From Oscillospiraceae bacterium (GTDB lineage: Bacteria; Bacillota; Clostridia; Oscillospirales; Ruminococcaceae), in contig JAHHUE010000002.1 of assembly GCA_020024155.1 (NCBI GenBank), positions 77-64,076 on the forward strand: 64,000 nucleotides of DNA, written 5' to 3'. Below, piece after piece: positions 1 through 64,000 of this stretch; positions within the stretch are counted from its first letter, which is position 1; the number at the start of each line of letters is the position of its first letter. A program made the position numbers and the translations under genes. The notes under the pieces were generated by a model. The model was not told the DNA's origin. It worked only from the letters and a program-made list of their open reading frames with translations, and did no database searches.

Positions 1-13
1 AATTATTTACAGA

Positions 14-44
14 AAAAGCAACTAACATTTAGTTAGCTGCTTTT
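14..44 (-). terminator. Intrinsic terminator ending the tRNA-Trp/tRNA-Asp unit
   Basis: Inverted repeat AAAAGCAACTAAC / GTTAGCTGCTTTT (one wobble pair) followed by a T-run on the minus strand. Confidence 0.6.
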
Positions 45-52
45 GTAAAATA

Positions 53-129
53 TGGCGACCCGAATGGGGCTCGAACCCACGACCTCTAGCGTGACAGGCT
101 AGCGTTCTAACCAACTGAACTACCGGGCC
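53..129 (-). tRNA. tRNA-Asp (anticodon GTC)
   Basis: Reverse complement reads GGCCCGGTAGTTCAGTTGGTTAGAACGCTAGCCTGTCACGCTAGAGGTCGTGGGTTCGAGCCCCATTCGGGTCGCCA. 77 nt cloverleaf with a CTGTCAC anticodon loop and encoded CCA. Confidence 0.95.
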
Positions 130-160
130 ATATTAAATTAAACAACTGTGCAAGAAAGGT

Positions 161-236
<76 letters not shown>

Positions 237-253
237 TCACAAGTTGCTAGATT

Positions 254-282
254 ATTATATTATAATAACACCATATTGTCAA
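254..282 (-). promoter_or_regulatory. Consensus sigma-A promoter for the tRNA-Trp/Asp unit
   Basis: Minus strand reads TTGACA, 17 bp, TATAAT, ending about 18 nt upstream of the tRNA-Trp 5' end. Confidence 0.7.
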
Positions 283-360
283 TAGATTTTTGAAAAAAAT
301 TTTTATTAAATTTTTATTTTTATAGGTACAATTATTGCATATTTATAATTATGTTTTATA

Positions 361-705
361 TTATATTTTTTTATTTCTTTTTATTAAAACCGAAATAAAC
401 ATAGAAACCATACTTATAATAAAATATATCAGTGCATACATAAGAAAAGCTGATATACTTTTATCTAAAAACATATATGTTCCAACCAAAAATAAAAACG
501 AAGATACAACTGGCAGTACCCACATTCTTTTTACATCATTTGATGAAACAACTCCGATTGCAATATAATATATAGGATTTATAATCAAAAACATCAGCAT
601 CATTGCCATCATTCCTGCCTTAGATGGTACAAAAGTTACTGCTATAAGTGGAAGTAATAACATTACTATTGCAGATAGTGCTATCCATTTTAAAATCTTG
701 TTCAC
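361..705 (-). CDS. Small hypothetical integral membrane protein (114 aa)
   Basis: ORF made almost entirely of hydrophobic helices, in a coding-dense context; I recognise no family. Confidence 0.45.
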   Translation of the reverse strand: MNKILKWIALSAIVMLLLPLIAVTFVPSKAGMMAMMLMFLIINPIYYIAIGVVSSNDVKRMWVLPVVSSFLFLVGTYMFLDKSISAFLMYALIYFIISMVSMFISVLIKRNKKI

Positions 706-758
706 AATATTCCCCTCAACCCATATAATTTTTTATAGTATATCAAATAAAATAAAAT

Positions 759-789
759 AAAGCAATGCCTATAAAATTAGCATTGCTTT
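759..789 (-). terminator. Intrinsic terminator after the NSS transporter gene
   Basis: AAAGCAATGC / GCATTGCTTT stem with T-rich flanks on both strands. Confidence 0.6.
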
Positions 790-794
790 TATTA

Positions 795-2138
795 TTAAAA
801 TACACTTGTTACAGACATAACCATAACTATAAATATTAGAATAGGTGCAATAAATTTTATTGTAAATGAAAAATATTTTTTTCCTACAAATTTGAATTTT
901 CCACCTTGTTCCATTTCGTCTATAACTTCTTTTGGTTTAACAACCCATCCAATAAGAAATGCTGTTGCCAATGCACCAAAGGTCATAAGAACATATTCGC
1001 CAATAAAGTCATACAAATCAAGGAATCCCATTCCCATAACTTTTACATCTCCAAGTACACCAAATCCAAGTGCAACCGGTATACCCAAAACTGTAATTAT
1101 TGCAGCAATTATGGGAATAATAACTTTTCTTTTAAGTTTAAAATGTTCCATAAAGAAACTGCTTGCAATTTCCAAAAGTGCAATTGAGCTTGATAGTGAT
1201 GCAAATAATACAAGAGCAAAAAACACAAATCCAAATAAATTGCCCATATGCATTTGATTAAAAATAGCAGGTAATGTTATAAACATAAGACTTGGTCCTT
1301 GTGTTGGTTCAAGTCCCAATGCAAATACTGCCGGAAAAATTGCAATACCTGCAAGAATTGCAGCAAGCGTATCAAGAAGCGGAACTATAATTGAACTGCT
1401 TTGAATATTATCGTCATTTGATAAGTATGAACCATAAGTAATCATTGCACCAGCTCCCAATGACAAAGAGAAGAACATTTGTGATAATGCCATTCCCATT
1501 GTTGATGGTGTAAGTTTTGAAAAATCCGGTTTGAATAAGAATTCAAGACCTTTTTCTGCTCCCGGCAATGTTACAGAACGGATAATAACTATAACTAAAA
1601 AGAAGAATAAAACAGGCATCATAATTTTTGATGACTTTTCGATTCCGTTTTCAATACCACCTATTACTATAATCACGGTCAAAACCATAAATATAATCAA
1701 GAATATAAGAGCCACTGCTTCATTTGACACAAAACTGTTGAAATATTCTTCAGGTGCTGAAATAGCATTTGCAGAACTGAATATTGATGTTGCATATTTA
1801 ACTGTATAATTTACAACCCAACCACCTAAAACACTATAAAAACCAAGAATCAAAAACACTGCAATTGTACCGGTTATACCAACAAAAGCAAATTTTTTGT
1901 TAAGTTTTTTATAAGCATATATTTGGTTAGATTTTGCTTTTCTGCCAATAGCAAATTCACAAATCATAAGTGGAAAGCCAACGAGTGCAACAAATATAAG
2001 ATAAACAAGAATAAATGCAAATCCACCACTCATACCTGCTTTATAAGGAAATCCCCAAAGATTTCCAAGTCCGATAGCTGAACCAATCGACGCCATTATA
2101 AAACCAAATTTACTTGTAAATTGTCCTCTCTTTTCCAT
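795..2138 (-). CDS. Sodium-dependent transporter, neurotransmitter:sodium symporter (NSS/SNF) family
   Basis: N-terminal signature GFIMASIGSAIGLGNLWGFPY and a roughly 12-TM 447-aa architecture. Confidence 0.9.
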   Translation of the reverse strand: MEKRGQFTSKFGFIMASIGSAIGLGNLWGFPYKAGMSGGFAFILVYLIFVALVGFPLMICEFAIGRKAKSNQIYAYKKLNKKFAFVGITGTIAVFLILGFYSVLGGWVVNYTVKYATSIFSSANAISAPEEYFNSFVSNEAVALIFLIIFMVLTVIIVIGGIENGIEKSSKIMMPVLFFFLVIVIIRSVTLPGAEKGLEFLFKPDFSKLTPSTMGMALSQMFFSLSLGAGAMITYGSYLSNDDNIQSSSIIVPLLDTLAAILAGIAIFPAVFALGLEPTQGPSLMFITLPAIFNQMHMGNLFGFVFFALVLFASLSSSIALLEIASSFFMEHFKLKRKVIIPIIAAIITVLGIPVALGFGVLGDVKVMGMGFLDLYDFIGEYVLMTFGALATAFLIGWVVKPKEVIDEMEQGGKFKFVGKKYFSFTIKFIAPILIFIVMVMSVTSVF

Positions 2139-2257
2139 ATTCTCCCTCCTACGAATTATGAATAAGATAATCCTTATTCACTAACCAATATTTATCTAAT
2201 ATGCTATATAAAATACCATATTTTTAGTGCTTTTTCAACAATTTTTTTAAAATAAAA

Positions 2258-2284
2258 ACACCAAAAAAATAATTTTTTTGGTGT
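2258..2284 (-). terminator. Putative (A/U-rich) terminator after pepV
   Basis: ACACCAAAAAAA / TTTTTTTGGTGT hairpin followed by a T-run on the minus strand. Confidence 0.45.
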
Positions 2285-2299
2285 CTTTTTATTTAATGA

Positions 2300-3706
2300 T
2301 TAAAATTCAATTTCCATAAGTTTTGCTGTTGCCATTATAAGAATTTCCAAGGCTTTCATAAAACCATCAATGGAATATCCTTCTTCTGCGCCATGAACAG
2401 GACCAATAAAGTCCGGGAAGAAATCTGTTTCATTTAAGCAAGGTTCAATACCAAAAGCTGCTGCTGATGGGAATTGTCTTGCATAAGTGCCACCACCGAT
2501 TGTATATGGCTGTTCGTTTTTACCAGTTGCATCATTATAAGCTTTAAGCAAAGCTTGAATTGGTGCAGAATCTTTATCAACATAGAATGGTGCAACTGAT
2601 TCAAAGTTTTCAACTGTACCATTAACCTTAGCAAGTTTTTCAATAAGTTGTTTTTGAATAGTTTCTCCAGATGTAGATGTTGGATATCTAACATTGATAT
2701 TTTGAACAAATTTGCTATCGCTTATTTTCATCATACCACCAATACAGGTAAGAGGTTCAAAAATACCATCATCGGAATCTATTCCAAGGCCTTCGCCATA
2801 ATTTGTTGCATTAAGTTCTTTAAGCATTTCAAAATATGATTTTTCTTCTTCTGCAAGCAAATTGTTGTCAATGCAATAATTTACAAGCATACCTATTGCA
2901 TTTTTTGTTCCTTCTGGCATTGCTGCGTGTCCACCAATACCAAATGATTTAAGCGTTGCAATATCACCTTCAACTGTAATTTCTATACCATCTGCTGCCG
3001 GCAATTCTTTTCCGGTATATTTAACAGAAATTGTTGCACGGTCTGGAATAACATTTGATGCAACACCTGCTGTAAAATCAACAACATTTCCGTTTTTGAT
3101 TTCTGGGCTTACAAGATTGCATGAAGCCTGTCCTTTTTCACCACAACAAACTGGGAAATTAGCATCTGGAGTAAATGCAAATACTGGTGCTGGATAGTTT
3201 TTAAGATAATACTGCAAATCCCTCATACCTGTTTCTTCTTCACAGCCAAACAAAGCTCTAAGTGTGTATGGGAGTTCAGGATAATTATCTTTAAAGAATT
3301 TAAGCATATACATTGTGAGAACTGCTGGGCCTTTATCATCACATACGCCACGACCGATAAGCCAACCTTCAACTTCTCTTACAATAAATGGGTCTGCTTT
3401 CCAACCATTTCCTGCTGGAACAACATCAAGGTGAGCAATTGTTGCAATATATTTATCGCTTTTACCCTTAACCTGAGCCCAACCCATATAACCTTCACAG
3501 TCATAAGTTTCAAGTCCAAGTTTTTCAGACATATCAAATGCCATATCAAGAGCTTCTCTGCTTCCTGCACCAAACGGAGCTTTTTCCCCTGCCGGTTCAG
3601 CAAGCAAACTTTTTACAGAGCAAAGCTTTTTAATATCTTCAACGATATTTCTTTCATTATCTTTTACAAATTTCAACACTTGTGATTTAAGGTTTTGTTC
3701 TGTCAT
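2300..3706 (-). CDS. pepV: Dipeptidase PepV (M20 metallopeptidase family)
   Basis: 468 aa. Contains IAHLDVVPAG, GRGVCDDKGP and EEETG motifs typical of M20/PepV. Confidence 0.85.
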   Translation of the reverse strand: MTEQNLKSQVLKFVKDNERNIVEDIKKLCSVKSLLAEPAGEKAPFGAGSREALDMAFDMSEKLGLETYDCEGYMGWAQVKGKSDKYIATIAHLDVVPAGNGWKADPFIVREVEGWLIGRGVCDDKGPAVLTMYMLKFFKDNYPELPYTLRALFGCEEETGMRDLQYYLKNYPAPVFAFTPDANFPVCCGEKGQASCNLVSPEIKNGNVVDFTAGVASNVIPDRATISVKYTGKELPAADGIEITVEGDIATLKSFGIGGHAAMPEGTKNAIGMLVNYCIDNNLLAEEEKSYFEMLKELNATNYGEGLGIDSDDGIFEPLTCIGGMMKISDSKFVQNINVRYPTSTSGETIQKQLIEKLAKVNGTVENFESVAPFYVDKDSAPIQALLKAYNDATGKNEQPYTIGGGTYARQFPSAAAFGIEPCLNETDFFPDFIGPVHGAEEGYSIDGFMKALEILIMATAKLMEIEF

Positions 3707-3856
3707 AATATTTCTCCTTAAAATAATTTATTTGTACTTTAAACGCTATTTATTATTATATACAAATCAAAGCACAATTACAACACAAAACATTTGTAAT
3801 ATAAGTTATGTTATGTTATCATACTAATACTAAAATAAATTATACAAGGAGATTAT

Positions 3857-4210
3857 ATGAAAAAATTTTTCAACATAAACACAATACTTATTCTTGCAGT
3901 TCTTTTATGTGGTATTGTCGGCTTATGGTATGTAAATGCAAATAAAAGTTCAGGTTCAAAAGCCATTGTAGATATAAGATATGGTGGTAAAACAGAAAGA
4001 ATTGAAATAGACCTTTCTGTTGATGATACTTATCATATTGAAGCAGCATATCCTGTAACTCTTGTTGTTAAAGATGGTAAAATCTCATTCCAAGACAGTA
4101 AATGTCCTGACCATCTTTGTGAAGGTTTTGGCTGGTTAAGCTATGATAGCGATTTTGCTTCTTGTTTACCTGCCGGAGTTGTTGTTTCAATTGATGCCCC
4201 TGGTCAATAA
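3857..4210 (+). CDS. NusG domain II-containing membrane-anchored protein
   Basis: N-terminal TM helix plus the CPDHLCEGFGW...CLPAGVVV motif characteristic of NusG_II-domain proteins. Confidence 0.7.
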   Translation: MKKFFNINTILILAVLLCGIVGLWYVNANKSSGSKAIVDIRYGGKTERIEIDLSVDDTYHIEAAYPVTLVVKDGKISFQDSKCPDHLCEGFGWLSYDSDFASCLPAGVVVSIDAPGQ

Positions 4211-4237
4211 TATATTTATAAAACGGAGGTAATCATT

Positions 4238-5146
4238 ATGAAAAATCTAAAAATATCAGTTATCCTTTTGCTTATTTTAATATTGTTTTCAACTCTGGTT
4301 GTTGCTAATGTTAAAAATATTGAAAATCAAATAGATAGTAATTCAACTAGTAGTATGTCACAAATAAGCAGCGAAACAGATATTTTATTAGATAATGTGA
4401 TTACCTCAGACAGTAATTATATAGAAAATAACATCAAAGCATCTTTGCCTGTTATTGATATACCAAGCGACAATCTTAGTTGTGAAAAAATAACATGGGG
4501 GCCAGGTTCAAATTTCAATGAAAATAATCAGCCTTCTGCCTGTGTTTCACTTCAAGAAAAATACGGCAATTTAGGTGCTGTATTTTTAAATAATGATAAA
4601 AAGATATATTTGACATTTGACCTTGGATATGAATCCGGCTTTACAAACGATATTCTTGACGCTTTAAAAGAAAATAATGTAAAAGCAACTTTCTTTCTAA
4701 CAGGTAGCTATGCAAGTAAGCAGGATGAAATTGTACAAAGAATATTAAACGAAGGTCATACAATTGGCAATCACAGTTTTTCTCATCTTGATATGACATC
4801 AATCTCTGATGCAGACTGTAAAGATGAGATTATGAAAGTTCATAATATAATAAAGGATAAATTTGGCTATGAATGTCATCTTTTCCGTTTTCCTACCGGA
4901 GCTTTCAGCGAAAAAACTCTTGCTATTGCAGCAGACTGTGGTTATCACAGTATTTTTTGGTCTTTTGCATATAATGACTGGGATAACGCAAATCAACCAG
5001 ATGTTGAAACTGCACTTACAAGACTAAAAGACAGACTTCATTCCGGTGCTATATATTTATTGCACCCAATGGAAACAAATAGTAAAATTTTATCTGATTT
5101 TATAAAAACTGCACAAAATGATGGTTATGAAATTGGAGTATTCTAA
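4238..5146 (+). CDS. pdaA: Polysaccharide deacetylase, PdaA-like (delta-lactam-biosynthetic de-N-acetylase)
   Basis: IYLTFDLGYE...GNHSFSH...GAIYLLHP is collinear with B. subtilis PdaA; signal/anchor at the N-terminus. Confidence 0.75.
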   Translation: MKNLKISVILLLILILFSTLVVANVKNIENQIDSNSTSSMSQISSETDILLDNVITSDSNYIENNIKASLPVIDIPSDNLSCEKITWGPGSNFNENNQPSACVSLQEKYGNLGAVFLNNDKKIYLTFDLGYESGFTNDILDALKENNVKATFFLTGSYASKQDEIVQRILNEGHTIGNHSFSHLDMTSISDADCKDEIMKVHNIIKDKFGYECHLFRFPTGAFSEKTLAIAADCGYHSIFWSFAYNDWDNANQPDVETALTRLKDRLHSGAIYLLHPMETNSKILSDFIKTAQNDGYEIGVF

Positions 5147-5159
5147 TATTTAATTTACT

Positions 5160-5193
5160 GGTATCAGATATATTTATCTGATACCTTTTTATT
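5160..5193 (+). terminator. Intrinsic terminator after the pdaA-like gene
   Basis: GGTATCAGATA / TATCTGATACC perfect stem followed by TTTTTATTT. Confidence 0.8.
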
Positions 5194-5342
5194 TAAAAAT
5201 AAAAAATCGTATTATGTATACAATAATTTTACAACTTTTTATAGATTTTTATTGTTGTTCTATCTTTTATTTGATATAATTTTATAAAAGATACAATGTA
5301 TATTATACAATTTATATCATAAAATCATATAGGAGGAATCTT

Positions 5343-6284
5343 ATGAAAAAAATAATATTATCCATATTTCTTTCAATGGCATTATTGCTTACTGCTTGTC
5401 ATGTGGAAATAAATGTATCCCCAAAAGAAAACAGTTCATCAAATCAAAATGCAACCACTAGTTCTAATGAAGAGCCAGCCAAAAACCCTGATACAACTTC
5501 TGACTCTAACAGCTCTAACTCAGGTAACTTAGATGCTCCGACATCTCCGGAAATAACAGGAAATAATACTGCACAAGCTCTTGCAGATTTCAATTCTATT
5601 GAAATTGATGTTCTTGCAGCAGATATTCAAATTGTTAATGGTAGCGAATTGTCAGTTTCATACAATTTTTCTGACAAAGAACCTATTAAAAAAATGAATG
5701 TCATAGACGGTATTTTATATATTGAAACTTCTTTTAATCCTATGGAAATATTTGATAGAAGCAATAACTGGTTTGTTACTATTACTATTCCTGAAGGAAC
5801 AACTCTTCTTGATGTTGATTTGGAAACAATATCCGGTAACATTGATGTAAGTGGTATTTCATGTAATTCTTGTTCTGTAAGTTCAAAAGCTGGAACAATA
5901 AATGTTAACAACTTAACTTCAACTGAATTAGATGCTGAATCAATAAGTGGAGATATAAGAGTAGTTGATACATCTTCATCAAAGGCAGATTTTGAAACCA
6001 TATCCAGTAATTTAGATATTTCAGGTACTTTTGGTGAACTTGAAACATCTTCTGTTTCAGGAAACACAAACATTGTTGGCTCAATTTCTATGCCTAGTAA
6101 ACTGGAAAGCACTTCTGGAAATATCTCCCTTTCTGTTAATCAACCTATTTCTCTTATGGCACAAAGTACAGGTTCAATAACTATGAATGGCAAAAAATCT
6201 TCTTCTCCTCTAAGAACAGTTGATGGCATTCCAGTAGAAATCCAATCTATCTCTGGTAAAATAGCTGTACAATCAACAAATTAA
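5343..6284 (+). CDS. DUF4097-type beta-repeat lipoprotein
   Basis: Lipobox LLTAC, an S/N-rich linker, and repeated SG(N/D)I..... beta-strand units typical of DUF4097 putative adhesins. Confidence 0.7.
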   Translation: MKKIILSIFLSMALLLTACHVEINVSPKENSSSNQNATTSSNEEPAKNPDTTSDSNSSNSGNLDAPTSPEITGNNTAQALADFNSIEIDVLAADIQIVNGSELSVSYNFSDKEPIKKMNVIDGILYIETSFNPMEIFDRSNNWFVTITIPEGTTLLDVDLETISGNIDVSGISCNSCSVSSKAGTINVNNLTSTELDAESISGDIRVVDTSSSKADFETISSNLDISGTFGELETSSVSGNTNIVGSISMPSKLESTSGNISLSVNQPISLMAQSTGSITMNGKKSSSPLRTVDGIPVEIQSISGKIAVQSTN

Positions 6285-6295
6285 GGCTTACAAAC

Positions 6296-6334
6296 AAAAA
6301 GCAAGGGAATCAGTATTTCCTTGCTTTTTATTTT
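6296..6334. terminator. Bidirectional terminator between the DUF4097 and SDR genes
   Basis: AAAAAGCAAGG / CCTTGCTTTTT stem with T-runs on both strands. Confidence 0.7.
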
Positions 6335-6358
6335 GCTTAATATTTCAATATTATCTTG

Positions 6359-7075
6359 TTATAGAGCAAAACCACCGTCAACTGTAATAATTTGCCCTGT
6401 CACAAAGCTTGCTTTTTCACTAAGAATAAAATCTACCATATTGGCAATATCTTCTGTTGTTCCAATTCTTCCAAGTGGAGTTTCCTGTTCAAGATTTTTC
6501 ATATCTTCTTCTGAAAAGCAGTTAAGCATATCTGTTTTAATTACCCCCGGACAAATTGCATTAACTCTTATTCCACTTGGTGCAAGTTCTTGAGCCAAAG
6601 CCTTTGTAAAAGCATTTATACCACCTTTACTTGCAGAATACACAGCCTCACAGCTTGCACCGTTATTTCCCCAAACAGAAGAGATATTCACAATATTTCC
6701 TGAGTGCTGCTTAACCATTATATCTGCACTTTTTTGAGAAATGTATATTGTTCCGTTAAGATTTACAGACAATAAATTTATTATTTGTTCTTCTGTCATA
6801 TCCTGCAAAAGTCCAACATAAGAAATACCTGCACAGTTTACAGTTGCATCAAGTCTTCCATAATTTTCAACAATATGGTCAAATAGCTCTTTTACATTTG
6901 TATAATCTGAAACATTACACTTTACAAAATCTATTCCATACTGTTGACTGAGATATGTTATATCTTTGGCAGAATTATTATATGTGCCAATTACTGTATA
7001 TCCACTTTGACTAAGTGTAATGGCAATCTGTTTGCCAATTCCTCGGCTTGCACCGGTTACAAGTACAATCTTCAT
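6359..7075 (-). CDS. SDR-family oxidoreductase (FabG-like)
   Basis: MKIVLVTGASRGIGK Rossmann motif and YSASK catalytic motif. Start moved to the ATG at 7075, preceded by GAAGAGG; the longer ORF would start inside the proS terminator. Confidence 0.85.
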   Translation of the reverse strand: MKIVLVTGASRGIGKQIAITLSQSGYTVIGTYNNSAKDITYLSQQYGIDFVKCNVSDYTNVKELFDHIVENYGRLDATVNCAGISYVGLLQDMTEEQIINLLSVNLNGTIYISQKSADIMVKQHSGNIVNISSVWGNNGASCEAVYSASKGGINAFTKALAQELAPSGIRVNAICPGVIKTDMLNCFSEEDMKNLEQETPLGRIGTTEDIANMVDFILSEKASFVTGQIITVDGGFAL

Positions 7076-7092
7076 AAAAACCTCTTCAAACA

Positions 7093-7124
7093 AAAGGCAA
7101 GGAAACAAAATTCTCCTTGCCTTT
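7093..7124 (-). terminator. Intrinsic terminator after proS
   Basis: AAAGGCAAGGA / TCCTTGCCTTT perfect 11-bp stem. Confidence 0.7.
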
Positions 7125-7145
7125 ACTTTTGTTATTTATAAAAAA

Positions 7146-8585
7146 TTAGTAAGCTTTACCCCAAACAACAACTGTGTCTGTTTCTTTGCCACATACCGGA
7201 CAAACACCTTTTTTAACACCTTGTTCACCAAATGGCATACATCTTGAAGAAAGGCCTGCCTGGTCTTTCATTGCCTGTTCACATTCTGCACTGCCACACC
7301 AATGTGATTTAATAAAGCCGTCATTTTTGTCAGCTTGAGCAATGATTTCTTCCATTTTTTCAAGTTCAACAGTTCTTGTTACAAGATTTTCTTTTGCTCT
7401 GTTGTACAAATCTTGTTCAAGATTTTTATAGAGTTTTGCAAGTTCTTCTTCAAGGTTATCAAGACTTACAAAGAGTTTTTCTCTTGTATCACGACGAACA
7501 AGAACACACTGATTTTTCTCTATATCTTTTGGACCAATTTCAAGACGAACTGGAACACCTTTCATTTCATATTCGCTGAATTTCCAACCTGGTGAGTTTT
7601 CAGAATCATCAAGTTTAACTCTGTAAAGTTTTTCAAGTTGTGCTTTAAGTTCGTTTGCTTTTTCAAGAACACCTTCTTTGTGCTGAGCAACAGGAATAAT
7701 AACAAGCTGATATGGAGCAACTGCTGGTGGCAAAACAAGACCTTCATCGTCGCCATGGCACATTATAAGAGCACCGATAACTCTTGTTGACATACCCCAA
7801 GAAGTTTGATATGGATATGAAATACCATTATTTCTATCTGCAAATGTGATGTCAAATGCTCTTGTAAAGCCGTCACCAAAGTAATGGCTTGTACCACTCT
7901 GCAAAGCTTTACCGTCGTGCATCATAGCTTCAACTGTATATGTAGCTTCTGCACCTGCAAATTTTTCGCTGTCTGTTTTCTGACCTCTGATAACAGGTAC
8001 CATAAGTTCAGTTTCAAGGAAATCTGCGTATGTTTCAAGCTGTTGAAGTGTTTCTGCTTTTGCTTCTTCTGCTGTTTCGTGAAGTGTATGACCTTCATTC
8101 CACCAAAATTCACGACCACGAAGGAATGGTCTTGTTGTTTTTTCCCATCTTACAACACTGCACCATTGATTATAAAGGAATGGCAACTGACGATAGCTTT
8201 GGAGAATATTTTTCCAGTGGTCACAGAATAAAACTTCACTTGTTGGACGCACACACATACGCTCTTCAAGTTTTTCTTTACCACCAAAGTCAATCCATGC
8301 TACTTCCGGAGCAAAGCCTTCAACATGGTCTTTTTCTTTTTGTAAAAGACTTTCTGGAATAAGCAAAGGAAGTGCCATATTCACATGACCTGTTGCTTTA
8401 AAGCGTCTATCAAGACATTTCTGAATGTTTTCCCATATAGCATAGCCATAAGGACGCACAAACATAAAACCTTTAACAGTTGAATAATCAACAAGTTCTG
8501 CTTTAAGACAAATATCTGTAAACCATTGTGCAAAATCTTCATCACGACTTGTGATGCTTTTTACTAATTTTTTATCGTTCGCCAT
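7146..8585 (-). CDS. proS: Proline--tRNA ligase (archaeal/eukaryote-like short type with C-terminal zinc-binding domain)
   Basis: 479 aa with class II aaRS motifs. No bacterial INS editing insertion; C-terminal CGSAECE...CPVCG. Confidence 0.95.
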   Translation of the reverse strand: MANDKKLVKSITSRDEDFAQWFTDICLKAELVDYSTVKGFMFVRPYGYAIWENIQKCLDRRFKATGHVNMALPLLIPESLLQKEKDHVEGFAPEVAWIDFGGKEKLEERMCVRPTSEVLFCDHWKNILQSYRQLPFLYNQWCSVVRWEKTTRPFLRGREFWWNEGHTLHETAEEAKAETLQQLETYADFLETELMVPVIRGQKTDSEKFAGAEATYTVEAMMHDGKALQSGTSHYFGDGFTRAFDITFADRNNGISYPYQTSWGMSTRVIGALIMCHGDDEGLVLPPAVAPYQLVIIPVAQHKEGVLEKANELKAQLEKLYRVKLDDSENSPGWKFSEYEMKGVPVRLEIGPKDIEKNQCVLVRRDTREKLFVSLDNLEEELAKLYKNLEQDLYNRAKENLVTRTVELEKMEEIIAQADKNDGFIKSHWCGSAECEQAMKDQAGLSSRCMPFGEQGVKKGVCPVCGKETDTVVVWGKAY

Positions 8586-8602
8586 TATAAATCCTCTCTT
8601 AA

Positions 8603-8639
8603 CAAAAAAACTTGCCCCTTAAATTTATATAAGGGGCAA
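8603..8639 (-). terminator. Strong intrinsic terminator between the ACP gene and proS
   Basis: TTGCCCCTT / AAGGGGCAA stem followed on the minus strand by GTTTTTTTG. It ends about 18 nt before the proS ATG. Confidence 0.8.
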
Positions 8640-8645
8640 AATATA

Positions 8646-8873
8646 TTACATATTATCTTCTATAAATTTTACAACATCGCCCACTGTTTTCAAGTCTTCG
8701 ATAGCATTTTCGGGAACTTCTATATTAAATTCATCTTCAATAGACATAACAATATCAACAAGGTCTATGCTGTCTGCATCAAAATCATCCATAAGGTTTG
8801 AATCCATTGTAACTATTTCTTCACTAAGTTCCAATTGTTCACAAATAATTTTTCTCAATTTTTCAAAAACCAT
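8646..8873 (-). CDS. acpP: Acyl carrier protein
   Basis: 75 aa with the DADSIDLVDIVM phosphopantetheine-attachment motif. Start set at the ATG at 8873, preceded by AAGGAG. Confidence 0.85.
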   Translation of the reverse strand: MVFEKLRKIICEQLELSEEIVTMDSNLMDDFDADSIDLVDIVMSIEDEFNIEVPENAIEDLKTVGDVVKFIEDNM

Positions 8874-8977
8874 AGTTATTCTCCTTAACATAATATTTTT
8901 ATTTTAAGTGGATACTCCACTATTTTACCTATTTATCTATTCATTTATAACTTTTTTTATACAAATTGTCAAGCCAT

Positions 8978-9979
8978 TTAACGATAATCTATATTGAGAT
9001 TTGCTATTCCGTTAAGTGATGTATCTCCAATATTACCCGATAAATACTCATAATATCCTTGTGCTGCAATCATAGCCCCATTGTCACCACAAAGTTCTAT
9101 ATCTGGGCAAACAAACTTCTTACCTTTTGCTTTTTCTTGTATAAGCTCTCTCAATCTTCTGTTTGCTGCAACGCCACCTGCAATTGCAATTGTATCATAT
9201 CCAAATTCATTTGATGCGTTTACAAGATTATCGCTGAGTATTTGTGATATTTTTTCTTCAAAACTTGCTGCAAGGCTGTTTATATCTGTTTCTTCTCCTT
9301 TCATATTGTTTGTATTAAAAATATTTATAACCGCTGTTTTTAAACCAGAAAAACTTACATCATATTTATTTTCTGTATGTGGTGTAGGTAATTTGTATTT
9401 TGTTTTATCTCCTGAAAGTGCAGCCTTTGAAACAGCCGGACCCCCTGGATAACCAAGACCTAATGTACGGCTTACTTTATCAAAAGCCTCACCTGCTGCG
9501 TCATCTATTGTTCTGCCAATAACACGAAATTTTGTGTAATCTTCAACTGCAACAATATGACTATGTCCACCAGATGCAACAAGGCAGATAAACGGTGGTT
9601 TAAGGTCTTTATGTGTAAGATATAAAGCTGCAATATGCCCTCTTATATGGTGTGTTGGAACAAGTGGTTTTCCGCTTGCAAAACTAAGTCCCTTTGCAAA
9701 ATTAACACCAACAAGCAACGCACCAATAAGACCCGGTGCAAATGTACAAGCAATTGCGTCTATATCATTTACAGTAAGATTTGCGTCGTCAAAGCATTTC
9801 TGAACCACTTCACTTACAGCATCAATATGTCTTCTCGAAGCAATTTCCGGCACAACACCACCATATAAACCGTGTTCTTCTGCTTGTGAATAAACTATAC
9901 TTGAAAGTATTTCTCTGCCATCTTTAACAATGGAAGCAGCTGTTTCGTCACAGCTGGATTCTATACCTAAAACTAACAT
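8978..9979 (-). CDS. tsaD: tRNA N6-adenosine threonylcarbamoyltransferase TsaD
   Basis: MLVLGIESSCDETAA..., HHIRGHI and GGVAAN motifs. Confidence 0.95.
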   Translation of the reverse strand: MLVLGIESSCDETAASIVKDGREILSSIVYSQAEEHGLYGGVVPEIASRRHIDAVSEVVQKCFDDANLTVNDIDAIACTFAPGLIGALLVGVNFAKGLSFASGKPLVPTHHIRGHIAALYLTHKDLKPPFICLVASGGHSHIVAVEDYTKFRVIGRTIDDAAGEAFDKVSRTLGLGYPGGPAVSKAALSGDKTKYKLPTPHTENKYDVSFSGLKTAVINIFNTNNMKGEETDINSLAASFEEKISQILSDNLVNASNEFGYDTIAIAGGVAANRRLRELIQEKAKGKKFVCPDIELCGDNGAMIAAQGYYEYLSGNIGDTSLNGIANLNIDYR

Positions 9980-10030
9980 ATATATTCCTTCTTAATATTT
10001 TCAATTACATCTAACCGTATAATTATACTA

Positions 10031-10453
10031 TTATACATCTCTTTTGTAAATAATAGCAGTTTCTGTTGGGTTTTGATAAAAGTTTTTTCTCTTTCCAAGC
10101 ATTTCAAAACCCAGTTTTTCGTATAATCTTATAGCTGATATATTGCTTTCTCTTACTTCCAAAACACAAGGAAGATTTATCTGTGATAATGTTTCTTTGA
10201 GAAGATATTCGCCATAACCTTTTCTTTGTTTTTCTTTATCTGTAACAACAAATACCAACTCTGCGTCATCACTTACAAGGTATGATATGAATGCAACCAC
10301 ATTTTTCTCATCTTCCAAAACAAAACTTTTTATACTGTCGTTAGCCAAACTGTCAGAAAGAGCTTTTTTGCTCCATCCGTCTATAACATTTTTAAAAATT
10401 TCAGAAACTTTATCAACATCTTCTTGCTGAAAAGCTCTAACCTTTTGCAACAT
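10031..10453 (-). CDS. rimI: Ribosomal-protein-alanine N-acetyltransferase (GNAT), RimI-like
   Basis: 140-aa GNAT with a QRKGYG acetyl-CoA motif, immediately upstream of tsaD as in tsa operons. Confidence 0.75.
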   Translation of the reverse strand: MLQKVRAFQQEDVDKVSEIFKNVIDGWSKKALSDSLANDSIKSFVLEDEKNVVAFISYLVSDDAELVFVVTDKEKQRKGYGEYLLKETLSQINLPCVLEVRESNISAIRLYEKLGFEMLGKRKNFYQNPTETAIIYKRDV

Positions 10454-12968
10454 ACCAGTTTTCCCCCATATTTACATCTACTTTGAGTGGAACTGAAAGT
10501 TTTGCAGCACCCTGCATTTCTTCAAGAAGAATTTTCATTGCTTTTTCTTTTTCTTCAATTGGTGCTTCAACAATAAGTTCGTCGTGTACCTGTAAAATAA
10601 GTTTTGCTTTAAGTCCTTCTTCTTTAAGTCTGTTTGCAACTTTTACCATTGCAATTTTGATTATATCGGCACTTGTACCTTGAATTGGTGTATTCATTGC
10701 CATTCTTGCACCAAGAGCCTGAATATTTTTATTTGAGTTATTTATTTCTGGCAATACACGCTTACGGTTATACAGTGTTGCAACATATCCATTATCTTTT
10801 GCAAACTGTGTTATTGTGCTCATATATTCTTTAACGCCTTTAAATGTATTTAGATAATTCTTTATAAATTCATCAGCTTCTTTAACTGTTATGCCCACAT
10901 CTTTTGCAAGACTGAATGCACCTATGCCATATACAATACCAAAGTTTACAGCTTTTGCACGAGAACGGATTTTAGGTGTAACCATTTCAACCGGAAGTCC
11001 CATAATAGCAGCTGCTGTTTGAGTGTGAATATCTTCATTGTTGATAAATGCTTTTTGCATAGTTTCATCGCCACTTATATGTGCAAGTATGCGAAGTTCT
11101 ATCTGAGAATAGTCAGCATCAAGTAAAATATAGCCTTCTTTTGCAACAAAGAATTTACGCAATTTTTGCCCTAATTCTGTTCTTACAGGAATATTCTGCA
11201 AGTTAGGTTCACCAGAAGAAATTCTGCCAGTTCTTGTTTCCGTTTGATTGAATGTTGTGTGAATTCTGCCGTCTTCTTTTATCTTATCTTTTAAGCCTTC
11301 AACATAAGTGCTGTTGAGTTTTTGATATGTGCGATAATTTAAGATTTTATCTATAACCGGATGATATTTTCTCAACCCTTCTAAAACTTCTGCATTTGTT
11401 GAGTAACCGGATTTTGTTTTTTTACCGGTTGGAAGTTCCAGTGTTTCAAATAAAGCTTTACCAAGTTGTTTTGGACTGTTAAGGTTAAATTCATAACCAA
11501 CCATTTCATAAACACTCTGCAAGTCTTTTGCAAGTTGTTCTTTAAGCATTTCACCAAATTCTGTAAGTGCTTTTTTATCAACTCCAAAGCCTTCGTATTC
11601 CATATCAGCAAGCACTTTTGCAAGTGGCATTTCTATTTCGTATAAAAGTTCTTGTTGATTTTCGTCCTCAACAAATTTTTTATAATACTCATAAACCTGC
11701 ATAGCAAAAGGAGCAAAAACATCTGCACAGTCAAACTCTGCAACAGCATCACAAGATGCAGAAATTCTTTCAAAATCATAGCTTGCAGCACTTGGATTTG
11801 CAAGATATGCTGCAAGTTTCATACAAAACACAACATTATTTATCTGTATTTTATTTTCATTGCAGAAATTATATAAAGATTTACTGTCATAAGCTATTTT
11901 TTCTTTTGTTTTATCCTCTAAAAATTCTTTCAGAAGTTCGCTATCTGATTTGCAAGAATAAATATTTTTATCCCACATAACGATAAATTTTTCTTCGTTT
12001 TGATATACAATAGCCTTGTTTAAGGAGTTATCAAAGTCTTTGATTTCAATATATTCAAGAGTTTTAACTGTATCAAACAAATTTGTATTTTCAATATTTT
12101 CTGATGGAACAATTTTTTCTGCCATAGAAAACATTTCAAGGCTTTTAAGTGTGTGAGAAACCTTCTGTGAGTCTAATGTTTTTTTGATGTAGGATTCTGG
12201 ATTTGTGTCTATATCTACATCACAACATATAGTACCAAGTTTTTGAGAAAGATATGCCATTTCTTTGTCTGCTATAAGTTTTTCTCTAACACTTTTTTTT
12301 ATGGCAGGGTCATCAATATTTTCATAAACGCCGTCAAGACTGTTAAATTTCTGCAAAAGAGAAACAGCTGTTTTTTCTCCAACTCCTTTTACACCGGGAA
12401 TATTATCAGATGTATCCCCCATAAGAGCCTTAAGGTCTATAAGTTTATCTGGTGTAAGACCATATTTTTCAGTTACAGCATTAACATCCATTATTTGATT
12501 TTGCCCTTTACCCGATTGTGTCGTTGCAAGAATAATATTTACATTTTCATCTGCAAGCTGCAAAGAATCTCTATCACCGGTAGCAATATAGCATTTATCC
12601 CCTCTTGCTGAACAACTTTTTGCTATTGTTCCAAGAATATCATCAGCCTCAAAACCTTCTTTGGTTATAATTGTATATCCAAGGTCTGTTAATAATTCCT
12701 TTAAAACTGGCATTTGCTGTGCCAATTCTTCCGGCATACCTTTACGAGTACCCTTGTATCCGTCATACATCTTATGTCTGAATGTTTTTGCTTTAAGGTC
12801 AAAAGCAATAGCAATACGGTCTGGTTTTATTTCCTGTTCAAGTTTTATAAGAATGTTTAAAAAGCCATATATACCGTTTGTATATTGACCATCTTTTGTT
12901 GTTAAAAGTTTTATGCCATAAAAAGCACGGTTCAGAATACTGTTTCCGTCAAGTGCCAAAAATTTCAT
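10437..12968 (-). CDS. polA: DNA polymerase I
   Basis: 843 aa with an N-terminal 5'-3' exonuclease domain. Family A polymerase motifs DYSQIELR and QVHDELI are present. Confidence 0.95.
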   Translation of the reverse strand: MKFLALDGNSILNRAFYGIKLLTTKDGQYTNGIYGFLNILIKLEQEIKPDRIAIAFDLKAKTFRHKMYDGYKGTRKGMPEELAQQMPVLKELLTDLGYTIITKEGFEADDILGTIAKSCSARGDKCYIATGDRDSLQLADENVNIILATTQSGKGQNQIMDVNAVTEKYGLTPDKLIDLKALMGDTSDNIPGVKGVGEKTAVSLLQKFNSLDGVYENIDDPAIKKSVREKLIADKEMAYLSQKLGTICCDVDIDTNPESYIKKTLDSQKVSHTLKSLEMFSMAEKIVPSENIENTNLFDTVKTLEYIEIKDFDNSLNKAIVYQNEEKFIVMWDKNIYSCKSDSELLKEFLEDKTKEKIAYDSKSLYNFCNENKIQINNVVFCMKLAAYLANPSAASYDFERISASCDAVAEFDCADVFAPFAMQVYEYYKKFVEDENQQELLYEIEMPLAKVLADMEYEGFGVDKKALTEFGEMLKEQLAKDLQSVYEMVGYEFNLNSPKQLGKALFETLELPTGKKTKSGYSTNAEVLEGLRKYHPVIDKILNYRTYQKLNSTYVEGLKDKIKEDGRIHTTFNQTETRTGRISSGEPNLQNIPVRTELGQKLRKFFVAKEGYILLDADYSQIELRILAHISGDETMQKAFINNEDIHTQTAAAIMGLPVEMVTPKIRSRAKAVNFGIVYGIGAFSLAKDVGITVKEADEFIKNYLNTFKGVKEYMSTITQFAKDNGYVATLYNRKRVLPEINNSNKNIQALGARMAMNTPIQGTSADIIKIAMVKVANRLKEEGLKAKLILQVHDELIVEAPIEEKEKAMKILLEEMQGAAKLSVPLKVDVNMGENWYVAKG

Positions 12969-13077
12969 ATTTTTACCCCATATTAAATAATAATTTACTT
13001 ATTAGTATACCATATTTCTGCAATTTATGGTATAATATTTGACTACAAAATAATTTATTTTTTTAAACGAGGTTTTA

Positions 13078-14046
13078 ATGGAAATTAAAGGTTTAAATAT
13101 AAAAAATAAAGCTGTTCTTGCTCCAATGGCCGGTTTTTGCGACATTGTTATGCGTAAAGTTGCTGATGATTTTGACGCTGGCTTTACTGTTAGTGAACTT
13201 ATCAGTGCAAGAGCTTTATATTATGGCGATAAAAAAAGTCACACTCTTATGGATAATTTTGACTGTAAAAGTCCGTATGGTATTCAGCTTTTTGGCTTTG
13301 AGCCAAATGATTTTATTTCTGCAACAGAACACACTTTAAAGCACAATCCGGATTTTATTGATATAAATATGGGTTGTCCTGCACCTAAAATAGTTAATAA
13401 CGGCAGCGGCAGTGCTCTTATGAAAACACCAGAGCTTGCACAGCAAATTGCAAAGACTGTTGTTGATAATGCAAAAGGCTTGCCAGTAAGTGTAAAAATG
13501 CGTAAAGGCTGGGACGAAAACTGTATAACTGCTGTTGAGCTTGCAAAACGATGTGAAGATGTGGGTGTAAGTTTCATTACTGTTCACGCAAGAACAAGAG
13601 TAGAAATGTATAACCCTGGTATTGACCTTGATATAATCAAAGCTGTAAAACAAGCTGTAAATATTCCTGTTATAGGAAACGGTGATATAACTTGCCCAGA
13701 AGATGCAATAAAAATGATGGATTACACCGGTTGTGATTATGTTATGGTTGGCAGAGAAGCGTTAAGCCGTCCTTGGATATTCAAACAGATTAAACAAGCT
13801 ATTAACGGCGAAACTATTGACAGTGACCCAACTATTGAAGAGAGAATGAAATTATTGTTGTGGCACATTGAAAAGCTATGTGAAGTAAACGGTGAAAGTG
13901 CCGGTATGAAAAAAGCTCGTGGGCAGGCAGCTTTGTATATGAAAGGTCTGCGTGGAGCAGCTCATTTAAGATATCTTACTAATAGCTTAACGGTATTTGA
14001 TGATGCAAAAAATCTTGTTAATGAGGTATTAAAAGAAAATGTTTAA
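13078..14046 (+). CDS. dusB: tRNA dihydrouridine synthase DusB
   Basis: LAPMAG...DINMGCP...HARTR motifs in 322 aa. Confidence 0.9.
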   Translation: MEIKGLNIKNKAVLAPMAGFCDIVMRKVADDFDAGFTVSELISARALYYGDKKSHTLMDNFDCKSPYGIQLFGFEPNDFISATEHTLKHNPDFIDINMGCPAPKIVNNGSGSALMKTPELAQQIAKTVVDNAKGLPVSVKMRKGWDENCITAVELAKRCEDVGVSFITVHARTRVEMYNPGIDLDIIKAVKQAVNIPVIGNGDITCPEDAIKMMDYTGCDYVMVGREALSRPWIFKQIKQAINGETIDSDPTIEERMKLLLWHIEKLCEVNGESAGMKKARGQAALYMKGLRGAAHLRYLTNSLTVFDDAKNLVNEVLKENV

Positions 14047-14623
14047 TTTTAACGCTCTTGTTTCTCGTATAAAATATATTCCAAGATGGAGTCTTATGCG
14101 ACAAAGCCGTCAGGAATTTTTGGCAGAACATACAACAGAAGTTATGCAAATAGCACATACTCTTGCTGCAATTGCAAATAAAAAGTTTGGTCAGAATGTA
14201 AATACAGAAAATATAATTATTTGTGGTTTATACCACGATATAAGCGAAATTTTAACCGGAGATATGCCAACTCCTGTTAAATATAATGACGAAACTTTAA
14301 AATGTGCTTATAAAGATATGGAAGCAAAAGCAATTGCTAAAATGCTTGAAACAATTGATGAAGATATAAAAGATGATATTTCTCCGTTTGTAACAGCAGA
14401 AAATCTTTCAGAAAGAGAAACAAAGATACTGAAAGCAGCAGACAAATTTTCTGCTCTTATAAAATGTATGGAAGAATTGCAGTGTGGAAATGCTGAGTTT
14501 AAATCTGCGTATACAAGCACAAAACAAAGTCTAGAAGATATGCATCTGCCTGAAATTGACTATTTTATAAAAAATATGTTGCCTTCTTACAGTTTATGTC
14601 TTGATGAGCTTGCAAAAATTTAA
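14039..14623 (+). CDS. yfbR: HD-domain 5'-deoxynucleotidase, YfbR-like
   Basis: Collinear with E. coli YfbR: RW.LMR...EH...YHD.SE.LTGD.PTPVKY...CGN.EF. Confidence 0.85.
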   Translation: MFNFNALVSRIKYIPRWSLMRQSRQEFLAEHTTEVMQIAHTLAAIANKKFGQNVNTENIIICGLYHDISEILTGDMPTPVKYNDETLKCAYKDMEAKAIAKMLETIDEDIKDDISPFVTAENLSERETKILKAADKFSALIKCMEELQCGNAEFKSAYTSTKQSLEDMHLPEIDYFIKNMLPSYSLCLDELAKI

Positions 14624-14642
14624 ACAATAAAGGAGCTATAAG

Positions 14643-16961
14643 TTGAAAAGTTTTTTAAAAAATTCTTATGTTAAAATTTTCATACTTGGTTTTGCCACCT
14701 GTTTTTGCATACTTTTACCTTTTTTAATTATAGATAAAGGCTTTTTCCTATACGCTGGGGATTTTAACAGTCAGCAAATACCATTTAATATGTATGCTAA
14801 CAATATGGTTAAGCAAGGTGCTTTAAATTGGAGTTGGGCAACTGACCTTGGCTCATCAATGATAAACAGCTATTCTTTTTATCTTTTAGGCTCACCTGTT
14901 TTCTGGCTAGGTTGTTTATTTCCATATAAGTTAATGCCGTATTTTTTACCTTTTGGTTTGATGATTAAGTTTGGGTTTGCATCTCTTGGTGCATTTTGCT
15001 TTCTTAAAAGATATTCCAAAAATGAAAACTACGCTTTTGTAGGTGCTATTTTATATGCATTCAGTGGTTTTTCAATTTACAACATATTCTTTAATCACTT
15101 TTTAGAATCTGTTGCTATGTTTCCGTTTTTATTATGGAGCTTAGATGAGTTTATCTATGAAAAACGAAGAGGTTTATTTGCTTTTTTTGTAGCGTTAAAC
15201 CTATTAAATAACTACTTTTTCTTTATTGGTCAAGTTGTTTTTCTGTTTATATATTTTATCTGTAAAATTGTATCAAAAGAATATACTATATCAATAAAAC
15301 AATTTTTTAATCTTGCATTTGAAAGTATACTTGGATGCTTGATGAGTATGGTTCTTTTCTTACCATCTGTTTTAAATATTTTGCAAAATCCTCGCAGTAC
15401 AAAAATGGCAAAGGATTTTGGATTATGGATGTATGGAACTGTACAACAGTATTTTGCAATTGTTCAATCAGCATTTTTCCCACCGGAAAGTCCATACTCT
15501 CCAAACCTGTTTACTCAGGGAAATATCAAGTGGACAAGTATATCTGCATTTGTTGTTCTTGGTGGTATGTTTGGATATTTTATATTTTTAAAATATTTCA
15601 AAAAATCAGCATTTACAAAAATTTTTACTTGTTGTGTTATCTTTGCACTTGTACCAATACTTAACAGCAGTTTCTATATGTTCAATCGCAGTTATTATGC
15701 AAGATGGTTTTATATGCCTATCTTAATTCTCTGTGCAATGAATATGCAAAGTTATGAACTTACAAAAGAAAAAATCTATTACGGTTTAAAAAAAGTTACC
15801 GTTTTAACTTGTATCTTCTGCGTTTTCGGGCTAACACCTTCAACTAATAGTGACGGAAAATTCAAACTTGGTCTTGAAAAAGAAATTCCACTTTTCTGGC
15901 TTTCATTCCTTATTGCAATTTTCAGCATATATATGCTATTTGTTATTGTAGAAAACTATAAAGATAAACCAAAATATTCTCAAAAATTACTTATGACTGC
16001 ATTAAGTATTGTTATGGTTTTTGCAATACTCCATATATCTATTGTTAAATTACCACAGTCAAACGCAGATAGAAATTATATCAAACAAAACTATGCTCCA
16101 CTTGATACTTTTACATTAAATGATGATAGCTCAGATTATCGTCTTGACGCATATCAGTGTTATAATAATATGGGATTGTTTTATAACAAACCATTTATTC
16201 AATTTTTCAACAGCACTGTTACACCTTCTATTATGGATTTTTATCCTTATGTTGGTGTAAAAAGAGATGTATCTTCAAAACCGGAATATTCAAATTACGC
16301 TTTAAGAAGCTTATTATCAGTTAAATATATAGTTATGCCAACTCATGAGGTTGACAATTTCTACGAAGAAGGTTACGATAAAATTTATAGTCCCTACTCT
16401 GTTTCAGAGCCATATAAAATATTTAAAAATGACTATTTTATTCCTATGGGATTTACTTATGATAAATATGTAACCGAAGAGCAAATGCAGCAAGTTGCAG
16501 CTGAAAACCGAAGTAACATTATGCTTAAAGCAATTTTGTGTGATGAAAGTATTGTTGATAACCTAAAACTGTCTTTGGATAAATTAGATAACAGCTTTTT
16601 GAACGACCATTCTTTCGCATCTTTCACCAGTGATGTAGAAGAAAGACGCAATTGCAGTGGATATTATTTTGAGCAGACAAAAGACGGTTTTATCTCTAAT
16701 ATTCAATTGTATCAGCCAAATCTTGTTTTCTACTCTGTTCCTTATGATGAAGGATTTACTGCATATGTAAACGGAGAAGAAACAAAAATATATAAAGTAA
16801 ACGCAGGGCTTTCTGCCGTTTATGCGCCAGCCGGAGATAATGAAATTATTTTCTCTTATCGCACTCCTGGGTTAAATCTTGGAATATTGATAAGCATTTT
16901 AGCCTTAGCAATTTATATAATCTATCTTATAGCAATTTTTAAAAAGAAGGATATAAAGTAA
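14643..16961 (+). CDS. YfhO-family polytopic membrane protein (putative glycosyltransferase)
   Basis: 772 aa with many TM helices and a C-terminal extracytoplasmic domain plus final TM. TTG start preceded by AAGGAG. Confidence 0.75.
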   Translation: MKSFLKNSYVKIFILGFATCFCILLPFLIIDKGFFLYAGDFNSQQIPFNMYANNMVKQGALNWSWATDLGSSMINSYSFYLLGSPVFWLGCLFPYKLMPYFLPFGLMIKFGFASLGAFCFLKRYSKNENYAFVGAILYAFSGFSIYNIFFNHFLESVAMFPFLLWSLDEFIYEKRRGLFAFFVALNLLNNYFFFIGQVVFLFIYFICKIVSKEYTISIKQFFNLAFESILGCLMSMVLFLPSVLNILQNPRSTKMAKDFGLWMYGTVQQYFAIVQSAFFPPESPYSPNLFTQGNIKWTSISAFVVLGGMFGYFIFLKYFKKSAFTKIFTCCVIFALVPILNSSFYMFNRSYYARWFYMPILILCAMNMQSYELTKEKIYYGLKKVTVLTCIFCVFGLTPSTNSDGKFKLGLEKEIPLFWLSFLIAIFSIYMLFVIVENYKDKPKYSQKLLMTALSIVMVFAILHISIVKLPQSNADRNYIKQNYAPLDTFTLNDDSSDYRLDAYQCYNNMGLFYNKPFIQFFNSTVTPSIMDFYPYVGVKRDVSSKPEYSNYALRSLLSVKYIVMPTHEVDNFYEEGYDKIYSPYSVSEPYKIFKNDYFIPMGFTYDKYVTEEQMQQVAAENRSNIMLKAILCDESIVDNLKLSLDKLDNSFLNDHSFASFTSDVEERRNCSGYYFEQTKDGFISNIQLYQPNLVFYSVPYDEGFTAYVNGEETKIYKVNAGLSAVYAPAGDNEIIFSYRTPGLNLGILISILALAIYIIYLIAIFKKKDIK

Positions 16962-19127
16962 ATGGAAATTAACAGAATTTTAGCAAGTGAATTTAAAAAG
17001 GAATTATGGCAGATTGAAAATGCTGTTGCACTTATGGACGAAGGCGCAACAATTCCATTTATTGCTCGTTACAGAAAAGAAAAGACTGGTGAACTTGATG
17101 ACCAGATTTTGAGAGAAATTTTTGAGCGTTTAACTTATCTTAGAAATCTTGAACAGAGAAAGCAAGAAGTTATTACATCTATAACAGAACAAGAAAAAAT
17201 GACTGATGAAATTATGAATGCTATTTCTCGTGCAAATACGCTCAGCGAAGTTGAAGATATTTATCGTCCATTTAAGCCAAAAAGAAAAACTCGTGCATCT
17301 GTTGCAAAAGAAAAAGGTCTTGAACCTTTGGCAAAAGAAATTATGGAACAGCGTCCAGTGGCTGACCCTATGGCTCTTGCAGAAGAATATGTTAATGAGG
17401 AAAAGGGTGTTAACTCAGCAGAAGATGCTCTTAAAGGTGCAATGGATATTATCGCAGAAGATGTTTCTGATAATGCCAATGTAAGAAAAACTTTAAAAGC
17501 TTTATATTTCCGTACTGGTGAAGTTTCATCAAAAGGAGACGAAGAAAAAGAAAGTGTTTATACTCAATACTATGATTTTTCAGAAAAAGTAAACAAAATA
17601 GCTTCTCACCGTGTTCTCGCAATTGACCGTGGTGAAAAAGAAGGTTTCCTTAAAGTAAATATTTCTGTCGACTCTATAAGTGCAATTGCAGAAATTGAAA
17701 AAATTTATATTGTAAACGACGGCAAATGTGCTCAGGTTGTAAAAGATGCTATTGCAGACGGATATCAAAGACTTTTACACCCAAGTCTTGATACAGAAAT
17801 AAGAAATAACCTTACTGATGTTGCTTGTGAAGGTGCTATAAAATTATTTGGAGATAACTTAAAACAACTTTTGCTTGTACCACCAGTTAAAGGAAAAACT
17901 TGTATGGCTCTTGACCCAGGTTATCGTACAGGTTGTAAAATGGCTATTGTTGACCCAACAGGAAAGGTTTTAGATACAGGTGTTGTGTATATGACACTTG
18001 ATATTCACGACAAAGAAAAAGCTAAAAATCAGCTTAAAAAGCTTATTGCAAAACACGATGTTGATATAATCTCAATAGGTAATGGTACTGCGACCAAAGA
18101 AACAGAAATGTTTGTTGCAGCTATGCTTAAAGAGATTGATAAGCCAATAAGTTATATGGTTGTAAGCGAAGCCGGTGCGTCAGTATATTCTGCATCAAAA
18201 CTTGCAGCAGCTGAATTTCCACAGTTTGATGTTGCTTTAAGAAGTGCTGTTTCAATTGCAAGAAGATTGCAAGATCCTCTTGCCGAGCTTGTTAAAATTG
18301 ACCCAAAATCTATTGGTGTAGGTCAGTATCAGCACGATATGCCAAAACAAAAACTTGAAGAAAGTCTTGACGGTGTTGTTGAATATTGTGTTAACACTGT
18401 TGGTGTTGACCTTAACACTGCATCTGCACCACTTTTGGAAAGAGTTTCAGGTCTTAATAAATCAATTGCTAAAAACATTGTTACATATCGTGAAGAAAAC
18501 GGTGCTTTTGAAAAAAGAAATCAACTTCTTAAAGTTTCAAAACTTGGGCCAAAAGCTTATATGCTTTCAGCAGGTTTTTTAAGAATTCCTGATGCAAAAA
18601 ATAAATTGGACTCCTCTTCTGTTCACCCAGAAAGTTATGATGCAGCAAAAAAACTTCTTGAAGCGGTTGGATATACATTAGATGATATTGGCACTAATAA
18701 AATTACTGATTTGGAAAAAGTTGTCAATAAAATTGGTTTTGAAAAACTTGCACAGCAGTTAGAAATTGGTGTGCCTACACTCAAAGACATTATTTCAGAG
18801 CTTATTAAACCAGGCAGAGATATGCGTGATGAGTTGCCTAAACCACTTCTTAGAACAGATGTTCTTGATATGAATGACCTTGTTTCTGGTATGGAATTAA
18901 CAGGTACTGTAAGAAATGTTATTGACTTTGGTGCTTTTGTGGATATTGGTGTTCATCAAGATGGTCTTGTTCATATCAGCCAAATTTGTGATAAATATAT
19001 TAAACATCCAAGTGAAGTATTGAAAGTTGGCGATATTGTTACTGTATGGGTAATGAGTGTTGATGTTAACAAAAAGCGTATATCATTAACTATGAAAAAA
19101 CCTAAACAAGAACCTAAGGCTAACTAA
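16962..19127 (+). CDS. tex: Tex-like transcription accessory protein (YqgF/HhH/S1 domains)
   Basis: 721 aa with IPFIARYRKE near the N-terminus and a C-terminal S1 domain (GTVRNVIDFGAFVDIG). Confidence 0.95.
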   Translation: MEINRILASEFKKELWQIENAVALMDEGATIPFIARYRKEKTGELDDQILREIFERLTYLRNLEQRKQEVITSITEQEKMTDEIMNAISRANTLSEVEDIYRPFKPKRKTRASVAKEKGLEPLAKEIMEQRPVADPMALAEEYVNEEKGVNSAEDALKGAMDIIAEDVSDNANVRKTLKALYFRTGEVSSKGDEEKESVYTQYYDFSEKVNKIASHRVLAIDRGEKEGFLKVNISVDSISAIAEIEKIYIVNDGKCAQVVKDAIADGYQRLLHPSLDTEIRNNLTDVACEGAIKLFGDNLKQLLLVPPVKGKTCMALDPGYRTGCKMAIVDPTGKVLDTGVVYMTLDIHDKEKAKNQLKKLIAKHDVDIISIGNGTATKETEMFVAAMLKEIDKPISYMVVSEAGASVYSASKLAAAEFPQFDVALRSAVSIARRLQDPLAELVKIDPKSIGVGQYQHDMPKQKLEESLDGVVEYCVNTVGVDLNTASAPLLERVSGLNKSIAKNIVTYREENGAFEKRNQLLKVSKLGPKAYMLSAGFLRIPDAKNKLDSSSVHPESYDAAKKLLEAVGYTLDDIGTNKITDLEKVVNKIGFEKLAQQLEIGVPTLKDIISELIKPGRDMRDELPKPLLRTDVLDMNDLVSGMELTGTVRNVIDFGAFVDIGVHQDGLVHISQICDKYIKHPSEVLKVGDIVTVWVMSVDVNKKRISLTMKKPKQEPKAN

Positions 19128-19145
19128 ATAAATATTAGAAAAATA

Positions 19146-19187
19146 AATCGTCAGCACTTTAAAATATTGTGCTGACGATTTTTATTA
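19146..19187 (+). terminator. Intrinsic terminator after tex
   Basis: AATCGTCAGCAC / GTGCTGACGATT 12-bp stem followed by TTTTATT. Confidence 0.85.
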
Positions 19188-19330
19188 AATATATCAATAA
19201 TTTTTTACTCAATATTTTTTATATATTTTCTAAATTTTAGTTATAATATTTTTACTATACAAATAGTACTAAGCTATTAACTTTTCCCTATTATTTAATA
19301 ATATTTATAACTACAATTTTATATTTTAAA

Positions 19331-19361
19331 TAAAAAACGGTGAGAATTATCTCACCGTTTT
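19331..19361 (-). terminator. Intrinsic terminator after ackA
   Basis: AAAACGGTGAG / CTCACCGTTTT stem followed by a T-run on the minus strand. Confidence 0.85.
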
Positions 19362-19380
19362 TATTAAACAATATTAAATA

Positions 19381-20583
19381 TTATTTACCAAATGCAACGC
19401 GTTTTGTGTCACGAGCAATCATCAATTCTTCGTTTGTCTGAATAACAAGAACTTTAACTTTACCGTTTGAACCTGTAATATCATTTACAGCAAGACCACG
19501 TTTTGAGTTCTGTTCTTTATCAAGTTCAACACCAAAGAAACTAATACCTTCGCAAACTTCTTCTCTAATTGAGCTTGAGTTTTCACCAATACCGCCTGTA
19601 AATACGATACAATCAAGACCGTTCATAGCAGCTGTGTAAGAACCAATATATTTCTGGATTTGGTATACAAGCATATCTAATGCAAGTTTTGCTCTTTCAT
19701 TGCCTTCTGATGCAGCAATTTCAAGGTCACGACAGTCACTGGAAACACCGGAAATACCAAGGAAACCAGATTTTTTGTTAAGGTAGTTAGAAAGCTCTGT
19801 ACCATTCATACCTGTTTTTTCAGCAATGAATGTTACAACAGATGGGTCAACATCACCACTTCTTGTACCCATAATCAAACCTGCCAATGGGGAGAAGCCC
19901 ATTGATGTATCTACAACTTTGCCACAGTCGATAGCAGCAATTGAAGAACCGTTACCCAAGTGGCATGTAACAATTTTGAGTTCTTCTGGTTTTTTACCAA
20001 GATATTCAGCAGCTGTAAGAGAAACAAATTTATGGCTTGTACCGTGGAAACCGTAACGACGAACTTTGTGTTCTTCATACATTTCGTATGGTACTGCGTA
20101 CATATAAGATTTAGCTGGCATTGTTGAGTGGAAAACTGTATCAAATACTACTACGTTTGGAACGTTTGCACCAAATACAGCTTTTGCACTGTTAAGACCC
20201 AAAACATGAGCTGGGTTGTGCAATGGAGCGATTGCGCCAAGACGACCGATTTCTGCGATAACTTCATCGTTAACAAGTGTAGACTCTTTAAAGCTTTCTG
20301 CACCATGTGCAACACGGTGACCAATTGCAGAAACTTCGCTTACATCGTTAATAACTTTGCCTTCGCCTGTTGTCATCATTTCAACAACTTTAGCAAATGC
20401 TTCTGTATGTGTTGGGAATGGAACTTCTACTGTCCATTTTCCACCATTAGCTTCGTGTTTGATAAAGCTTCCATCAATACCGATTCTTTCGCAAATACCT
20501 TTACAGATAACGCTTTCATCTTCCATATTGATGAGCTGATATTTAAGTGAGCTGGAACCACAGTTGATTACCAAAATTTTCAT
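19381..20583 (-). CDS. ackA: Acetate kinase
   Basis: MKILVINCGSSSLKYQL and the full-length ASKHA acetate kinase pattern. Confidence 0.95.
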   Translation of the reverse strand: MKILVINCGSSSLKYQLINMEDESVICKGICERIGIDGSFIKHEANGGKWTVEVPFPTHTEAFAKVVEMMTTGEGKVINDVSEVSAIGHRVAHGAESFKESTLVNDEVIAEIGRLGAIAPLHNPAHVLGLNSAKAVFGANVPNVVVFDTVFHSTMPAKSYMYAVPYEMYEEHKVRRYGFHGTSHKFVSLTAAEYLGKKPEELKIVTCHLGNGSSIAAIDCGKVVDTSMGFSPLAGLIMGTRSGDVDPSVVTFIAEKTGMNGTELSNYLNKKSGFLGISGVSSDCRDLEIAASEGNERAKLALDMLVYQIQKYIGSYTAAMNGLDCIVFTGGIGENSSSIREEVCEGISFFGVELDKEQNSKRGLAVNDITGSNGKVKVLVIQTNEELMIARDTKRVAFGK

Positions 20584-20675
20584 TTATTCAGTCCTCCAAA
20601 AAAATGGTATTTATTTTATAACATAAATATTATATAATAAGTCTATATATTTTTCAAGGCAAAAGGAGCTATTTT

Positions 20676-21866
20676 ATGCCAAAAACAGTAGGTATTATAA
20701 CAGAATATAACCCTTTTCATCTTGGACACAAGTATCAAATTGATAAACTTAAAGAATTAGGCTTTGACAATATTGCCGTGTGTATGAGTGGTTCTTGTGT
20801 TCAAAGAGGAGAATTTGCAATGTTTTCAAAATTTGAACGTGCAAAAATGGCAATAAATTGTGGTGTAAATCTTGTGTGCGAACTGCCTTATCCTTACAGT
20901 TGTTTTTCGGCTGAAAACTTTGCTAAAAACGGTGTTCATATACTTAAAAATCTTGGAGTTGACGCCATAAGCTTTGGCAGTGAGAGTGCAGATATTTCTG
21001 TTTTACTTCCTATTTCAGAGTACCTTTTAAGTAATGAATACAATGATAAATTAAAAAAATATTTATCTGATAATATTCCTTTTGCAACTGCAAGAGAGAA
21101 AGCTATACTTGATAAGTTTTCATTAAACAGCAGTATTATTTCTGCGTCAAATGATATACTTGCTCTTGAATATATTAAAGAGTGTATAAGGTTAAAATGG
21201 GATGTTGAGTTTATTCCTATAAAAAGAAAAGGTGCAAAGTATAATGACTTGACACCTAAAAATGGTATGGCTTCTGCAAGTTATATAAGAAAATGTGCAA
21301 ATGAGTATCGTTTTGATAATGCGGTTTCCTTTATTCCCGATAATATCCAAAAAAACTTTATAAATCGCCTTGAACAAGGAGATTATTTTGCTCCTGACCA
21401 AAGCTTTGACAAGGCTGTTATCTTTACACTTAAAAAGCTTTCTGCCTCTGATTTTGAAAAAATTCCGGATTGCAATAAAGAGCTAAGCCACGCATTTTCA
21501 AACAATGTATCTGACTGTTCCACCATTGAACAACTTATAGATAGTCTTCCAACAAAGCAATACACTCGTGCAAGGCTTAAAAGAATTATACTGTTTGCAT
21601 TTTTAGGATATAACCAAAATTTACCTAATTTAGTTCCTTTTATAAGGGTTTTGGCAATGGATAAAAACGGAGAATACATTTTAAAAAATGCTAAAAATGT
21701 AAGCGAAATACCAATAAGTCATTCTTATAGAATACTAAAAGAAATTAACGATGATTGCAAAAATATTATAAATGCAGAAAGCCTTGCCACTGATAGTCAA
21801 AGTTTATTTTTTAGATATAGTGGAGAAAATCGCACAGATTATACAACAAAATTATACAAAAAGTAA
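20676..21866 (+). CDS. tmcAL: tRNA(Met) cytidine acetate ligase TmcAL (YlbM/UPF0348 family nucleotidyltransferase)
   Basis: N-terminal GIITEYNPFHLGHKYQI HxGH-type motif; length matches the family. Confidence 0.8.
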   Translation: MPKTVGIITEYNPFHLGHKYQIDKLKELGFDNIAVCMSGSCVQRGEFAMFSKFERAKMAINCGVNLVCELPYPYSCFSAENFAKNGVHILKNLGVDAISFGSESADISVLLPISEYLLSNEYNDKLKKYLSDNIPFATAREKAILDKFSLNSSIISASNDILALEYIKECIRLKWDVEFIPIKRKGAKYNDLTPKNGMASASYIRKCANEYRFDNAVSFIPDNIQKNFINRLEQGDYFAPDQSFDKAVIFTLKKLSASDFEKIPDCNKELSHAFSNNVSDCSTIEQLIDSLPTKQYTRARLKRIILFAFLGYNQNLPNLVPFIRVLAMDKNGEYILKNAKNVSEIPISHSYRILKEINDDCKNIINAESLATDSQSLFFRYSGENRTDYTTKLYKK

Positions 21867-21897
21867 TTTTTATTTATAAAATTACAAATATAAGCAA

Positions 21898-21936
21898 AAA
21901 GACAGATGATTTTACACCATCTGTCTTTATTTTTTA
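21898..21936. terminator. Bidirectional terminator between tmcAL and the binding-protein gene
   Basis: AAAGACAGATG / CATCTGTCTTT stem with T-runs on both strands. Confidence 0.8.
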
Positions 21937-21938
21937 GT

Positions 21939-23093
21939 TTATTCTGAAATATTTTGTTGTGGAGTAATTTGGTCGCCATAAACTTGGTTTGTTATTTCAG
22001 CAATGGTTTTTATAGCTCTTGGGCTGATATTCTCAAACTCTTTAATATTGATATAAAATACATTTCCATTTTTAAAAGCATCTGTTTCTGCAAAGCCCAT
22101 ATCTTTTAGTTGTTCTTCTGTAACTGTATCAGAAACAATTATGATTTCAGGGTTTGATGAAATAATATTTTCCATATTTGATGTAAAATAGTTTTCTCCA
22201 TCTGATACAACATCAAAAAAGTTTGAAAGCAAATCTGCCTCTATTGTGTCAGTTGTTGCCAACATACCATAGTTGTTAAAAATCATAACAACAGATTTTT
22301 TACTTACATTTTGTAATGCAGATTTGTATAGTCCTATCTTTTCTTGAATATCGTTATAAAATCTTTCACCAAGTAATGTTGCTTGTTCTGCACCACAAGT
22401 AAGAGCAGAAATGCTACGATAAATTTCTTTTAACTCTTCCATATTTTTTGGCACATTAAGTGTAAGAATTTTTATTCCACTTTGTTCAATTTTTATTTTA
22501 TCTGTTTCACTTATAGGGTTTTGGATAATAAGATAATCCGGAGCAAGATTTATTATTTCATCAGCTTTTGGAATTAGCGGTGTTCCAACTGTAAGCAAAT
22601 CTTCTCTGCCATGTTTATCACAATATTCACTAACTGCAATAAGTGCATTTTGACTTTGTGATGATAAAATTGCCTCTGTTGCAAAAGGAGATAAACTTAT
22701 AATTTTTGTTGCCGGTTGTTCTATTGTCACACCAAAACTAATTGCCGGATAAACAAAATTGGGTTGTTTGTCTTTTGAAAAAATTGAAGTTATCTTTTTC
22801 CACAAAGATTTCTTTGGTTTAGAAGGTTTTTGTTGATTTTCTTCTTTTTTATCATCATTGTTTTCTGTTGTTGAATTATTCTGTTCAATATTGCTATTAG
22901 AACTATTATCAACAACTACACTTGTATTTATATTAGAAGAACTATCTTGATTATTTTTAACATCTTTTAATACAAAAACAGAAATTGCAATAGTTAAAAT
23001 AACAAGCAATAAAACACCACAAATTACAATTTGTTTTTTACGCTTTTTTTGTTGTTTTTTTCTTTTTTCAGTTTCTGGAGAAATATACTTCAT
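21939..23093 (-). CDS. Membrane-anchored periplasmic-binding-protein-fold protein (BtuF/FhuD-like ABC substrate-binding family)
   Basis: N-terminal K-rich segment and TM helix, then an S/N/E-rich linker. A class III SBP-like domain follows (IISLSPFATE...LAPDYLII...). Confidence 0.65.
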   Translation of the reverse strand: MKYISPETEKRKKQQKKRKKQIVICGVLLLVILTIAISVFVLKDVKNNQDSSSNINTSVVVDNSSNSNIEQNNSTTENNDDKKEENQQKPSKPKKSLWKKITSIFSKDKQPNFVYPAISFGVTIEQPATKIISLSPFATEAILSSQSQNALIAVSEYCDKHGREDLLTVGTPLIPKADEIINLAPDYLIIQNPISETDKIKIEQSGIKILTLNVPKNMEELKEIYRSISALTCGAEQATLLGERFYNDIQEKIGLYKSALQNVSKKSVVMIFNNYGMLATTDTIEADLLSNFFDVVSDGENYFTSNMENIISSNPEIIIVSDTVTEEQLKDMGFAETDAFKNGNVFYINIKEFENISPRAIKTIAEITNQVYGDQITPQQNISE

Positions 23094-23242
23094 ATCTTAT
23101 CCTTGTAATAACTCATTAAAATAATTATAAAACCGCAAACTATATTTATAGTACACATTATATCATTGATATATTTTCACTACAATATAATTTTTTATAG
23201 TTTAGAAAAGTGTCAACTAAATGTAATAATCTTTTACTAAAC

Positions 23243-23278
23243 AAAAGCACAGAAAAACAAAAATCTTTCTGTGCTTTT
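23243..23278 (-). terminator. Terminator after the CinA-SpoIID gene
   Basis: AAAAGCACAGAAA / TTTCTGTGCTTTT 13-bp stem. Confidence 0.7.
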
Positions 23279-23281
23279 TAA

Positions 23282-26200
23282 TTATTTATAACTTTGGATT
23301 GTTATGCCTGTATAGTAGTGTGATAAAATCTGACTGTATGACCAGCCTTCATTTTGAGCATAAAGCTGTGCCCCCCACTGACTCATACCAACACCATGTC
23401 CGTGTCCATAAGTAGTAAATACAAATGTTGAGCCGTCGTAATCTATATCAAAACAATGGGAACGCATAACCATTGCTCCACCTGACTTAAACAAATCTTC
23501 TCTTAAATTTCTGCCTGTTATAGGCATAGTTCTATTTTGATTTTTACTGAAATATGTTGTTTGTCCACAAATAGACATATCGCCGACATAATTACCACTT
23601 GTTCTATTTAAGATTTGGAACCATGTTTCAGGCTCCCCCGTAGGTTCAATACCAACTTCTCTCAATATGTTTTCCATATCTTCTCTTGAATATCTAACAG
23701 TACCTTGATAGCCACTTGCTTGATAATCGTATTTACTTTCAACGGATACTAAATGTCCATAATGCCCACCCCATACTTCTGCTGATGAGTTTGTTCTGCC
23801 TGATGAAGATGCAAAATATGGAGCATAAACTGGTCTTCCACCAATTACCATAATTAAGTCTTTAACTTCATTAACAGCATTTACAACTGAAGTATATGGC
23901 GTTGTTCGGCCTGCAACAGACGGAGCATAATCCCCAATTGACTGCTGATACCTTATGAATGTATGTGTTGCTATTGCTTGAGCTTTCAATGCCTCTGGAT
24001 TCCAACCTGCTGTCATTTCTTTTGAAACAACTTGAGCAAGTATTTTTTCAACAGAATCAGTAACAACTTGTCCATTCATTGTTACAGTAAGTGTATCAAC
24101 TGGGTCTGGTTTTACTTCTGGCTTAGGTTTTTCGTCCGGTTTAGGTTTTTCGTCCGGTTTAGGCTTTTCATCCGGTTTAGGATTTTTATCCGGTTTAGGA
24201 TTTTTATCCGGTTTTGGTTTTTCATTTGGTTTAGTTTCTTCTGTATTAGGTTTTATATAGTCTTCATCATCTTCAAGTGAAGGTCTTTTATTCGAGCTAT
24301 TAGATGAACTACTATCTTTGTCCTTTGATGAACTGTCACCTTTTGATGAGCTGTCTTTTTCGTCTGAAAAACTTGTATCTGAGTCACTGTCATCTTCTTT
24401 TGATGAGCTTTCGCTAGCTTCACTGTCTTGTTCAGAACTGATGTTAGATACATTAGGTTTTGCTATATTTTCTGAATTACCATCGACTTTTTTTGCAAAA
24501 CACATACTTACCATACCTTCATCTGTTACATCTTTAAACACCATAAGGTCATCAAAACCGGTAACATCCTGCACTTCAAAATCTATTTTAGACTCTGCCA
24601 GCACTTCATCAACTACATCTTGGCTATCCTCCATTTTCATAAGTCCATCATACTGTTGCTGTGTATAATCAACTATTGAAAAAATAGAGTATTTATTATA
24701 ATCACCTTTATCTTCAAAAACTAAAACTTCTTTATCATTTTGCCAGTTTTTTATATCTTCAAAACCAGTATATGTTTTTATACCGGCAATTGAAGTATCC
24801 TCATATACAACACTGCCTTTTTCTTTTTCAAACATTTTATATGAGCCTATTGCATATTCGGTAGGAATATTTTTTACTGTTATCCAGCCCTTTAATTTAA
24901 GGTTTTGAGCCCAAGAGCCGGATATTAAATCTACTGTATCCTGCTCAAAACCCTCTGAAAAAAAATTGTTGCTATGCCTCTGACTTATAATACTAGATAC
25001 TGTATCTTTTGAAAATATATTTGAAAAAAAAGAAAAATCACCTAAATTTCCATCTTTTGTTACAAATAAATATCCAAAAGCAATAATTACAGCAAGCAAT
25101 ATAACTGATAAACCAATTATAAGATAATCAATTATCTTTTTGTTTTTTGATTTTGATTTTTTTGGAGCAATTTCCAATACATCGTCAATTGGAAGATTAA
25201 ATATTACTCTACGCAATAAATCAAGTGCATATTGTGTTGCAAGGTTTGTTATTGTTTCTCTATTGCCTGCAAAATGATGTTTTACAACATAAGTTTTTTC
25301 TTTTGTTGAAACAGCAATATATACAAGACCAACATCATCTCCGGTTGGACCTGCATATCCAGTTGTTGCAACACCATATGTGCTTTCTGCTTTTTTACGA
25401 ATATTATTAGCCATCTGAGCTGCAACTTCACTGCTTACTGCTGTATATGTTTCTATTGCATCTTGCTCTACATCAAGTATTTCAACTTTTTGTTTATCAG
25501 AATATGCACATACACCAAGTTCAAATACCATTGATGAACCTGATATACTTGTTAATCTTGATGAAATTCTGCCACCGGTACAACTTTCTGCTGTTGCAAC
25601 AGTCTGCATAGTTTTAGAAAGTGTATTAACTAACACACTTTCAACATTATCAACATCAACACCATAAATATGCTCGCTTATCTTTCTGCTAATCTGTGCA
25701 TATTGTTTATCAAGAAGTTCGTCTGCTTCTTTGTCGCTTTGTGCTTTTGCTGTAATGCGTATTGTAACTTCGCCATCACCTTTTGCGTAAAGAGCCGCTG
25801 TTGGATTTTCACAATCCAAGACCTCTTTCACTTTTGTTTCAAGCATACTTTCCCCTATGCCAATTGTTTTTACATAACGGGATTTGATAACACCTCTAAC
25901 CAATTTTTTCAAAATTGGCATAACTTGTTTATCCATCATAGGTTTAAGTTCTTTTGGAGGACCAGGCAATAAAACTGCCATTTTTTCACCATCTATAAAA
26001 ACTATACCTGGTGCTGTACCATTTTCGTTATTTAAGAACTTGCCTTTTTTAGGAACAAACGCTTGTTGTTTATTGTTATCTGTCATAACACGATTCATTT
26101 TCTCAAAGTGAAGTTTTATTCTATCTTCAACTTCTTGACTATAAACAAGAGTATCATTGTATACTTGTGCAACCGTTTGTTTTGTAAGGTCGTCATCTGT

Positions 26201-26413
26201 TGGCCCAAGTCCACCAGAAAAAATAACAATATCGCTTCTTTCCTTTGCTGTCTGCACAGCTTGTGTAAGTCGTTCTTTGTTATCACCAACAACTTGCTGA
26301 TTGTATACAGATATACCAATTTCAGACAATGCTTGTGCAAGATATTGTGCATTGGTATTTACTATATCGCCAAGCAATAACTCTGTGCCAACACAAATAA
26401 TTTCTGCGCGCAA
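23282..26413 (-). CDS. Fusion protein: full-length CinA (MoCF-binding + PncC-like NMN deamidase), TM helix, unassigned domain, acidic/KP-repeat linker, SpoIID-type domain
   Basis: N-terminal AEIICVGTELLLGDIVNTNAQYL and ATAESCTGG match CinA. The TM helix is IIGLSVILLAVIIAFGYLFV. C-terminal EALKAQAIATHTF...HGHGVGMSQWGA matches SpoIID. TTG start. Confidence 0.85.
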   Translation of the reverse strand: MRAEIICVGTELLLGDIVNTNAQYLAQALSEIGISVYNQQVVGDNKERLTQAVQTAKERSDIVIFSGGLGPTDDDLTKQTVAQVYNDTLVYSQEVEDRIKLHFEKMNRVMTDNNKQQAFVPKKGKFLNNENGTAPGIVFIDGEKMAVLLPGPPKELKPMMDKQVMPILKKLVRGVIKSRYVKTIGIGESMLETKVKEVLDCENPTAALYAKGDGEVTIRITAKAQSDKEADELLDKQYAQISRKISEHIYGVDVDNVESVLVNTLSKTMQTVATAESCTGGRISSRLTSISGSSMVFELGVCAYSDKQKVEILDVEQDAIETYTAVSSEVAAQMANNIRKKAESTYGVATTGYAGPTGDDVGLVYIAVSTKEKTYVVKHHFAGNRETITNLATQYALDLLRRVIFNLPIDDVLEIAPKKSKSKNKKIIDYLIIGLSVILLAVIIAFGYLFVTKDGNLGDFSFFSNIFSKDTVSSIISQRHSNNFFSEGFEQDTVDLISGSWAQNLKLKGWITVKNIPTEYAIGSYKMFEKEKGSVVYEDTSIAGIKTYTGFEDIKNWQNDKEVLVFEDKGDYNKYSIFSIVDYTQQQYDGLMKMEDSQDVVDEVLAESKIDFEVQDVTGFDDLMVFKDVTDEGMVSMCFAKKVDGNSENIAKPNVSNISSEQDSEASESSSKEDDSDSDTSFSDEKDSSSKGDSSSKDKDSSSSNSSNKRPSLEDDEDYIKPNTEETKPNEKPKPDKNPKPDKNPKPDEKPKPDEKPKPDEKPKPEVKPDPVDTLTVTMNGQVVTDSVEKILAQVVSKEMTAGWNPEALKAQAIATHTFIRYQQSIGDYAPSVAGRTTPYTSVVNAVNEVKDLIMVIGGRPVYAPYFASSSGRTNSSAEVWGGHYGHLVSVESKYDYQASGYQGTVRYSREDMENILREVGIEPTGEPETWFQILNRTSGNYVGDMSICGQTTYFSKNQNRTMPITGRNLREDLFKSGGAMVMRSHCFDIDYDGSTFVFTTYGHGHGVGMSQWGAQLYAQNEGWSYSQILSHYYTGITIQSYK
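24120..24245 (-). repeat. About seven tandem 18-bp coding repeats (KPKPDE/N units) inside the CinA-SpoIID ORF
   Basis: Plus-strand units GGTTTAGGTTTTTCGTCC and close variants in direct succession, translating to NEKPKPDKNPKPDKNPKPDEKPKPDEKPKPDEKPKPE. Confidence 0.9.
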
Positions 26414-26456
26414 TTATTTCACCCTTTCCTCTAATATTTTTATACTATCTTTTAAA

Positions 26457-27641
26457 TTAAACTATATTTACAAATACTTTTTCAACCTGAGCCATTGCCT
26501 CATCTTCTAATTTGCGAAGTGTTTCCATATTCATATTTTCTTCTGCATTAAGAATTTCTTCCATAGAAGGTTTTGTTTTTGGATGGCTTGGTGTAAAGAT
26601 TGTACAGCAGTCTTCAAAAGGAAGAATTGATGTTTCAAATGTATCAATTTTTCTTGCTATCTCTGTAATTTCGTTTTTGTCCATACCTATTACAGGGCGA
26701 AGTATTGGCATTTCAACAGATGAGTCTGTTGCTTTTATTGCTTTAAGTGTTTGGCTTGCAACCTGAGCAAGACTTTCGCCAGTAATTATAGCCTCTGCAC
26801 CATTTTCTTCTGCAAGTTTCTCTGTAATTCTCATCATACTTCTACGCATAAGAACTGTAAATAATTCCGGAACACCATTATCACGGATATATTCTTGTGG
26901 AACTGTAAAAGGAACAATATAAAGTGTAATATCTCCGGTGTATTCTTTAACCTTTTCACAAAGGGTAATAACTTTTTGTCTTGCTCTTTCACTTGTGTAT
27001 GGAGGAGAAGCAAAGTGAACAGCCATAAGGTTCATACCTCTTTTAGCCATCATATAAGCAGCAACAGGGCTGTCTATACCACCGGAAAGCATAAGAGCAC
27101 CTTTACCTGATGTAGATACAGGCATACCACCTGCTGCCTGTTCTTTTCCTCCATGAACATAAGCGCCAAAATCACGAATTTCAACCATAACTGTTGCATC
27201 TGGATTATTGACATCAACTCTAAGATGATGATATTTGCTAAGAATTCTGCCACCAAGTTCTCTTGCTATTTCCGGCGATTTCATCGGGAAAGCTTTATCA
27301 CTTCTCTTTGCAACAACTTTAAATGTTTTTGCATTTCTCAATGTATCTTCAAGATATTCAACTGCTGTTTTTGCAATAACTTCAAAATCTTTTTCAACAA
27401 CAACAGCTTTACTTATTGTTGCAATACCAAAAATCTTCTTGATTTTTTCGTATGCTGCATCAACATCACTATCTTCTGTTTCAGGTTCAACATATATTGT
27501 ACTTTGTGCTTTATATGTTTTAAATTTACCAAGTTTTTTAATTCTTCTTCTGATTGTCTTCATCAGCTGTGCTTCAAATGTGCTTTTATTAAGCCCTTTA
27601 AGACAAACTTCGCCAAGATAGCAAATAATCAATTGTTTCAT
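26457..27641 (-). CDS. thiI: tRNA 4-thiouridine synthase ThiI
   Basis: 394 aa with a THUMP-like N-terminus and the PP-loop LMLSGGIDSPVAAY. Confidence 0.9.
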   Translation of the reverse strand: MKQLIICYLGEVCLKGLNKSTFEAQLMKTIRRRIKKLGKFKTYKAQSTIYVEPETEDSDVDAAYEKIKKIFGIATISKAVVVEKDFEVIAKTAVEYLEDTLRNAKTFKVVAKRSDKAFPMKSPEIARELGGRILSKYHHLRVDVNNPDATVMVEIRDFGAYVHGGKEQAAGGMPVSTSGKGALMLSGGIDSPVAAYMMAKRGMNLMAVHFASPPYTSERARQKVITLCEKVKEYTGDITLYIVPFTVPQEYIRDNGVPELFTVLMRRSMMRITEKLAEENGAEAIITGESLAQVASQTLKAIKATDSSVEMPILRPVIGMDKNEITEIARKIDTFETSILPFEDCCTIFTPSHPKTKPSMEEILNAEENMNMETLRKLEDEAMAQVEKVFVNIV

Positions 27642-28777
27642 TACTTTTTCACCTTCTGTAATTTTTCTTGTGCAGATTTAAGAGCTGCAATAAACTTATC
27701 TATATCTTCTTCTGTTGTATTTACACCAAAACTTACCCTTATAGCACTGTCTATTCTTTTATCACTAAGTCTCATCGCTTCAAGTGTGTGACTTGCTGAG
27801 CCTTTTGAGCAAGCTGAACCTGATGAAATATAAATTTCGTCTTGTTCAAGAAAATGAAGTAATGTTTCACTGCGATAATTCATAAAAGAAAAGTTCACTG
27901 TATAAGGCATTGCATTATTTGGAGAGTTTACAATAACATTATCAAACTGCTTTAAACCGTCAAGAAGTCTTTCTTTCAACACTGTATAGTGGTTTAAATT
28001 CTGCTTTATATTATTGCCAAGAAGTTCGCAAGCCTTTTCAAGCCCAAGAATATAGTGGATATTCTCTGTACCAGCTCTAAGACCTCTTTCTTGTCCACCA
28101 CCTATGATAACTGATTTTATATTTGTGCCTTTTCTAAGGAATAAACCACCTATACCTTTTGGAGCATTGATTTTGTGTCCTGAAAACGCAATTGATTCTG
28201 CCATAATCTTTGTTGTATCAATAGGCACTTTCATAAATGACTGTGTTGCATCAATATGTATAACGGTACGTTTATTTTTTTGCTTTATCTTTTCACACAG
28301 ACTTTTTACATCTATAACTGCGCCTGTTTCATTGTTAACATGAATCATTGTAACAAGTGCTGTTTTGCTGTCCACTGCATCAAGTAACTCGTTTGCATCA
28401 ATATTTCCATCTTCTTGTGGGTTAATATTTACAATAGTAAAGCCCATTTCTTTAAGATTTTCAAGTGGCATTCTCACAGACGGATGCTCATATCCTGTTG
28501 TTACAATTTTATTTGCCCAGTTTTTTCTAGCCATAGCAAGACCGTAAATTGCAATGTTATTGCTTTCTGACGCACAAGATGTAAAGTAAATCTCATCATC
28601 TTTTGCATTTATAAATCCTGCGATAGTAGCTCTTGCTTTATTTATTTTATTTTCTGTTACAGCACCAATTTTATATAATGAAGATGGATTTGCAAAATCC
28701 TCTGAAAGACTTTTTGCAATCACATCTGCAACTTGAATGTTTATCGGTGTTGTTGCTGCATTATCAAGATAAATCAT
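27641..28777 (-). CDS. Cysteine desulfurase (NifS/IscS class V aminotransferase)
   Basis: IYLDNAATTP, SGHK (PLP lysine) and SSGSACS motifs. Start set at the ATG at 28777 after AGAGG. Adjacent to thiI. Confidence 0.9.
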   Translation of the reverse strand: MIYLDNAATTPINIQVADVIAKSLSEDFANPSSLYKIGAVTENKINKARATIAGFINAKDDEIYFTSCASESNNIAIYGLAMARKNWANKIVTTGYEHPSVRMPLENLKEMGFTIVNINPQEDGNIDANELLDAVDSKTALVTMIHVNNETGAVIDVKSLCEKIKQKNKRTVIHIDATQSFMKVPIDTTKIMAESIAFSGHKINAPKGIGGLFLRKGTNIKSVIIGGGQERGLRAGTENIHYILGLEKACELLGNNIKQNLNHYTVLKERLLDGLKQFDNVIVNSPNNAMPYTVNFSFMNYRSETLLHFLEQDEIYISSGSACSKGSASHTLEAMRLSDKRIDSAIRVSFGVNTTEEDIDKFIAALKSAQEKLQKVKK

Positions 28778-29016
28778 TATATCAACCTCTTGTATCTGAG
28801 AATATTCATTCAAATTAGTTTATTATAACATAAATAAACAATTTAGTAAATTAGTTATTAAAAATACTGTCAGTATTACTTAATATTTATACAGTGTATA
28901 TTAAAACTTTTGTATTTTTATTTTGTTTACAACTTCAATTTTTATGTTATGATTGTGTATATGATTTTAAATCATATATATTATTTGGTTAGTTATTATG
29001 GAGGTGTGTATTTAAG

Positions 29017-30684
29017 ATGAAAACTGATATTGAAATTGCTCAAAGTGCAAATATGTTGCCTATTGAAGAAATTGCTGAAAAAATTGGTCTTTCAAGAAAA
29101 GAAATCAGTCTTTATGGTGATTACAAAGCAAAAATTGATTTGGCTAAAATAAAAAACATGCCAAGCAAAAACGGTAAACTTATTCTTGTTACTGCAATAA
29201 GTCCAACTCCTGCTGGTGAAGGCAAAACAACAACAAGTATTGGTCTTGGCGATGGTCTTGCAAAACTTGGCAGAAATGTTATGCTTTGTCTTAGAGAGCC
29301 AAGTCTTGGCCCAGTATTTGGTGTAAAAGGTGGTGCAGCTGGTGGTGGATATGCTCAGGTTGTTCCAATGGAAGACATAAATCTTCATTTTACCGGAGAT
29401 TTGCACGCAATTGGTGCAGCAAACAATCTTCTTGCAGCTTTAATAGACAATCATATTCAACAAGGAAATCAACTTGGAATTGATTCACGCAGAATTACTT
29501 GGAAACGCTGTGTTGATATGAACGACAGACAATTGCGTTTTATCACAGATGGTCTTGGTGGAAAAGCAAACGGCACTCCAAGAGAAGACGGATTTGATAT
29601 TACTGTTGCAAGTGAAATTATGGCAATTTTCTGCCTTGCAAGTGACCTTGCTGACCTTAAAGAGCGTATTTCTCGCATAGTTGTTGGATATACTTTTTCA
29701 AACGAACCTGTTACAGTTGCTCAGCTTGGTTGTCAAGGTGCAATTGCAGCACTTTTAAAAGATGCTATAAACCCTAACCTTGTACAAACTCTTGAAAACA
29801 CACCTTGTATTATACATGGTGGCCCTTTTGCAAACATTGCACATGGATGTAACAGTGCAATAGCAACAAAACTTGGGCTTAAATTATCTGACTATGTTGT
29901 TACAGAAGCAGGATTCGGTGCTGACCTTGGTGCAGAAAAATTCCTTAACATCAAATGCCGTATGAACGGTCTTGCTCCTAATGCCGTTGTTATCGTTGCA
30001 ACAATTCGTGCTCTTAAACATCATGGTGGTGTTGCAAAAGCAGACCTCAATAATGAAAATATTGATGCTCTCAAAGCAGGTCTTGCAAACCTTGGCAGAC
30101 ATATACACAATATTAAAGATAACTTTAAACTTCCTTGTGTTGTTGCTGTTAACAGCTTCCCTTCTGACACCAAAGCAGAAGTTAATGCTGTATTTGAATA
30201 CTGTGAAAACCTTGGTGTTCCTTGTTCATTCAGCGAAGTATTTGCAAAAGGTGGCGAAGGTGGTATTGACCTTGCACAAAAGGTACTTGATATTATAGAA
30301 GATGATAGTAAAATTAACTTTACATATCCAGAAGATATGAAAGTTGATGAAAAAATCAAAACTATATGTACAAAAATTTATGGTGCTGACACAGTTACAT
30401 TCTCAAAATCTGCTCAGACAATGCTTAAAAATCTTACTCTTCAAGGCTATGATAAACTTCCGGTATGTATAGCAAAAACACAATATTCATTCTCTGATAA
30501 TGCAAGTTTAATTTCTGCTCCATCAGGCTTTACAATGAATGTTAGAGAATTGCGTCTTTCTGCCGGTGCTGGTTTTGTTGTTGCTGTTATGGGCGATATT
30601 ATGACAATGCCAGGACTTCCAAAAGTTCCTGCTGCAATGAACATTGATATTGACGAAAACGGTATTATCAGTGGTTTATTCTAA
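29017..30684 (+). CDS. fhs: Formate--tetrahydrofolate ligase
   Basis: 555 aa with [10 protein letters not shown] and the full-length FTHFS pattern. Confidence 0.97.
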
Positions 30685-30692
30685 TAAATAAT

Positions 30693-30736
30693 AAAAAGTG
30701 CTCTGTTAATAAAATATAAGAGCACTTTTTTATTTT
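30693..30736 (+). terminator. Intrinsic terminator after fhs
   Basis: AAAAAGTGCTCT / AGAGCACTTTTT stem followed by a T-run. Confidence 0.85.
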
Positions 30737-30867
30737 GATACATTTTATTTTTTAATACATATATACATTGACAAATTTTGTAATAAGTAATAAATTATTA
30801 TATAGACTTTTTTACCGTCTTTTTTACAAAGACGGTTTATTTATTTTATACAATTTGAGGTGACTCT

Positions 30868-32241
30868 ATGAATGATAATCAAACACAAAGTCTTGGTAAA
30901 GAACCTATTGGTAAATTACTTTTAAAACTGTCTGCACCAGCAATTGCTGCTCAGCTTGTAAACCTTTTATATAATCTTGTTGACCGTATGTATATAGGTC
31001 ATATACAAAATATTGGCAAATTGGCTCTTACAGGTGTTGGTGTATGTTTGCCACTTATTATGATAATTTCTGCTTTTGCAGCACTTGTTGGTATGGGGGC
31101 TGCTCCAAGAGCGTCAATATTTCTTGGCAAAGGTGATGCCGAAAGTGCAGAAAAAACTCTTGGTAACAGTTTTAGTCTTTTAATTATATTATCTATAACT
31201 CTTACTTTAATATTTACATTTTTTTCAAGAGATATGCTTCTTATATTCGGAGCAAGTGAAAATACAATTTCATACTCTATGGATTATATGACAATTTACA
31301 GTCTTGGTACAATATTTGTTCAGCTTACACTTGGTCTTAACGCATTTATAAGTGCACAAGGTTTTGCAAAAACAAGTATGACAACTGTACTTATTGGTGC
31401 AATATGCAATATTATTCTTGACCCTATATTTATTTTTGGATTCAATATGGGTGTAAAAGGTGCTGCACTTGCAACTATAATTTCTCAGGCAGTATCTATG
31501 GTATGGATTTTAAAATTCCTTACAGGCAGTAAAACAGTTCTCAAAATAAAAAAGGAAAATATGCGTCTGAAAAAAGATATTATTCTTCCTTGCATAGCTC
31601 TTGGATTATCTCCATTTATTATGCAATCCACAGAAAGTCTTATTGCTATTTCCTTTAACTCTTCACTTTTAAAATACGGTGGAGATATTGCTGTTGGCAC
31701 TATGACTATCTTAACAAGTGTTACCCAATTTTCAATGTTGCCTTTGATGGGACTTACTCAAGGCAGTCAGCCTATTATAAGCTATAACTATGGTGCAAAA
31801 AATGCAGAAAGAGTTAAAAAAACATTCAAATTACTCATTATCTGTTGCCTTACATTCTCAACAACTCTTTGGGCTTTATCTATGGGATTCCCAGATGTAT
31901 TTATTAAAATATTTAACAATGACCCAGAACTTGTTGCTTTTGCAACTCCTGCTTTGAGAATTTATATGGCAGTAAGTTGTGTATTTGGTGCTCAGGTTGC
32001 TTGTCAGCAAACATTTATTGCTCTGGGTAATGCAAAAAGTAGTCTTTTCTTGGCAATTTTAAGAAAAATAATTTTACTTATTCCTCTTATCTTCATCTTG
32101 CCACTGTTCATTGAAAATAAAACAAATGCTGTATTCTTAGCAGAACCGGTTGCTGATTTAATTGCTGTAAGCTGCACAGTTATATTGTTTACTGTTCAAT
32201 TTAGAAGAAATATGGCAGCCTTAGAACATAAACACAATTAA
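30868..32241 (+). CDS. MATE-family efflux transporter
   Basis: 457 aa and 12 TM. The N-terminal LLKLSAPAIAAQLVNLLYNLVDRMYIGH is typical of the MATE family. Confidence 0.9.
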   Translation: MNDNQTQSLGKEPIGKLLLKLSAPAIAAQLVNLLYNLVDRMYIGHIQNIGKLALTGVGVCLPLIMIISAFAALVGMGAAPRASIFLGKGDAESAEKTLGNSFSLLIILSITLTLIFTFFSRDMLLIFGASENTISYSMDYMTIYSLGTIFVQLTLGLNAFISAQGFAKTSMTTVLIGAICNIILDPIFIFGFNMGVKGAALATIISQAVSMVWILKFLTGSKTVLKIKKENMRLKKDIILPCIALGLSPFIMQSTESLIAISFNSSLLKYGGDIAVGTMTILTSVTQFSMLPLMGLTQGSQPIISYNYGAKNAERVKKTFKLLIICCLTFSTTLWALSMGFPDVFIKIFNNDPELVAFATPALRIYMAVSCVFGAQVACQQTFIALGNAKSSLFLAILRKIILLIPLIFILPLFIENKTNAVFLAEPVADLIAVSCTVILFTVQFRRNMAALEHKHN

Positions 32242-32263
32242 CAAAAATTTTATATAAAAAAAT

Positions 32264-32300
32264 AAACATATCATAAGTTAAATCTTATGATATGTTTTTT
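32264..32300. terminator. Bidirectional terminator between the MATE and degV genes
   Basis: AAACATATCATAAG / CTTATGATATGTTT 14-bp perfect stem. Confidence 0.8.
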
Positions 32301-32301
32301 A

Positions 32302-33144
32302 TTATGCATTTTTAAAAAATGCAACAGCAATTGCACCAGGTCCAACATGTGTTCCTACAACAGAACCTATTGTTGATATGCTTAAATCAGAAACATTTCC
32401 TTTCCATAGGTTTTCGCTGTCATCTATATAAGTTTTAAGCAAGCTATCATCATTGCCGGAATATCCCAAAAGCAAAGGCTTTGAAAAATCTACACCACCG
32501 TATTTTTCAATTTCTTCAACCAAAAGATTGTTTCCTTGTTTTGAACCTCTTGCTTTTCCAAGCATTCTTATTTCTCCATCTTCAAGACAAAGAACAGGTT
32601 TTATTGATAAAAGTCCACCAGCCAAAGCAACAGCTTTTGAAATTCTGCCACCTTTTTTAAGATATTCAAGAGTATCAAGCAATGCAACTAGACGAATATT
32701 TTCTCTTTCTCTTTTAAGAACTGCTGCTATCTCCTGTGCTGATATTCCATCTTCTGCAAGTTTTACTGCCATTTCTGCAAGAATTCCTGCTCCTATTGCA
32801 ACAGATTTTGTATCAACAATAAATACATTATCAAATTCGGCTGCTGCGATATTAGCACTTTGATATGTACCTGATAACTTTGATGATATTGTCAACACAA
32901 CCAATGCAGAACCGTCTGCTGTTTCTCTGTTAAAAACATCCATAAACGCCTGTGGTGTTGGCTGGCTTGTTGTCGGCAGTTCCTTGCAATTCTTTAATTT
33001 TTCATAAAACTTGTCGTTTGAAATTGTCACCCCGTCAATAAATTCTTCTGCACCAAAATGTACAGACAGTGGAACAACCACACATTTACTTCTTACATTA
33101 TCTGTTATATTTGCTGTTGAATCTATAATTATTTTTACTTTCAT
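32302..33144 (-). CDS. DegV-family fatty-acid-binding protein
   Basis: 280 aa with KIIIDSTANI...TSQPTP...LSGTYQSA, characteristic of DegV/FakB. Confidence 0.9.
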   Translation of the reverse strand: MKVKIIIDSTANITDNVRSKCVVVPLSVHFGAEEFIDGVTISNDKFYEKLKNCKELPTTSQPTPQAFMDVFNRETADGSALVVLTISSKLSGTYQSANIAAAEFDNVFIVDTKSVAIGAGILAEMAVKLAEDGISAQEIAAVLKRERENIRLVALLDTLEYLKKGGRISKAVALAGGLLSIKPVLCLEDGEIRMLGKARGSKQGNNLLVEEIEKYGGVDFSKPLLLGYSGNDDSLLKTYIDDSENLWKGNVSDLSISTIGSVVGTHVGPGAIAVAFFKNA

Positions 33145-33605
33145 ACATTCTCCTTTTTTTCTTCTGGCATACCATTTTGTGCTATATTATGTATGCTTGA
33201 ATAGATATTTTTCAGTGCGTTATACATAACTGTTCGTTCATCTTCTGTAAGGTCATTTCCCACAATATCAACTGCTTTTTCGGCTTTTTGTGCCACATAA
33301 TCAACTGCTTTCTTCCCTTCATCTGTAAGAATCAAAACAGCTCTGTATATATTATCTCCGGTGCGTTTTATAAGATTTTTCTCAACCATTTCTGCCACAA
33401 CACGAGATACTGCTGCCTTATCCTTATCGCATATTTCACATAGTTGTGCAGATGTTAATCCGTAAGGATTTCGATACAAAGCAATCAAATATTGAGCATA
33501 AGCACCTTTATATCCGTACTTTACCATTTCACCTCTTTCAATTTTTTGTATATCTCGGTTTATACTTGATATTATAAAAGAAAACTGCTCATATCTATTC
33601 AGCAT
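33141..33605 (-). CDS. MarR-family transcriptional regulator
   Basis: 154 aa with a winged HTH (LTSAQLCEICDKDKAAVSRVVAEMVEKNLIKR). Overlaps the degV start by 4 nt. Confidence 0.9.
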   Translation of the reverse strand: MLNRYEQFSFIISSINRDIQKIERGEMVKYGYKGAYAQYLIALYRNPYGLTSAQLCEICDKDKAAVSRVVAEMVEKNLIKRTGDNIYRAVLILTDEGKKAVDYVAQKAEKAVDIVGNDLTEDERTVMYNALKNIYSSIHNIAQNGMPEEKKENV

Positions 33606-33632
33606 AAAAATCCCTCACATAATTTTAATTAT

Positions 33633-33654
33633 AAATGTTGACCTATCAACATTT
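33633..33654. promoter_or_regulatory. Palindromic operator 1 (AAATGTTGA-N4-TCAACATTT), candidate MarR site
   Basis: Perfect 9-bp arms, located just downstream of the marR -10 box. Confidence 0.6.
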
Positions 33655-33657
33655 GGT

Positions 33658-33686
33658 ATTATATATCAGTAATGTTGACTTGTCAA
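33658..33686 (-). promoter_or_regulatory. marR-degV promoter
   Basis: Minus strand reads TTGACA, 17 bp, TATAAT. The -35 box lies inside operator 2. Confidence 0.65.
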
Positions 33687-33690
33687 CATT
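33671..33690. promoter_or_regulatory. Palindromic operator 2 (AATGTTGAC-TT-GTCAACATT), candidate MarR site
   Basis: Perfect 9-bp arms with the same half-site as operator 1. Confidence 0.6.
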
Positions 33691-33808
33691 TATTTTTTTA
33701 ATATTTCTTATTTCATTTACATAAATTTTTCAAAACACTCATTATTGATTTTAAAATAATTTTATGTTATTCTTTAATTATAATAAATATATTTAAAAGG
33801 AGTATTAT

Positions 33809-34171
33809 ATGAGATTGCAAGAGTCAGGAGAAATGTATCTTGAAACTATATATGTGCTTACAAAAAAGTTTGGTGTAGTACGAGCAATTGATATATGTGA
33901 ATATATGGGGTACTCCAAACCTAGTGTAAGCCGTGCTATGGGGCTACTTAAAAAAGGTGGATATATTGTTGTTGAACAAGGTGGTCATATAATTCTTACA
34001 GACAGTGGCACAGAAATTGCATTAAAAATCTTTAATAGGCACACTTTATTAACCAACTTTTTAACAAGTATTGGTGTTGATGAAAAAACCGCTGTTGACG
34101 ATGCTTGCAAATTGGAACACCATATAAGTGATAAAACATATAACGCTATAAAAAAACATATGGAAGCATAA
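33809..34171 (+). CDS. DtxR/MntR-family metal-dependent transcriptional regulator (short form)
   Basis: ESGEMYLETIYVL...VRAIDICEYMGYSKPSVSRAM...FNRHTLLTNFL...DACKLEHHIS is collinear with the DtxR N-terminal and dimerisation domains. Confidence 0.85.
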   Translation: MRLQESGEMYLETIYVLTKKFGVVRAIDICEYMGYSKPSVSRAMGLLKKGGYIVVEQGGHIILTDSGTEIALKIFNRHTLLTNFLTSIGVDEKTAVDDACKLEHHISDKTYNAIKKHMEA

Positions 34172-34176
34172 TTTTA

Positions 34177-34203
34177 AAAGGCAGAGAATTATTCTCTGCC
34201 TTT
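34177..34203 (+). terminator. Terminator after the DtxR-family gene
   Basis: AAAGGCAGAGAAT / ATTCTCTGCCTTT perfect 13-bp stem. Confidence 0.7.
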
Positions 34204-34360
34204 CCATTTGCCTATATTTATTTTTCTATATTTCTTTTTTATTTTCCTACATTTATTTTTTTATTAACTTACATTCTTTTCATTTGCCTATATATATTTT
34301 ATTTACATATATTTAATATCATATTTTAGTTAAAAAATATTTTCAGCTATATACTTTTAA

Positions 34361-34404
34361 TTAAAAACAAAAAGCGATACCAAGCCAAAAGCAAGGTATC
34401 GCTT
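34361..34404 (-). terminator. Terminator after the ROK-like kinase gene
   Basis: AAGCGATACC / GGTATCGCTT stem followed by TTTTGTTTTT on the minus strand. Confidence 0.8.
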
Positions 34405-34428
34405 AATTATTATCTTTTTTATCAAATA

Positions 34429-35802
34429 TTATTTGATTTCTGGCAATGAAGCAGCAGCAACAGACTGACCAACACGGCGAGTTTTTTCGTCTGGTGTTTC
34501 TGGTCTGAATTTAATTTCTGGATATTCTTCTGTAAGAACACGGCTTGCTTCTTCAAGAATGATATCGCCACCTTTACCACTCATAACACGACCAAGCATA
34601 AGGATATGACGGATATCATAGAACATTGAGTAAAGAGCAAGAGAGTGACCAAGATATACACCAATTGATTTGTAAACTTTGATAGCTCTTTCATCATCGT
34701 TTTTCATCAATTCCTGAACTTCTTTAAGTTTTTCAGCTGGTGAGTTACCTGTCAATGTAATGCCTGCTCTTGGAGCAAGTTTGATAACAGAGTCTTGTGA
34801 GAAGTATTTAACACCACAACCGATGTCACCACTCCATTCATCTTCCATAGCTTCTGGCTGACCATCAACTGGTGCAAATGCCAATTCGTTAAGCCAACCT
34901 GTTATATTGCCTTCACCGTCAACATAACCAACAGCTTCACTTGTACCCATAGCAATACCAAGAACAGCGTTATCACCAAGACCGATTGCACCTGCCAAAG
35001 CTGTAACGTCACCGTCATTTACAACTTCAACTGGAATATCACCGATTTCCTTAGCAGCTCTTGTGTAGATGTCTTTAACTTTTGCATCAAATACATCATC
35101 TGGAACTTGAATAAAGAGGCTAGCTACCATTGTTTTGTTGTCAATGTAGATACCAGCAGAAGAGATACCGATACCGTCAACTCTTGGCATTTTGCTTGCA
35201 GCTGTTTTAAAAGCTTCAACAATGCCAGCATAGTGGTAATCTGGGTCTGAGTTTGTTTTTGGGAACCATACAACTTCTTCGCTGTATACACATTCACCGT
35301 CGATAACTGCGGAAACTTTTCTGTCAGATCCGCCTGCATCAAAACCGATACGGCAACCGTTTGTATGACGGCCGATAGCTTTTGCTGCTTCCTTAGCTAC
35401 TGGTGCATTTTCAAGAGTGTCAACGATAACTTCAAATTTAGATTCGTAAACTCTTTCCATAAATTTTACGTCAAATTTACGAGCACCTTCATAAGAGTAT
35501 GTTTCAGAAATATATTTACCAACTGTTTCGTCACCACAAACATATACTTTGAAACCACCTTTTGCCCAAAGGAGCATTTTAACAAGACGGTCAATGTAGT
35601 AGCAATCTGCTTCTTTCATATCTTCTGTGCCGAAGATTTTTGTATCATAACGACCGATAAGACCATTAGAGCGTTCTACTGCAATAACAACTTTTTTTGT
35701 TGCGTTTTCGTTAAAATGTTTGAAGAAAAGACCAAGTGGTACAAATGTTTCGTCCAAAACAGGTTTGTTTTTAATTGGAATATTAACGTTTAAAAAATCC
35801 AT
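34429..35802 (-). CDS. ROK/ASKHA-superfamily sugar-kinase-like protein with an N-terminal extension of about 150 aa
   Basis: IGFDAGGSDRKVS (phosphate-1) and VVNDGDVTALAG (ROK-like) motifs; 457 aa. The exact family is not certain. Confidence 0.6.
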   Translation of the reverse strand: MDFLNVNIPIKNKPVLDETFVPLGLFFKHFNENATKKVVIAVERSNGLIGRYDTKIFGTEDMKEADCYYIDRLVKMLLWAKGGFKVYVCGDETVGKYISETYSYEGARKFDVKFMERVYESKFEVIVDTLENAPVAKEAAKAIGRHTNGCRIGFDAGGSDRKVSAVIDGECVYSEEVVWFPKTNSDPDYHYAGIVEAFKTAASKMPRVDGIGISSAGIYIDNKTMVASLFIQVPDDVFDAKVKDIYTRAAKEIGDIPVEVVNDGDVTALAGAIGLGDNAVLGIAMGTSEAVGYVDGEGNITGWLNELAFAPVDGQPEAMEDEWSGDIGCGVKYFSQDSVIKLAPRAGITLTGNSPAEKLKEVQELMKNDDERAIKVYKSIGVYLGHSLALYSMFYDIRHILMLGRVMSGKGGDIILEEASRVLTEEYPEIKFRPETPDEKTRRVGQSVAAASLPEIK

Positions 35803-36131
35803 AATATTTCACCTTTCATTCACCGTTATTTTATGTAACAAAATTCTCTCAATTAGCATGAGCGAATTATTTGCATAATATTTTATAATACAATTGTAAC
35901 ATTTAATTTGGCTATATTCTTTTAAAAAAAGTGTTGTTTTTTTGTACAATCGTTCGCTATTTTTTCAAAATAATAAGTTTTTTGTGCAAATTACAATAAA
36001 AATATTATACATTTTTATCGAAAATATAAATTTTTTTAAAATGGGTTTGTAATTTCTGTTTTCGTTTGCACAATAGTGTTTTTTTTTATATAATAATAGC
36101 AGGTATTCATTGCAAATAAGGAGAATTTATA

Positions 36132-37022
36132 ATGAACTTTATTCCTACAATATTAAACGAAAGTTTTAAAATTGATAAATTATATACTGTACACTATTTT
36201 GAATTTTCCAAAAATTACACTTTTAAAGGTGAAAGTCATCCTTTTTGGGAGTTTGTATATGTCGATAAAGGCGAAGTATATGCTGTAAGTGATGATAAAA
36301 AAATTCATCTTACAAAGGGACAAGTTATATTTCACAAACCAAACGAATTTCATACGGTTATGGCTGACGGAAAAACTGCTCCTAACTTGCTTATAGTTTC
36401 TTTTGAATGTAATAGTTCAGCAATGGATTTCTTTGAAAATAAAATTTGCGTTATTGGAGATAAAGAGCGTCATTTGCTTGCAAAAATTATTGAGGAAAGT
36501 AACAATACATTTACAACCCCTCTTGATGACCCTCTTACAACTTGTCTTGAAAGAAAACCAGATGCACAATTAGGAAGTGAACAGTACATAAAAATTAGCT
36601 TGGAATGGCTTTTGCTGGATTTACTAAGACAAGATAGTTCAACTTCTCAAAAAGCCCCTACTTCTCTTATAAAAGAGAATAGCCAAAACGAAGTATTTGA
36701 TAAGATAATAAAATATATGGAAAATAATTTGGATAAACAACTTCTTTTAAGCGAAATATGCAAGGATAATCTTGTTGGCAGAAGTTATCTTCAAAAGTTA
36801 TTCCGTGAAAAAACCGGTGGTGGTGCTATTGATTATTTTAATAAAATGAAAATCAATTGTGCAAAACAAATGATAAGAGAAAGCAGTGGAAATTTTACTG
36901 AAATTTCAATTAAGCTTGGATATAATTCAATACATTATTTTTCTCGTCAATTCAAAAATATGACTGGTATGACTTTGAGCGAATATGCAAGCAGTGTAAA
37001 AATATTAACTAGCAATAAATAA
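36132..37022 (+). CDS. AraC-family transcriptional regulator (cupin sensor plus HTH)
   Basis: N-terminal cupin-like region (FHKPNEFH) and a C-terminal AraC double HTH (GYNSIHYFSRQFKNMTGMT). Confidence 0.9.
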   Translation: MNFIPTILNESFKIDKLYTVHYFEFSKNYTFKGESHPFWEFVYVDKGEVYAVSDDKKIHLTKGQVIFHKPNEFHTVMADGKTAPNLLIVSFECNSSAMDFFENKICVIGDKERHLLAKIIEESNNTFTTPLDDPLTTCLERKPDAQLGSEQYIKISLEWLLLDLLRQDSSTSQKAPTSLIKENSQNEVFDKIIKYMENNLDKQLLLSEICKDNLVGRSYLQKLFREKTGGGAIDYFNKMKINCAKQMIRESSGNFTEISIKLGYNSIHYFSRQFKNMTGMTLSEYASSVKILTSNK

Positions 37023-37267
37023 TAAAAATACGCAATGACTTTGAGTGCAAAATTATAAAGACATTTTTGCAAAAAGTTTTAGAACCTACTTTCAATAATT
37101 ACATTATTTTATATATACATTAGTAAAAACAGTAAGTTGTCTAGTAGTTTTTATATTTACATCTAATTATAAAGAAAGTGGGGTTTGTCATTTTGACAAA
37201 CTCCACTTTTAGTTTTAATTTTTAAATAATTTTATACCGTCAGTTTTATCTATGTAGGTTTATTTTT

Positions 37268-37672
37268 TTAGAATACTTTCGTCCATCTTTGCATAAATAA
37301 TTTATCATTTTTTTCAAATCCAAAATGCTCATAAAAGCCGTGTGCATCTTTTGTTCCAAGTATTCCACGCAAATTTTTGTACAAATCATCTTCAACAATA
37401 TAATTTAGCATTACGCTGCCAATACCTTTACCACGATAGCTTTCTTCCACTATTGCATCACAAAAATAATATGTGGTTGCAAAATCTGTAATCAGTCTGC
37501 AAAAACCAATTTGTTTATCTTTATCAAAAACACCAATACAATTTGAATTTTGCATAGATTTTATAATTATTTCATCATTTCTGTCATCAGCCCAATATGT
37601 TTTCTGCAAAACTTTTACAACCCAGCTTACATCCATATTGTTAAATCCAGTTTTTAATGTATAGTCGCTCAT
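37268..37672 (-). CDS. GNAT-family N-acetyltransferase
   Basis: 134 aa with an RGKGIGS acetyl-CoA-binding motif. Confidence 0.85.
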   Translation of the reverse strand: MSDYTLKTGFNNMDVSWVVKVLQKTYWADDRNDEIIIKSMQNSNCIGVFDKDKQIGFCRLITDFATTYYFCDAIVEESYRGKGIGSVMLNYIVEDDLYKNLRGILGTKDAHGFYEHFGFEKNDKLFMQRWTKVF

Positions 37673-37764
37673 AATTGTCCTCCTATATCTTAGTGTTAAA
37701 ACTATTGTATCACAATATATTTTAAATTTTCAAATATTAATTACAAAATATTGCAAAAAAACAA

Positions 37765-37793
37765 TTGACAAGTTGATAATGTTGTTATATAAT
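37765..37793 (+). promoter_or_regulatory. Consensus promoter for the CAT-anticodon tRNA
   Basis: TTGACA, 17 bp, TATAAT, ending 17 nt before the tRNA 5' end. Confidence 0.75.
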
Positions 37794-37810
37794 ATTAGAG
37801 CATTAGGGAT

Positions 37811-37887
37811 GGACCTTTAGCTCAGTTGGTTAGAGCATCCGGCTCATAACCGGACGGTCCACAGTTCGAGTCTGTGAAGGTCCACCA
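37811..37887 (+). tRNA. tRNA with CAT anticodon, most likely tRNA-Ile2 (lysidine-modified), otherwise elongator Met
   Basis: GGACCTTTAGCTCAGTTGGTTAGAGCATCCGGCTCATAACCGGACGGTCCACAGTTCGAGTCTGTGAAGGTCCACCA. The acceptor and D arms resemble Firmicutes tRNA-Ile(CAU), and initiator features are absent. Confidence 0.9.
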
Positions 37888-37889
37888 AA

Positions 37890-37927
37890 AAACCTGAAAG
37901 CTTTATAGCTTTCAGGTTTTATTTTTA
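37890..37927 (+). terminator. Intrinsic terminator after the tRNA
   Basis: AAACCTGAAAGC / GCTTTCAGGTTT stem followed by TATTTTTATT. Confidence 0.85.
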
Positions 37928-37943
37928 TTATTTTTTCATGAAT

Positions 37944-37973
37944 AAAGCGACTTATCTGTTGATAAGTCGCTTT
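37944..37973. terminator. Hairpin terminator at the 3' end of the CDF gene (bidirectional)
   Basis: AAAGCGACTTATC / GATAAGTCGCTTT 13-bp perfect stem. Confidence 0.7.
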
Positions 37974-37987
37974 TTATTTATAAATTG

Positions 37988-39160
37988 CTATACATAGGCG
38001 TGTTCAACTTTAATTACTGCACGATAATGTCCATTTTCTATTTGTGAAACTATATATAATATTTTCTCTTCAACTTGACTTATAGACATCTCATATTTAT
38101 AAGGAATAACAACATCAAAAATAACATTTGTATGCGTATGACCTTCCACTATTCTGAAATCGTGCATTGAAACATCACTTCCAAGAGTTTCCATAATTTT
38201 AGTTTGAATTTCATTATACAATTTTTTAACTTTTTCATTGTCATAAGCTATTGGGTCCATATGAATAGTTGCCTCACAGCCTATTTCTTTTTTTAACCTG
38301 TTTTCTATATTATCTATTATGTCATGTGTGTAAAGTAAGTCTGCTTGCGCACTTACTTCTGCGTGCAAAGTAACCATAAGTCTACCTGGTCCATAATCAT
38401 GCACAATGAGGTCATGTAGTCCCATAACTTCAGGATATGACATAACAAGACTATATATATTATCAACTAATTGTGGGTCTGGTCTTTGCCCTAATAATGG
38501 AGATATGGTTTCTTTTGCAGCCATATACCCAGCCCTTAAAATAAACAAAGATACAAGAGCACCACACCAACCGTCAATTGCAAAAGGTGTAACTGCACCA
38601 ACTATTGCTGCTATAAGTACAACTGCTGTTGCAACACTGTCACTAAGGCTATCTGTTGCAGTTGCTCTCATTGCTGCCGAATCAATTTTTCTTGCTATTG
38701 ATTTGTTATACATGCTCATATACAATTTTACAGCAATAGATATAAGCAAAATAACCAATGTAATAATGGAAAATTCAACTGGCTGAGGGTTAATAATTTT
38801 ATCTAAAGATGTTTTGCCAAGTTCATAACCCATAAGAAGTATAGCTACTGATATAATTAAACCTGAAAGATATTCCATTCTTCCATGACCAAAAGGATGG
38901 TCAAGGTCTGGCTCTTGTCCTGCAAGTTTAAAGCCTATAAGTGTAACAACTGATGAACCTGCATCTGATAAGTTATTGAAAGCATCAGCTGTTATAGAAA
39001 CTGAGTTACTGATAATACCGGCAAAAAACTTGCCTGCAAAAAGCAAAATATTAAGAAAAATTCCCATTGACCCACAAATCACACCATACTTTTGACGCAC
39101 TTGTGGATTGGCTGTATCTTCTGGATTTTTAATAAAAATCTTTGACAAAAAACCTATCAA
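37988..39160 (-). CDS. Cation diffusion facilitator (CDF) family transporter
   Basis: Six TM helices with ITADAFNNLSD and HPFGHGR motifs, plus a C-terminal cytoplasmic domain. Start set at the TTG at 39160 after GGAGGG, because the longer ORF runs into the upstream terminator. Confidence 0.88.
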   Translation of the reverse strand: MIGFLSKIFIKNPEDTANPQVRQKYGVICGSMGIFLNILLFAGKFFAGIISNSVSITADAFNNLSDAGSSVVTLIGFKLAGQEPDLDHPFGHGRMEYLSGLIISVAILLMGYELGKTSLDKIINPQPVEFSIITLVILLISIAVKLYMSMYNKSIARKIDSAAMRATATDSLSDSVATAVVLIAAIVGAVTPFAIDGWCGALVSLFILRAGYMAAKETISPLLGQRPDPQLVDNIYSLVMSYPEVMGLHDLIVHDYGPGRLMVTLHAEVSAQADLLYTHDIIDNIENRLKKEIGCEATIHMDPIAYDNEKVKKLYNEIQTKIMETLGSDVSMHDFRIVEGHTHTNVIFDVVIPYKYEMSISQVEEKILYIVSQIENGHYRAVIKVEHAYV

Positions 39161-39194
39161 TCTTATCCCTCCTCTAAATATCAATACAAATTTT

Positions 39195-39217
39195 AAAGGC
39201 GACAAATTGCCGCCTTT
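39195..39217 (-). terminator. Putative terminator after the LUD-domain gene
   Basis: AAAGGCG / CGCCTTT stem with a short T-run. Confidence 0.45.
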
Positions 39218-39229
39218 AAGTTAATTATA

Positions 39230-39856
39230 CTACATTCCCAAATTTTCGTTAACAATAATAACTTTGATTCTTTTTGGTATACGGTTAAAACTTGTTATAA
39301 CTGTTGAGCAACAAATTCTTTTATCACTTTTACAATTATGACATACACCATCAACGGTACAAGGTGTGCCTGTTTCAAGCCTTTTTGCGTTAAGTGGTGC
39401 TGCAATAGTTTGAACTCTGTGTTTTGCTTCTTCCACTGTGTTTACAATTTTGTTTTTGCCAACAACAACTATAACTTGTTTTGGTCCAAAAAGCATAGGA
39501 GCAACACGACTGCATATACCGTCTTCATTATAAAGTCGACCATCTGAAATAACAGCATTTGCAGAACACATAAATGTATCACAGAAAAATCTTTCTTTCA
39601 TAAGTCTTTCTTTTTCTTGTGGGTCTTGTTCTGTATATGGGTCTTTATAGTCAAAATCGCCATTCATTATGTAGTCAAGAGCTCCGATTTCTTTTATAGT
39701 TAATGAACCACCTCTGTCAACTTTCTCACCTTTTTTAATAAGTGATTTAACTATATCAAGTGCATCAGAAGAAGTTTCTGCATAAAATGCATCAAATTTA
39801 TTTTTCTTGAAAGCATCAATAGTTTTTTCAATCAACATATCCATAAAAACAGCCAT
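39230..39856 (-). CDS. LUD-domain (DUF162) lactate-utilization-like protein
   Basis: 208 aa with the pattern ...CSANAVISDGRLYNEDG...VVVVGKNKIV... and a C-terminal Cys cluster CHNCKSDKRICC. Confidence 0.7.
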   Translation of the reverse strand: MAVFMDMLIEKTIDAFKKNKFDAFYAETSSDALDIVKSLIKKGEKVDRGGSLTIKEIGALDYIMNGDFDYKDPYTEQDPQEKERLMKERFFCDTFMCSANAVISDGRLYNEDGICSRVAPMLFGPKQVIVVVGKNKIVNTVEEAKHRVQTIAAPLNAKRLETGTPCTVDGVCHNCKSDKRICCSTVITSFNRIPKRIKVIIVNENLGM

Positions 39857-40391
39857 CCTCTATTTATATTCATACTAGTATACACTAAATGCATATTTTC
39901 TTCAACTTTATTTCAGCTTTTTTCAAAATAAGAAGATGAAGTATTCAAATTTATAACAAGACGGACTTAATCAATCATACTGTTGAAATAAAAGATGCTG
40001 TTTTGACTTTTGTTTTTATTTTATAGGAAGTGGATTGATTATCCGCAGTTTGTCTCTCAAATTCACCAAAAAAGATAATCTAGATAATATGGATGAGCGA
40101 AATCATCTGATTTAATTGAAATCGAAAAACAGTCATTTAGTCTTACACAAACGATTTATTTGTTTTGATGTTAGTGCTGCTGGCTATGGGAAAGATATAC
40201 GGAAATGAAGGATTTATTGCCATAGGAGTAGGTTTGGGATTTTTGGATAAAGAAATGCCACAAAGGTTTTCTGTAAGAGCTATGTGGCGCTTCTACTTTA
40301 TATAGAGTGTTAAGAGTATTTTGATAATTATAACGGTTCTAATTTATATTTATTCTTATTTTCTTTAAATGCACTATATTTTATTAAAATG

Positions 40392-40420
40392 AAAAGTCCT
40401 AGCGTTTCTCTTGGACTTTT
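40392..40420 (-). terminator. Putative terminator after the MerR gene
   Basis: AAAAGTCC / GGACTTTT stem followed by CATTTTAAT on the minus strand. Confidence 0.5.
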
Positions 40421-40447
40421 GTAAATTACTTGGAATAAACTTAATAA

Positions 40448-41293
40448 TTATTTTTTATTTACACCAACTGTTATTCGGCTAATATACTCATCCATAAGAG
40501 CAATATTTTCAATCCCCATATTGCCAATTGACATTTCGTTTAATCCCTCTTCATATGCATAACCAGTAAGTTCCAAACTATGTTTCTCAGCAAATTGAAA
40601 TATCTGTGTATAAATTTCTGGCAATTTGTCCCAAGCTCCAATACAGAAAGCTTGTATGTATGTTCCTTTTGGAATAACTTCGTCGTAATTTTCTGCATAT
40701 GTTGGACAATAAGCAAAATAGCAGTCGTAGCAGTCAAATTTCTTCTTATTCAAAGAATCTATCGAAATACGAGTTCCGAAACTATCATAAAGCGAGAATA
40801 ACTTTTTAAGTCGCAGTGAAAATCGTGCTGCAACTGAAGTTTCATCATATTTACTCATCCCTAAAAATGGCTCAGAAAGAACAATTTTTCGCTCTGGCTG
40901 ATTAACAATAGAAATATCACCGTGTTTTGCTTGGAGTGCCAACTGAATACGGTTAGCCTTTTCGTTTAGAAATGTCTCAATAGACGACAATTGTTTAATG
41001 GAATCTTCAATCAATTTTCTCTTTCTTTCTAGAATTTTCTCAAAACTGTCATACTCAGAGCTACAAAGATACTCCTTAATCTCCTCAATTGACACTCCAA
41101 TCTTTCTAAGTATCAGAATCAATTCTAAAAAAGCAAACTGTGATTCAGAATAATAGTGGTATCCGTTTTCTCCGATAAATCGAGGCTTAAACAGCCCAAT
41201 ATCGTTATAATAATGTAATGTACGCTTATTGACACCGGTGAGTTTTGCAAATTCTCCAGAAGAAAACAGCTTTAAATTTTCTTTATTTTTCAT
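40448..41293 (-). CDS. MerR-family transcriptional regulator with GyrI-like effector-binding domain
   Basis: FSSGEFAKLTGVNKRTLHYYNDIGLFKP HTH, a coiled coil, and a GyrI-like C-terminal half. Start set at the ATG at 41293 after AAGAGGT. Confidence 0.9.
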   Translation of the reverse strand: MKNKENLKLFSSGEFAKLTGVNKRTLHYYNDIGLFKPRFIGENGYHYYSESQFAFLELILILRKIGVSIEEIKEYLCSSEYDSFEKILERKRKLIEDSIKQLSSIETFLNEKANRIQLALQAKHGDISIVNQPERKIVLSEPFLGMSKYDETSVAARFSLRLKKLFSLYDSFGTRISIDSLNKKKFDCYDCYFAYCPTYAENYDEVIPKGTYIQAFCIGAWDKLPEIYTQIFQFAEKHSLELTGYAYEEGLNEMSIGNMGIENIALMDEYISRITVGVNKK

Positions 41294-41304
41294 AAAACTA
41301 CCTC

Positions 41305-41335
41305 TTGACTGTACAGTAACTGTACATAGTATCAT
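41305..41335 (+). promoter_or_regulatory. MerR-type divergent promoter with 19-bp spacer and internal palindrome
   Basis: TTGACT, 19 bp, TATCAT. The spacer contains the perfect inverted repeat TGTACAGT-A-ACTGTACA (41310-41326). Confidence 0.7.
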
Positions 41336-41376
41336 ACAATACAGAAAGATAAAAATCAAACTAAGGAGAGAAAGTT

Positions 41377-41908
41377 ATGATATTTACACAGATTAAGCCT
41401 TGTCAATGGAACCTAGTAAAAGAAATATATATGGAAGCTTTTCCGAAAGCTGAAAGAAAACCATTTTTTCTATTAAAGAAATCAAAAAGGATACAGGTTT
41501 TTACTGCTATTGAAGAAAATGAAGTTCTAGGATTTGCGGTCACAGTACCATTTCATAATCTGGTGATGGTAGATTATCTTGCAGTAAATTCTAAAATTAG
41601 AAGCAAAGGTACTGGCAGTTTCTTGTTGCAAGAGCTATGTAATACATATCAAGGTAAGAAATTGGTCTTACTCATTGAACAGTTAGATGATTCCGCAAAA
41701 AATCAACAGCAAAGGCTTGCACGTAGAAAATTCTATTTAAAAAATGGTTTTACTTCTTCGGGAACTTATAGTGAAAGGTGTCAGTGGTACTATGGAAATT
41801 ATGCATTTCGGAGGTAAAGTTTCACCAGAAGAATACCTAAATTTGCAGAAATACGCATTAGGAAAGTTACTATTTAAACTTTCTAAAATGAAGTTGGTAA
41901 CAGAGTAA
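41377..41908 (+). pseudogene. GNAT-family N-acetyltransferase with a +1 frameshift near 41740-41770
   Basis: Frame 1 ends in ...NGFTSSGTYSERCQWYYGNYAFRR*. The +1 frame continues with the protein-like LIVKGVSGTMEIMHFGGKVSPEEYLNLQKYALGKLLFKLSKMKLVTE* (stop at 41906-41908). Confidence 0.7.
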
Positions 41909-41920
41909 TGAGGCAAATTT

Positions 41921-42541
41921 ATGAAAAAAGTGATTTATAGAGCAATTGAAAAAAAGGACTATCTAGAAGTCCAGAATCTTATTTGCATTTCTTTCGGTTT
42001 AGATAGCTATGTCTCTGATTCCAAGACATTAAAACTGATTACTAAACAATATTTATGTAGTTGTCTAACTGAGCAGACTTATAATAAGGTAGCAGAAATA
42101 GACGGTAAGATAATTGGTGTGATTATGGGTGCTAGCGACCACGCAAAACATACTGTAATCAATATTTTAAATGCACTTAAAAGCCTTTTCTATTCTTTGC
42201 AAATCATCTTGTTTCATCGAAAGGCATGCGATTCTCAGGGAAACATTCATAAGGCATATGAAGAATTGATTCGTGACCATAGAAATCAATATGACGGTGT
42301 TTTAACCTTGTTTATTGTCGATAAAAAATTCCAAGGTCTTGGTATAGGAAAAGAATTGCTAAGCGGTGTCCAGAATTATTGGAATGTAAAAGGCACTAAT
42401 AGTTCCTATCTCTATACGGATGACACCTGTAACTACGGATTCTATGAACATATGAGATTTACCCGTGTCAATGAAAAAAAGATAGACATTCTACGTAACG
42501 GAGATAAGACCAAAATGGATGTTTACCTATACGAAAACTAA
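41921..42541 (+). CDS. GNAT-family N-acetyltransferase
   Basis: 206 aa with FIVDKKFQGLGIGKELL as the acetyl-CoA-binding motif. Confidence 0.8.
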   Translation: MKKVIYRAIEKKDYLEVQNLICISFGLDSYVSDSKTLKLITKQYLCSCLTEQTYNKVAEIDGKIIGVIMGASDHAKHTVINILNALKSLFYSLQIILFHRKACDSQGNIHKAYEELIRDHRNQYDGVLTLFIVDKKFQGLGIGKELLSGVQNYWNVKGTNSSYLYTDDTCNYGFYEHMRFTRVNEKKIDILRNGDKTKMDVYLYEN

Positions 42542-42624
42542 GAAAAATTTATTTTATACTCTACACTTAAACTCAAATTTATAAAAGATATATACTACCA
42601 CCAAGTATATATCCTTTATTTGTA

Positions 42625-42780
42625 TCATAATTGTTTTGCTAAAACTTTTAATAATGCTGAACATTCAAGATTTGCTAACAGTTTTGCTATCAATTCAATA
42701 TTATCATCAGCTTTCTTTGCTTCAACTTCTTATGATACATTATTAGATAATGTTTTTGTATAATGATATTATTTTGACAT
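42625..42780 (-). pseudogene. Small element-borne ORF (51 codons) interrupted by two in-frame TAA codons
   Basis: GAGGT RBS and an ATG. Reads MSK*YHYTKTLSNNVS*EVEAKKADDNIELIAKLLANLECSALLKVLAKQL* in a single frame. Confidence 0.3.
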
Positions 42781-43008
42781 CAGTTTTACCTCATATAATA
42801 CCACTCTATATATAAATTCTATACGAAACATCTTATTTTTCATTATCCAGAAAGTAAGATGTTTTTTATTTTTCTAGCTCAAATCAATAAGAAAAAATTT
42901 AGGATTTAATCCAAACTAATACTCCTTCATAGTACAAACAAGTGAAGGGACATTCCTTTTACTTAAATATTCTTTTCAATTATCAATAAAAGAAAAGGAT
43001 AGAAACAA

Positions 43009-43479
43009 ATGAATTATGAAATTACAAGTGAAATCATTAGAAGTTGAATATTGAATGAATATTTCACAATAAGAGAAACAGAAATTTTATCTACTAAACA
43101 GTTATATCCATTTAAAGACCACCCTTTATTAAAGCTTGTTGACGAATGCAAAATTGCACTTACTCAGCAGTAGAGCTGTCATACATAACGAATGAAAAAC
43201 AACACAACCTTATGTTAGAAATTGGATATTCAAAGTCAATACTATCATTATCACAAGCACAAAGAATGGCGTTCATTATCAAGTCAAGGTCGTTTAGTTA
43301 AAGATGCTATCTATATTCTGCTGAGCGAAGAAAAGGCAAACCAAAAAGAGCAAGTGCGATTTCTAAAAGAAGATATAGCTAAATACTTTCCTAAAAACTA
43401 TACTTCAAAAGATATGTCCGAAGTAATAATCAAATTACTTGAAAATTGGCAACGCAAAATACAAATGGACAAAAAATAA
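43009..43479 (+). pseudogene. ParB-like (element partition/nuclease family) gene remnant
   Basis: LYPFKDHPL ParB-box-like motif, then an internal deletion, in-frame TGA/TAG stops and a frameshift. C-terminal part reads SLSSQGRLVKDAIYILLSEEKANQKEQVRFLKEDIAKYFP...LLENWQRK. Confidence 0.55.
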
Positions 43480-43800
43480 CTGCACTTTATTGCAGATTAT
43501 CTCAAGACGACAGTAGAAATGGCGAAATCAATAAGAAAAGGATTTCTGATTTAGATAAGTTATTTTCAAAAATTTATGAAGATAACATACTCGTACAGTT
43601 GGACAATCAACGTTACACCCGTATGTCAAATGAGTATGACATAGAGTAAAAGCAATTGATAGAACTAGTTACAAAAGTGAACATGAACTCGATAAAGTCT
43701 AACCATTACAAGTAGATATTAAAATGTTATCACAAGGTTTAAGAGAATTTACAGCTATGAAAGAACTCACACCTGCTATCACGCGAAAGTCGATATTTAC
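43465..43800 (+). pseudogene. Large serine recombinase remnant (catalytic core deleted)
   Basis: KITALYCRLSQDDSRNGE is the N-terminal catalytic-Ser motif, put out of frame with its ATG by a shortened A-run. It is joined directly to the C-terminal coiled-coil part (ISDLDKLFSKIYEDNI...YTRMSNEYDIE*KQLIELV...MKELTPAI) with in-frame TAA stops. Confidence 0.6.
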
Positions 43801-43977
43801 TTTACAGCAGTATATCTTGTGTATATTCCTACCGAACAGCAACTTATTGACTTGATGAATAAAATCAAGAATAAAGCATCATTAAATGAAAAACGGTGTA
43901 ACCTCATTTCTGAGTTTACACCATCATTCTTAAAAAACATCTTTATTAACACGAGGCTAACCTGTCTTTTTTTTATT

Positions 43978-45216
43978 TTAATTATCAAAAACTTTAATAT
44001 CTTCATCAAGATTTATAACTGCGCCAAAGTAGCCTTGTTGTTGTAATTTGTCAAGAAGTTTACCAAGTTTTTTTGGTCTTTCAAACAAACCAACATCATA
44101 TTCTTTTCTGTATTCCTTAGCTTTTAAAGCACATTTTTCAAAGTTGTTTTCTTCAAAAATTACAGCAAGTTTTTTCTTTGCATTTTCCGGTTTAAATTTT
44201 TGTTCTGAAAGAATTGCAAAAATTCTTTCAAATCCAATTGAAAATCCTACTGCTGGTATATCTTCTCCAAGGAACTTACCAATAAGGTTGTCATATCTGC
44301 CACCACCGGCAATTGCACCTTTAAAATCATTACTTACAACTTCAAAAACTGTACCTGTATAATATCCTTGACCTCTTACGAGAGAAAGGTCAAACACAAG
44401 GTCATATTTATTTTCAGATACAGCAGATGCTATATTGATTATTTTTTCAACATCTCTAACAGCTTCGCTTTCTGGCATAAGTTCTTTAACATATTCCAGT
44501 GAGAAGTTACCCGCATTTAAGAAATTAACAAATTTTTCAACTGCTTGTGTATCAAAATTCTTTTCTTTAAGTTCTTTTTCAACACCTTCTGCACCAATTT
44601 TATCCATTTTATCAAATGTGATACAAACACTTGCCAAATTTTCTTTATCAAAGCCCATACTTTCAAGCAATCCGTTAAGAATTTGACGGTTATTTACTCT
44701 TACTGTAAAGTTTTTAAGGCTAATCGCAAGCAAAGCCTCTGTAACAGTATTTATAAGTTCAATTTCACTGTAAATACTATCTGAGCCAATAATATCAACA
44801 TCACATTGTGTAAATTCTCTCAAACGGCCTTTTTGTGGGCGTTCAGCACGATACACACGGTCCATTTGAATTGCTTTCAATGGGAATGGTAATTTAGAGC
44901 GATTATTAGCAAAATATCTTGTAAGCGGCAAGGTTAAATCATAACGCAAGCCCATATCTGCAAGGTTATTTTCTGTGAGTTCGCCTTCAAAAGCTTTTTG
45001 AAGTTTGTCCCCTCTTTTAAGTATTTTAAATATAAGGTTAAGATTTTCTCCACCATCGCTTTTATCAAGATTTTCAATATCTTCTATTATAGGTGTATTT
45101 ACACGAATAAATCCGTTTGAAGCATAAACTTTCAATATTTCACTTTGGAGATAATCTCTCAAAGCAGTTTCTTCTGGCAAGTAATCAACTGTACCTTTTA
45201 CATTACTTATTTTCAT
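43978..45216 (-). CDS. hisS: Histidine--tRNA ligase
   Basis: VKGTVDYLPEE, YRAERPQKGRLREFTQCDVDIIG (motif 2), GGGRYDNL (motif 3) and a C-terminal anticodon-binding domain. Confidence 0.88.
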   Translation of the reverse strand: MKISNVKGTVDYLPEETALRDYLQSEILKVYASNGFIRVNTPIIEDIENLDKSDGGENLNLIFKILKRGDKLQKAFEGELTENNLADMGLRYDLTLPLTRYFANNRSKLPFPLKAIQMDRVYRAERPQKGRLREFTQCDVDIIGSDSIYSEIELINTVTEALLAISLKNFTVRVNNRQILNGLLESMGFDKENLASVCITFDKMDKIGAEGVEKELKEKNFDTQAVEKFVNFLNAGNFSLEYVKELMPESEAVRDVEKIINIASAVSENKYDLVFDLSLVRGQGYYTGTVFEVVSNDFKGAIAGGGRYDNLIGKFLGEDIPAVGFSIGFERIFAILSEQKFKPENAKKKLAVIFEENNFEKCALKAKEYRKEYDVGLFERPKKLGKLLDKLQQQGYFGAVINLDEDIKVFDN

Positions 45217-45242
45217 AACTACCTCGCTTACTAAAATATAAC

Positions 45243-45746
45243 TTATTTCATATTACTTATAAATTTTTCATATATGATTTTTATAAAAATAATCTCTACC
45301 GGAATCATAATTATATTTTTTATTGCCCTTTTAAAAAAAATTACCCAATATGGCTGAGCTCTGACTATGCTTGTCCACAATGTATTAAGTCCTAAGCGCA
45401 AAACAATATTGACAATAACAACTGCTGTAATTATTTTTAAAAAGCTTTTTGCCCCCTTTTTTTGAAGAAAAAATCCATATACCAAACCGGACAAAGCTGC
45501 CGTTAAAGTGTATCCTGGAAAATATGGACCTACTGGAAATAAAGTTGCGCCTATAAAATCTGCAATACCTGCTGCAATGGCAGTGTAAAATGGACCATAA
45601 AGCATACCTATAATGGATAATGGGATAAATGCAAAGCCAATTTTAGCAATAGGTGTTGGTATTGATAAAAACCTTGATAATACAATTTCTAATGCAATCA
45701 ATAAGGCTATCCTTGCTATTTGCACGGTTTTACTGTTTCTATCCAT
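45243..45746 (-). CDS. folT: ECF-transporter S component, folate family (FolT-like)
   Basis: 167-aa membrane protein with VQIARIALLIALEIVLSRF...IPL...GPF, typical of FolT. Start set at the ATG at 45746 after GGAAGGGG. Confidence 0.7.
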   Translation of the reverse strand: MDRNSKTVQIARIALLIALEIVLSRFLSIPTPIAKIGFAFIPLSIIGMLYGPFYTAIAAGIADFIGATLFPVGPYFPGYTLTAALSGLVYGFFLQKKGAKSFLKIITAVVIVNIVLRLGLNTLWTSIVRAQPYWVIFFKRAIKNIIMIPVEIIFIKIIYEKFISNMK

Positions 45747-45936
45747 AGTTTTATCCCCTTCCAAAATAATAATAGTATTTATTATATATATCTTTTACAT
45801 TTTACTATCTATCCGTATTTTTTGCAATATTTTTATATAAATCGTTATTATTTGTAACCACAGTTTTGATATTTGCAATATGTTATTTCATATAGTAAAA
45901 TTATTATATTAAATAAAAAACGAATTGGGTTGAATA

Positions 45937-48492
45937 ATGAAAAATATTGTTATTGGTGTACTTGCTCATGTTGATAGTGGAAAAACCACTTTGTCAGAAA
46001 GTATGTTATATAAATGTAAGAGCATAAGAAAGCTGGGGCGTGTTGATAATGGTGACACTGCTCTTGATACAAATGAAATAGAAAAAAGCCGTGGTATAAC
46101 TGTGTTTTCAAAACAAGCAAAGCTAGTATATAAAAACACAAATATATACCTTTTGGACACACCGGGTCATATTGATTTTTCTGCTGAAATGGAGAGAACT
46201 CTGTCTGTTTTAGATTATGCCATTCTTGTTATAAGTGGTATTGATGGCATACAACATCATACAGAAACTTTATGGAATTTATTGCAAACATATAAAATTC
46301 CTACTATTATTTTTGTAAATAAAATGGATGCTAATATTGCAGATAAAAATAAACTTATTAACGAGTTAAAAAGTAATTTCAGTACATCTTGCATCGATTT
46401 TACAACACTTAATTTCTCAGTTATGGAAGAAATATCAATAACTGATGAAAGTGTTATGGAAAGCTTTTTGGAAACTGAAACTATATCTGATAGCAATATT
46501 GCTCACTTAATAAATCAACGAAAAGTTTTCCCTTGTATTTTTGGTTCTGCCCTAAAAGAACAAGGTGTTGAAGAGTTATTATCAATTCTTGACAGTTACA
46601 CTATTCAACCTGAATACCCTCAACAATTTGGTGCAAAAGTATATAAAATCGGTCACGACGAACAAGGTGGACGCATTACATATCTAAAAATTACTGGTGG
46701 TAATTTAAAACCAAAAGACAGTGTAACCCTTATTGATAAAAATGGTGAAAAATCAATTGAGAAAATAAATCAAATCAGATTGTATACCGGAGAAAAATTT
46801 TCTTCTGAACAATGTGCCGAAAGTGGAACAATTTGTGCTGTAACCGGACTTACAAAAACTTATTCTGGACAAGGTATCGGCATAGAGCATAATCTTGAAC
46901 AAAAACTGTCACAGCCAATATTTACTTATAAAGTTTTAATACTTGATAAAACTGACGCCTTTACAACTTTATCTAAATTCCGTATTCTTGAACAAGAGGA
47001 CCCTCAACTTAATGTTATATGGAATGAACAACTTTCCGAAATTCATGTAAGTCTTATGGGCGAAATTCAACTTGAAGTATTAAAACACATTTTTGCCCAA
47101 AGATTTAGTATTGAAATTGATTTTGACCAAGGTAGTGTTGTCTACAAAGAAACTATACGAAACACTGTTGAAGGTGTTGGTCACTTTGAACCTTTAAGGC
47201 ACTATGCAGAAGTTCATCTTTTACTTGAAAAAATCAAACAAGGCAGTGGCCTTATTTTTGATACTATTTGCAGTGAAGACAGACTGGATAAAAACTGGCA
47301 AAGGCTTATTCTTACTCATCTTACAGAAAAAACTCATTTAGGTGTATTAACCGGCAGCCCTATAACTGATATTAAAATCACATTGGTAAGTGGTAAATCA
47401 CACATAAAGCACACTGACGGCGGAGATTTTCGTCAGGCAACATATCGTGCTGTTCGTCAAGGTCTTATGCAGGCAGAAAGCGTTTTGCTTGAACCGTGGT
47501 ATGACTTTACAATAACTGTATCAAGCGAAAATATTGGTCGTGTTATGACAGATATACAAAAAATGAGTGGTAATTTTGATGCACCTGTTGTAAACGGAGA
47601 TATATCAGTTCTTAAAGGCTCTGTTCCTGTTATAGAGATAAATAATTACAGACAAGATTTTATAAACTTTACTCGTGGAAAAGGCAGAATGACTTGTGTT
47701 TTCAAAGGTTATTTTGAATGTCATAACACTGCACAAGTTATTAGAGAAATAGGATATAACCCAGAAAACGATATTGAAAATTCTGCTGACAGTGTATTTT
47801 GCTCTCATGGTTCTGCAACTGTTGTTAAATGGTATGATGTAAAAGACAATATGCACTTGGAAAGTTTTTTAAAAGAAAAAACAGAGGATTTAACACCGCT
47901 TATAACTCAAAATCAAGTAAGAGAGTATCGTTCTTTTCTTGAACAAGATAAAGAGCTTTTGAAAATTTTTGAAAACACTTATGGAAAAATTAAAACTGAT
48001 AGATATACTGTTTTTAATACTCCAAGTAAGACAGAAACAAAAACCACAACAAATTATAAAACTTATGAACAAGATTACCTTCTTGTTGATGGATATAATA
48101 TAATTTTTGCGTGGGACGATTTAAAAAATCTTGCTCAAAAAAATCTTGATGCTGCCCGTCATAATCTCATAAATACACTTTGTAATTATCAAGGTTTCAA
48201 AAAATGTGAAGTTATTTTAGTTTTTGATGCATACAAAGTAAAAGGCAATACTGGAAGTATTGAAAAATATCACAATATAACTATCGTTTATACAAAAGAG
48301 GCAGAAACTGCTGATATGTATATTGAAAAAACTACTAAAAACTTGGCAAAAAATTATCGTGTGAGAGTTGCAACAAGTGATAATCTTGAGCAAATTATTA
48401 TTCTTGGACATGGTGCAATGCGTTTATCTGCACGCAATTTCAAACAAGAAGTTGATGAAATAGAAAAAGCTATACGAGAAATAATAGAATAA
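45937..48492 (+). CDS. TetM/EF-G-like translational GTPase fused to a C-terminal Rae1/YacP-type NYN ribonuclease domain
   Basis: G1 AHVDSGKT, G3 DTPGH, G4 NKMD and EF-G-like domains II-V. The C-terminal 150 aa (LLVDGYNIIFAW...VFDAYKV...ETADMYIE...VATSDNLEQ...GAMRLSARNF) are collinear with B. subtilis YacP/Rae1. Confidence 0.85.
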   Translation: MKNIVIGVLAHVDSGKTTLSESMLYKCKSIRKLGRVDNGDTALDTNEIEKSRGITVFSKQAKLVYKNTNIYLLDTPGHIDFSAEMERTLSVLDYAILVISGIDGIQHHTETLWNLLQTYKIPTIIFVNKMDANIADKNKLINELKSNFSTSCIDFTTLNFSVMEEISITDESVMESFLETETISDSNIAHLINQRKVFPCIFGSALKEQGVEELLSILDSYTIQPEYPQQFGAKVYKIGHDEQGGRITYLKITGGNLKPKDSVTLIDKNGEKSIEKINQIRLYTGEKFSSEQCAESGTICAVTGLTKTYSGQGIGIEHNLEQKLSQPIFTYKVLILDKTDAFTTLSKFRILEQEDPQLNVIWNEQLSEIHVSLMGEIQLEVLKHIFAQRFSIEIDFDQGSVVYKETIRNTVEGVGHFEPLRHYAEVHLLLEKIKQGSGLIFDTICSEDRLDKNWQRLILTHLTEKTHLGVLTGSPITDIKITLVSGKSHIKHTDGGDFRQATYRAVRQGLMQAESVLLEPWYDFTITVSSENIGRVMTDIQKMSGNFDAPVVNGDISVLKGSVPVIEINNYRQDFINFTRGKGRMTCVFKGYFECHNTAQVIREIGYNPENDIENSADSVFCSHGSATVVKWYDVKDNMHLESFLKEKTEDLTPLITQNQVREYRSFLEQDKELLKIFENTYGKIKTDRYTVFNTPSKTETKTTTNYKTYEQDYLLVDGYNIIFAWDDLKNLAQKNLDAARHNLINTLCNYQGFKKCEVILVFDAYKVKGNTGSIEKYHNITIVYTKEAETADMYIEKTTKNLAKNYRVRVATSDNLEQIIILGHGAMRLSARNFKQEVDEIEKAIREIIE

Positions 48493-48501
48493 AAATAAAA
48501 G

Positions 48502-48536
48502 ACGATATTAGACCCAAAATCTAATATCGTTTTTTC
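48502..48536 (+). terminator. Intrinsic terminator after the GTPase-NYN gene
   Basis: ACGATATTAGA / TCTAATATCGT stem followed by TTTTTTC. Confidence 0.85.
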
Positions 48537-48668
48537 TATATTAAAATTATAACCTTGTGATATTCTTTAAACACAAAATGGTAATGGGGAATATATATGT
48601 TGTAAATAACTTTTAAATAAAGTTTTGTTGTTTCAAATAAATATTTTTAAAATATCAATATTTTTTAT

Positions 48669-49355
48669 TTAAAGATGAGTATTGATAGAGTATATTCCTA
48701 AAAACTCTTCTCCACCCCATCTGCCAACAAGGTCATGTCTACGAATATTTCTAATAAGACTTTTAGAAATATTTTTTAGAACCATATCCCCTGCATCATG
48801 TCCGTATGTATTATTAACTTTGCTAAAATCATCAATATCAGCAAATAATACTGCAAAACTTCTTCCAATTTTTTTATATTCTTCAAATTTATAAGAAATA
48901 AAACTCTCCAAGTAACAACGGTTAGGTAACTCTGTTAAATTATCATGCATAGCAATATTAGATAAATTTTTTATTAAATTATCTTCAAAAACTTTTGGAA
49001 AATCCTTAGTAAATATTTCTACTGCCCCTACAATTTGTTCTTCATTTTTAATAGGAAAAATATTTACTCTAATAGGAATTCTGTATCCGTCACGATGCCT
49101 AACAAGAACCTGGTCTTGTCTTTTTTTTCTGTCTTATATTGTAGCAAATAAAGGACAATCGAGATTGCATATAGCTTTTACTTATTTGTCTATATGATTT
49201 AGCCCGCTGTTTTGACAGCATTTGCCAATTATTTCTTCTGCCTTATATCCTGTAATTTCTTCTGCTACATGATTCTAAAACTTTATCTTCCATTCTTTAT
49301 CCACAAAATAAATATCATCTTGCAACTGTTTTATAATATCTAAATATCTATATTG
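48669..49355 (-). pseudogene. PAS-GGDEF diguanylate cyclase pseudogene
   Basis: A single frame reads ...DDIYFVDKEWKIKF*NHVAEEITGYKAEEIIGKCCQNSGLNHIDK*VKAICNLDCPLFATI*DRKKRQDQVLVRHRDGYRIPIRV...LTELPNR...GRWGGEEFLGI. It has three in-frame stops, no start codon, and the GGDEF domain is truncated shortly after GGEEF. Confidence 0.8.
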
Positions 49356-49546
49356 TCATATAATACAATAAATTAAACTTCCAATTATATTATACACTTT
49401 TAGCATAGTTTTCCATACATAATAACAGTGTACAAATATATTTAATTTTAAATATTTTATGATTTATATTTTAACTCAATATCATTTTAAAGTAATATTT
49501 GATTACATTACAGTTATTACATAGTTAAATTTTTATTCAACAATGC

Positions 49547-49579
49547 AAAAAACGACTAAGTATTAAACTTAGTCGTTTT
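49547..49579 (-). terminator. Terminator after tRNA-Leu copy 1
   Basis: AACGACTAAGT / ACTTAGTCGTT stem followed by TTTTTTG on the minus strand. Confidence 0.8.
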
Positions 49580-49666
49580 TGGTGCGGATGACAAGACTTG
49601 AACTTGCACGATATTGCTACCACTAGCCCCTCAAGCTAGCGTGTCTGCCGATTCCACCACATCCGC
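49580..49666 (-). tRNA. tRNA-Leu (anticodon GAG), copy 1
   Basis: Reverse complement reads GCGGATGTGGTGGAATCGGCAGACACGCTAGCTTGAGGGGCTAGTGGTAGCAATATCGTGCAAGTTCAAGTCTTGTCATCCGCACCA. 87 nt with a long variable arm. Confidence 0.93.
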
Positions 49667-49777
49667 AAAATCGGTTACACTTTTCTAGTGCGTGTATTAT
49701 AATATCATACTTTTTTACAAAACGCAAGCATTATTTTTAATATTTTTTAAATTTTACAAAGTTATAAATTGTAAAAT

Positions 49778-49808
49778 AAAAAACGACTAAGTACAAACTT
49801 AGTCGTTT
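49778..49808 (-). terminator. Terminator after tRNA-Leu copy 2
   Basis: Same AACGACTAAGT / ACTTAGTCGTT stem as copy 1. Confidence 0.75.
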
Positions 49809-49895
49809 TGGTGCGGATGACAAGACTTGAACTTGCACGATATTGCTACCACTAGCCCCTCAAGCTAGCGTGTCTGCCGATTCCACCACATCCGC
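49809..49895 (-). tRNA. tRNA-Leu (anticodon GAG), copy 2
   Basis: Sequence identical to copy 1 by direct comparison. Confidence 0.93.
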
Positions 49896-49927
49896 AAAAT
49901 CGGTTACACTTTTCTAGTGCGTGTATT

Positions 49928-49956
49928 ATAATATCATAAGTTCTATATATTGTCAA
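49928..49956 (-). promoter_or_regulatory. Promoter of the tRNA-Leu tandem
   Basis: Minus strand reads TTGACA, 17 bp ending in TGA, then TATTAT. Only copy 2 keeps the -35 box. Confidence 0.7.
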
Positions 49957-49971
49957 CACTTTTTTCATATT

Positions 49972-51264
49972 TTATTTAATTATTTTTTCGCCACTTTCGA
50001 TAGCAGAAAACTCTGATACATCTTTCAATTTTCTGTTTATCATATTTGTACGAGTACCAATAAGTTTATCCAACTCTTCACTTGCCTGTCTCATACGGTC
50101 TTGTGTTTTTGAAAGAACATCTCCAAATTTACTAAACTCTGTTTTAACTTCTTCAAGAACTTTCCACACCTGTCCAGAGCTCTTCTGAATTGCAAGTGTT
50201 TTAAAGCCCATCTGTAAGCTATTTAATAAAGCAGCCATTGTTGTTGGACCTGCAATATTTATTTTTTCTTTTTGCAATTCTTCTACAAGTCCTTCTCTTA
50301 CAACTTCAGCATACAAACCTTCCAAAGGCAAAAACATTATTGCAAATTCTGTTGTTCTTGGAACATCAATATACTTTGTTCTTATGTCTTTTGCAAAACC
50401 TTTAATTCTTGTACGCAACTCTTTTCTTGCAAGAAGTAGTAAATCTTTATCTCCACTGTCATAAGCATCTTGCAGCTTTTGATATGCATCTAATGGGAAT
50501 TTTGCGTCTATTGGCAAATAAATATAACCTTCATCTGTGCCAGGCAGTTTAACTGCAAATTCTACTCTATCCTGAGAGTTTTTCTTTGTAGCAATATTCA
50601 TTTCGTATTGTTCTGGACTTAAAATTTCTTCCAAAATTGCACCAAGCTGAACTTCTCCCAATATACCTCTTGTTTTAACATTGGACAAAACTTTGCGTAA
50701 ATCGTTTACACCTTCTCCAACCTTTTGCATTTCGCCAAGAGATTTATATACTTGTTCAAGCCTTTCGCTTACAAGCTTAAAGCTTTGATTTATTCTTTCT
50801 TCTAATGTTTTTTGAAGTTTTTCGTCAACAGTCAATCTCATTTCATCAAGCTTTTTCTCATTGCTTGCTTGCATATCACTAACTTTTTGCTCAACAGTTA
50901 TTCTCATTTCTGACAACTGTTCTTCATTCTGTTTTTGGAATTTAGCAAATCTATCATCAAGTCCGGTAGTAGTTTGAAAAACAGTTCTTCTCAAAGACTC
51001 TATATTTGCTTGTGTATTTTCGCTAAATTCTTTAAATCTTGCTGTTTCAAGGTTTTGCATTACCTGCTGATTTTGATTTTGAGCCATCTGCTGTCTTGTA
51101 AGAAAATCCAATGTATCTTTCTTACTTTTATCTGTATACTGCTCAATTTCTTTTTTCAACTCAGCAATCTGGTTTTCAAGTGCCTGAGTTTTATCTTTTT
51201 TAGTCATTGATATAATATTTACAATAAGTACAATAACCAATAATGCTATGATAATATAATCCAT
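49972..51264 (-). CDS. rmuC: DNA recombination protein RmuC
   Basis: N-terminal TM helix, a long coiled coil, and a C-terminal RmuC nuclease-like domain (AIMFLPLEGLYAE...NIAGPTTMAALLNSLQMGF). Confidence 0.9.
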   Translation of the reverse strand: MDYIIIALLVIVLIVNIISMTKKDKTQALENQIAELKKEIEQYTDKSKKDTLDFLTRQQMAQNQNQQVMQNLETARFKEFSENTQANIESLRRTVFQTTTGLDDRFAKFQKQNEEQLSEMRITVEQKVSDMQASNEKKLDEMRLTVDEKLQKTLEERINQSFKLVSERLEQVYKSLGEMQKVGEGVNDLRKVLSNVKTRGILGEVQLGAILEEILSPEQYEMNIATKKNSQDRVEFAVKLPGTDEGYIYLPIDAKFPLDAYQKLQDAYDSGDKDLLLLARKELRTRIKGFAKDIRTKYIDVPRTTEFAIMFLPLEGLYAEVVREGLVEELQKEKINIAGPTTMAALLNSLQMGFKTLAIQKSSGQVWKVLEEVKTEFSKFGDVLSKTQDRMRQASEELDKLIGTRTNMINRKLKDVSEFSAIESGEKIIK

Positions 51265-51400
51265 ATAATCCTCTTTTTTGTTTATTTTATAAATATATTA
51301 TAAAAATATATATTTATAATTGCTTTTTATTGTATCATAAATTTTTCACTAAAAAAAGTGATAATATAAACATCTATTTTATTAAAAGGAATTTTTAGCT

Positions 51401-51934
51401 ATGAAAAACACAAAAAAAATTGCACTATGTGGTGTGATTGGTGCATTATCAATTGTATTATTGCTTATGGGTTCTATTATTCCTCTTGCAACTTATGCTT
51501 GCCCTGCTCTTGCTGCCATTCTTATTTTACCAATTTCCTATGAGTATCAAGAAAAAACTGCTTTCACAATGTATTTATCTGTAAGTATACTTTCCACAAT
51601 ACTTATTCCTGAAAAAGAATTTGTTATGATGTATGTATTTGTTTTTGGTCTGTATACGGTTTTCAAATTTAAAGCCGATAAAATAAAACCTAAGTTTTTA
51701 CAGCTTATCTTAAAAGCATCGTATGCAGTTATCTCAACAGCTGTATGTTATGCAATATTGCTTTTGGTATTTCCAAACCCGTTATTAACAAAAGAATTAT
51801 CTGACGCAACTTCTTGGTTTATTATTTTATTCTTTGTTTTGTTCTCTGCAACATTTATTTTATACGATTTTTCTGCAACACTTATGTTTAGATTATATAT
51901 TTATAAATTAAGAAATCGTCTATTTAAAAAATAG
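51401..51934 (+). CDS. Hypothetical integral membrane protein (177 aa, about 5 TM)
   Basis: Hydrophobic ORF with an RBS-like AAAGGAA upstream; family not recognised. Confidence 0.5.
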   Translation: MKNTKKIALCGVIGALSIVLLLMGSIIPLATYACPALAAILILPISYEYQEKTAFTMYLSVSILSTILIPEKEFVMMYVFVFGLYTVFKFKADKIKPKFLQLILKASYAVISTAVCYAILLLVFPNPLLTKELSDATSWFIILFFVLFSATFILYDFSATLMFRLYIYKLRNRLFKK

Positions 51935-51958
51935 ATTATTGCAAGAAAGGTAACAGTT

Positions 51959-52813
51959 ATGAAAGATAAAACTTCACTTATTCTTGAAGGTGGTGGAATG
52001 CGTGGTCTTTACACTGCCGGTATACTTGATTATTTTTTAGAAATGGGATTGGAGTTTAACTCTGTATATGGAGTTTCTGCCGGTTGTTTAAACGGTGTAA
52101 ACTTTATTTCAAAGCAAAAAGGACGAAATTTAGCTACATTTACAGACTATCTTGATGACAAAAATTATCGAGGATTGGGAATGTTTTTGAAAACCGGAAA
52201 TTTCTTTAATCCTAAATTTATTTATGATGATATTCCAAATAAATTAAATCTTTTTGATTATGATGCATTTGCCCTTAATCCAACAAACTTTTATGTTGTA
52301 GTTTCAAATATAAAAACAGGACAGGCAGAGTACATAAAATGTGATGATATTGATGGAAGAATGGATTATATTAGGGCATCTGCCAGCCTGCCACTTATAT
52401 CTCAGGTTGTTAAAATTGATGATGACGAATACCTTGACGGTGGTATTTGTGATAGTATTCCTCTTCAAAAAAGCATATTAGATGGCAATGAAAAAAATGT
52501 TGTTATTCTTACTCAGCATAGAGGATTTGTAAAAAAGCAAACAAAAAATCTTGGTATTTTTAAAAGCTTATACAATAAAAAATATCCAAAATTATACGAG
52601 GCTATAAAAAACAGACATCGTATGTACAACAGAGAACTAAAATACTTATATAATGCCGAAGAAAATGGCTCAGCATTTATAATTCAGCCTGACAATGCTC
52701 TTAATGTATCAAGATTGGAAAAAGATAAATATAAACTATATAACCTATATAATATTGGATACCTACAAGCAAAAGAAATGTATCCTAAAATTATTGAATA
52801 TTTAAACTCATAA
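51959..52813 (+). CDS. Patatin-like phospholipase family protein
   Basis: LEGGGMRG oxyanion motif, GVSAG nucleophile elbow and DGG catalytic Asp motif. Confidence 0.9.
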   Translation: MKDKTSLILEGGGMRGLYTAGILDYFLEMGLEFNSVYGVSAGCLNGVNFISKQKGRNLATFTDYLDDKNYRGLGMFLKTGNFFNPKFIYDDIPNKLNLFDYDAFALNPTNFYVVVSNIKTGQAEYIKCDDIDGRMDYIRASASLPLISQVVKIDDDEYLDGGICDSIPLQKSILDGNEKNVVILTQHRGFVKKQTKNLGIFKSLYNKKYPKLYEAIKNRHRMYNRELKYLYNAEENGSAFIIQPDNALNVSRLEKDKYKLYNLYNIGYLQAKEMYPKIIEYLNS

Positions 52814-52833
52814 AACTTAATTTTTTTAATAGA

Positions 52834-52875
52834 AAAAGGTACATAAGACAAATTATCTTATGTACCTTTTCTTTA
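52834..52875 (+). terminator. Intrinsic terminator after the patatin gene
   Basis: AAAAGGTACATAAGA / TCTTATGTACCTTTT 15-bp perfect stem followed by a T-run. Confidence 0.85.
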
Positions 52876-52894
52876 AAGTGTAACTATATTTTAA

Positions 52895-53974
52895 TTTATC
52901 GTCAAACTTTTTCTTTTTGTATACAAATACAAGTATTGTTTATGTACTTAAAGCAAATAAGATTATTGGTAACAATATACCTTTACCACTTGTATTTGGG
53001 CTTAAAGTATTTTAAGGTGCTAGTGCCGTAGTGTTTGGAGTTGGTTTATTCTCTGGTGTTGGTGGAATTATTACTCTTTCTGTAAATGTCCAACTACCGC
53101 TTATATTTTACTACATTATTTTCAACAATTGCAAACCAACCATTAAATGACCATATACCTTTCAAACCATTTTTTTCAGATATAACAATAAATTTGTCAG
53201 TATATTTTTCATCTTTGTTTTGCATAGCCTCTTCTACTGAGCTATAAGTTTTTGTATCTTCTGGTAACTTTTGACCTTGTGGTACTTCTGTGCCTCAATC
53301 ATATACTACGGAAATCTTATGTTCTATATAAGCCCAACTACCTGTACAAGTTACAACAGCATCCTCAATATTTGTAGACCATCCACTGAACACCCAGCTA
53401 CCAACTTTACCATTTTTTGTGCCTTCAAAAGATGTTTTATCAGTATATTTTGTATCTAATGCAGCTATGGCTTCTTCTGCTGATGTATATTTTTTATTAT
53501 CAACCGGAAGTTCAATCTTTTCCTTTACACCTTCTGGTATAATATTATCTTTCCAATTATATTGAATGGTGTAATCTGTTTTTTCTTGAATTAACCCTCG
53601 TATTTCTATATAACAAAACCTTTCTTCATCATTTTTTAATGTAATTTTAAAATCTTTATAACAACCTATGCGACCTAATTTTAAATTTTTAAATATAATC
53701 AAATTTTTTTCTTTATAATATTCAAAGGTATAATATCTCCATTTATATCTTTAAACGGATTTTCAATTACTAATGTTCTGTTATTTCCTAAGTAAAAAGG
53801 CTCTCCATATAAGCTTTGTTCTATTCTTTTTACACTTGTCATTCCTTCAAGTGATTCATTGCTTCCTGTACTGTATGGCATTTGTTCACCCGTAAAAGAT
53901 TGTAAGATACTGTACTTCTGATAATCCTTGAATATTTTCTTTTTCAATATAAATGTCTTGTATATTTTTTGCAT
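52895..53974 (-). pseudogene. Remnant of a cell-wall-anchored surface protein with SHIRT-like repeats
   Basis: Two repeat units (YTIQYNWKDNIIPEGV...KYTDKTSFEGTKNGKVGSWVFSGW and VVYD*GTEVPQGQKLPEDTKTY...KGIWSFNGW). Damage includes TGA at a W position, frameshifts (one apparently in an A7 run) and a lost N-terminus. The C-terminus reads SPNTSGKGILLPIILFALST*TILVFVYKKKK, which resembles a sorting signal. Confidence 0.6.
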
Positions 53975-54080
53975 AATGTATACCTTGTATATTTGTTACT
54001 ATACTATCTTTTGATATCTTAAATTGTATAAGTAATATATCATACTTAAAAATTTTTTTCTTTAACTGTTATTATAACTA

Positions 54081-54125
54081 AAAAGTCAAACTCATTACAA
54101 AGTAAAATGTTTGAGTTTGACTTTT
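54081..54125 (-). terminator. Intrinsic terminator ending the TetR-headed operon
   Basis: AAAAGTCAAACTCA / TGAGTTTGACTTTT 14-bp perfect stem followed by TTTTTAG on the minus strand. Confidence 0.85.
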
Positions 54126-54137
54126 TATATTATTATT

Positions 54138-55082
54138 TTATTTCACATAATCTTTTTGTAGATTGTTTGCTGCAAGATTTTTCTTATACCATTTATTATC
54201 AGTATAAAGTTCTTCCTTTAATGGATTTCTGTGTGTTCTCTTAATAACAATTATTTCATAAATAAATACTGCAACATTTGCAACAAGAGCAATTGCACTG
54301 AGAGCTGTCCAAGCTGTTGGATTATATGTAGCTGTTATGCTAAACATTTCCATAGCTTGATAGTCCACTGCCAGTGAAAACATACCAAAAATAGCCAATG
54401 TCTGTGCACGGTGTTGAAGCCACGCACCTTCTTTGATGAAAAATTCTGCAACAGTACAGCTTATAATAAGAACTACACCTGCATACATAGCTCTTGTTGA
54501 AATGCTATTATAGCAGTATGCTACATTCCATAAGTCATAAGCTAAAATCCAAAACCAAAGTTGGTCTGGCCAAACCATATCTTTTGATTTTGTGTTTGCA
54601 ACTTTTATTCCAACCCAACCTGTCATTGTCAAAAGCAAAAACACGCCTGCCAATGCATTCATCAAGTTCCAAGGTCCACCAAGTACAGTCAAACCTGCTT
54701 CGTCAACTGTAAGCTCTTTAAAAGTTGAAAAAACTTCTATATCACGATATATAGCCTCAATAATATTTATTGCCAAAATTGCTACCGGAAAATACCAAGC
54801 AAACTTTTTATTGCCAAGTTTTGTATAACGAATAAGCATAAAACCTATAACGCCTATAAGTGCAGAATATGTTTTTACAACACCAAACCAAGTTTTACTT
54901 GACGGACTACTTACTATCCCCATTGCAATAAGAACAACAAGCACAACTGGTAAAACACAATATACTGCTATTGATAATGCTTTACTTCTTCGTGTAATTT
55001 CATTTAAAACAACCAACAAAACCACAAGCAATAAAACACCTGCTATTGTAAGCCAAGAATACCCTTCAAAGAAAAATCCCAT
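54138..55082 (-). CDS. Polytopic membrane protein of unknown function (paralog A, 314 aa)
   Basis: About 9 TM helices and an AAAGGAG RBS. Shares collinear motifs with the 57881-58741 product (NI[IL]EA..D, AY..WN, WL..RA.[TS]L[AS]I). Confidence 0.6.
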   Translation of the reverse strand: MGFFFEGYSWLTIAGVLLLVVLLVVLNEITRRSKALSIAVYCVLPVVLVVLIAMGIVSSPSSKTWFGVVKTYSALIGVIGFMLIRYTKLGNKKFAWYFPVAILAINIIEAIYRDIEVFSTFKELTVDEAGLTVLGGPWNLMNALAGVFLLLTMTGWVGIKVANTKSKDMVWPDQLWFWILAYDLWNVAYCYNSISTRAMYAGVVLIISCTVAEFFIKEGAWLQHRAQTLAIFGMFSLAVDYQAMEMFSITATYNPTAWTALSAIALVANVAVFIYEIIVIKRTHRNPLKEELYTDNKWYKKNLAANNLQKDYVK

Positions 55083-55100
55083 TCACAACACTCCTTTTAA

Positions 55101-56264
55101 TTAAAGCATAATTTCAACATCGCTAATTGGATATGCCTTACATGAATGAATATATCCATATTTTTCATCTGCATAACGACGGAGCATACCTTTTGCAAGA
55201 AATACATTACCTGAAACAAGTTTTACACGGCATAGACTACATTCACCACTGCGACAGCAAACATTCACTCTTACACCAGCTCTTTCCAATGCTACAAGTA
55301 TAGACTCGCTTGATTTTGCAGGTATAACTTTATCCCCAACTTTAAGATTAAATACTTCACTTCCATTAAGTTCTTTTGGCCAACCTGGTTCATTTTGAAT
55401 ATCACGGCGTGTACCAAACATTTCTCTACGGATTTTCTTTTCCGGAACACCAAGCACCTGCAATTCTTTTTTACAGAAATCGTTCATAACTTGTGGACCA
55501 CAAATGTATGTTGTGCGTTCTATAAAATCCGGTACTAAACGATAGATAAGCTCACCGTTCATAAATCCTTTTTCTCCTGTCCAACCTTCAACATCATCAG
55601 AAACTATAAGCTGATATTTGAAGTTTGGATATTTTTTTGTGTAAGCAGAAAGCTCTTCATGAAAAAGTGCAACTTGTGGATTGCGACAACCATAAAGCAT
55701 AACAATATCTCTATCAAGAGAAGCTTCTAGAATTTCTCTTGTCATACTCATAAATGGAGTTACACCGCTGCCACCTGCCAAAAATAAAGATTTTTTACTG
55801 TGAAAAACCGGTTGATGACGAAACACCCCTGCCGGACCATTTGCTGTAAATGTATCGCCGATTTTTGCATTTTCAATAAGGTATGATGAAACAAATCCAT
55901 CTGGAATACCTGCAACAGTAATTTCATAATATCCCCTCTGTCTTGGAGATGATGAAATACTATATGGTCTGCTTGTTCTAACACCTTCTATTGTTGTAAA
56001 TATATTTATGTACTGGCCTGCCTCAAATGGTGGCAAATATCCGTCTTTTGATGAAAAACGAATAATTTTTGCATTTTTACCTGTATCAATAACATTACTT
56101 ACCACAAGTTCAAGTTCTTTTTTATGCAAGGCATTAGCCGATTTCGCAACATCTTCTTCACAAATTTTATCAAGTGAAACATTACGCATAACACGAATAT
56201 TTTCCATAACTTCTTCACCGTGAACCAAAGTTCCGAGAAGTGTTTCTTTAATATTTTTAGCCAT
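55101..56264 (-). CDS. FNR-like flavin reductase with C-terminal plant-type 2Fe-2S ferredoxin domain
   Basis: RPYSISS (FAD), GGSGVTP (NAD(P)H) and CRSGECSLCRVKL...HSC (2Fe-2S) motifs. Translationally coupled to the upstream gene. Confidence 0.85.
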   Translation of the reverse strand: MAKNIKETLLGTLVHGEEVMENIRVMRNVSLDKICEEDVAKSANALHKKELELVVSNVIDTGKNAKIIRFSSKDGYLPPFEAGQYINIFTTIEGVRTSRPYSISSSPRQRGYYEITVAGIPDGFVSSYLIENAKIGDTFTANGPAGVFRHQPVFHSKKSLFLAGGSGVTPFMSMTREILEASLDRDIVMLYGCRNPQVALFHEELSAYTKKYPNFKYQLIVSDDVEGWTGEKGFMNGELIYRLVPDFIERTTYICGPQVMNDFCKKELQVLGVPEKKIRREMFGTRRDIQNEPGWPKELNGSEVFNLKVGDKVIPAKSSESILVALERAGVRVNVCCRSGECSLCRVKLVSGNVFLAKGMLRRYADEKYGYIHSCKAYPISDVEIML

Positions 56265-56267
56265 TAG

Positions 56268-57806
56268 TTAAACCTCCTTAGCAACTTTTGATGCAACAGT
56301 ATCTGCGTATGTATAGTTAGGACCAAAGCCACAAGCGTTAACCCAACCGCTTGCAAATTCAAGATTTGGGATTTTACTTTCTGATGGGAAGAAAAATACT
56401 GACTGCATTAAATCCTGTTCATATCCATAAATAGCGCCACCTGGGTGACCAAGATAACGCATATGTGTCAAAGGAGTTGCAACTTCCATTTCTTCAATAT
56501 GTTCTGTAATACCCGGATACATTTTTTCAAGTCTTGCAACAATTCTTCTGCCTGCCTCGTATTTCATTTCATAATACTGCTCAGGTGTGAGTTTTTCCCA
56601 TTCTGTACCATATTTAAGTGTACCTGCTGTTATAATACTTGTTCCTTTTGGGGAAACACTTGGGTCATCAACAGTGTAGCAAGTTGCAACAAGAGGGTCA
56701 TTTTCTGGCAAAAGTTTATAAGCATCTGCAAAGTCTTTATTTGCATCTAAACTTTCATAATTAAGTGTAAATGATGTGTGAAAGCCGATTTCCTCTGGTG
56801 TGCAGTCAAGACCGATAAAGCATGTAATTGCAGAAATACCGACCGTATATGGTTTAAGATATTCTCTTGCACTTTGTGGAACTTCTTTTGGTTCAAGAAG
56901 ATTGCCGTATGTTGCAAGTGGAGAAATATTTGAGATTATCTTTTTAGCACGATATTCAACACCGTTTTCATCTATAACACCAACAGCCTTTCCGTTTTCA
57001 AGAACAATGCGTTTTACACCACAATTAAGTTTAACAACGCCACCCATTCTCTGTGCTGCTTCCATAATGGCTTGGTTCATCATCATTGATGTGCCACATA
57101 GATAAAACGGTTTTGTTTCAAGATAGAAATTTGTACATTTTGCAAGTATTGCAAAAGGAAATCTTGTTGGCGGCATACCCATAAAGCACCAGTAAGCACT
57201 TAAAGCAAGTTTAAGTTTTGGGTTTTTAAAAAATTCATCAAGAACTTCTTGGGTTGATTTAAGAGCATAGTTTGCCAAAGTAGGATATTTTTTTGGAAAA
57301 CCTGCTTTCATAATAGCTTTTTTAATTGCACCAGGTTCTTCTGTACTGCCTGCACTTTTTGCAGCAAAGTCAGCAGATTCTTCACAGAATTTATAAACAG
57401 TATCATAATATTTTCTTATAGATTCAGCCTCTGACGGGAATTCTTTGCAAAGGAAATCTTCACACTCTTTTCTGTCTGATGGCAAACTAATACCTGTTCC
57501 GTCTGGAAAGTTTACACGATAAAGTTCTTTAATCTGTATCCAATCAATTTCATCTTCAATACCATAACGAGCAAATTGTTTTCTAAGTTGACCTGGATTT
57601 TCTTTTGTTCCCATATGGGAAAGTTGGTGTAACGCAATTTCAAATTCAAAACGACCACGACAAAAACTTGAGCCACAACCACCAGGAATATTATGTTTTT
57701 CAAAAAGAATTACACTTTTTCCTTTTTCAGCCAATGTTGCAGCGGCAGCAAGACCACCGTTTCCTGCACCTATGACAATTACATCATACTGATTCATATT
57801 TTTCAC
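56268..57806 (-). CDS. CrtI/phytoene-desaturase-family FAD-dependent oxidoreductase
   Basis: YDVIVIGAGNGGLAAAATLAEKG dinucleotide fold, C-terminal GGAIYG motif, 512 aa. Confidence 0.85.
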   Translation of the reverse strand: MKNMNQYDVIVIGAGNGGLAAAATLAEKGKSVILFEKHNIPGGCGSSFCRGRFEFEIALHQLSHMGTKENPGQLRKQFARYGIEDEIDWIQIKELYRVNFPDGTGISLPSDRKECEDFLCKEFPSEAESIRKYYDTVYKFCEESADFAAKSAGSTEEPGAIKKAIMKAGFPKKYPTLANYALKSTQEVLDEFFKNPKLKLALSAYWCFMGMPPTRFPFAILAKCTNFYLETKPFYLCGTSMMMNQAIMEAAQRMGGVVKLNCGVKRIVLENGKAVGVIDENGVEYRAKKIISNISPLATYGNLLEPKEVPQSAREYLKPYTVGISAITCFIGLDCTPEEIGFHTSFTLNYESLDANKDFADAYKLLPENDPLVATCYTVDDPSVSPKGTSIITAGTLKYGTEWEKLTPEQYYEMKYEAGRRIVARLEKMYPGITEHIEEMEVATPLTHMRYLGHPGGAIYGYEQDLMQSVFFFPSESKIPNLEFASGWVNACGFGPNYTYADTVASKVAKEV

Positions 57807-57880
57807 CTTTCTAATAGCAAGCTGTGTTTAATATATAATTTGTAAAATCCAGCTTATGTTTTTATTCTATATTTTTAGCT

Positions 57881-58741
57881 TTATACTGTTGGTGCTGCCA
57901 AAGGAGCAAATGTAAATGTAATTCCTCCATTTTGCATCATTAACACAATACAAGCACCAATAAGTACAAGATTTATTATCATACATATAATTTGAACAGG
58001 TGTTTGTTTTGTCCACTGAACAAATTTATCAAATTTTTGGTTATAATATTCTCTTTCAAACCAGTCTTTTGCACCAATCTGCATCCAACCACCAATAGAA
58101 AGTGAGTTTGCTCTTAACAACAACCACATGCCAATGCCACCATAAGCACCAAGACCTATTGTACAAAGACAACCTAAAAGTGGAGCTAAAAGGAAACCAA
58201 CATGCATTAAAGCAACAGAGGGAGAAAATTCATTAGTTACAAAAATCCAGTTCCATATTGTATAAGCGATAGCGTACATAATTGTAATTATAGGCAATGC
58301 ACCTTTTGCAAGGTAATAATCTCCAAATGGAGCATCAAATTGCCAAATGCCTCTCAAAACAACAACACCAATAGCCACTGCAAAGCCTGAAATTGCATTA
58401 AAATATTTTTTGTAACGCAAAAGGTCTGTAAGAGTTGCTTCCAAAATATTTACAATGAGCATAAGCATTATTACATCAACATAAACCTGTGGATTAAATA
58501 ATCTAAATGCTGCCAAAATTATAGCTATACGCATTGTAAGCAATGTTGTCAGTTTAAGTTTTTCAAAGAAAACGGGTTTTGCAAGTATCAAAACTAATAT
58601 TGACGGGATAACTACAATTGGAATATTAGCTTCAATAGGGTAAAAAGCTGTTAAAATTGCCAGTCCTGTAATTGCTGCGGTAAACATAATCCATTTGATA
58701 TAGATATCTGCCTTACCTACTTTTTGATTTGCAGTTTGCAT
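57881..58741 (-). CDS. Polytopic membrane protein of unknown function (paralog B, 286 aa)
   Basis: About 8-9 TM helices and a GAAGGAGAG RBS. Motif-level similarity to the 54138-55082 product. Confidence 0.6.
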   Translation of the reverse strand: MQTANQKVGKADIYIKWIMFTAAITGLAILTAFYPIEANIPIVVIPSILVLILAKPVFFEKLKLTTLLTMRIAIILAAFRLFNPQVYVDVIMLMLIVNILEATLTDLLRYKKYFNAISGFAVAIGVVVLRGIWQFDAPFGDYYLAKGALPIITIMYAIAYTIWNWIFVTNEFSPSVALMHVGFLLAPLLGCLCTIGLGAYGGIGMWLLLRANSLSIGGWMQIGAKDWFEREYYNQKFDKFVQWTKQTPVQIICMIINLVLIGACIVLMMQNGGITFTFAPLAAPTV

Positions 58742-58879
58742 AAAATAAACTCTCCTTCAAAATTTTTATTTTGAAACACTATGCTTTTTGCACAATGTTA
58801 AATTACTTAAAATACTTGCATTATCTAAGAATTTTGCCCTTTTATTAAAATAAATCTGCGTTTAATCTATGTTTACAAT

Positions 58880-59506
58880 TTATCTTTTACAATATGCGTC
58901 TGCCATAATATCGCAAAAGCAATCCAATCTTTTTTTTGAAAATTCAATATATTCTTCATCATTTCTGCCACTAACAGCAATTTTTTGTATCAGTCCTAGC
59001 AGAGAGTCAAATGTATCATAATAAAGCATTGCTATGTCTATATCTGTTCTTATACTTCCATCTTCCATACCGTTTTTTATTGCTATTGCAAGTGGACTTA
59101 TTGATTTTTCAGCTGTTAAAACATATCTGTTTTCTATCAATTTGGATTTTCCCATACGATATAAATACGTTTCTGCCTCATGAATAAATACATATTGTTT
59201 TCTATTGTCAAAGCACAAATCTGTGTATGCTTTCAATACCTCTCTAATCTGCTGTGAACCAAGTGTATTTTTATCTACTCTTTCATCGTATTGCTCTTTT
59301 ACTTTATTTTTTAAAATTTTCCAAAATAGCAACAGGGATTCAAAAACTAAATCGGCTTTTGTATCAAAGTAACGAAAAACACTTCTTTCTGTAAGCCCTG
59401 CTTTTTCTGCAACATCAGAAACTTTTGTTTTTTCAATGCCATTTTCTATAAAGCTATTTAAAGCACAATGTAAAACTTTATCTATATTTTTTTCTTTTAC
59501 AGTCAT
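58880..59506 (-). CDS. TetR/AcrR-family transcriptional regulator
   Basis: N-terminal HTH KVSDVAEKAGLTERSVFRYFDTKADLV; 208 aa. Confidence 0.9.
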   Translation of the reverse strand: MTVKEKNIDKVLHCALNSFIENGIEKTKVSDVAEKAGLTERSVFRYFDTKADLVFESLLLFWKILKNKVKEQYDERVDKNTLGSQQIREVLKAYTDLCFDNRKQYVFIHEAETYLYRMGKSKLIENRYVLTAEKSISPLAIAIKNGMEDGSIRTDIDIAMLYYDTFDSLLGLIQKIAVSGRNDEEYIEFSKKRLDCFCDIMADAYCKR

Positions 59507-59549
59507 TTTTTATCGCTCTTATCTATTAAAATTCATTTTGTTATTTTTT

Positions 59550-59566
59550 TGTCAGTCTTACTGACA
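59550..59566. promoter_or_regulatory. Candidate TetR operator TGTCAGT-N3-ACTGACA
   Basis: Perfect 7-bp inverted repeat starting 2 nt downstream of the -10 box of the tetR promoter. Confidence 0.55.
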
Positions 59567-59568
59567 CT

Positions 59569-59597
59569 ATTATATAAAATCCTTTGTAATATTTCAA
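59569..59597 (-). promoter_or_regulatory. Promoter of the TetR-headed operon
   Basis: Minus strand reads TTGAAA, 17 bp, TATAAT. Confidence 0.65.
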
Positions 59598-59832
59598 TAT
59601 AAAGTTAAATATTTTTTTAACAATTATTTTGTGTATTTTTTGTCAACTGCTACAAATTTTATATCTTGCACAATCAAAATTTGATTATAAAATATTTTAT
59701 TTATTAAATATTTTGATGTAATTCTATATTATATTTTTCAAAAATAAAAAACAGACCATATTTTTATATAGTCTGTTTTACTTTTTTATTAAATTATTTT
59801 AGTTTGCTATTCTAAATCAGTGTTAGTTTTAA

Positions 59833-60092
59833 ATAAAAATTTATTCTAAACTTAAAATTATAAATATTCTTTGGAAAAGGGCAATATTACAGCCAAAAAA
59901 ATCTCAGATATTTTAAAAGCTGAAATTGGTTAGAACATAAACACAACCTATACAGTAGTTAAAAAGTGCATTGCCAAAGGAGCTATCAAACGCATTGAAC
60001 CAAATTTTATGTGTCATCCTTTAATTACAAAAGAAGAGGTTCAGGCAGCTGAAACAGAAGAACTTGTAAATAATTTATTTTACAATTCCTAA
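59833..60092 (+). pseudogene. BlaI/MecI/CopY-family repressor remnant
   Basis: LKIINILW (frame 1), then after a frameshift EKGNITAKKISDILKAEIG*NINTTYTVVKKCIAKGAIKRIEPNFMCHPLITKEE. There is a TAG where the conserved W is expected, and no start codon. Confidence 0.6.
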
Positions 60093-60095
60093 AAA

Positions 60096-60344
60096 ATATA
60101 AACACACTGAAAACTGGAATATTCATATTTATGGACAAAAAGAATTTCCCGATGGTATGACTATGAGTGACCACTTATTTGAAGATATAAATGAAACTCA
60201 CAATTGAGAAAAGGAAAAGAATATAGTATTAACCTTGACGGTCAATATTACACTGAACTTGAAATAACTATATTTCTGCCAAACAATGTTAAAAAAACAA
60301 TAAATCTTTTAAATTACAGTCAGTATATAATGTTTAAATTTTAG
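60096..60344 (+). pseudogene. Fragment of an unidentified gene downstream of the BlaI-like remnant
   Basis: Protein-like reading ...NIHIYGQKEFPDGMTMSDHLFEDINETHN*, then after a frameshift KGKEYSINLDGQYYTELEITIFLPNNVKKTINLLNYSQYIMFKF*. No start codon. Confidence 0.3.
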
Positions 60345-60356
60345 TACAATTTAACG

Positions 60357-60406
60357 GTCTATGCCTAGATTTTCTATGAATAAATCTAAGCATAGACTTA
60401 TTTTTA
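60357..60406 (+). terminator. Hairpin terminator after the decayed module
   Basis: GTCTATGCCTAGAT / ATCTAAGCATAGAC stem (one mismatch) followed by TTATTTTTAT. Confidence 0.6.
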
Positions 60407-60512
60407 TACTTATTCTAATTTAATATTCTTATATTATAATTATGTATATACTTGCAATATTAAATATATATACATATAATATCATTATATAATTTTTAAG
60501 AAGGTGAATTGT

Positions 60513-61850
60513 ATGGTAAAAACCGTTGAACCAATGACCAGCGGTCCTATTTGGAAAAGAATCACATTATTTGCATTACCTATCCTTATTGGAAACTTAT
60601 TTCAACAAATGTACAACACTGTTGACTCTTTAATTGTTGGAAACTTTTTAGGAAGTAGTGCTTTGGCTGCCGTAAGTTCCTCAGGTAGCCTTATTTTTAT
60701 GATGATAGGCTTTTTTAGTGGTATTTCAATTGGTGCCGGTGTTATTGTTGCTAGATTATTTGGTGCACAAGACAAAGAAAACTTGCGTACAGCAGTACAC
60801 ACAACTGTTGCTTTTGGTATTCTGGCAGGCATTTTAATGACTTTAATTGGTATTATATTTACCCCACAAATACTCAAAATTATGGGTACTCCGGAAAGTG
60901 TTATGCCTGAATCTGTAACATATTTACAAGTTTATTTTGCAGGCTCTCTTGGCTTTATTATGTACAACATATTTGTTGGTATTTTACAAGCTGTTGGCGA
61001 TAGCCGCCACCCTTTATATTATCTTATCACCTCATCAATAATAAACCTTGTACTAGATATTGTATTTATAGCATTTTTAAACTTTGGTGTTGGTGGTGCA
61101 GCTTTGGCAACAGTTATCTCTCAGTTTGTAAGTGCTGGTCTTTGTATGATTCAGTTAATGAGAACAAAAGATTGTTACAGACTTCAATTAAATAAAATAT
61201 GTTTTAACAAAAATATACTTAAACAAATTTTTACCATCGGTTTACCTTCTGGTATTCAAAACTCTATAACTGCTTTTGCAAATCTGGTTGTACAATCTCA
61301 TATCAACTCTTTTGGAGAAATGGCTATGGCTGGCTGTGGTGCATACAGCAAAATTGAGGGCTTTGCTTTTCTTCCAATAACAAGTTTTACTATGGCTCTT
61401 ACAACATTTGTAAGCCAAAATATTGGTGCAAAAGAATATGAACGCACAAAAGAGGGTGCTCGTTTTGGTATTTTGGCAACTGTTATCCTTTCTGAGCTTA
61501 TAGGTGTAGTTGTATTTATTTTTGCTCAACAAATGATTGCAGCATTTGACCCTACCCCAGAAGTTGTTAACTATGGTATTGCAAAAGCTAAAACAGCATC
61601 ACTGTTTTTCTTCTTATTGGCTTATTCACATTCTATTGCTGCTATAATGCGTGGTGCTGGCAAGTCAATTGTTCCTATGGTTGTTATGATGGCTTTTTGG
61701 TGTGTTGTGCGCGTAAGTTTCTTAACTATCACAATTCCTTTAACTCATAGCATTTATATGTTATTTATTGTTTATCCTCTTACTTGGGCATTAAGTTCTA
61801 TTGCATTCTTTATATACTATAAAAAAGCAGACTGGATGCGATGTATGTAA
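60513..61850 (+). CDS. MATE-family efflux transporter
   Basis: 445 aa and 12 TM, with ALPILIGNLFQQMYNTVDSLIVGNFLG typical of the MATE family. ATG at 60513 preceded by AGAAGGTG. Confidence 0.9.
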   Translation: MVKTVEPMTSGPIWKRITLFALPILIGNLFQQMYNTVDSLIVGNFLGSSALAAVSSSGSLIFMMIGFFSGISIGAGVIVARLFGAQDKENLRTAVHTTVAFGILAGILMTLIGIIFTPQILKIMGTPESVMPESVTYLQVYFAGSLGFIMYNIFVGILQAVGDSRHPLYYLITSSIINLVLDIVFIAFLNFGVGGAALATVISQFVSAGLCMIQLMRTKDCYRLQLNKICFNKNILKQIFTIGLPSGIQNSITAFANLVVQSHINSFGEMAMAGCGAYSKIEGFAFLPITSFTMALTTFVSQNIGAKEYERTKEGARFGILATVILSELIGVVVFIFAQQMIAAFDPTPEVVNYGIAKAKTASLFFFLLAYSHSIAAIMRGAGKSIVPMVVMMAFWCVVRVSFLTITIPLTHSIYMLFIVYPLTWALSSIAFFIYYKKADWMRCM

Positions 61851-61942
61851 ATAACTTAAATGGCAATATCCATTTGCTAAAAATATCTATTATATTGTTA
61901 TATTTATTAAATTTAACGATTACTTTATATAGTATATATAAT

Positions 61943-61977
61943 AAAACCACAGTAATTTAACTGTGGTTTTTATTTTT
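61943..61977 (+). terminator. Intrinsic terminator after the MATE gene
   Basis: AAAACCACAG / CTGTGGTTTT stem followed by TATTTTTG. Confidence 0.8.
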
Positions 61978-62013
61978 GTACCAGTATTTCACTTGTGAAA
62001 AATGTTTGAAATG

Positions 62014-62055
62014 TTATATAATTTGATTGACAAATTATATAATTAGATTTACAAT
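62014..62055 (+). promoter_or_regulatory. Promoter of the RHH-gene/clpB unit with two TTATATAATT boxes
   Basis: TTGACA (62027-62032), 17 bp, TACAAT (62050-62055). Identical palindromic decamers TTATATAATT sit at 62014-62023 and 62035-62044, 21 bp apart. One is upstream of the -35 box and one is in the spacer. Confidence 0.6.
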
Positions 62056-62081
62056 TTTAAATATAAGGAGATGATAAAAAT

Positions 62082-62729
62082 ATGAGTAAATCTGTATATA
62101 GTATCGTTTTAGATGACGATGTTATAAATATGATTGATGTAATGGCGTCACGGCAATCCACAAGCCGTTCAAATCTTATAAACAGAATTTTGGCGCAACA
62201 CATAAGTGTTCCAACAGCAGAAACTATGCTTAGTGATGTATATACATCAATTGATGAGTTTCTTAATGGTCATTCATCTCTGGCTGTTCAATTGCTGGGT
62301 AACAGTTCTATGATAAACATGCGTTCTTCCCTGCAATACAAATACAACCCAAGTGTAAAATATACTGTTGAAATTTTTGAAAAATGTGATTATCTTGGTC
62401 AATTAAAAGTTTCAATGCGTAGTCAAAATAAACAGTTAATTGAAATACTTGATAATTTCTTTTATCTTTGGGCTACATTGGAAATATCCTATTGTGGCAT
62501 AACACAAGACAAAATATCATTGGGTAATGGCAAATATATGCGTTTATTCCGTATATATAATTGTAATAACTACAATGATTATGGCAAAAATATAGCTAGT
62601 TATATCAATTTGTTAGACAAATGCCTGAAAGAGTATTTTAACTGTTGCAATATTTCTCCTTCATCGGCAAATATTAATGTTAAACAAATTTTTATAAACA
62701 ATATGACTAATACCATGAGTAAGTTATAA
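62082..62729 (+). CDS. Hypothetical protein with N-terminal ribbon-helix-helix (CopG/Arc-like) motif
   Basis: [37 protein letters not shown] fits a beta-alpha-alpha RHH pattern. The remaining 170 aa are unassigned. The gene ends 16 nt before clpB. Confidence 0.5.
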
Positions 62730-62745
62730 AAGGAGTGATTTTTTA

Positions 62746-64000
62746 ATGAACACAAATAAGCTTACACAAAAATCCATGGAAGCATTGCAAAATGCTCAAA
62801 GTATTGCAATACAATATTCAAACCAGACTTTACAACCAGAACATTTGTTGCTTGCATTATTACAGCAACAAGATAGCCTTAATGCCCAACTTTTTCAGAA
62901 AATGAGTATTGATGTAGGAAACTTTGTACAAAATCTTACAACAAAAATTGGTCAATTACCAAAGGTTACAACAAGCCGTGAGGCAGATAAAATCTATATA
63001 TCAGCACAAGCAGACCAGGCTCTTAATCAAGCTGAACAAATCGCAAACAGAATGAAAGATGAATTTATTTCTGTTGAACACATTATGCTTGGCTTAATAG
63101 ATACTGCATCAGGAAATGTAAAAGATTTATTCAAACTTTTTGCTATTGATAAAAACAAATTTCTAACAGTTCTTCAAGAAGTAAGAGGTAATACCAGAGT
63201 TACCACCGATAACCCTGAGGACACATATGACGCACTTGCTAAATATGGTCAAGACCTTGTTGCATTGGCAAAAGCCCAAAAACTTGACCCAGTTATTGGT
63301 CGTGATAGTGAAATAAGAAATGTTATACGAATTCTTTCTCGTAAAACAAAAAATAACCCTGTTCTTATCGGTGAGCCTGGTGTTGGTAAAACAGCTATTG
63401 CCGAAGGTCTTGCAATTCGTATAGTTCGTGGTGATGTGCCTGTAAATCTTAAAGACCATAAAATATTCAGTCTTGATATGGGTGCACTTGTTGCCGGTGC
63501 TAAATATCGTGGTGAATTTGAAGAAAGACTTAAAAGCGTACTTGCCGAAGTTAAGAAAAGCGAAGGTCAAATTATACTCTTTATAGATGAATTGCACACT
63601 ATTGTAGGTGCTGGCAAAACTGACGGTGCAATGGACGCTGGCAATATCCTTAAACCTATGCTTGCCCGTGGTGAATTGCACTGTATCGGTGCTACAACAC
63701 TTGATGAGTATAGAAAATACATTGAAAAAGACCCTGCTCTTGAAAGGCGTTTTCAGCCGGTTATGGTTGATGAGCCAACTGTTGAAGACACAATTTCAAT
63801 TTTGCGTGGCTTGAAAGAAAAATATGAAGTTTTCCACGGTGTAAAAATTCACGATAACGCTCTTATCGCAGCTGCTACACTCTCTCACAGATATATTTCT
63901 GATAGATTTTTACCAGATAAAGCTATCGACCTTGTTGACGAAGCTTGTGCTATGATAAGAACAGAAATGGATTCTGCTCCTGCTGAAATGGATGACTTGC
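62746..64000 (+). CDS. clpB: ATP-dependent chaperone ClpB (5' partial; continues beyond the window)
   Basis: My own translation from the ATG at 62746 gives [21 protein letters not shown]...[43 protein letters not shown]...[13 protein letters not shown]. That is a Clp N-domain followed by the NBD1 Walker A and B motifs. It is absent from the ORF track because no stop lies in the window. Confidence 0.95.

Follow-up and report, generated by a model that had tools for sequence, protein, structure and literature searches.

Does a reading frame that begins as CinA and ends as a SpoIID-type cell wall enzyme represent one real gene, and if so, what would its product do? CinA is almost universal in bacteria, and its role beyond NAD salvage has been unclear for 30 years. 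The frame in question lies in a window of 64,000 nucleotides (the whole stretch of DNA that was analysed) from contig JAHHUE010000002.1 of an Oscillospiraceae bacterium (GCA_020024155.1; 97% complete, 128 contigs). An earlier note, made from the sequence alone, had described a single 1043-aa ORF in which a complete CinA is joined through a membrane helix to a SpoIID-type domain, and had taken it to be a genuine fusion.

23282..26413, minus strand: fusion gene, whole ORF, 1043 aa plus stop, encoding CinA, a membrane helix, a dead sortase B domain, a spacer and a SpoIID/LytB-like domain
26420..26430, minus strand: ribosome-binding site AGGAAAGGGTG, 6 nt 5' of the TTG start at 26411-26413

The frame of 3129 nt is open throughout, and the ORF was recovered without interruption. 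The protein read from the TTG start was compared with its orthologues, whose N-termini read MRAEIICVG or MKTLRAEIICVG. At the junction between CinA and the membrane helix the sequence has neither a stop codon nor a frameshift; an ATG and a Shine-Dalgarno motif are lacking as well, and an internal start at that position was therefore rejected. Full-length orthologues (n=43, 37-63% identity) are all uninterrupted across the same junction, and independent assemblies (ENA, JGI, NCBI, Logan) contributed over 40 protein clusters with this architecture. The same intact ORF, with 74% identity and full synteny, was found in the independently assembled Oscillospiraceae MAG L034 (JAHHUD010000008.1), and a genome of the same genus (G134) carries the combination of CinA, dead sortase and SpoIID-like domain as well. 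A scan of contigs with peptide patterns from the fusion protein returned one true relative only, the patterns being too specific.

An assembly or sequencing artefact, in which two or three genes of a MAG-like assembly were run together through an overlooked stop or frameshift, could be suspected because the assembly is split into 128 contigs and the genes are truly separate in some relatives. With the frame open over its whole length, no start or ribosome-binding site at the junctions, and the fused form present in dozens of independent assemblies, including L034 and G134, we regard such an artefact as extremely improbable. The fusion gene is real and conserved in gut Clostridia (Oscillospiraceae) and encodes one membrane-spanning protein, and the claim of a genuine fusion was thereby upheld. 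No description of a CinA-SpoIID or CinA-sortase combination was found in the searchable literature.

In databases these proteins are named only "competence/damage-inducible protein A", a name that hides two thirds of the protein.

The cytoplasmic head comprises three domains.

25898..26413, minus strand: CinA N-terminal COG1058/MoCF-type domain, residues 1-172, ADP-ribose pyrophosphatase module (PF00994, E 5e-38)
25661..25882, minus strand: CinA KH-type middle domain (CinA_KH), residues 178-251 (PF18146, E 8e-20)
25202..25648, minus strand: CinA/PncC NMN-deamidase domain, residues 256-404 (PF02464, E 2e-47)

The Pfam matches to MoCF_biosynth (residues 4-170) and CinA (PF02464, residues 256-403), together with CinA_KH and the NCBIfam CinA equivalog NF001813 (471 bits against a cut-off of 379, residues 1-404), confirm the complete CinA that had been proposed for residues 1 to about 410. 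In the PDB the head matches 6mr3 (E 3e-79) and Thermus thermophilus CinA (TtCinA, 4ct8; E 5e-52). The COG1058/MoCF domain has a mean pairwise identity of 0.73, and its GGLGPTxDD motif is invariant (columns G67-D75 in the 43 orthologues). The PncC domain bears AESCTGG, Y304, K309 and T351-G-Y-A-G; Y304, K309, T351 and the stretch A275-G281 are invariant in 43/43 orthologues, and the three single residues are the equivalents of Tyr-296, Lys-301 and Thr-340, which are catalytic in TtCinA (PMC4246079). A search of the whole 97%-complete genome gave the fusion gene as the single CinA match. The head is thus a complete CinA with intact active-site residues and the sole CinA of the genome, and it must therefore still supply the CinA function of the cell, predicted to be NMN deamidase and ADP-ribose pyrophosphatase. 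In domain layout (COG1058/MoCF, KH, PncC) and catalytic residues it resembles known CinA proteins (TtCinA 4ct8/4uux, PDB 6mr3), but these are soluble and of about 410 aa, whereas here CinA forms the head of a 1043-aa membrane protein. Known cinA genes are also often found beside recA, while the present one follows thiI; a cinA-recA operon context was rejected, as recA sits on another contig (C2).

25136..25165, minus strand: Lys-rich cytoplasmic juxtamembrane segment PKKSKSKNKK, residues 417-426, a positive-inside signal
25061..25123, minus strand: single membrane helix LIIGLSVILLAVIIAFGYLFV, residues about 431-451 (Kyte-Doolittle score 2.81 in a 19-residue window)

The K-rich segment and the one membrane helix that the earlier note had placed after CinA were both recovered, and almost all long CinA homologues have a helix in the corresponding place. 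A topology that puts CinA and the Lys-rich flank inside and the remainder outside is self-consistent, and the protein is predicted to be an N-in, single-pass membrane protein.

The first domain on the outer side, of about 190 aa, had been left unassigned in the earlier note.

24464..24991, minus strand: catalytically dead class B sortase-fold domain, residues about 475-650 (hhalign, AF2, Foldseek)

Residues 455-665 gave no Pfam or NCBIfam sortase match and did not reach the TIGR03064 (class B sortase) cut-off, and a PDB search with the middle-domain sequence was equally empty; the identity of the domain came only from profile-profile comparison and structure prediction. When aligned with hhalign to the sortase domain of relatives in which CinA is fused to SrtB, the domain scored a probability of 96.4% (E 1e-9). 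The AF2 model (pLDDT 77.6, pTM 0.72) was searched against the PDB with Foldseek, and the top 14 matches were all sortase B (5yfk, E 6e-11, TM score 0.62). Of the sortase triad, the His region is deleted, and the positions of the TLxTC Cys and of the Arg are replaced or not alignable. On this evidence the middle domain is assigned to the class B sortase fold, a beta-barrel with N-terminal helices, and it lacks the His/Cys/Arg triad. It sits just outside the N-terminal membrane anchor, with the helix directly upstream, and its mean pairwise identity is 0.39 as against 0.64 for the SpoIID-like domain. An ordinary 260-aa sortase is encoded elsewhere in the genome.

The CinA-SrtB relatives score 152-194 bits with TIGR03064 (cut-off 153.75), and the dead domain is homologous to these bona fide SrtB domains, which are themselves fused to CinA. 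The triad is lost in 19/20 proteins fused to the SpoIID-like domain and in 0/13 unfused ones, a correlation that a single event, or a few, in evolution might suffice to produce. In fold and in its place outside a membrane anchor the domain is like the class B sortases of C. perfringens (5yfk/5b23), S. aureus (1ng5), B. anthracis (2oqz) and C. difficile (4ux7). It differs from them in lacking the His, Cys and Arg and falling below the sortase HMM thresholds, and in having CinA on the cytoplasmic side and a SpoIID-like domain at the C-terminus.

24098..24463, minus strand: low-complexity spacer, residues 651-772 (about 120 aa), a Ser/Asp/Glu-rich tract followed by KPKPDE repeats
24108..24234, minus strand: 18-bp tandem repeat, 7.1 copies, encoding KPKPD(E/K/N) (Tandem Repeats Finder score 142, 87% matches)
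23285..24097, minus strand: SpoIID/LytB-family domain, residues 773-1043, putative lytic transglycosylase (TIGR02669, AF2, Foldseek)
24017..24019, minus strand: codon of E799, equivalent to the SpoIID catalytic Glu (residue 27 of the query fragment aligned to chain residue 101 of 5txu)

The acidic tract and KPKPDE repeats were as the earlier note had described them, and this spacer, a disordered stretch, is the least conserved of all segments (0.29). The C-terminal domain scored 144 bits with TIGR02669 (SpoIID_LytB; cut-off 83.3, residues 788-1040), and the PDB SpoIID entries 4rwr, 5i1t and 5txu matched it at E about 1e-25. Its AF2 model (pLDDT 92.3, pTM 0.88) was placed by Foldseek on 5i1t (TM score 0.82, E 8e-22) and 4rwr (TM score 0.72). 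The catalytic Glu of SpoIID is E88 in B. subtilis and E101 in C. difficile (PMC6221140, PMC6635528), and its equivalent E799 is invariant in 43/43 orthologues and in free SpoIID-like relatives. Between the two conserved blocks of the domain about 22-26 residues are missing; this segment includes the Zn-binding turn and is shortened to about 10 residues without Cys or His. The activity of C. difficile SpoIID needs that turn (H134, C140, H145, C146), but the Zn motif is specific to C. difficile (PMC6221140), so its absence is no bar to membership in the wider SpoIID/LytB family. Since Pfam PF08486 in addition covers only positions 12-49 of 97, catalytic competence is not assured. The conservation of the domain and of its catalytic Glu suggests that it is plausibly active. 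With SpoIID of B. subtilis, B. anthracis (4rwr) and C. difficile (5i1t/5txu) it shares the fold, the catalytic Glu and a C-terminal GHGVGMSQWGA block. In contrast to these it lacks the segment of about 25 residues with the C. difficile Zn site, and its anchor is not a short N-terminal helix but CinA together with the dead sortase.

The SpoIID-type assignment of the C-terminus thus held at the level of the SpoIID/LytB family, but not for the sporulation protein: with the SpoIID equivalog TIGR02870 the fusion reached 133 bits, below the cut-off of 234.75. When the genome was searched with the same model the fusion scored 110 and 29 bits and a separate 345-aa gene on contig C58 scored 217 bits. 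This gene is the better SpoIID candidate of the genome, and the fusion domain is a paralogue. The gene neighbourhood bears on the same question.

28822-28850, minus strand: sigma-70-like promoter ahead of the nifS-thiI-fusion block
27641-28813, minus strand: nifS/iscS-like cysteine desulfurase, upstream of and co-oriented with the fusion
26457-27641, minus strand: thiI, directly upstream and co-oriented, 43-nt gap to the fusion gene
21939-23093, minus strand: gene for a TroA-like substrate-binding protein, downstream and co-oriented, in the same order in L034
21898-21928, minus strand: terminator hairpin, the only strong one of the block, beyond the TroA-like gene

One might suppose that the fusion is the sporulation SpoIID of this organism, an engulfment lytic transglycosylase with additional N-terminal domains that is expressed in the mother cell with SpoIIP and SpoIIM. 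The source genome is that of a spore former, with Spo0A, SpoIVA and SpoIIP present, and the domain has the SpoIID fold and catalytic Glu. On the other hand, matches to SpoIVA, SpoIIP or other SpoIID-family proteins were not found in three genomes of 94-97% completeness that carry the fusion (G020, G048, G050), which makes a role in engulfment unlikely, and the nifS-thiI setting with its sigma-70-like promoter is one of housekeeping. SpoIID homologues also act in division outside sporulation, as does the septal homologue of chlamydiae (PMC6635528). The HMM scores, the gene on C58, the genomes without detected SpoIVA and SpoIIP, and the gene context largely refute the identity with sporulation SpoIID, which we consider very unlikely.

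Whether close relatives encode these parts separately or fused had been raised in the earlier note, and the answer was mixed: in close relatives the parts are fused, and in genera of the family that stand farther away they are encoded by separate genes side by side. The latter arrangement speaks for a functional link and leaves the fusion unrefuted. In all relatives examined thiI lies directly upstream of cinA, and downstream of it four states were seen within one family: cinA, srtB and spoIID-like as three separate genes; a fused CinA-SrtB with the SpoIID-like gene standing separately after it; the full CinA-sortase-SpoIID-like fusion; and a free CinA with, behind it, a protein in which a dead CinA remnant is joined to the dead sortase and SpoIID-like domain. 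In at least three other families of the order CinA, membrane helix and SrtB are fused, there with the TLxTC motif intact. Judged from this comparison, the gene under study appears as the fully fused form of a module (thiI, cinA, srtB, spoIID-like) conserved in Oscillospiraceae and related families, with the sortase domain as its evolutionary core, at whose C-terminus the SpoIID-like domain came to be attached. To count fusion events a tree of this last domain was used; its support was moderate, and an AU test did not reject a single origin (p = 0.144). We therefore make no claim of repeated convergent fusion, nor of a statistically independent link between fusion and sortase decay.

These states are also what would be expected if operon neighbours had fused neutrally. 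Loss of stop codons could join cinA, srtB and spoIID-like because the topology permits it, a cytoplasmic C-terminus being followed by an N-terminal membrane anchor, and the modules would then work independently with a functionless physical link. One family has all the split as well as the fused states, and most of its genera do well with a free CinA and have no such module beside it; the juxtamembrane linker is poorly conserved (mean identity 0.30); and no biochemical connection between NAD salvage and peptidoglycan remodelling is known. Against this, several families of the order have retained cinA and srtB side by side or fused, and the long life of the fused forms is evident from orthologues that share as little as about 40% identity. 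In five genera, moreover, a free CinA is present, yet the membrane protein retains a KH+PncC remnant of about 300 aa without catalytic motifs, which neutral decay would be expected to delete and which argues for selection for tethering. A neutral origin without function is accordingly a rather unlikely account.

The explanation that we favour, and hold to be probable, is that a membrane-tethered CinA and a wall-remodelling ectodomain form an envelope module of a kind not described before. The selected trait would be the physical tethering of CinA to the ectodomain at the membrane. TtCinA is a dimer (PMC4246079), and CinA would most likely serve as a dimerising cytoplasmic head; it may also be a docking platform with its enzymatic role kept. 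The dead sortase would carry out no transpeptidation and could instead serve in binding or targeting, with stem peptide, lipid II or a partner protein as its ligand, and the long spacer would give the ectodomain reach into the thick wall. There it might cleave the glycan strands of peptidoglycan or assist an amidase, presumably in vegetative growth and not in engulfment.

A more ambitious proposal would make the protein a transmembrane coupling device, in which the CinA head senses NAD, NMN or ADP-ribose, or binds RecA or a divisome protein, and steers where and when the wall-cutting domain acts. By analogy, divisome adaptors of the MoCF fold with a membrane receptor do exist: Glp/GlpR of Corynebacteriales is likewise a case of a cytoplasmic protein with a molybdenum-cofactor fold recruited to the membrane for envelope morphogenesis (PMC10522489), and the CinA N-domain weakly matches that family (NF045515, E 1e-9). 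A complex of pneumococcal CinA with RecA has been reported, as has the targeting of RecA to the membrane (Masure 1998, as cited in PMC4246079), a SpoIID homologue acts at a division septum (PMC6635528), and retention of the dead CinA remnant would fit as well. However, the argument is purely analogical, a single membrane helix is a poor conduit for allosteric signals, and recA is unlinked to the fusion here. Glp is furthermore a gephyrin-like MoeA paralogue at the divisome and not a CinA, and the Corynebacterium system consists of two separate proteins without an extracellular hydrolase. We consider such coupling distinctly improbable. The same doubt applies to the corollary that the real role of CinA in these Clostridia could be that of a membrane adaptor or sensor of a sortase-derived wall-remodelling machine, linking NAD/ADP-ribose status or RecA/divisome to peptidoglycan cleavage outside.

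The dead sortase domain offers a clear natural pseudo-sortase, in which the fold was kept after catalysis was lost, and a SpoIID-family enzyme is seen to be retained in probable non-spore formers. If the adaptor or sensor proposal were true, the enigmatic "competence/damage-inducible" CinA would gain a structural role in the envelope, and this would account for older reports of CinA associated with the membrane. The split and fused forms constitute a "Rosetta-stone" series in which CinA is tied, physically as well as in the genome, to two envelope proteins, a sortase and a wall enzyme of the SpoIID type. Conservation of this series extends over a large group of Clostridia that are abundant in the gut, and it yields a concrete, testable hypothesis, namely that CinA may have a role linked to the cell envelope.

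The fusion gene encodes an uninterrupted ORF of 1043 aa that starts with TTG, with a ribosome-binding site (AGGAAAGGGTG) six bases before the start. The ORF, its CinA, TM helix, acidic tract, KPKPDE repeats and SpoIID-type C-terminus were all found as an earlier note on this DNA had described them from the sequence alone.

Features of the fusion gene and its product
23282-26413, reverse strand: fusion gene
Residues 4-170: MoCF_biosynth (Pfam)
Residues 178-251: CinA_KH (Pfam)
Residues 256-403: CinA (Pfam)
Residues about 431-451: single hydrophobic helix, with PKKSKSKNKK before it and a near-neutral stretch after it
24108-24234, within the gene: spacer, an 18-bp tandem repeat of 7.1 copies with 87% matches, encoding KPKPD(E/K/N)
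Residues 788-1040: SpoIID_LytB (TIGR02669), 144 bits (cut-off 83.3)

Residues 1-404 scored 471 bits against the NCBIfam CinA equivalog NF001813 (cut-off 379), and the C-terminus, which lies above the cut-off of the SpoIID/LytB profile, also matched the SpoIID structures 4rwr, 5i1t and 5txu (E about 1e-25). Computation places the fusion in the membrane as an N-in single-pass protein: by the positive-inside rule, the charges flanking the helix put CinA on the cytoplasmic side and all that follows the helix on the outer side, in agreement with the topology first proposed. The repeat is plausibly a length-variable wall-spanning linker; orthologues carry unrelated Thr/Pro/Ser-rich linkers at the same position.

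At the CinA/TM junction no stop codon, ATG or Shine-Dalgarno motif was found. Among 5.8 billion protein clusters searched, 144 long CinA-headed proteins came up, and about 50 clusters, 40-67% identical to the fusion, contained the same four Pfam domains. These derive from Oscillospiraceae and Ruminococcaceae MAGs in ENA, JGI, NCBI and Logan assemblies, and all are named merely 'competence/damage-inducible protein A'. End-to-end alignment of 43 orthologues was unbroken across the junction, with one TM helix each at the equivalent position. An independent MAG (MAG099, Oscillospiraceae bacterium, JAHHUD010000008.1) has the same gene order, with a fusion ORF that is 74% identical and neighbouring genes at 82-95% identity. 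On this comparative evidence an assembly artefact is very unlikely, and the earlier view of a genuine fusion stands.

The middle region after the helix (residues 455-665) gave no match in Pfam, NCBIfam or PDB sequence searches. In many long CinA homologues, a Pfam Sortase domain directly follows the TM helix, as in these proteins from the cluster search:

P0099: CinA-TM-Sortase
P0054: CinA-TM-Sortase-SpoIID
P0085: CinA-TM-sortase core plus N-acetylglucosaminidase domain
P0104: CinA-TM-sortase core plus three PASTA domains

Several of the sortase-bearing homologues passed the class B sortase equivalog TIGR03064, and profile-profile comparison of the middle domain (42 orthologues) with the sortase domains of CinA homologues gave 96.4% probability (E 1e-9). 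An AlphaFold2 model of the region (pLDDT 77.6, pTM 0.72) had class B sortases as its 14 best PDB matches, headed by C. perfringens SrtB (5yfk, E 6e-11, TM 0.62). The alignments show the catalytic-His segment deleted and neither the TLxTC cysteine nor the catalytic Arg in place. The middle domain is a dead class B sortase, which resolves the ~190-aa domain previously left unassigned as a sortase B fold without its triad. Elsewhere the genome encodes a single ordinary sortase, of 260 aa.

A census of the family covered 150 genera with one genome each; 55 loci were fetched and their ORFs classed with HMMs built from our own alignments. Five locus states were distinguished, located directly downstream of thiI in every case with available flank.

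Locus states in the family (G numbers are sampled genomes)
State A, free CinA alone: the majority
State B, cinA, TM-SrtB and SpoIID-like as three separate genes: G003, G108, G087, G119
State C, CinA-TM-SrtB fusion followed by a separate SpoIID-like gene: G112, G025, G078, G004, G088, G083
State C, CinA-TM-SrtB fusion alone: G106, G144, G139
State D, full fusion: the window, G134 (same genus) and at least 13 other genera
State E, free CinA, then a membrane protein with a ~300-aa KH+PncC remnant, dead sortase and SpoIID-like domain: G099, G096, G077, G098, G030

The union of cinA and spoIID that the earlier note described holds for the relatives in state D and not for those in state B, where the genes are separate. 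Sampling at the level of the order showed CinA-TM-SrtB fusions that keep TLxTC intact in no fewer than three further families; one of these families also has a SpoIID-like gene adjoining the fusion. This spread makes the CinA-sortase link the old core and the SpoIID-like domain a later C-terminal addition. Among 33 sortase domains, all 13 without a fused SpoIID-like domain had an intact His/Cys/Arg triad, and 19 of the 20 with one had lost it; the exception (G053) branches near the main fused group's base. The pattern does not amount to many independent events. Support for the tree of the SpoIID-like domain is only moderate, and one common origin for all the fused forms is not rejected by an AU test (p = 0.144).

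Several variants accompany this series. The locus of the exception (L057, G053:C72) and P0054 are rare full fusions that still have the triad, and are possible intermediates between CinA-SrtB and the triple fusion with dead sortase. Proteins P0085, P0104, P0117, P0118, P0111 and P0119 have other modules at the C-terminal end of the CinA-TM-sortase core: an N-acetylglucosaminidase domain, a set of three PASTA domains or several domains of the Big/Ig-like kind, each of which binds or cuts the wall. An 893-aa ORF (L075, G075:C14) has a CinA head and a SpoIID-like C-terminus with no sortase-like segment detected between them by HMMs, the sortase part being either completely lost or diverged past HMM reach. 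In another family of the order, an 885-aa ORF (L082, G162:C7) with a PncC-only CinA part (no MoCF or KH match), two predicted TM helices and a sortase B shows the CinA-sortase link in yet another form.

Both ends of the fusion look functional. The PncC domain retains AESCTGG, Y304, K309 and T351-G-Y-A-G, all invariant in 43 orthologues; the COG1058 domain's GGLGPTxDD motif is likewise invariant. The counterparts of the PncC residues in T. thermophilus CinA are Tyr-296, Lys-301 and Thr-340/Ala-343/Gly-344, Lys-301 being the absolutely conserved, proposed general base (PMC4246079). The fusion is the sole CinA match in the 97% complete genome and must therefore provide the cell's CinA role. The model of the SpoIID-like domain (pLDDT 92.3) fits C. 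difficile SpoIID (TM 0.82), and E799 corresponds to the catalytic glutamate (E101 in C. difficile, E88 in B. subtilis). The domain differs from solved SpoIID structures in a segment shorter by 22-26 residues between the two conserved blocks, and the Zn-binding turn on which C. difficile SpoIID depends is missing; this motif is reported to be specific to C. difficile. The CinA domains (0.61-0.73) and the SpoIID-like domain (0.64) have a higher mean pairwise identity among orthologues than the dead sortase (0.39) and the spacer (0.29), as would be expected for two constrained enzymes linked by a relaxed, still folded module.

The host is a spore former, since Spo0A, SpoIVA and SpoIIP are present, and the fusion was considered as its sporulation SpoIID. 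Against TIGR02870 (cut-off 234.75 bits) the fusion scored 133 bits; scanning the genome gave it 110 and 29 bits. A separate 345-aa SpoIID-like gene with an N-terminal anchor (L006, G000:C58:9291-10277, reverse strand) reached 217 bits and is probably the real engulfment SpoIID; that it falls just under the curated cut-off suggests that the latter is slightly too strict for this lineage. SpoIVA was not found in 17 of the 151 genomes of the family sample (one per genus), three of which carry the full fusion (G020, G048, G050; 94-97% complete); in these three no SpoIIP was detected, nor any SpoIID-family match besides the fusion. With a low score, a better candidate elsewhere and retention where SpoIVA and SpoIIP are undetectable, the sporulation assignment was rejected. 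The fusion gene comes after nifS/iscS and thiI on the same strand, with a sigma-70-like promoter upstream of nifS and the sole strong terminator after the next gene past the fusion. SpoIID homologues are known to work at the division septum in non-sporulating bacteria (PMC6635528). All this makes vegetative wall remodeling the better reading for the SpoIID-like part.

The same genome has a third SpoIID/LytB-like match, a weak one with 21 and 20 bits against TIGR02669, in a 594-aa frame at G000:C40:24015-24416 (reverse strand). The gene following the fusion (21939-23093, reverse strand) codes for a substrate-binding protein of the TroA-like/helical-backbone type, which has a TM helix at its N-terminus and a linker rich in Asn and Ser; at 64% identity in the syntenic MAG locus, against 82-95% for its neighbors, it is, like the fusion (74%), a fast-evolving surface protein.

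By computation, a catalytically equipped, sole-copy CinA is located on the cytoplasmic side of the membrane; on the outer side are a triad-less sortase fold, a spacer that is long and disordered, and a conserved SpoIID-family domain that retains the catalytic Glu. We moderately favor the overall reading of a tethered CinA with a wall-remodeling ectodomain; its architecture is close to certain, its mechanism tentative. The ectodomain would cleave glycan strands, or aid an amidase as LytB and SpoIID do, in growth or division; the spacer would give the SpoIID-like domain reach into the wall, and the dead sortase may serve as a binding or targeting module. CinA may act as a dimerizing head that retains its enzymatic role, since T. 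thermophilus CinA is a dimer (PMC4246079).

The main rival, a neutral fusion of operon neighbors, is unlikely, and the state E lineages provide the best argument that the tether itself was selected, as they have regained a free CinA and still hold a dead CinA remnant. Their membrane protein (940-1014 aa, five genera; L026-L029, L040) is encoded directly past the free cinA, and its remnant has no MoCF domain, AAD(A/E)(A/T)TG in place of AESCTGG (Ser/Cys lost) and a deleted T-G-x-A-G loop. The remnant could recruit the free CinA via the PncC dimer interface. More adventurously, CinA might work in the cytoplasm as the adaptor or sensor for a machine acting on the wall, a rather remote prospect that draws on the analogous case of Glp/GlpR, a gephyrin-like pair at the divisome (PMC10522489), and on a reported pneumococcal CinA-RecA complex, as cited in PMC4246079.

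A literature search found no published description of a CinA-sortase or CinA-SpoIID architecture, in line with the earlier note; a classification of NMN deamidases mentions that CinA is at times joined to further domains, and excludes such proteins (PMC3855486). Each of the three domains is of a known family; it is their combination that is undescribed. For this genome, the analysis adds a sole-copy CinA, a separate SpoIID candidate, a fusion kept where neither SpoIVA nor SpoIIP was detected, a count of the five locus states by genus, and a pattern of triad loss to be read with its phylogenetic caveat.

Follow-up and report, generated by a model that had tools for sequence, protein, structure and literature searches.

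An Oscillospiraceae bacterium encodes, in one genuine gene, a translational GTPase resembling elongation factor G (EF-G) and the tetracycline-resistance ribosomal protection (Tet) proteins, joined in frame to a C-terminal Rae1-type NYN endoribonuclease (Table 1). The gene lies within a 64-kb stretch of DNA (64,000 nucleotides, hereafter the window), and its single reading frame of 851 amino acids runs without interruption, as a sequence-only reading of the window had described. We propose that the protein is a ribosome-targeted endoribonuclease that would cut mRNA on stalled or collided ribosomes and feed rescue pathways, a function to which we give roughly even chances.

Table 1 Features of the GTPase-nuclease fusion gene and its flanks, in window coordinates.
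Feature	Position	Strand	Residues	Basis
Promoter-like site: TTGCAA, 17 nt, TAAAAT; ~35 nt 5' of the ATG	45872..45901	+		Consensus scan only
Whole gene: EF-G/Tet-like translational GTPase and Rae1-type NYN nuclease	45937..48492	+	851 aa	ORF, Pfam, homologues, independent assembly, species loci
G domain: G1 AHVDSGKT, G2 RGIT, G3 DTPGH (catalytic His78), G4 NKMD, G5 GSAL; short, Tet-length G' insert	45946..46602	+	4-222	Pfam GTP_EFTU, 2e-51
Domains II and III	46633..47124	+	233-396	Pfam EF-G_D2 (233-308) and EFG_III (325-396)
Domain IV, with two family signatures	47131..47475	+	399-513	Pfam EFG_IV, 1.2e-17
Domain V	47482..47730	+	516-598	Pfam EFG_C, 5.2e-19
Family-specific C-terminal extension (~85 aa)	47731..47985	+	599-683	Conservation counts, AF2 secondary structure
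Variable basic linker, predicted disordered (~30 aa)	47986..48078	+	684-714	Family alignment, AF2
NYN_YacP (Rae1-type) endoribonuclease domain: D718-G-Y-N, D764, E-T-A-D793, S-D815	48079..48489	+	715-851	Pfam, PDB 5mq8/5mq9 alignment
13-bp hairpin between T-runs, directly 3' of the stop codon	48502..48530			Sequence scan

The C-terminal region matches the Pfam family NYN_YacP (PF05991) over residues 715-848 (173.9 bits against a cut-off of 24.6, E 3.5e-51, profile positions 1-136 of 166) and aligns with residues 2-136 of Bacillus subtilis YacP/Rae1 (PDB 5mq8/5mq9) at 45% identity over 135 residues (E 3e-27). The claimed correspondence with Rae1 extends, as had been recognised, to the acidic residues: Rae1 D7, D53, D81 and D104 are D718, D764, D793 and D815 of the fusion, and the GYN that follows the first Asp is kept. 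These four Asp residues do not vary among 39 diverse sequences and are conserved to at least 97% in 67 family members, and the active site of the nuclease is intact. The two proteins thus have in common the NYN_YacP fold family, the D-G-Y-N motif and all four acidic residues, whereas the NYN domain of the fusion forms the C-terminus of an 851-aa GTPase and stands in an unrelated genomic context. None of the mrnC-rlmB(yacO)-yacP neighbourhood genes of the stand-alone, ~170-aa YacP occurs within the 64-kb window, and canonical stand-alone rae1 is absent from the window and from within ~4 kb of 80 homologous loci. The two C-terminal helices with conserved basic residues beyond the core, a criterion of Matelska et al. 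2017, are missing from the protein, which ends after a single helix (832-850), so that the 34 Rae1 residues beyond position 136 have no counterpart. A tail of 11-36 aa follows the NYN core in ~60% of other fusion-family members, and its absence from the clade of the window protein is consistent with the GTPase having taken over ribosome recruitment.

The N-terminal part carries the complete G1-G5 set of the translational GTPase superfamily, including the catalytic His of DxxGH, with AHVDSGKT at residues 10-17, RGIT at 52-55, DTPGH at 74-78, NKMD at 128-131 and GSAL at 203-206; AHVDSGKT, DTPGH and NKMD stand where the sequence-only reading had placed them. All five motifs and His78 are at least 97% conserved across the 67 diverse family members, which are 39-52% identical to the window protein. 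A Pfam scan matched GTP_EFTU, EFG_III, EFG_IV and EFG_C as well as NYN_YacP, and agrees with the earlier assignment of EF-G-like domains II-V, although EF-G_D2 falls just under its cut-off (24.5 bits against 27) and EFG_III lies just above it (28.1 bits against 27). The AF2 model of the fusion protein (pLDDT 77.1; ~75-90 in domains II-III) has the five-domain EF-G fold, its best Foldseek matches being EF-G structures (E ~1e-50; TM scores of 0.47-0.56 when normalised to target length).

Domain IV bears two family signatures, G-H-F/Y-E-P-L-R-H-Y at residues 415-423 and, at its tip, G-K/R-A/S-H-x-K-H-T-E/D-G-G-D-F-R at residues 486-499. The tip appears to be under strong family-specific constraint, H489, K491 and H492 being conserved in 58, 62 and 64 of the 67 members, respectively. 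H489 aligns with the His in 'GSYHEVDSS' of EF-G, and the tip His that EF-G uses in translocation is conserved, whereas the sequence of domain-IV loop I (GGRGQ(Y/F)G) differs: 'QTGGRGQY' of EF-G is replaced by 'EPLRHY', four residues shorter. Further differences from EF-G are a G' insert ~50 aa shorter and the additional nuclease domain; the G domain is colinear with that of Tet proteins, whereas its alignment with EF-G splits, with ~50 aa missing. Curated EF-G models score well under their cut-offs (TIGR00484, 291.7 against 659.4; NF009381, 346.1 against 583).

Between the EFG_C and NYN domains lie ~115 aa rather than the linker of ~60 aa proposed from the sequence, and this stretch divides into a conserved extension and a variable linker. 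The extension (no Pfam match over residues 599-683) is predicted by AF2 with moderate confidence (pLDDT 55-78) to fold into one helix, a small beta-hairpin unit and a further two helices, which end in E-L-x-x-I-F-E-x-T-Y-G. Conserved residues of the hairpin unit are Y607, D612, S619, F621, C622, G625, W632 and H640, and C595 is conserved just upstream, at the end of domain V. A zinc site formed by C595, H596, C622 and H624 was considered and rejected: H596 is kept in only 39 and H624 in 52 of the 67 members, several published members carry G, Q or N at position 624, and conservation this weak does not support a four-ligand site, although C595, C622 and H640 are themselves conserved. The linker varies from 29 to 89 aa across the family, is rich in basic residues (15% K and 10% R, with 8% P and 8% S), and has pLDDT values below 50 at residues 688-709 of the window protein.

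The characterised Rae1 cleaves mRNA beside ribosomes that have stalled or collided, and feeds trans-translation (PMC12407103; PMC13622287). Cleavage in the A site, which the sequence-only reading had taken as established for Rae1, is wrong or outdated; a 2026 preprint ties the enzyme to collided ribosomes and trans-translation (PMC13622287). In the mechanism that we propose for the fusion, residues 1-600 would constitute an active five-domain translational GTPase of its own subfamily, with a Tet-length G domain and an EF-G-like tip His, which docks in the ribosomal factor-binding site and extends domain IV toward the decoding centre. If the geometry of the EF-G structure holds for the fusion, the chain would return to the base of domain IV in the manner of the last EF-G helix, and from there it would run through the small conserved extension and a Lys/Arg-rich, flexible tether (30-90 residues) into a catalytically intact Rae1-type NYN domain. 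The GTPase would select ribosomes that are unable to proceed, being either stalled or the trailing partner in a collision without translocation, and the tethered nuclease would then cut mRNA at, or close to, the 30S mRNA entrance of the ribosome that the fusion occupies. When two ribosomes have collided, such a cut would lie between them, in the stretch that stand-alone Rae1 also cleaves, and the truncated mRNA would turn the ribosomes into substrates for tmRNA and ribosome quality control. Ribosome binding, the mRNA substrate, the ribosome state recognised and the position of the cut are the parts of this scheme that we infer. The GTP-gated delivery of the nuclease to stalled ribosomes that the sequence-only reading had suggested is plausible. 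The proposed logic is analogous to that of SmrB in Escherichia coli and MutS2 in B. subtilis, nucleases or splitting factors recruited to collided ribosomes, where a separate recognition module brings a nuclease to stalled or collided ribosomes and yields tmRNA and quality-control substrates; those systems have an SMR rather than an NYN nuclease fold, an unrelated recognition module and no GTPase.

Counted against this mechanism are that stand-alone Rae1 apparently needs no GTPase, and that no universally conserved neighbour ties the fusion to a pathway, the largest neighbour cluster comprising 7 of 82 loci. In those 7 loci, which belong to a diverged subclade, a YlmH-like gene lies directly 3' of the fusion gene, often overlapping it by 10-16 nt. 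YlmH acts as a factor of ribosome quality control in B. subtilis (PMC11317155), and an operon with such a factor in one subclade supports the rescue of stalled ribosomes as the function of the fusion.

Alternatively, the protein may dock on immature, damaged or idle ribosomes, where its NYN domain would cut rRNA (e.g. near the 16S 3' end or in the decoding region) or tRNA, serving maturation or ribosome turnover. This would agree with the role originally predicted for NYN_YacP, rRNA/tRNA processing, with the rRNA that surrounds a factor at the GTPase centre, and with the housekeeping-like, monocistronic character of the gene. The hairpin following the stop codon is likely to be a bidirectional terminator, which would make the fusion gene monocistronic; upstream, the promoter-like site sits within a 172-nt divergent intergenic region and is weak evidence, since such sites are no more numerous than expected from shuffled sequence, and an Rfam search near the gene returned no leader, riboswitch or other regulatory RNA. 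We nevertheless consider rRNA or tRNA processing, or ribosome destruction, unlikely, because the sole characterised family member cleaves mRNA in a way that depends on translation (PMC12407103), the 82 loci show no linkage to rRNA-processing genes, and YlmH, the one recurrent operon partner, points to stalled-ribosome rescue instead.

The fusion could also be a tetracycline ribosomal-protection protein, in which the nuclease domain adds to or modifies resistance. Its affinity to Tet proteins is evident in several respects: residues 1-593 are colinear end to end with TetO 1-611 and likewise with TetM, as had been noted for the latter; the G' insert is similarly short; TetO is the best PDB sequence match across the whole GTPase part (249.7 bits); and tet_protect is the best NCBIfam model. 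Atkinson's HMMs filed the fusion group under Tet (PMC4342817), and RefSeq calls WP_288937718.1 a TetM/TetW/TetO/TetS family protein, a name given to many members. However, scores remain far under all curated Tet cut-offs, both for the general models (tet_protect, 420.9 against 775; tet_protect_M_W for M/W/O/S, 278.1 against 1100) and for individual proteins (Tet(M), 236.7 against 1420; Tet(Q), 282.5 against 1425; Otr(A), 297.1 against 900). The Tyr-Ser-Pro motif in domain-IV loop III of TetM contacts the tetracycline site on the ribosome. At this loop, where GLYYSPVSTPADFR of TetO aligns with GKSHIKHTDGGDFR of the fusion, 'YYSPVS' is absent and 'KSHIKH', conserved family-wide, stands in its place. 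Domains IV-V alone give a slightly higher score with EF-G than with TetO or TetM, and the C-terminus past domain V is unrelated to that of Tet(M)/Tet(O) and much longer. The gene is chromosomal rather than carried on a mobile element, with native GC content, no adjoining mobile elements and varied housekeeping neighbours, and the family has spread vertically through several clostridial orders. Judged by the tests run, the fusion does not appear to be an ordinary tetracycline-resistance protein, and the sequence-only reading, which had reached the same judgement, is upheld by the unmet cut-offs, the absent loop-III motif and the housekeeping chromosomal context; a resistance function seems to us very improbable.

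RelE is a ribosome-dependent mRNA nuclease that acts as a translation shut-off toxin, and a nuclease with a ribosome-binding module might in principle act as a stress-induced toxin or an abortive-infection defence that, once activated, cuts mRNA on all ribosomes. There is little to recommend such a function here, since PADLOC gave no match, neither the window nor the 82 loci contain an adjoining antitoxin or immunity gene or a defence-island context, the sole match in a viral contig collection is a contig-end fragment of a fusion gene rather than a phage gene, and the fusion gene is core-like and present as a single copy in hundreds of species.

That two neighbouring genes were joined through sequencing or assembly error is a negligible prospect, given that the window frame is intact, an independent Logan assembly encodes the identical protein, and GTPase and NYN domain share one stop-to-stop frame in all 76 informative GTDB species loci. 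Some database entries do present a GTPase frame of ~700 aa followed by a separate NYN frame of 170-180 aa. Two of the three split entries (four loci), read at the junction, show a frame change beside A-runs or undetermined bases in the Lys-rich linker, with the conserved IFE.TYG helix read out of frame in one of them, and the third comes from an assembly in which the fusion gene and its neighbours are broken into several pieces. The splits rather than the fusion are thus likely to be the errors, and we regard these entries as probable sequencing errors or pseudogenes. A true split operon with stand-alone fusion-type NYN proteins was considered for three long-contig clusters and rejected; in all of them the NYN frame lies directly 3' of a GTPase frame.

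Within this GTPase subfamily the fusion is obligatory. Full-length homologues with the same architecture, 845-883 aa in length, number more than 120, the best 120 profile matches all carry PF05991, and a genome scan with the family signature found the family in stretches from at least 600 clostridial species in GTDB. The novelty implied by the earlier reading does not hold, because the architecture has been in print since Atkinson 2015 (BMC Genomics 16:78, Additional file 8; PMC4342817) and Matelska et al. 2017 (NAR 45:6995; PMC5499597). Neither study tested function, and our literature search found no functional or experimental study of any fusion member. Published members come from Ruminococcus albus 7, Eubacterium rectale, E. 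eligens, Butyrivibrio proteoclasticus, Clostridium cellulolyticum, C. thermocellum, C. phytofermentans, C. lentocellum and Desulfitobacterium hafniense (PMC4342817). The window protein belongs with these TetM-like/NYN_YacP fusions of Clostridia, having the N-terminal Tet/EF-G-like GTPase, the C-terminal NYN_YacP domain and the family signatures in one polypeptide, with the same domain order and fusion position. The published sequences also carry H(F/Y)EPLRHY, KHT(E/D/Q)GGDFR and SVFC, and some of them IFERTYG. They differ in that many are 900-1000 aa long with a tail of 20-36 aa, whereas the window protein represents a compact 851-aa, Oscillospiraceae-type subclade whose linker is short and whose NYN core is followed by no tail.

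These findings bear on both annotation and ribosome rescue. In RefSeq and GenBank many members bear the label 'TetM/TetW/TetO/TetS family tetracycline resistance ribosomal protection protein', and a gene that carries a Tet label yet fails the Tet tests, and that is core to hundreds of gut and rumen Clostridia, can inflate the number of resistance genes counted in microbiome surveys. A Rae1 domain fused to a factor with a known ribosome-binding site offers a direct structural and biochemical handle on how Rae1 reaches stalled or collided ribosomes, a current question in the field (PMC13622287; PMC12407103). Should the proposed function be correct, a GTPase-coupled nuclease would join the bacterial ribosome-rescue repertoire in dominant gut Firmicutes. 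More speculatively, the family may be a GTP-gated sensor of failed translocation or collision, with hydrolysis serving as a timer and the Rae1 nuclease placed at the mRNA entrance, and may provide the main or sole route by which stalled ribosomes become tmRNA and quality-control substrates in many gut Clostridia; we hold this possible but doubtful. If true, the fusion would be the first known translational GTPase to carry its own nuclease, and a natural, covalently trapped model of the engagement between Rae1 and the ribosome.

The sequence-only reading described a real feature, and described it correctly: one uninterrupted ORF encodes a GTPase and a nuclease, Pfam recovers six domains along it, and the GTPase motifs lie where they had been placed. 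Its Rae1/YacP-type C-terminus also stands, since residues 2-136 of B. subtilis YacP/Rae1 (PDB 5mq8/5mq9) align to this domain with 45% identity (E 3e-27), placing D718, D764, D793 and D815 opposite the acidic Rae1 residues D7, D53, D81 and D104. The linker requires correction, as the segment between EFG_C and NYN spans ~115 residues rather than ~60 and is mostly not linker. The suggested novelty of the architecture does not hold: the fusion has already been reported by Atkinson 2015 (PMC4342817) and Matelska et al. 2017 (PMC5499597), the former depositing sequences from R. albus 7, E. rectale, E. eligens, B. proteoclasticus, C. cellulolyticum, C. lentocellum, C. phytofermentans, C. thermocellum and D. 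hafniense. Within the literature covered by full-text searching, no experimental work on the fusion came up.

Coordinates of the fusion gene, its domains and other features mentioned in the text
Feature	Location	Strand	Description
Fusion gene	window 45937-48492	+	851 aa
GTP_EFTU	residues 4-222		Pfam, 2e-51
EF-G_D2	residues 233-308		Pfam, 24.5 bits, slightly below cut-off 27
EFG_III	residues 325-396		Pfam, 2.2e-06
EFG_IV	residues 399-513		Pfam, 1.2e-17
EFG_C	residues 516-598		Pfam, 5.2e-19
Conserved extension	residues 599-683		after domain V
NYN_YacP	residues 715-848		Pfam, 3.5e-51, 173.9 bits vs cut-off 24.6
C595, C622, H640	window 47719-47721, 47800-47802, 47854-47856	+	kept in 60-63 of 67 diverse members
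CinA ORF	window 23282-26413	-	1043 aa; complete CinA (MoCF_biosynth, CinA_KH, CinA; residues 1-403) plus ~640 residues
HisRS-like protein	window 43978-45216	-	412 aa; no anticodon-binding domain detected
ECF-transporter S component	window 45243-45764	-	
GGDEF ORF	window 48669-48950	-	93 aa; profile positions 2-87 of 161
tRNA-Leu(GAG) pair	window 49580-49666, 49809-49895	-	tandem, 87 nt each, ~140 nt apart
YlmH-like neighbour	L018, L031, L042, L047, L050, L074, L080 (e.g. L031:5467-6222)		~250 aa; Pfam YlmH_RBD, 34.9 bits
Break in split entry	e.g. L006:5968-6001		frame change
Viral contig match	L010:5-661		C-terminal fusion-gene fragment
Homologues named as resistance proteins	P0011, P0017, P0035, P0056, P0119, P0393, P0403, P0453 (= WP_288937718.1)		

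That two genes had been joined wrongly, a concern raised with the original description, is ruled out by an identical 851-aa protein on an independently assembled Logan contig and by single-ORF homologues. Full-length homologues that share this architecture (845-883 aa, 57-82% identity) make up more than 120 clusters, and residues 596-851, searched against 1.84 billion representatives, gave 503 matches at E <= 1e-30, the best 150 of which are mostly 830-1156-aa fusions or pieces of them. When one genome per GTDB species was scanned for two domain-IV signatures, H[FY]EPLRHY and KHT[EDV]GGDF, at least 600 stretches matched, all those listed being relatives; the gene is one member of a large family, found in at least 600 species. 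Signature and NYN domain share a single stop-to-stop ORF in 76 of the best 80 loci, 72 of them also matching a strict G1 pattern, and the remaining four are truncated by contig ends.

Some assemblies (L005-L009) carry a ~700-aa GTPase ORF and a ~170-180-aa NYN ORF instead, and in all three clusters inspected the apparently separate NYN gene lies directly 3' of a GTPase ORF. Where the junction was read (two clusters, L006-L009), the break is a shift of frame beside homopolymer A-runs or undetermined bases in the Lys-rich linker; the third entry (L005) belongs to an assembly in which many genes are broken up. The splits, rather than the fusion, are likely to be the errors, and may reflect sequencing error, real pseudogenisation or programmed frameshifting. 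The sole IMG/VR viral contig match sits at the extreme end of a 4-kb contig and is probably host DNA beside a prophage, not a phage-encoded nuclease.

Since the protein misses both the curated Tet and the curated EF-G cut-offs, its GTPase is a subfamily of its own, always NYN-fused in the sample examined. Across 66 diverse representatives (39-52% full-length identity to the window protein), G1-G5 and the catalytic His78 reach at least 97% conservation, and domain IV bears two family signatures, G-H-(F/Y)-E-P-L-R-H-Y at residues 415-423 and, at the tip, G-(R/K)-A-H-x-K-H-T-E-G-G-D-F-R (H489 in 58/67, K491 in 62/67, H492 in 64/67). The G' insert is Tet-length: the protein aligns colinearly with Tet proteins, whereas its alignment with EF-G is interrupted, ~50 residues being missing. 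Taken by themselves, domains IV-V slightly favour EF-G (63.7 bits, versus 57.4 for TetO and 52.8 for TetM). H489 aligns with the His of EF-G 'GSYHEVDSS'. The stretch corresponding to EF-G loop I 'QTGGRGQY' has four residues fewer and a different sequence, and the TetO loop 'YYSPVS' is replaced.

The extension beyond domain V retains Y607, D612, S619 (67/67), F621 (67/67), C622 (63/67), G625 (67/67), W632 and H640, and its two helices terminate in E-L-x-x-I-F-E-x-T-Y-G. C595, at the end of domain V just upstream, is kept in 60/67; around the extension, the 67 diverse members share no metal site with all four ligands. A variable linker of 29-89 residues follows (25% Lys+Arg family-wide), then the nuclease, whose four Asp are invariant among 39 aligned sequences and at least 97% conserved among 67. 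Beyond the nuclease core, a tail of 11-36 residues is present in about 60% of members but missing from the window's clade. An AlphaFold2 model from 52 sequences (pLDDT 77.1) places domains I-V and NYN with good confidence and the extension with moderate confidence (55-78; helix, beta-hairpin and helices), predicts residues 688-709 to be disordered, and matches EF-G structures in Foldseek (E ~1e-50).

The C-terminal helix of EF-G packs back onto domain IV. Fusion residues ~596-605 align with this helix, so the extension, linker and nuclease would exit on the 30S decoding side rather than at the 50S stalk. Rae1, the sole characterised NYN_YacP protein, cleaves mRNA, and does so in dependence on translation (PMC12407103). 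The sequence-only reading placed this cut in the A site, a position since revised by the same laboratory to a point lying 12 nt upstream of the A-site codon and at the rear of the stalled ribosome, where cleavage possibly requires collided ribosomes (PMC12407103); a 2026 preprint shows Rae1 generating tmRNA substrates on collided ribosomes (PMC13622287). From this precedent and the EF-G-type exit, we infer that the GTPase would dock on a ribosome unable to proceed and the basic tether would bring the nuclease near the mRNA entrance of that ribosome; were this the trailing member of a collided pair, the cut could fall in the inter-ribosome stretch also cut by Rae1. The conserved EF-G-like tip His would be in keeping with a GTPase that recognises a pre-translocation or decoding-centre state.

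An independent hint of a rescue role is a YlmH-like gene adjoining the fusion gene: in B. subtilis, YlmH acts in ribosome quality control (PMC11317155). It lies immediately 3' on the same strand in 7/82 loci (spacing -16 to +120 nt, overlapping by 10-16 nt in four of the seven). These loci belong to a diverged subclade, their YlmH-like proteins being just 46-77% identical to the query one, and the gene is absent from the window. Processing of rRNA or tRNA, or ribosome turnover, was the original prediction for the NYN_YacP domain; as a role for the fusion it is compatible with the sequence data and seems to us rather unlikely.

Tetracycline resistance is very unlikely, and the earlier rejection of it is borne out: the protein reaches 421 bits with the generic Tet model (cut-off 775) and 278 with the TetM/W/O/S model (cut-off 1100), missing every curated Tet model by a wide margin, and alignment with TetO reveals no Tet loop-III motif. 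The gene matches its surroundings in GC content, the window's genes are all housekeeping (PolA, ProRS, TsaD, Dus, Tex, AckA, ThiI, FTHFS, RmuC and others), and homologues occupy unrelated chromosomal contexts without mobile elements. By these tests, the fusion does not qualify as a tetracycline-resistance protein. It is also very unlikely to act as a toxin or in defence, and has no PADLOC match.

No stand-alone canonical rae1 lies within the window or near 80 homologous loci, a result that bears little on whole genomes; the fusion may replace Rae1, or may be a specialised paralogue in genomes that also carry it. The divergent genes upstream of the fusion gene encode the ECF-transporter S component and the HisRS-like protein, possibly a HisZ-type paralogue; an ABC/ECF fusion protein neighbours the gene in 7/82 homologous loci. 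Just downstream of the fusion gene's likely terminator, the GGDEF ORF covers no more than the first half of a diguanylate-cyclase domain and looks like a truncated remnant or frameshifted gene, with the tRNA pair between it and rmuC. The 1043-aa ORF is an unusually long CinA fusion, its remainder matching only a weak partial SpoIID (787-824).

In databases, many of the homologues bear the name 'TetM/TetW/TetO/TetS family tetracycline resistance ribosomal protection protein' despite scores far below the curated Tet cut-offs; resistance genes are thereby likely to be over-annotated systematically in gut Clostridia. The family is of moderate interest, both for this wide mis-annotation as a resistance determinant and because its connection with Rae1 and the rescue of collided ribosomes is timely.

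Follow-up and report, generated by a model that had tools for sequence, protein, structure and literature searches.

Within the window, by which we mean the whole 64,000-nucleotide stretch of DNA analysed, five intact open reading frames lie on the minus strand: tetR and genes for a 286-aa membrane protein, a CrtI-like flavoenzyme, an FNR/2Fe-2S reductase and a 314-aa DUF5692 protein. The initial annotation had proposed five minus-strand genes at these positions, and both the open reading frames and the Pfam domains bear this out. In the direction of transcription, the features are:

59569-59597, minus strand: sigma-70-type promoter, TTGAAA-17-TATAAT, matching 11 of 12 consensus positions
59550-59566, no strand: predicted TetR operator, a perfect TGTCAGT-N3-ACTGACA palindrome overlapping the expected transcription start
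58880-59506, minus strand: tetR, TetR-family repressor, 208 aa (TetR_N)
57881-58741, minus strand: 286-aa polytopic membrane protein, distant DUF5692 paralog (hhalign, sub-cutoff Pfam)
56268-57797, minus strand: CrtI/CRTISO-superfamily FAD enzyme, 509 aa (sub-cutoff NCBIfam matches, full-length PDB alignment)
55101-56264, minus strand: FNR-type FAD/NAD(P)H reductase with a C-terminal plant-type [2Fe-2S] ferredoxin domain, 387 aa (Pfam)
54138-55082, minus strand: DUF5692 (PF18948) membrane protein, 314 aa, about 9 TM helices (Pfam)
54081-54125, minus strand: intrinsic terminator, a hairpin followed by a T run (folding energy against shuffles)

The promoter was the top-scoring site in a promoter scan of a 7-kb region, and the palindrome begins 2 nt past its -10 box, in agreement with the earlier description of a perfect palindrome at the start site. 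The strong terminator described at the other end of the operon was likewise found, as a hairpin of -22.6 kcal/mol (z = -7.17) that none of 200 shuffled sequences equalled; it is absent from the terminator scanner output because its loop is too long for the scanner. The flavoenzyme most likely starts at the ATG at 57797 (MNQYD..., 509 aa) and not at the GTG at 57806, because this GTG falls within the Shine-Dalgarno sequence AAAGGTG, orthologs are 509 aa long, and the NCBI record is the exact 509-aa protein. The length of 512 aa given originally is therefore probably incorrect, and of the intergenic distances reported with it (74, 3 and 18 nt) only the last two stand, for the flavoenzyme-FNR and FNR-DUF5692 gaps, respectively; the corrected start leaves 83 nt to the upstream 286-aa membrane gene. 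The ribosome-binding site of the reductase was indeed found inside the end of the flavoenzyme gene, as an AAGGAGG within the final codons. Public annotations of the genes in this operon are generic.

The flavoenzyme has the Pfam domains Amino_oxidase/NAD_binding_8 and an N-terminal GxGxxG dinucleotide-binding fold (VIGAGNGGLAAA). Its best NCBIfam match is carot_isom (TIGR02730), at 177.1 bits against a cutoff of 586.9, and it reaches 140.6 bits against a cutoff of 238.1 for crtI_fam (TIGR02734). Only three PDB entries, 4rep, 4dgk and 3ka7, align to it over its full length (residues ~5-500), whereas amine oxidases, LSD1 and others align only to residues ~3-55. An amine oxidase was rejected as a candidate because full-length similarity is restricted to CrtI-type enzymes, the group to which the protein had originally been assigned. 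These comparisons place the enzyme within the CrtI/CRTISO superfamily, outside every curated functional family. Since it scores under all curated NCBIfam cutoffs, its chemistry is not transferable from a characterised equivalog.

The reductase has the domain order FAD_binding_6, NAD_binding_1 and Fer2, all three above the Pfam cutoffs, and the motifs RPYSISS, GGSGVTP and CRSGECSLC...29...C (CX4CX2CX29C). By its domains and motifs it belongs to the FNR-type class with a fused plant-type ferredoxin (the PDR/PaaE/Hcr class); phthalate dioxygenase reductase, PaaE, Hcr and GbcB have the same order of FAD-binding, NAD-binding and C-terminal plant-type 2Fe-2S domains. No equivalog-level NCBIfam match was obtained, as the cutoffs for GbcB (167 vs. 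500 bits), Hcr (161 vs. 383), PaaE (150 vs. 421) and BenC (135 vs. 430) were all missed. The protein also differs from this class in that some 50 additional residues are conserved at its N-terminus. Moreover, PaaE/Hcr/GbcB-class reductases serve oxygenases or the hybrid-cluster protein, whereas the conserved partner here is a CrtI-type flavoenzyme, in anaerobes.

We also examined 61 related genome loci. The search behind them reaches close relatives only, and most of the sources are MAGs, with a taxonomic assignment that may not be fully reliable. Loci are referred to as complete where both flanks reach 2.5 kb or more (34 of the 61). The hosts are gut anaerobes, from both herbivore and omnivore guts. 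In 59 of the 61 loci the flavoenzyme and FNR genes lie side by side, and in the other two the contig ends short of the partner gene; the junction between the two genes is 4-10 nt in all 36 loci measured. Of the 59 loci measured for flavoenzyme identity, 58 lie at 75-94% and one, a Treponemataceae MAG, at 60%, while the codon third-position GC (GC3) of loci with a conserved flavoenzyme ranges from 0.13 to 0.92 over several bacterial classes. Judged from these sequences, the flavoenzyme is under extreme purifying selection. A more distant version on a Ligilactobacillus plasmid combines a 31%-identical flavoenzyme and a divergent TetR with a homologous FNR-like partner (32% identity, E 3e-27), and the trio of TetR, flavoenzyme and reductase is kept in MAGs labelled Bacilli, Mollicutes and Anaeroplasmataceae. 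Of the 34 complete loci, 26 carry the 286-aa gene and 23 the DUF5692 gene, the latter never without its 286-aa paralog. Both membrane genes flank the flavoenzyme-FNR pair in those 23 loci, so that the four-gene synteny on which the initial annotation relied is found in relatives. Eight complete loci have neither membrane gene, and these genes would therefore be dispensable for catalysis. The only recurrent neighbours of the module among the 61 loci were TetR, IsrA-like, HypA and HypB genes; lipid biosynthesis genes did not recur. No phytoene or squalene synthase, cyclase or other crt gene was found in the window flanks or among the recurrent neighbours, and a carotenoid biosynthesis cluster, which the initial annotation had also discounted, was rejected on these grounds.

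The TetR protein scores 45.1 bits against the TetR_N cutoff of 24, and its nearest solved relatives are the lipophile sensors TtgR, KstR2 and FadR, a resemblance that does not discriminate between ligands. This window-type TetR is found in 23 of the 34 complete loci and a second TetR type in others. The palindrome occurs once in the 64-kb window. Of 40 tetR-bearing sources, 38 also have it, with at most 2 mismatches, in the 200 nt upstream of tetR, even though TetR identity is only 32-60%; the other two are cut by contig ends. A -10-like hexamer ends 0-6 nt ahead of the operator at 29 of 39 palindrome sites in the related loci, with TTGA/TTGC -35-like elements upstream. The protein is thus best described as a TetR-family repressor with a predicted cognate operator at its own promoter.

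Of the two membrane proteins, the 314-aa protein is a DUF5692 member by Pfam (348.8 bits vs. 27, 3e-104, model positions 4-301 of 304), a small family with 407 clusters among 1.84 billion representatives. The 286-aa protein reaches 16.5 bits against the same threshold of 27, and its own family is also small (363 matches), although some of its orthologs carry a precomputed PF18948 match. The two proteins had been proposed to be divergent paralogs. Their pairwise similarity is weak (BLASTP E 0.008), but hhalign of the 286-aa protein against DUF5692 orthologs (94.5%, E 8e-8, 124 columns spanning the motifs cited in that proposal) supports it. The 286-aa protein appears to be a distant relative of DUF5692 and is not a family member by Pfam's rule. 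The AlphaFold models are confident for both the DUF5692 protein (pLDDT 87.4, pTM 0.85) and the 286-aa protein (pLDDT 87.0, pTM 0.86), and Foldseek found no fold match in the PDB for the former (best E 0.17, TM 0.29), nor was one found there for the latter (best E 0.3). By this measure they are not a known transporter family, a finding that the initial annotation had named as one that would count against its proposal. No metal- or haem-binding His/Cys set is conserved in DUF5692; one His is invariant in the module's subfamily, and none is family-wide. Unrelated bacteria also have DUF5692 paired with TetR (Nocardioides, Microbacterium, Mumia, Sanguibacter and a spirochaete), and such two-gene units span several phyla. 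As with TtgR and its efflux pump, the repressor in these units and in the module heads the operon or diverges from the membrane gene, with a palindromic operator at the promoter. However, neither in sequence nor in fold is DUF5692 related to MFS, RND, ABC, MATE or other solved transporters, and transport is a putative function.

An IsrA-type gene, encoding a putative isoprene reductase, lies beside the module in 22 of the 61 loci. A gene for the nickel chaperone HypA accompanies it in 20 of these and one for HypB in some, and the arrangement takes at least three forms; no IsrA-like gene was detected in the 64-kb window by tblastn. The product in the related loci is a GltD-like Fe-S flavoprotein of about 890 aa, whose IsrA-type assignment rests on architecture and neighbours. 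Genes of the same type are the putative isoprene reductase operon isrA-hypA-hypB of Acetobacterium wieringae and its clade-9 homologs; DUF5692 and TetR are reported to neighbour the clade-9 genes frequently, and a CrtI-type enzyme is not listed in the neighbourhood analysis (PMC10134865). In both the isrA operon and the module, anaerobes would reduce C=C bonds that are unactivated or conjugated, although their catalytic proteins are unrelated, IsrA being a Ni-associated Fe-S flavoprotein and the enzyme of the module a CrtI-type flavoenzyme.

On balance, we lean towards reading the operon as an inducible one, kept silent by TetR until a ligand is present, whose flavoenzyme and reductase together form a C=C saturase of two components that is driven by NAD(P)H and works on a lipophilic substrate from the gut contents. 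A lipophilic inducer would free TetR from the operator overlapping the transcription start. The FNR-type protein would then accept hydride from NAD(P)H onto its own FAD, and its [2Fe-2S] domain would relay single electrons to the FAD of the CrtI/CRTISO-like enzyme. The latter, probably membrane-peripheral like CrtI, would hydrogenate a double bond in a long hydrophobic chain; an unsaturated fatty acid and an isoprenoid/polyene are both candidates. An accessory role may fall to the two paralogous DUF5692-superfamily proteins with 9 TM helices, which at the membrane would probably serve to import, present or export the substrate or its product.

The NAD(P)H couple, at about -320 mV, can power the reduction of an alkene but cannot take up electrons from C-C desaturation. 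The reductive direction is strengthened because an NAD(P)H-linked partner fits reduction, and not desaturation, on thermodynamic grounds. The physical linkage of the module to IsrA-type alkene reductase genes likewise strengthens the lipophilic-substrate, reductive reading first proposed in the initial annotation; the electron path, the reductive direction, the substrate class and the role of the membrane proteins are all inferred. The joining of an IsrA-type gene to the module in about a third of the genomes suggests stepwise hydrogenation of polyunsaturated substrates. Among known enzymes, RetSat (all-trans-retinol 13,14-reductase) and CRTISO, the carotenoid isomerases of the CrtI superfamily, share a flavoprotein superfamily with the flavoenzyme. 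Both use FAD in its reduced state on long hydrophobic polyenes, and RetSat, a CRTISO relative and a saturase, carries out net saturation. To our knowledge, no FNR/2Fe-2S reductase is dedicated and translationally coupled to either of them, and neither is accompanied by DUF5692 membrane proteins. The module also differs from both in that its hosts are gut anaerobes and no carotenoid or retinoid genes are nearby, and the flavoenzyme falls far under the CRTISO equivalog cutoff (177 vs. 587 bits). The CrtI/CrtD desaturases (4dgk and 4rep), which align over the full length (profile E 1e-27 and 3e-23), have the N-terminal GxGxxG FAD fold in common with the flavoenzyme, and membrane-peripheral action is likely. 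In CrtI, however, electrons pass from the substrate to O2 or quinones, whereas the NAD(P)H-linked partner in the module implies the reverse flow; furthermore, the flavoenzyme is under the crtI_fam cutoff and has no carotenoid cluster around it.

A reductase partner is no proof of net reduction, since CRTISO and CrtI are able to use reduced FAD for redox-neutral isomerisation (PMC3382138). This reduced-flavin chemistry is documented for CRTISO, which needs FADred for a non-redox reaction, and CrtI turns into an isomerase with FADred under anoxia (PMC3382138). We consider it unlikely, though worth taking seriously, that the flavoenzyme performs a redox-neutral cis-trans or positional isomerisation, with the FNR/2Fe-2S protein only keeping its FAD reduced; where an IsrA-like gene is present, the product would be a conjugated diene for IsrA-type reduction. 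Such a scheme would mirror the isomerase-then-reductase logic of linoleate biohydrogenation. It is also consistent with the carotenoid isomerase family being the best NCBIfam match and with the action of IsrA on a conjugated diene, given its homologs in 22 of the 61 loci. Nevertheless, 39 of the 61 loci, the window among them, have no IsrA-like gene nearby. Flavins easily stay reduced in strict anaerobes, and a dedicated, translationally coupled reductase kept at 31% identity better fits a stoichiometric electron demand than occasional flavin re-reduction. The oxidative counterpart, a CrtI-type desaturase passing electrons from its substrate through 2Fe-2S/FNR to NAD(P)+ or to a membrane acceptor involving DUF5692, is hardly credible. 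CrtI enzymes do normally desaturate, using O2 or quinones (PMC3382138), but to desaturate C-C bonds with NAD(P)+ taking the electrons is thermodynamically very unfavourable, the hosts live anaerobically in the gut, DUF5692 lacks a conserved metal- or haem-binding set, and no carotenoid genes are nearby.

The substrate might instead be a non-lipid plant or xenobiotic compound (e.g., a phenylpropanoid, stilbene, terpenoid or drug), detoxified by flavoenzyme reduction of a C=C or other bond, with the DUF5692 proteins as TetR-controlled efflux or uptake carriers. A TetR beside a membrane protein is the classic inducible-efflux layout, TetR-DUF5692 pairs occur without any enzyme in Actinobacteria, the plant-antimicrobial sensor TtgR is among the nearest solved TetR relatives, and the hosts inhabit herbivore and omnivore guts. 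We nonetheless find this explanation distinctly improbable, as long polyene or isoprenoid chains are the substrates of every characterised enzyme that matches the flavoenzyme over its full length and the co-located IsrA family is tied to isoprene, an unfunctionalised hydrocarbon and conjugated diene (PMC10134865). Very unlikely, in our estimation, is a role in endogenous lipid remodelling, in which the module would saturate acyl or isoprenoid chains of the membrane, whether made by the cell or scavenged, and so tune the properties of that membrane. Protein conservation is very strong, and the MAGs labelled Bacilli, Mollicutes and Anaeroplasmataceae that keep the trio have what we take to be reduced genomes, likely dependent on exogenous lipids. 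However, a TetR operator placed at the start site points to an inducer from outside the cell, and lipid biosynthesis genes are not recurrent nearby.

The hydrogenation of double bonds in dietary fatty or isoprenoid molecules is a reaction whose genes are still poorly known. To extend the favoured saturase reading further, we tentatively suggest, as possible though on the doubtful side, that the CrtI-like/FNR pair and the IsrA-type nickel enzyme supply the reductases so far missing from the picture of biohydrogenation in gut and rumen. They would act on double bonds, both unactivated and conjugated, in unsaturated fatty acids from the diet or in phytol, carotenoids or sterols, and DUF5692 would be a new-fold membrane family handing membrane-dissolved lipids to soluble reductases. 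Outside the module, a CBAH hydrolase or fatty-acid desaturase gene lies near some TetR-DUF5692 pairs, and oleate hydratase is also found near clade-9 IsrA homologs in some Acetobacterium (PMC10134865).

The flavoenzyme and reductase genes are the constant part of the tetR-headed operon, and the two membrane protein genes its variable part. In the window itself, all five minus-strand open reading frames are intact and lie where the initial annotation had placed them:

58880-59506, minus strand: tetR, whose product carries a TetR_N domain (Pfam)
minus strand, following tetR: gene for a 286-aa membrane protein
56268-57797, minus strand: flavoenzyme, a CrtI/CRTISO-like FAD enzyme
55101-56264, minus strand: 387-aa FNR/2Fe-2S reductase
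minus strand, following the reductase gene: gene for a 314-aa membrane protein of the DUF5692 family

The one correction concerns the flavoenzyme. The GTG (57806) previously taken as its start belongs instead to the Shine-Dalgarno sequence AAAGGTG, and the true start is almost certainly the ATG at 57797, since the orthologs, and the identical protein recorded in NCBI, are likewise 509 aa long. As described before, the reductase Shine-Dalgarno sequence lies within the final flavoenzyme codons, the intergenic gaps are 3 and 18 nt, and folding gives a terminator hairpin of -22.6 kcal/mol (z = -7.2).

A scan of one genome per GTDB species recovered 61 loci with a flavoenzyme 60-94% identical to that of the window, a sample biased toward close relatives and MAGs, the latter with possibly imperfect taxonomic labels. 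The sources include Oscillospiraceae, Faecousia, Ruminococcus, Christensenella, Blautia, Muricomes, Acetatifactor and Solobacterium, together with Bacilli/Mollicutes-type MAGs, Anaeroplasmataceae, one Treponemataceae MAG and Pygmaiobacter massiliensis, a cultured human isolate whose strain Marseille-P3336 has the complete operon (WP_102050247.1, WP_102050248.1, WP_242965899.1 and WP_102050249.1). Among gut genomes, the module is widespread in those of Oscillospiraceae and Lachnospiraceae and of Christensenellales and Bacilli/Mollicutes types. The expected synteny of the flavoenzyme/reductase pair was borne out: the reductase gene comes next after the flavoenzyme gene in 59 of 61 loci, the contig stops before its position in the other two (L060 and L061), and the junction is 4-10 nt at all 36 loci measured. 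For the membrane protein genes the same expectation held at most loci, with the 286-aa gene present in 26 and the DUF5692 gene in 23 of the 34 complete loci (at least 2.5 kb of flank on each side). Within these 34, the DUF5692 gene never occurs without its 286-aa paralog, the TetR type of the window is found in 23, and a gene resembling that of IsrA, a putative isoprene reductase of Acetobacterium wieringae, is found in 13. Beyond the genes named, clustering of neighboring ORFs revealed only a second TetR type as recurrent. Eight complete loci consist of flavoenzyme and reductase only, with TetR in six of them, and five of the eight are Bacilli, Mollicutes or Anaeroplasmataceae by title. No consistent candidate for a substitute membrane protein emerged where both membrane protein genes are missing. 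Because the pair is constant and the membrane protein genes vary among loci, the pair would form the catalytic core of the module and the membrane proteins would be accessory. One Bacilli MAG lacking both DUF5692-type genes (L035:8725-10064) has, after the reductase, a second TetR-like gene (202 aa) and a gene for a 236-aa hydrophobic protein of unknown family, which may be an alternative accessory pair. In a Mollicutes-labelled MAG (L058:5202-6736), the flavoenzyme gene is broken into two ORFs (163 and 348 aa), so that it is a pseudogene or else carries a frameshift introduced in assembly.

The pairing of flavoenzyme and reductase also holds at long evolutionary range. A plasmid of Ligilactobacillus acidipiscis (NZ_CP113927.1; L071) encodes a full-length, 31%-identical flavoenzyme with a divergent TetR gene and, directly downstream, an FNR-like homolog of the reductase (32% identity, E 3e-27) without the 2Fe-2S domain. 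This trio is followed (locus 9571-15500) by genes for an alpha-hydroxy-acid oxidase, a pyruvate oxidase, an FAD synthetase family protein and riboflavin biosynthesis, a flavin-centred neighborhood. Among the closer relatives, 58 of the 59 loci measured encode a flavoenzyme 75-94% identical to that of the window, the exception being the Treponemataceae MAG at 60%, and purifying selection on the module genes is comparable to that on core housekeeping proteins. Between loci, the GC3 of the flavoenzyme gene varies from 0.13 to 0.92, following the GC content of the locus (0.25-0.65). Since GC3 tracks the host genomes, recent transfer is unlikely and the module genes appear fully host-adapted. Plasmid carriage was also considered as the cause of the cross-class conservation and rejected, as the best plasmid homolog is 31% identical and there is no close one.

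Generic FAD/Amino_oxidase families are the only Pfam matches of the flavoenzyme, and its top curated models, carotenoid isomerase (TIGR02730, 177 bits) and crtI_fam (TIGR02734, 141 bits), both score far under their cutoffs. The ortholog profile aligns over its full length only to 4rep (CrtD-type), 4dgk (CrtI) and the uncharacterised 3ka7; amine oxidases and every other match share only the N-terminal dinucleotide motif. The initial assignment to CrtI-type enzymes rather than amine oxidases is thereby upheld, and the full-length alignments and sub-cutoff scores together make it a CrtI-type enzyme outside every curated functional family. The reductase has FAD_binding_6, NAD_binding_1 and Fer2 domains (Pfam) in the PDR/PaaE/Hcr/GbcB architecture, with a C-terminal CX4CX2CX29C plant-type cluster, and likewise scores under all equivalog cutoffs. 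The 10-methylene-stearate reductase BfaA was dropped as a CrtI/amine-oxidase precedent, as the paper describes it as an 'FAD-linked oxidoreductase' and compares it with MurB.

All functional statements here are inferred from sequence, genomic context and what is known of the enzyme families. The most economical reading of the module would be a ligand-inducible two-component saturase, in which electrons would pass from NAD(P)H to the FAD of the FNR domain, on to the [2Fe-2S] cluster and the FAD of the flavoenzyme, before reducing a C=C bond in a lipophilic substrate. Electrons from C-C desaturation cannot, for thermodynamic reasons, be accepted by an NAD(P)H-coupled partner, which argues for the reductive direction, as do the anaerobic hosts and RetSat, a relative on the CRTISO branch that is a saturase. 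Unsaturated C18 fatty acids are the candidate substrates most abundant in these habitats, and isoprenoids (carotenoids, retinoids, phytol, squalene) would be the better fit to the enzyme family. Reductases of unsaturated C18 fatty acids are poorly characterised, and a 2026 study notes that the isomerases of biohydrogenation are still better characterised than the reductases (PMC13188719). In the literature on gut anaerobes, we found nothing specific on genes for biohydrogenation reductases, CLA reductase or CrtI-type saturases.

The loci themselves offer a link to alkene reduction. At 22 of 61 loci the module adjoins a gene for a protein of ~890 aa with 4Fe-4S, Fer4_20 and Pyr_redox_2 domains and GltD/NfnB-like model matches; HypA is encoded next to it in 20 of the 22, and HypB in some. 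These ~890-aa, HypA and HypB genes match the operon architecture of IsrA and its 'clade 9' homologs. The ~890-aa gene takes at least three arrangements: in the interval between tetR and the first membrane protein gene, divergent from tetR, or 3' of the reductase gene. We regard the ~890-aa proteins as putative IsrA-type, clade 9-like enzymes on the basis of architecture and neighbors. The 64 kb window has no IsrA-like gene. The reaction proposed for IsrA (VUZ27132.1) is the reduction of a conjugated diene within an unfunctionalised hydrocarbon, and DUF5692 and TetR genes frequently neighbor the clade 9 homologs, with co-occurrences of 0.4 and 0.21, respectively (PMC10134865). The same paper, the only one we found to mention DUF5692, also describes an oleate hydratase in A. 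woodii and A. fimetarium.

The main rival to a saturase is a redox-neutral isomerase that works with reduced flavin. CRTISO needs FADred, and CrtI isomerises with FADred under anoxia (PMC3382138); at the IsrA-containing loci, such an isomerase could supply the conjugated diene for the nickel enzyme. Against this stand the constancy and translational coupling of the reductase gene, which favor net reduction by the flavoenzyme and reductase without proving it.

The 314-aa membrane protein belongs to DUF5692 (PF18948, 3e-104), and the 286-aa protein matches this family weakly, under threshold (Pfam, E 0.005). The proposal that the two are divergent paralogs gained support: pairwise BLASTP was marginal (E 0.008), but hhalign of the ortholog alignments gave 94.5% (E 8e-8) over 124 columns in which the two proteins have the motifs N-I-x-E-A, Y-x-x-W-N and W-L-x-x-R-A in common. 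The AlphaFold models of these window proteins are confident (pLDDT 87.4 and 87.0, pTM 0.85 and 0.86) and have about nine transmembrane helices and short hairpins, with no significant Foldseek match among 350,542 PDB chains (best E 0.17, TM 0.29, and E 0.3). The positive-inside rule, applied to the sequence itself, suggests an N-out, C-in topology. Most residues invariant in the module subfamily (42-89% identity) are Asn, Asp, Glu, Arg, Trp or Tyr, and one is His; widening the alignment to the more divergent whole family leaves F, G, W, R, T and L as the only invariant residues. The lack of an invariant His/Cys set across the family argues against a metal or haem redox site, and the invariant residues would be compatible with a carrier or an amphipathic-ligand binding site.

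DUF5692 is a small family (407 clusters at 50% identity among 1.84 billion representatives), also found in aerobic Actinobacteria, Paenibacillus, Clostridia and spirochaetes. Outside the module, a TetR gene adjoins it in five of ten sampled genomes (Nocardioides, Microbacterium and Mumia, divergent and of TetR_C_8 type; Sanguibacter; and one spirochaete), and no regulator adjoins it in the other five; a CBAH-family hydrolase or fatty-acid desaturase gene lies near some of these TetR-DUF5692 pairs. Five members of ~400-420 aa (P0285, P0289, P0293, P0308 and P0340) have an N-terminal hydrophobic segment and a soluble domain of ~110 aa without a Pfam or PDB sequence match. Given the N-out topology, this extra domain is probably extracytoplasmic and could be ligand-capturing. 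An apparent domain fusion in the 814-aa protein P0300 was discarded: its large serine recombinase (Resolvase, Recombinase, Zn_ribbon_recom, DUF4368) is joined in frame to the C-terminal half of DUF5692, which indicates a mobile element inserted in the gene.

The regulatory features of the operon also held up. The promoter TTGAAA-17-TATAAT scores 11/12 and is the top-scoring site of the region, and the perfect palindrome TGTCAGT-N3-ACTGACA begins 2 nt past the -10 box. The palindrome, with at most two mismatches, recurs no more than 200 nt upstream of tetR in 38 of 40 tetR-bearing sources, both exceptions being truncated at contig ends; the TetR proteins of these related loci are just 32-60% identical. 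At 29 of 39 sites a -10-like hexamer ends 0-6 nt ahead of the palindrome and -35-like elements (TTGA/TTGC) lie further upstream, and many loci have the longer form AAT-TGTCAGT-N3-ACTGACA-ATT. At loci with an IsrA-like gene divergent from tetR, the site lies between both genes. Together these sites form a strong phylogenetic footprint of a repressor operator, which would sit at the transcription start. No RNA leader or riboswitch matched Rfam at E <= 0.1 within 53000-61000. At locus L013, an operator copy with two mismatches follows a TATAAT box and occupies 3783-3799, ~240 nt ahead of the flavoenzyme gene; neither tetR nor the 286-aa gene was detected at this locus, and the regulator may be encoded elsewhere in the genome. 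About 150 nt upstream of the window promoter, on the same strand, a terminator-like hairpin (59748-59779, minus strand; 14-bp stem and T run) sits in a 1-kb AT-rich spacer (59507-60503) with no minus-strand gene upstream of it, only ORFs of <50 aa. Its role may be to insulate the operon or to terminate a small transcript that is not annotated.

Public records give the gene products only generic names, 'phytoene desaturase family protein', '2Fe-2S iron-sulfur cluster-binding protein', 'DUF5692 family protein' and 'hypothetical protein', and our literature search found no paper describing the gene set. A CrtI-type flavoenzyme and an FNR/2Fe-2S reductase are of known kinds; their combination, together with an orphan-fold membrane family, appears not to have been described before. 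By hydrogenating unsaturated lipids, anaerobes of the gut and rumen influence the fatty-acid make-up of milk, meat and colon, and the module is a concrete, testable candidate for a lipid hydrogenation reductase, tied to the sole known candidate reductase for unfunctionalised alkenes (IsrA). If this holds true, its flavoenzyme would be the first of the CrtI family with an NAD(P)H/2Fe-2S electron donor of its own, and the module would offer an initial functional clue to DUF5692, whose membrane proteins have no solved structural relative.

Finally, several other genes of the window merit mention. A patatin-like phospholipase with a C-terminal DUF6363 domain (51959-52813, plus strand), convergent to the operon and 1.3 kb past its terminator, could release free fatty acids; this gene and the flanking MATE and RmuC genes are not kept beside the module in other loci. 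Directly downstream of the terminator, a short ORF of 135 aa with a single SHIRT domain overlaps another of 91 aa (53295-53974, minus strand); the two look like remnants or a very short version of a surface-protein gene. An 851-aa ORF (45937-48492, plus strand) joins, in a single frame, an EF-G/Tet(M)-like translational GTPase (GTP_EFTU, EFG_III, EFG_IV, EFG_C) and, at the C terminus, a YacP-like NYN ribonuclease domain (E 3.5e-51); it is unusual for a nuclease domain to be fused to a GTPase that binds ribosomes.
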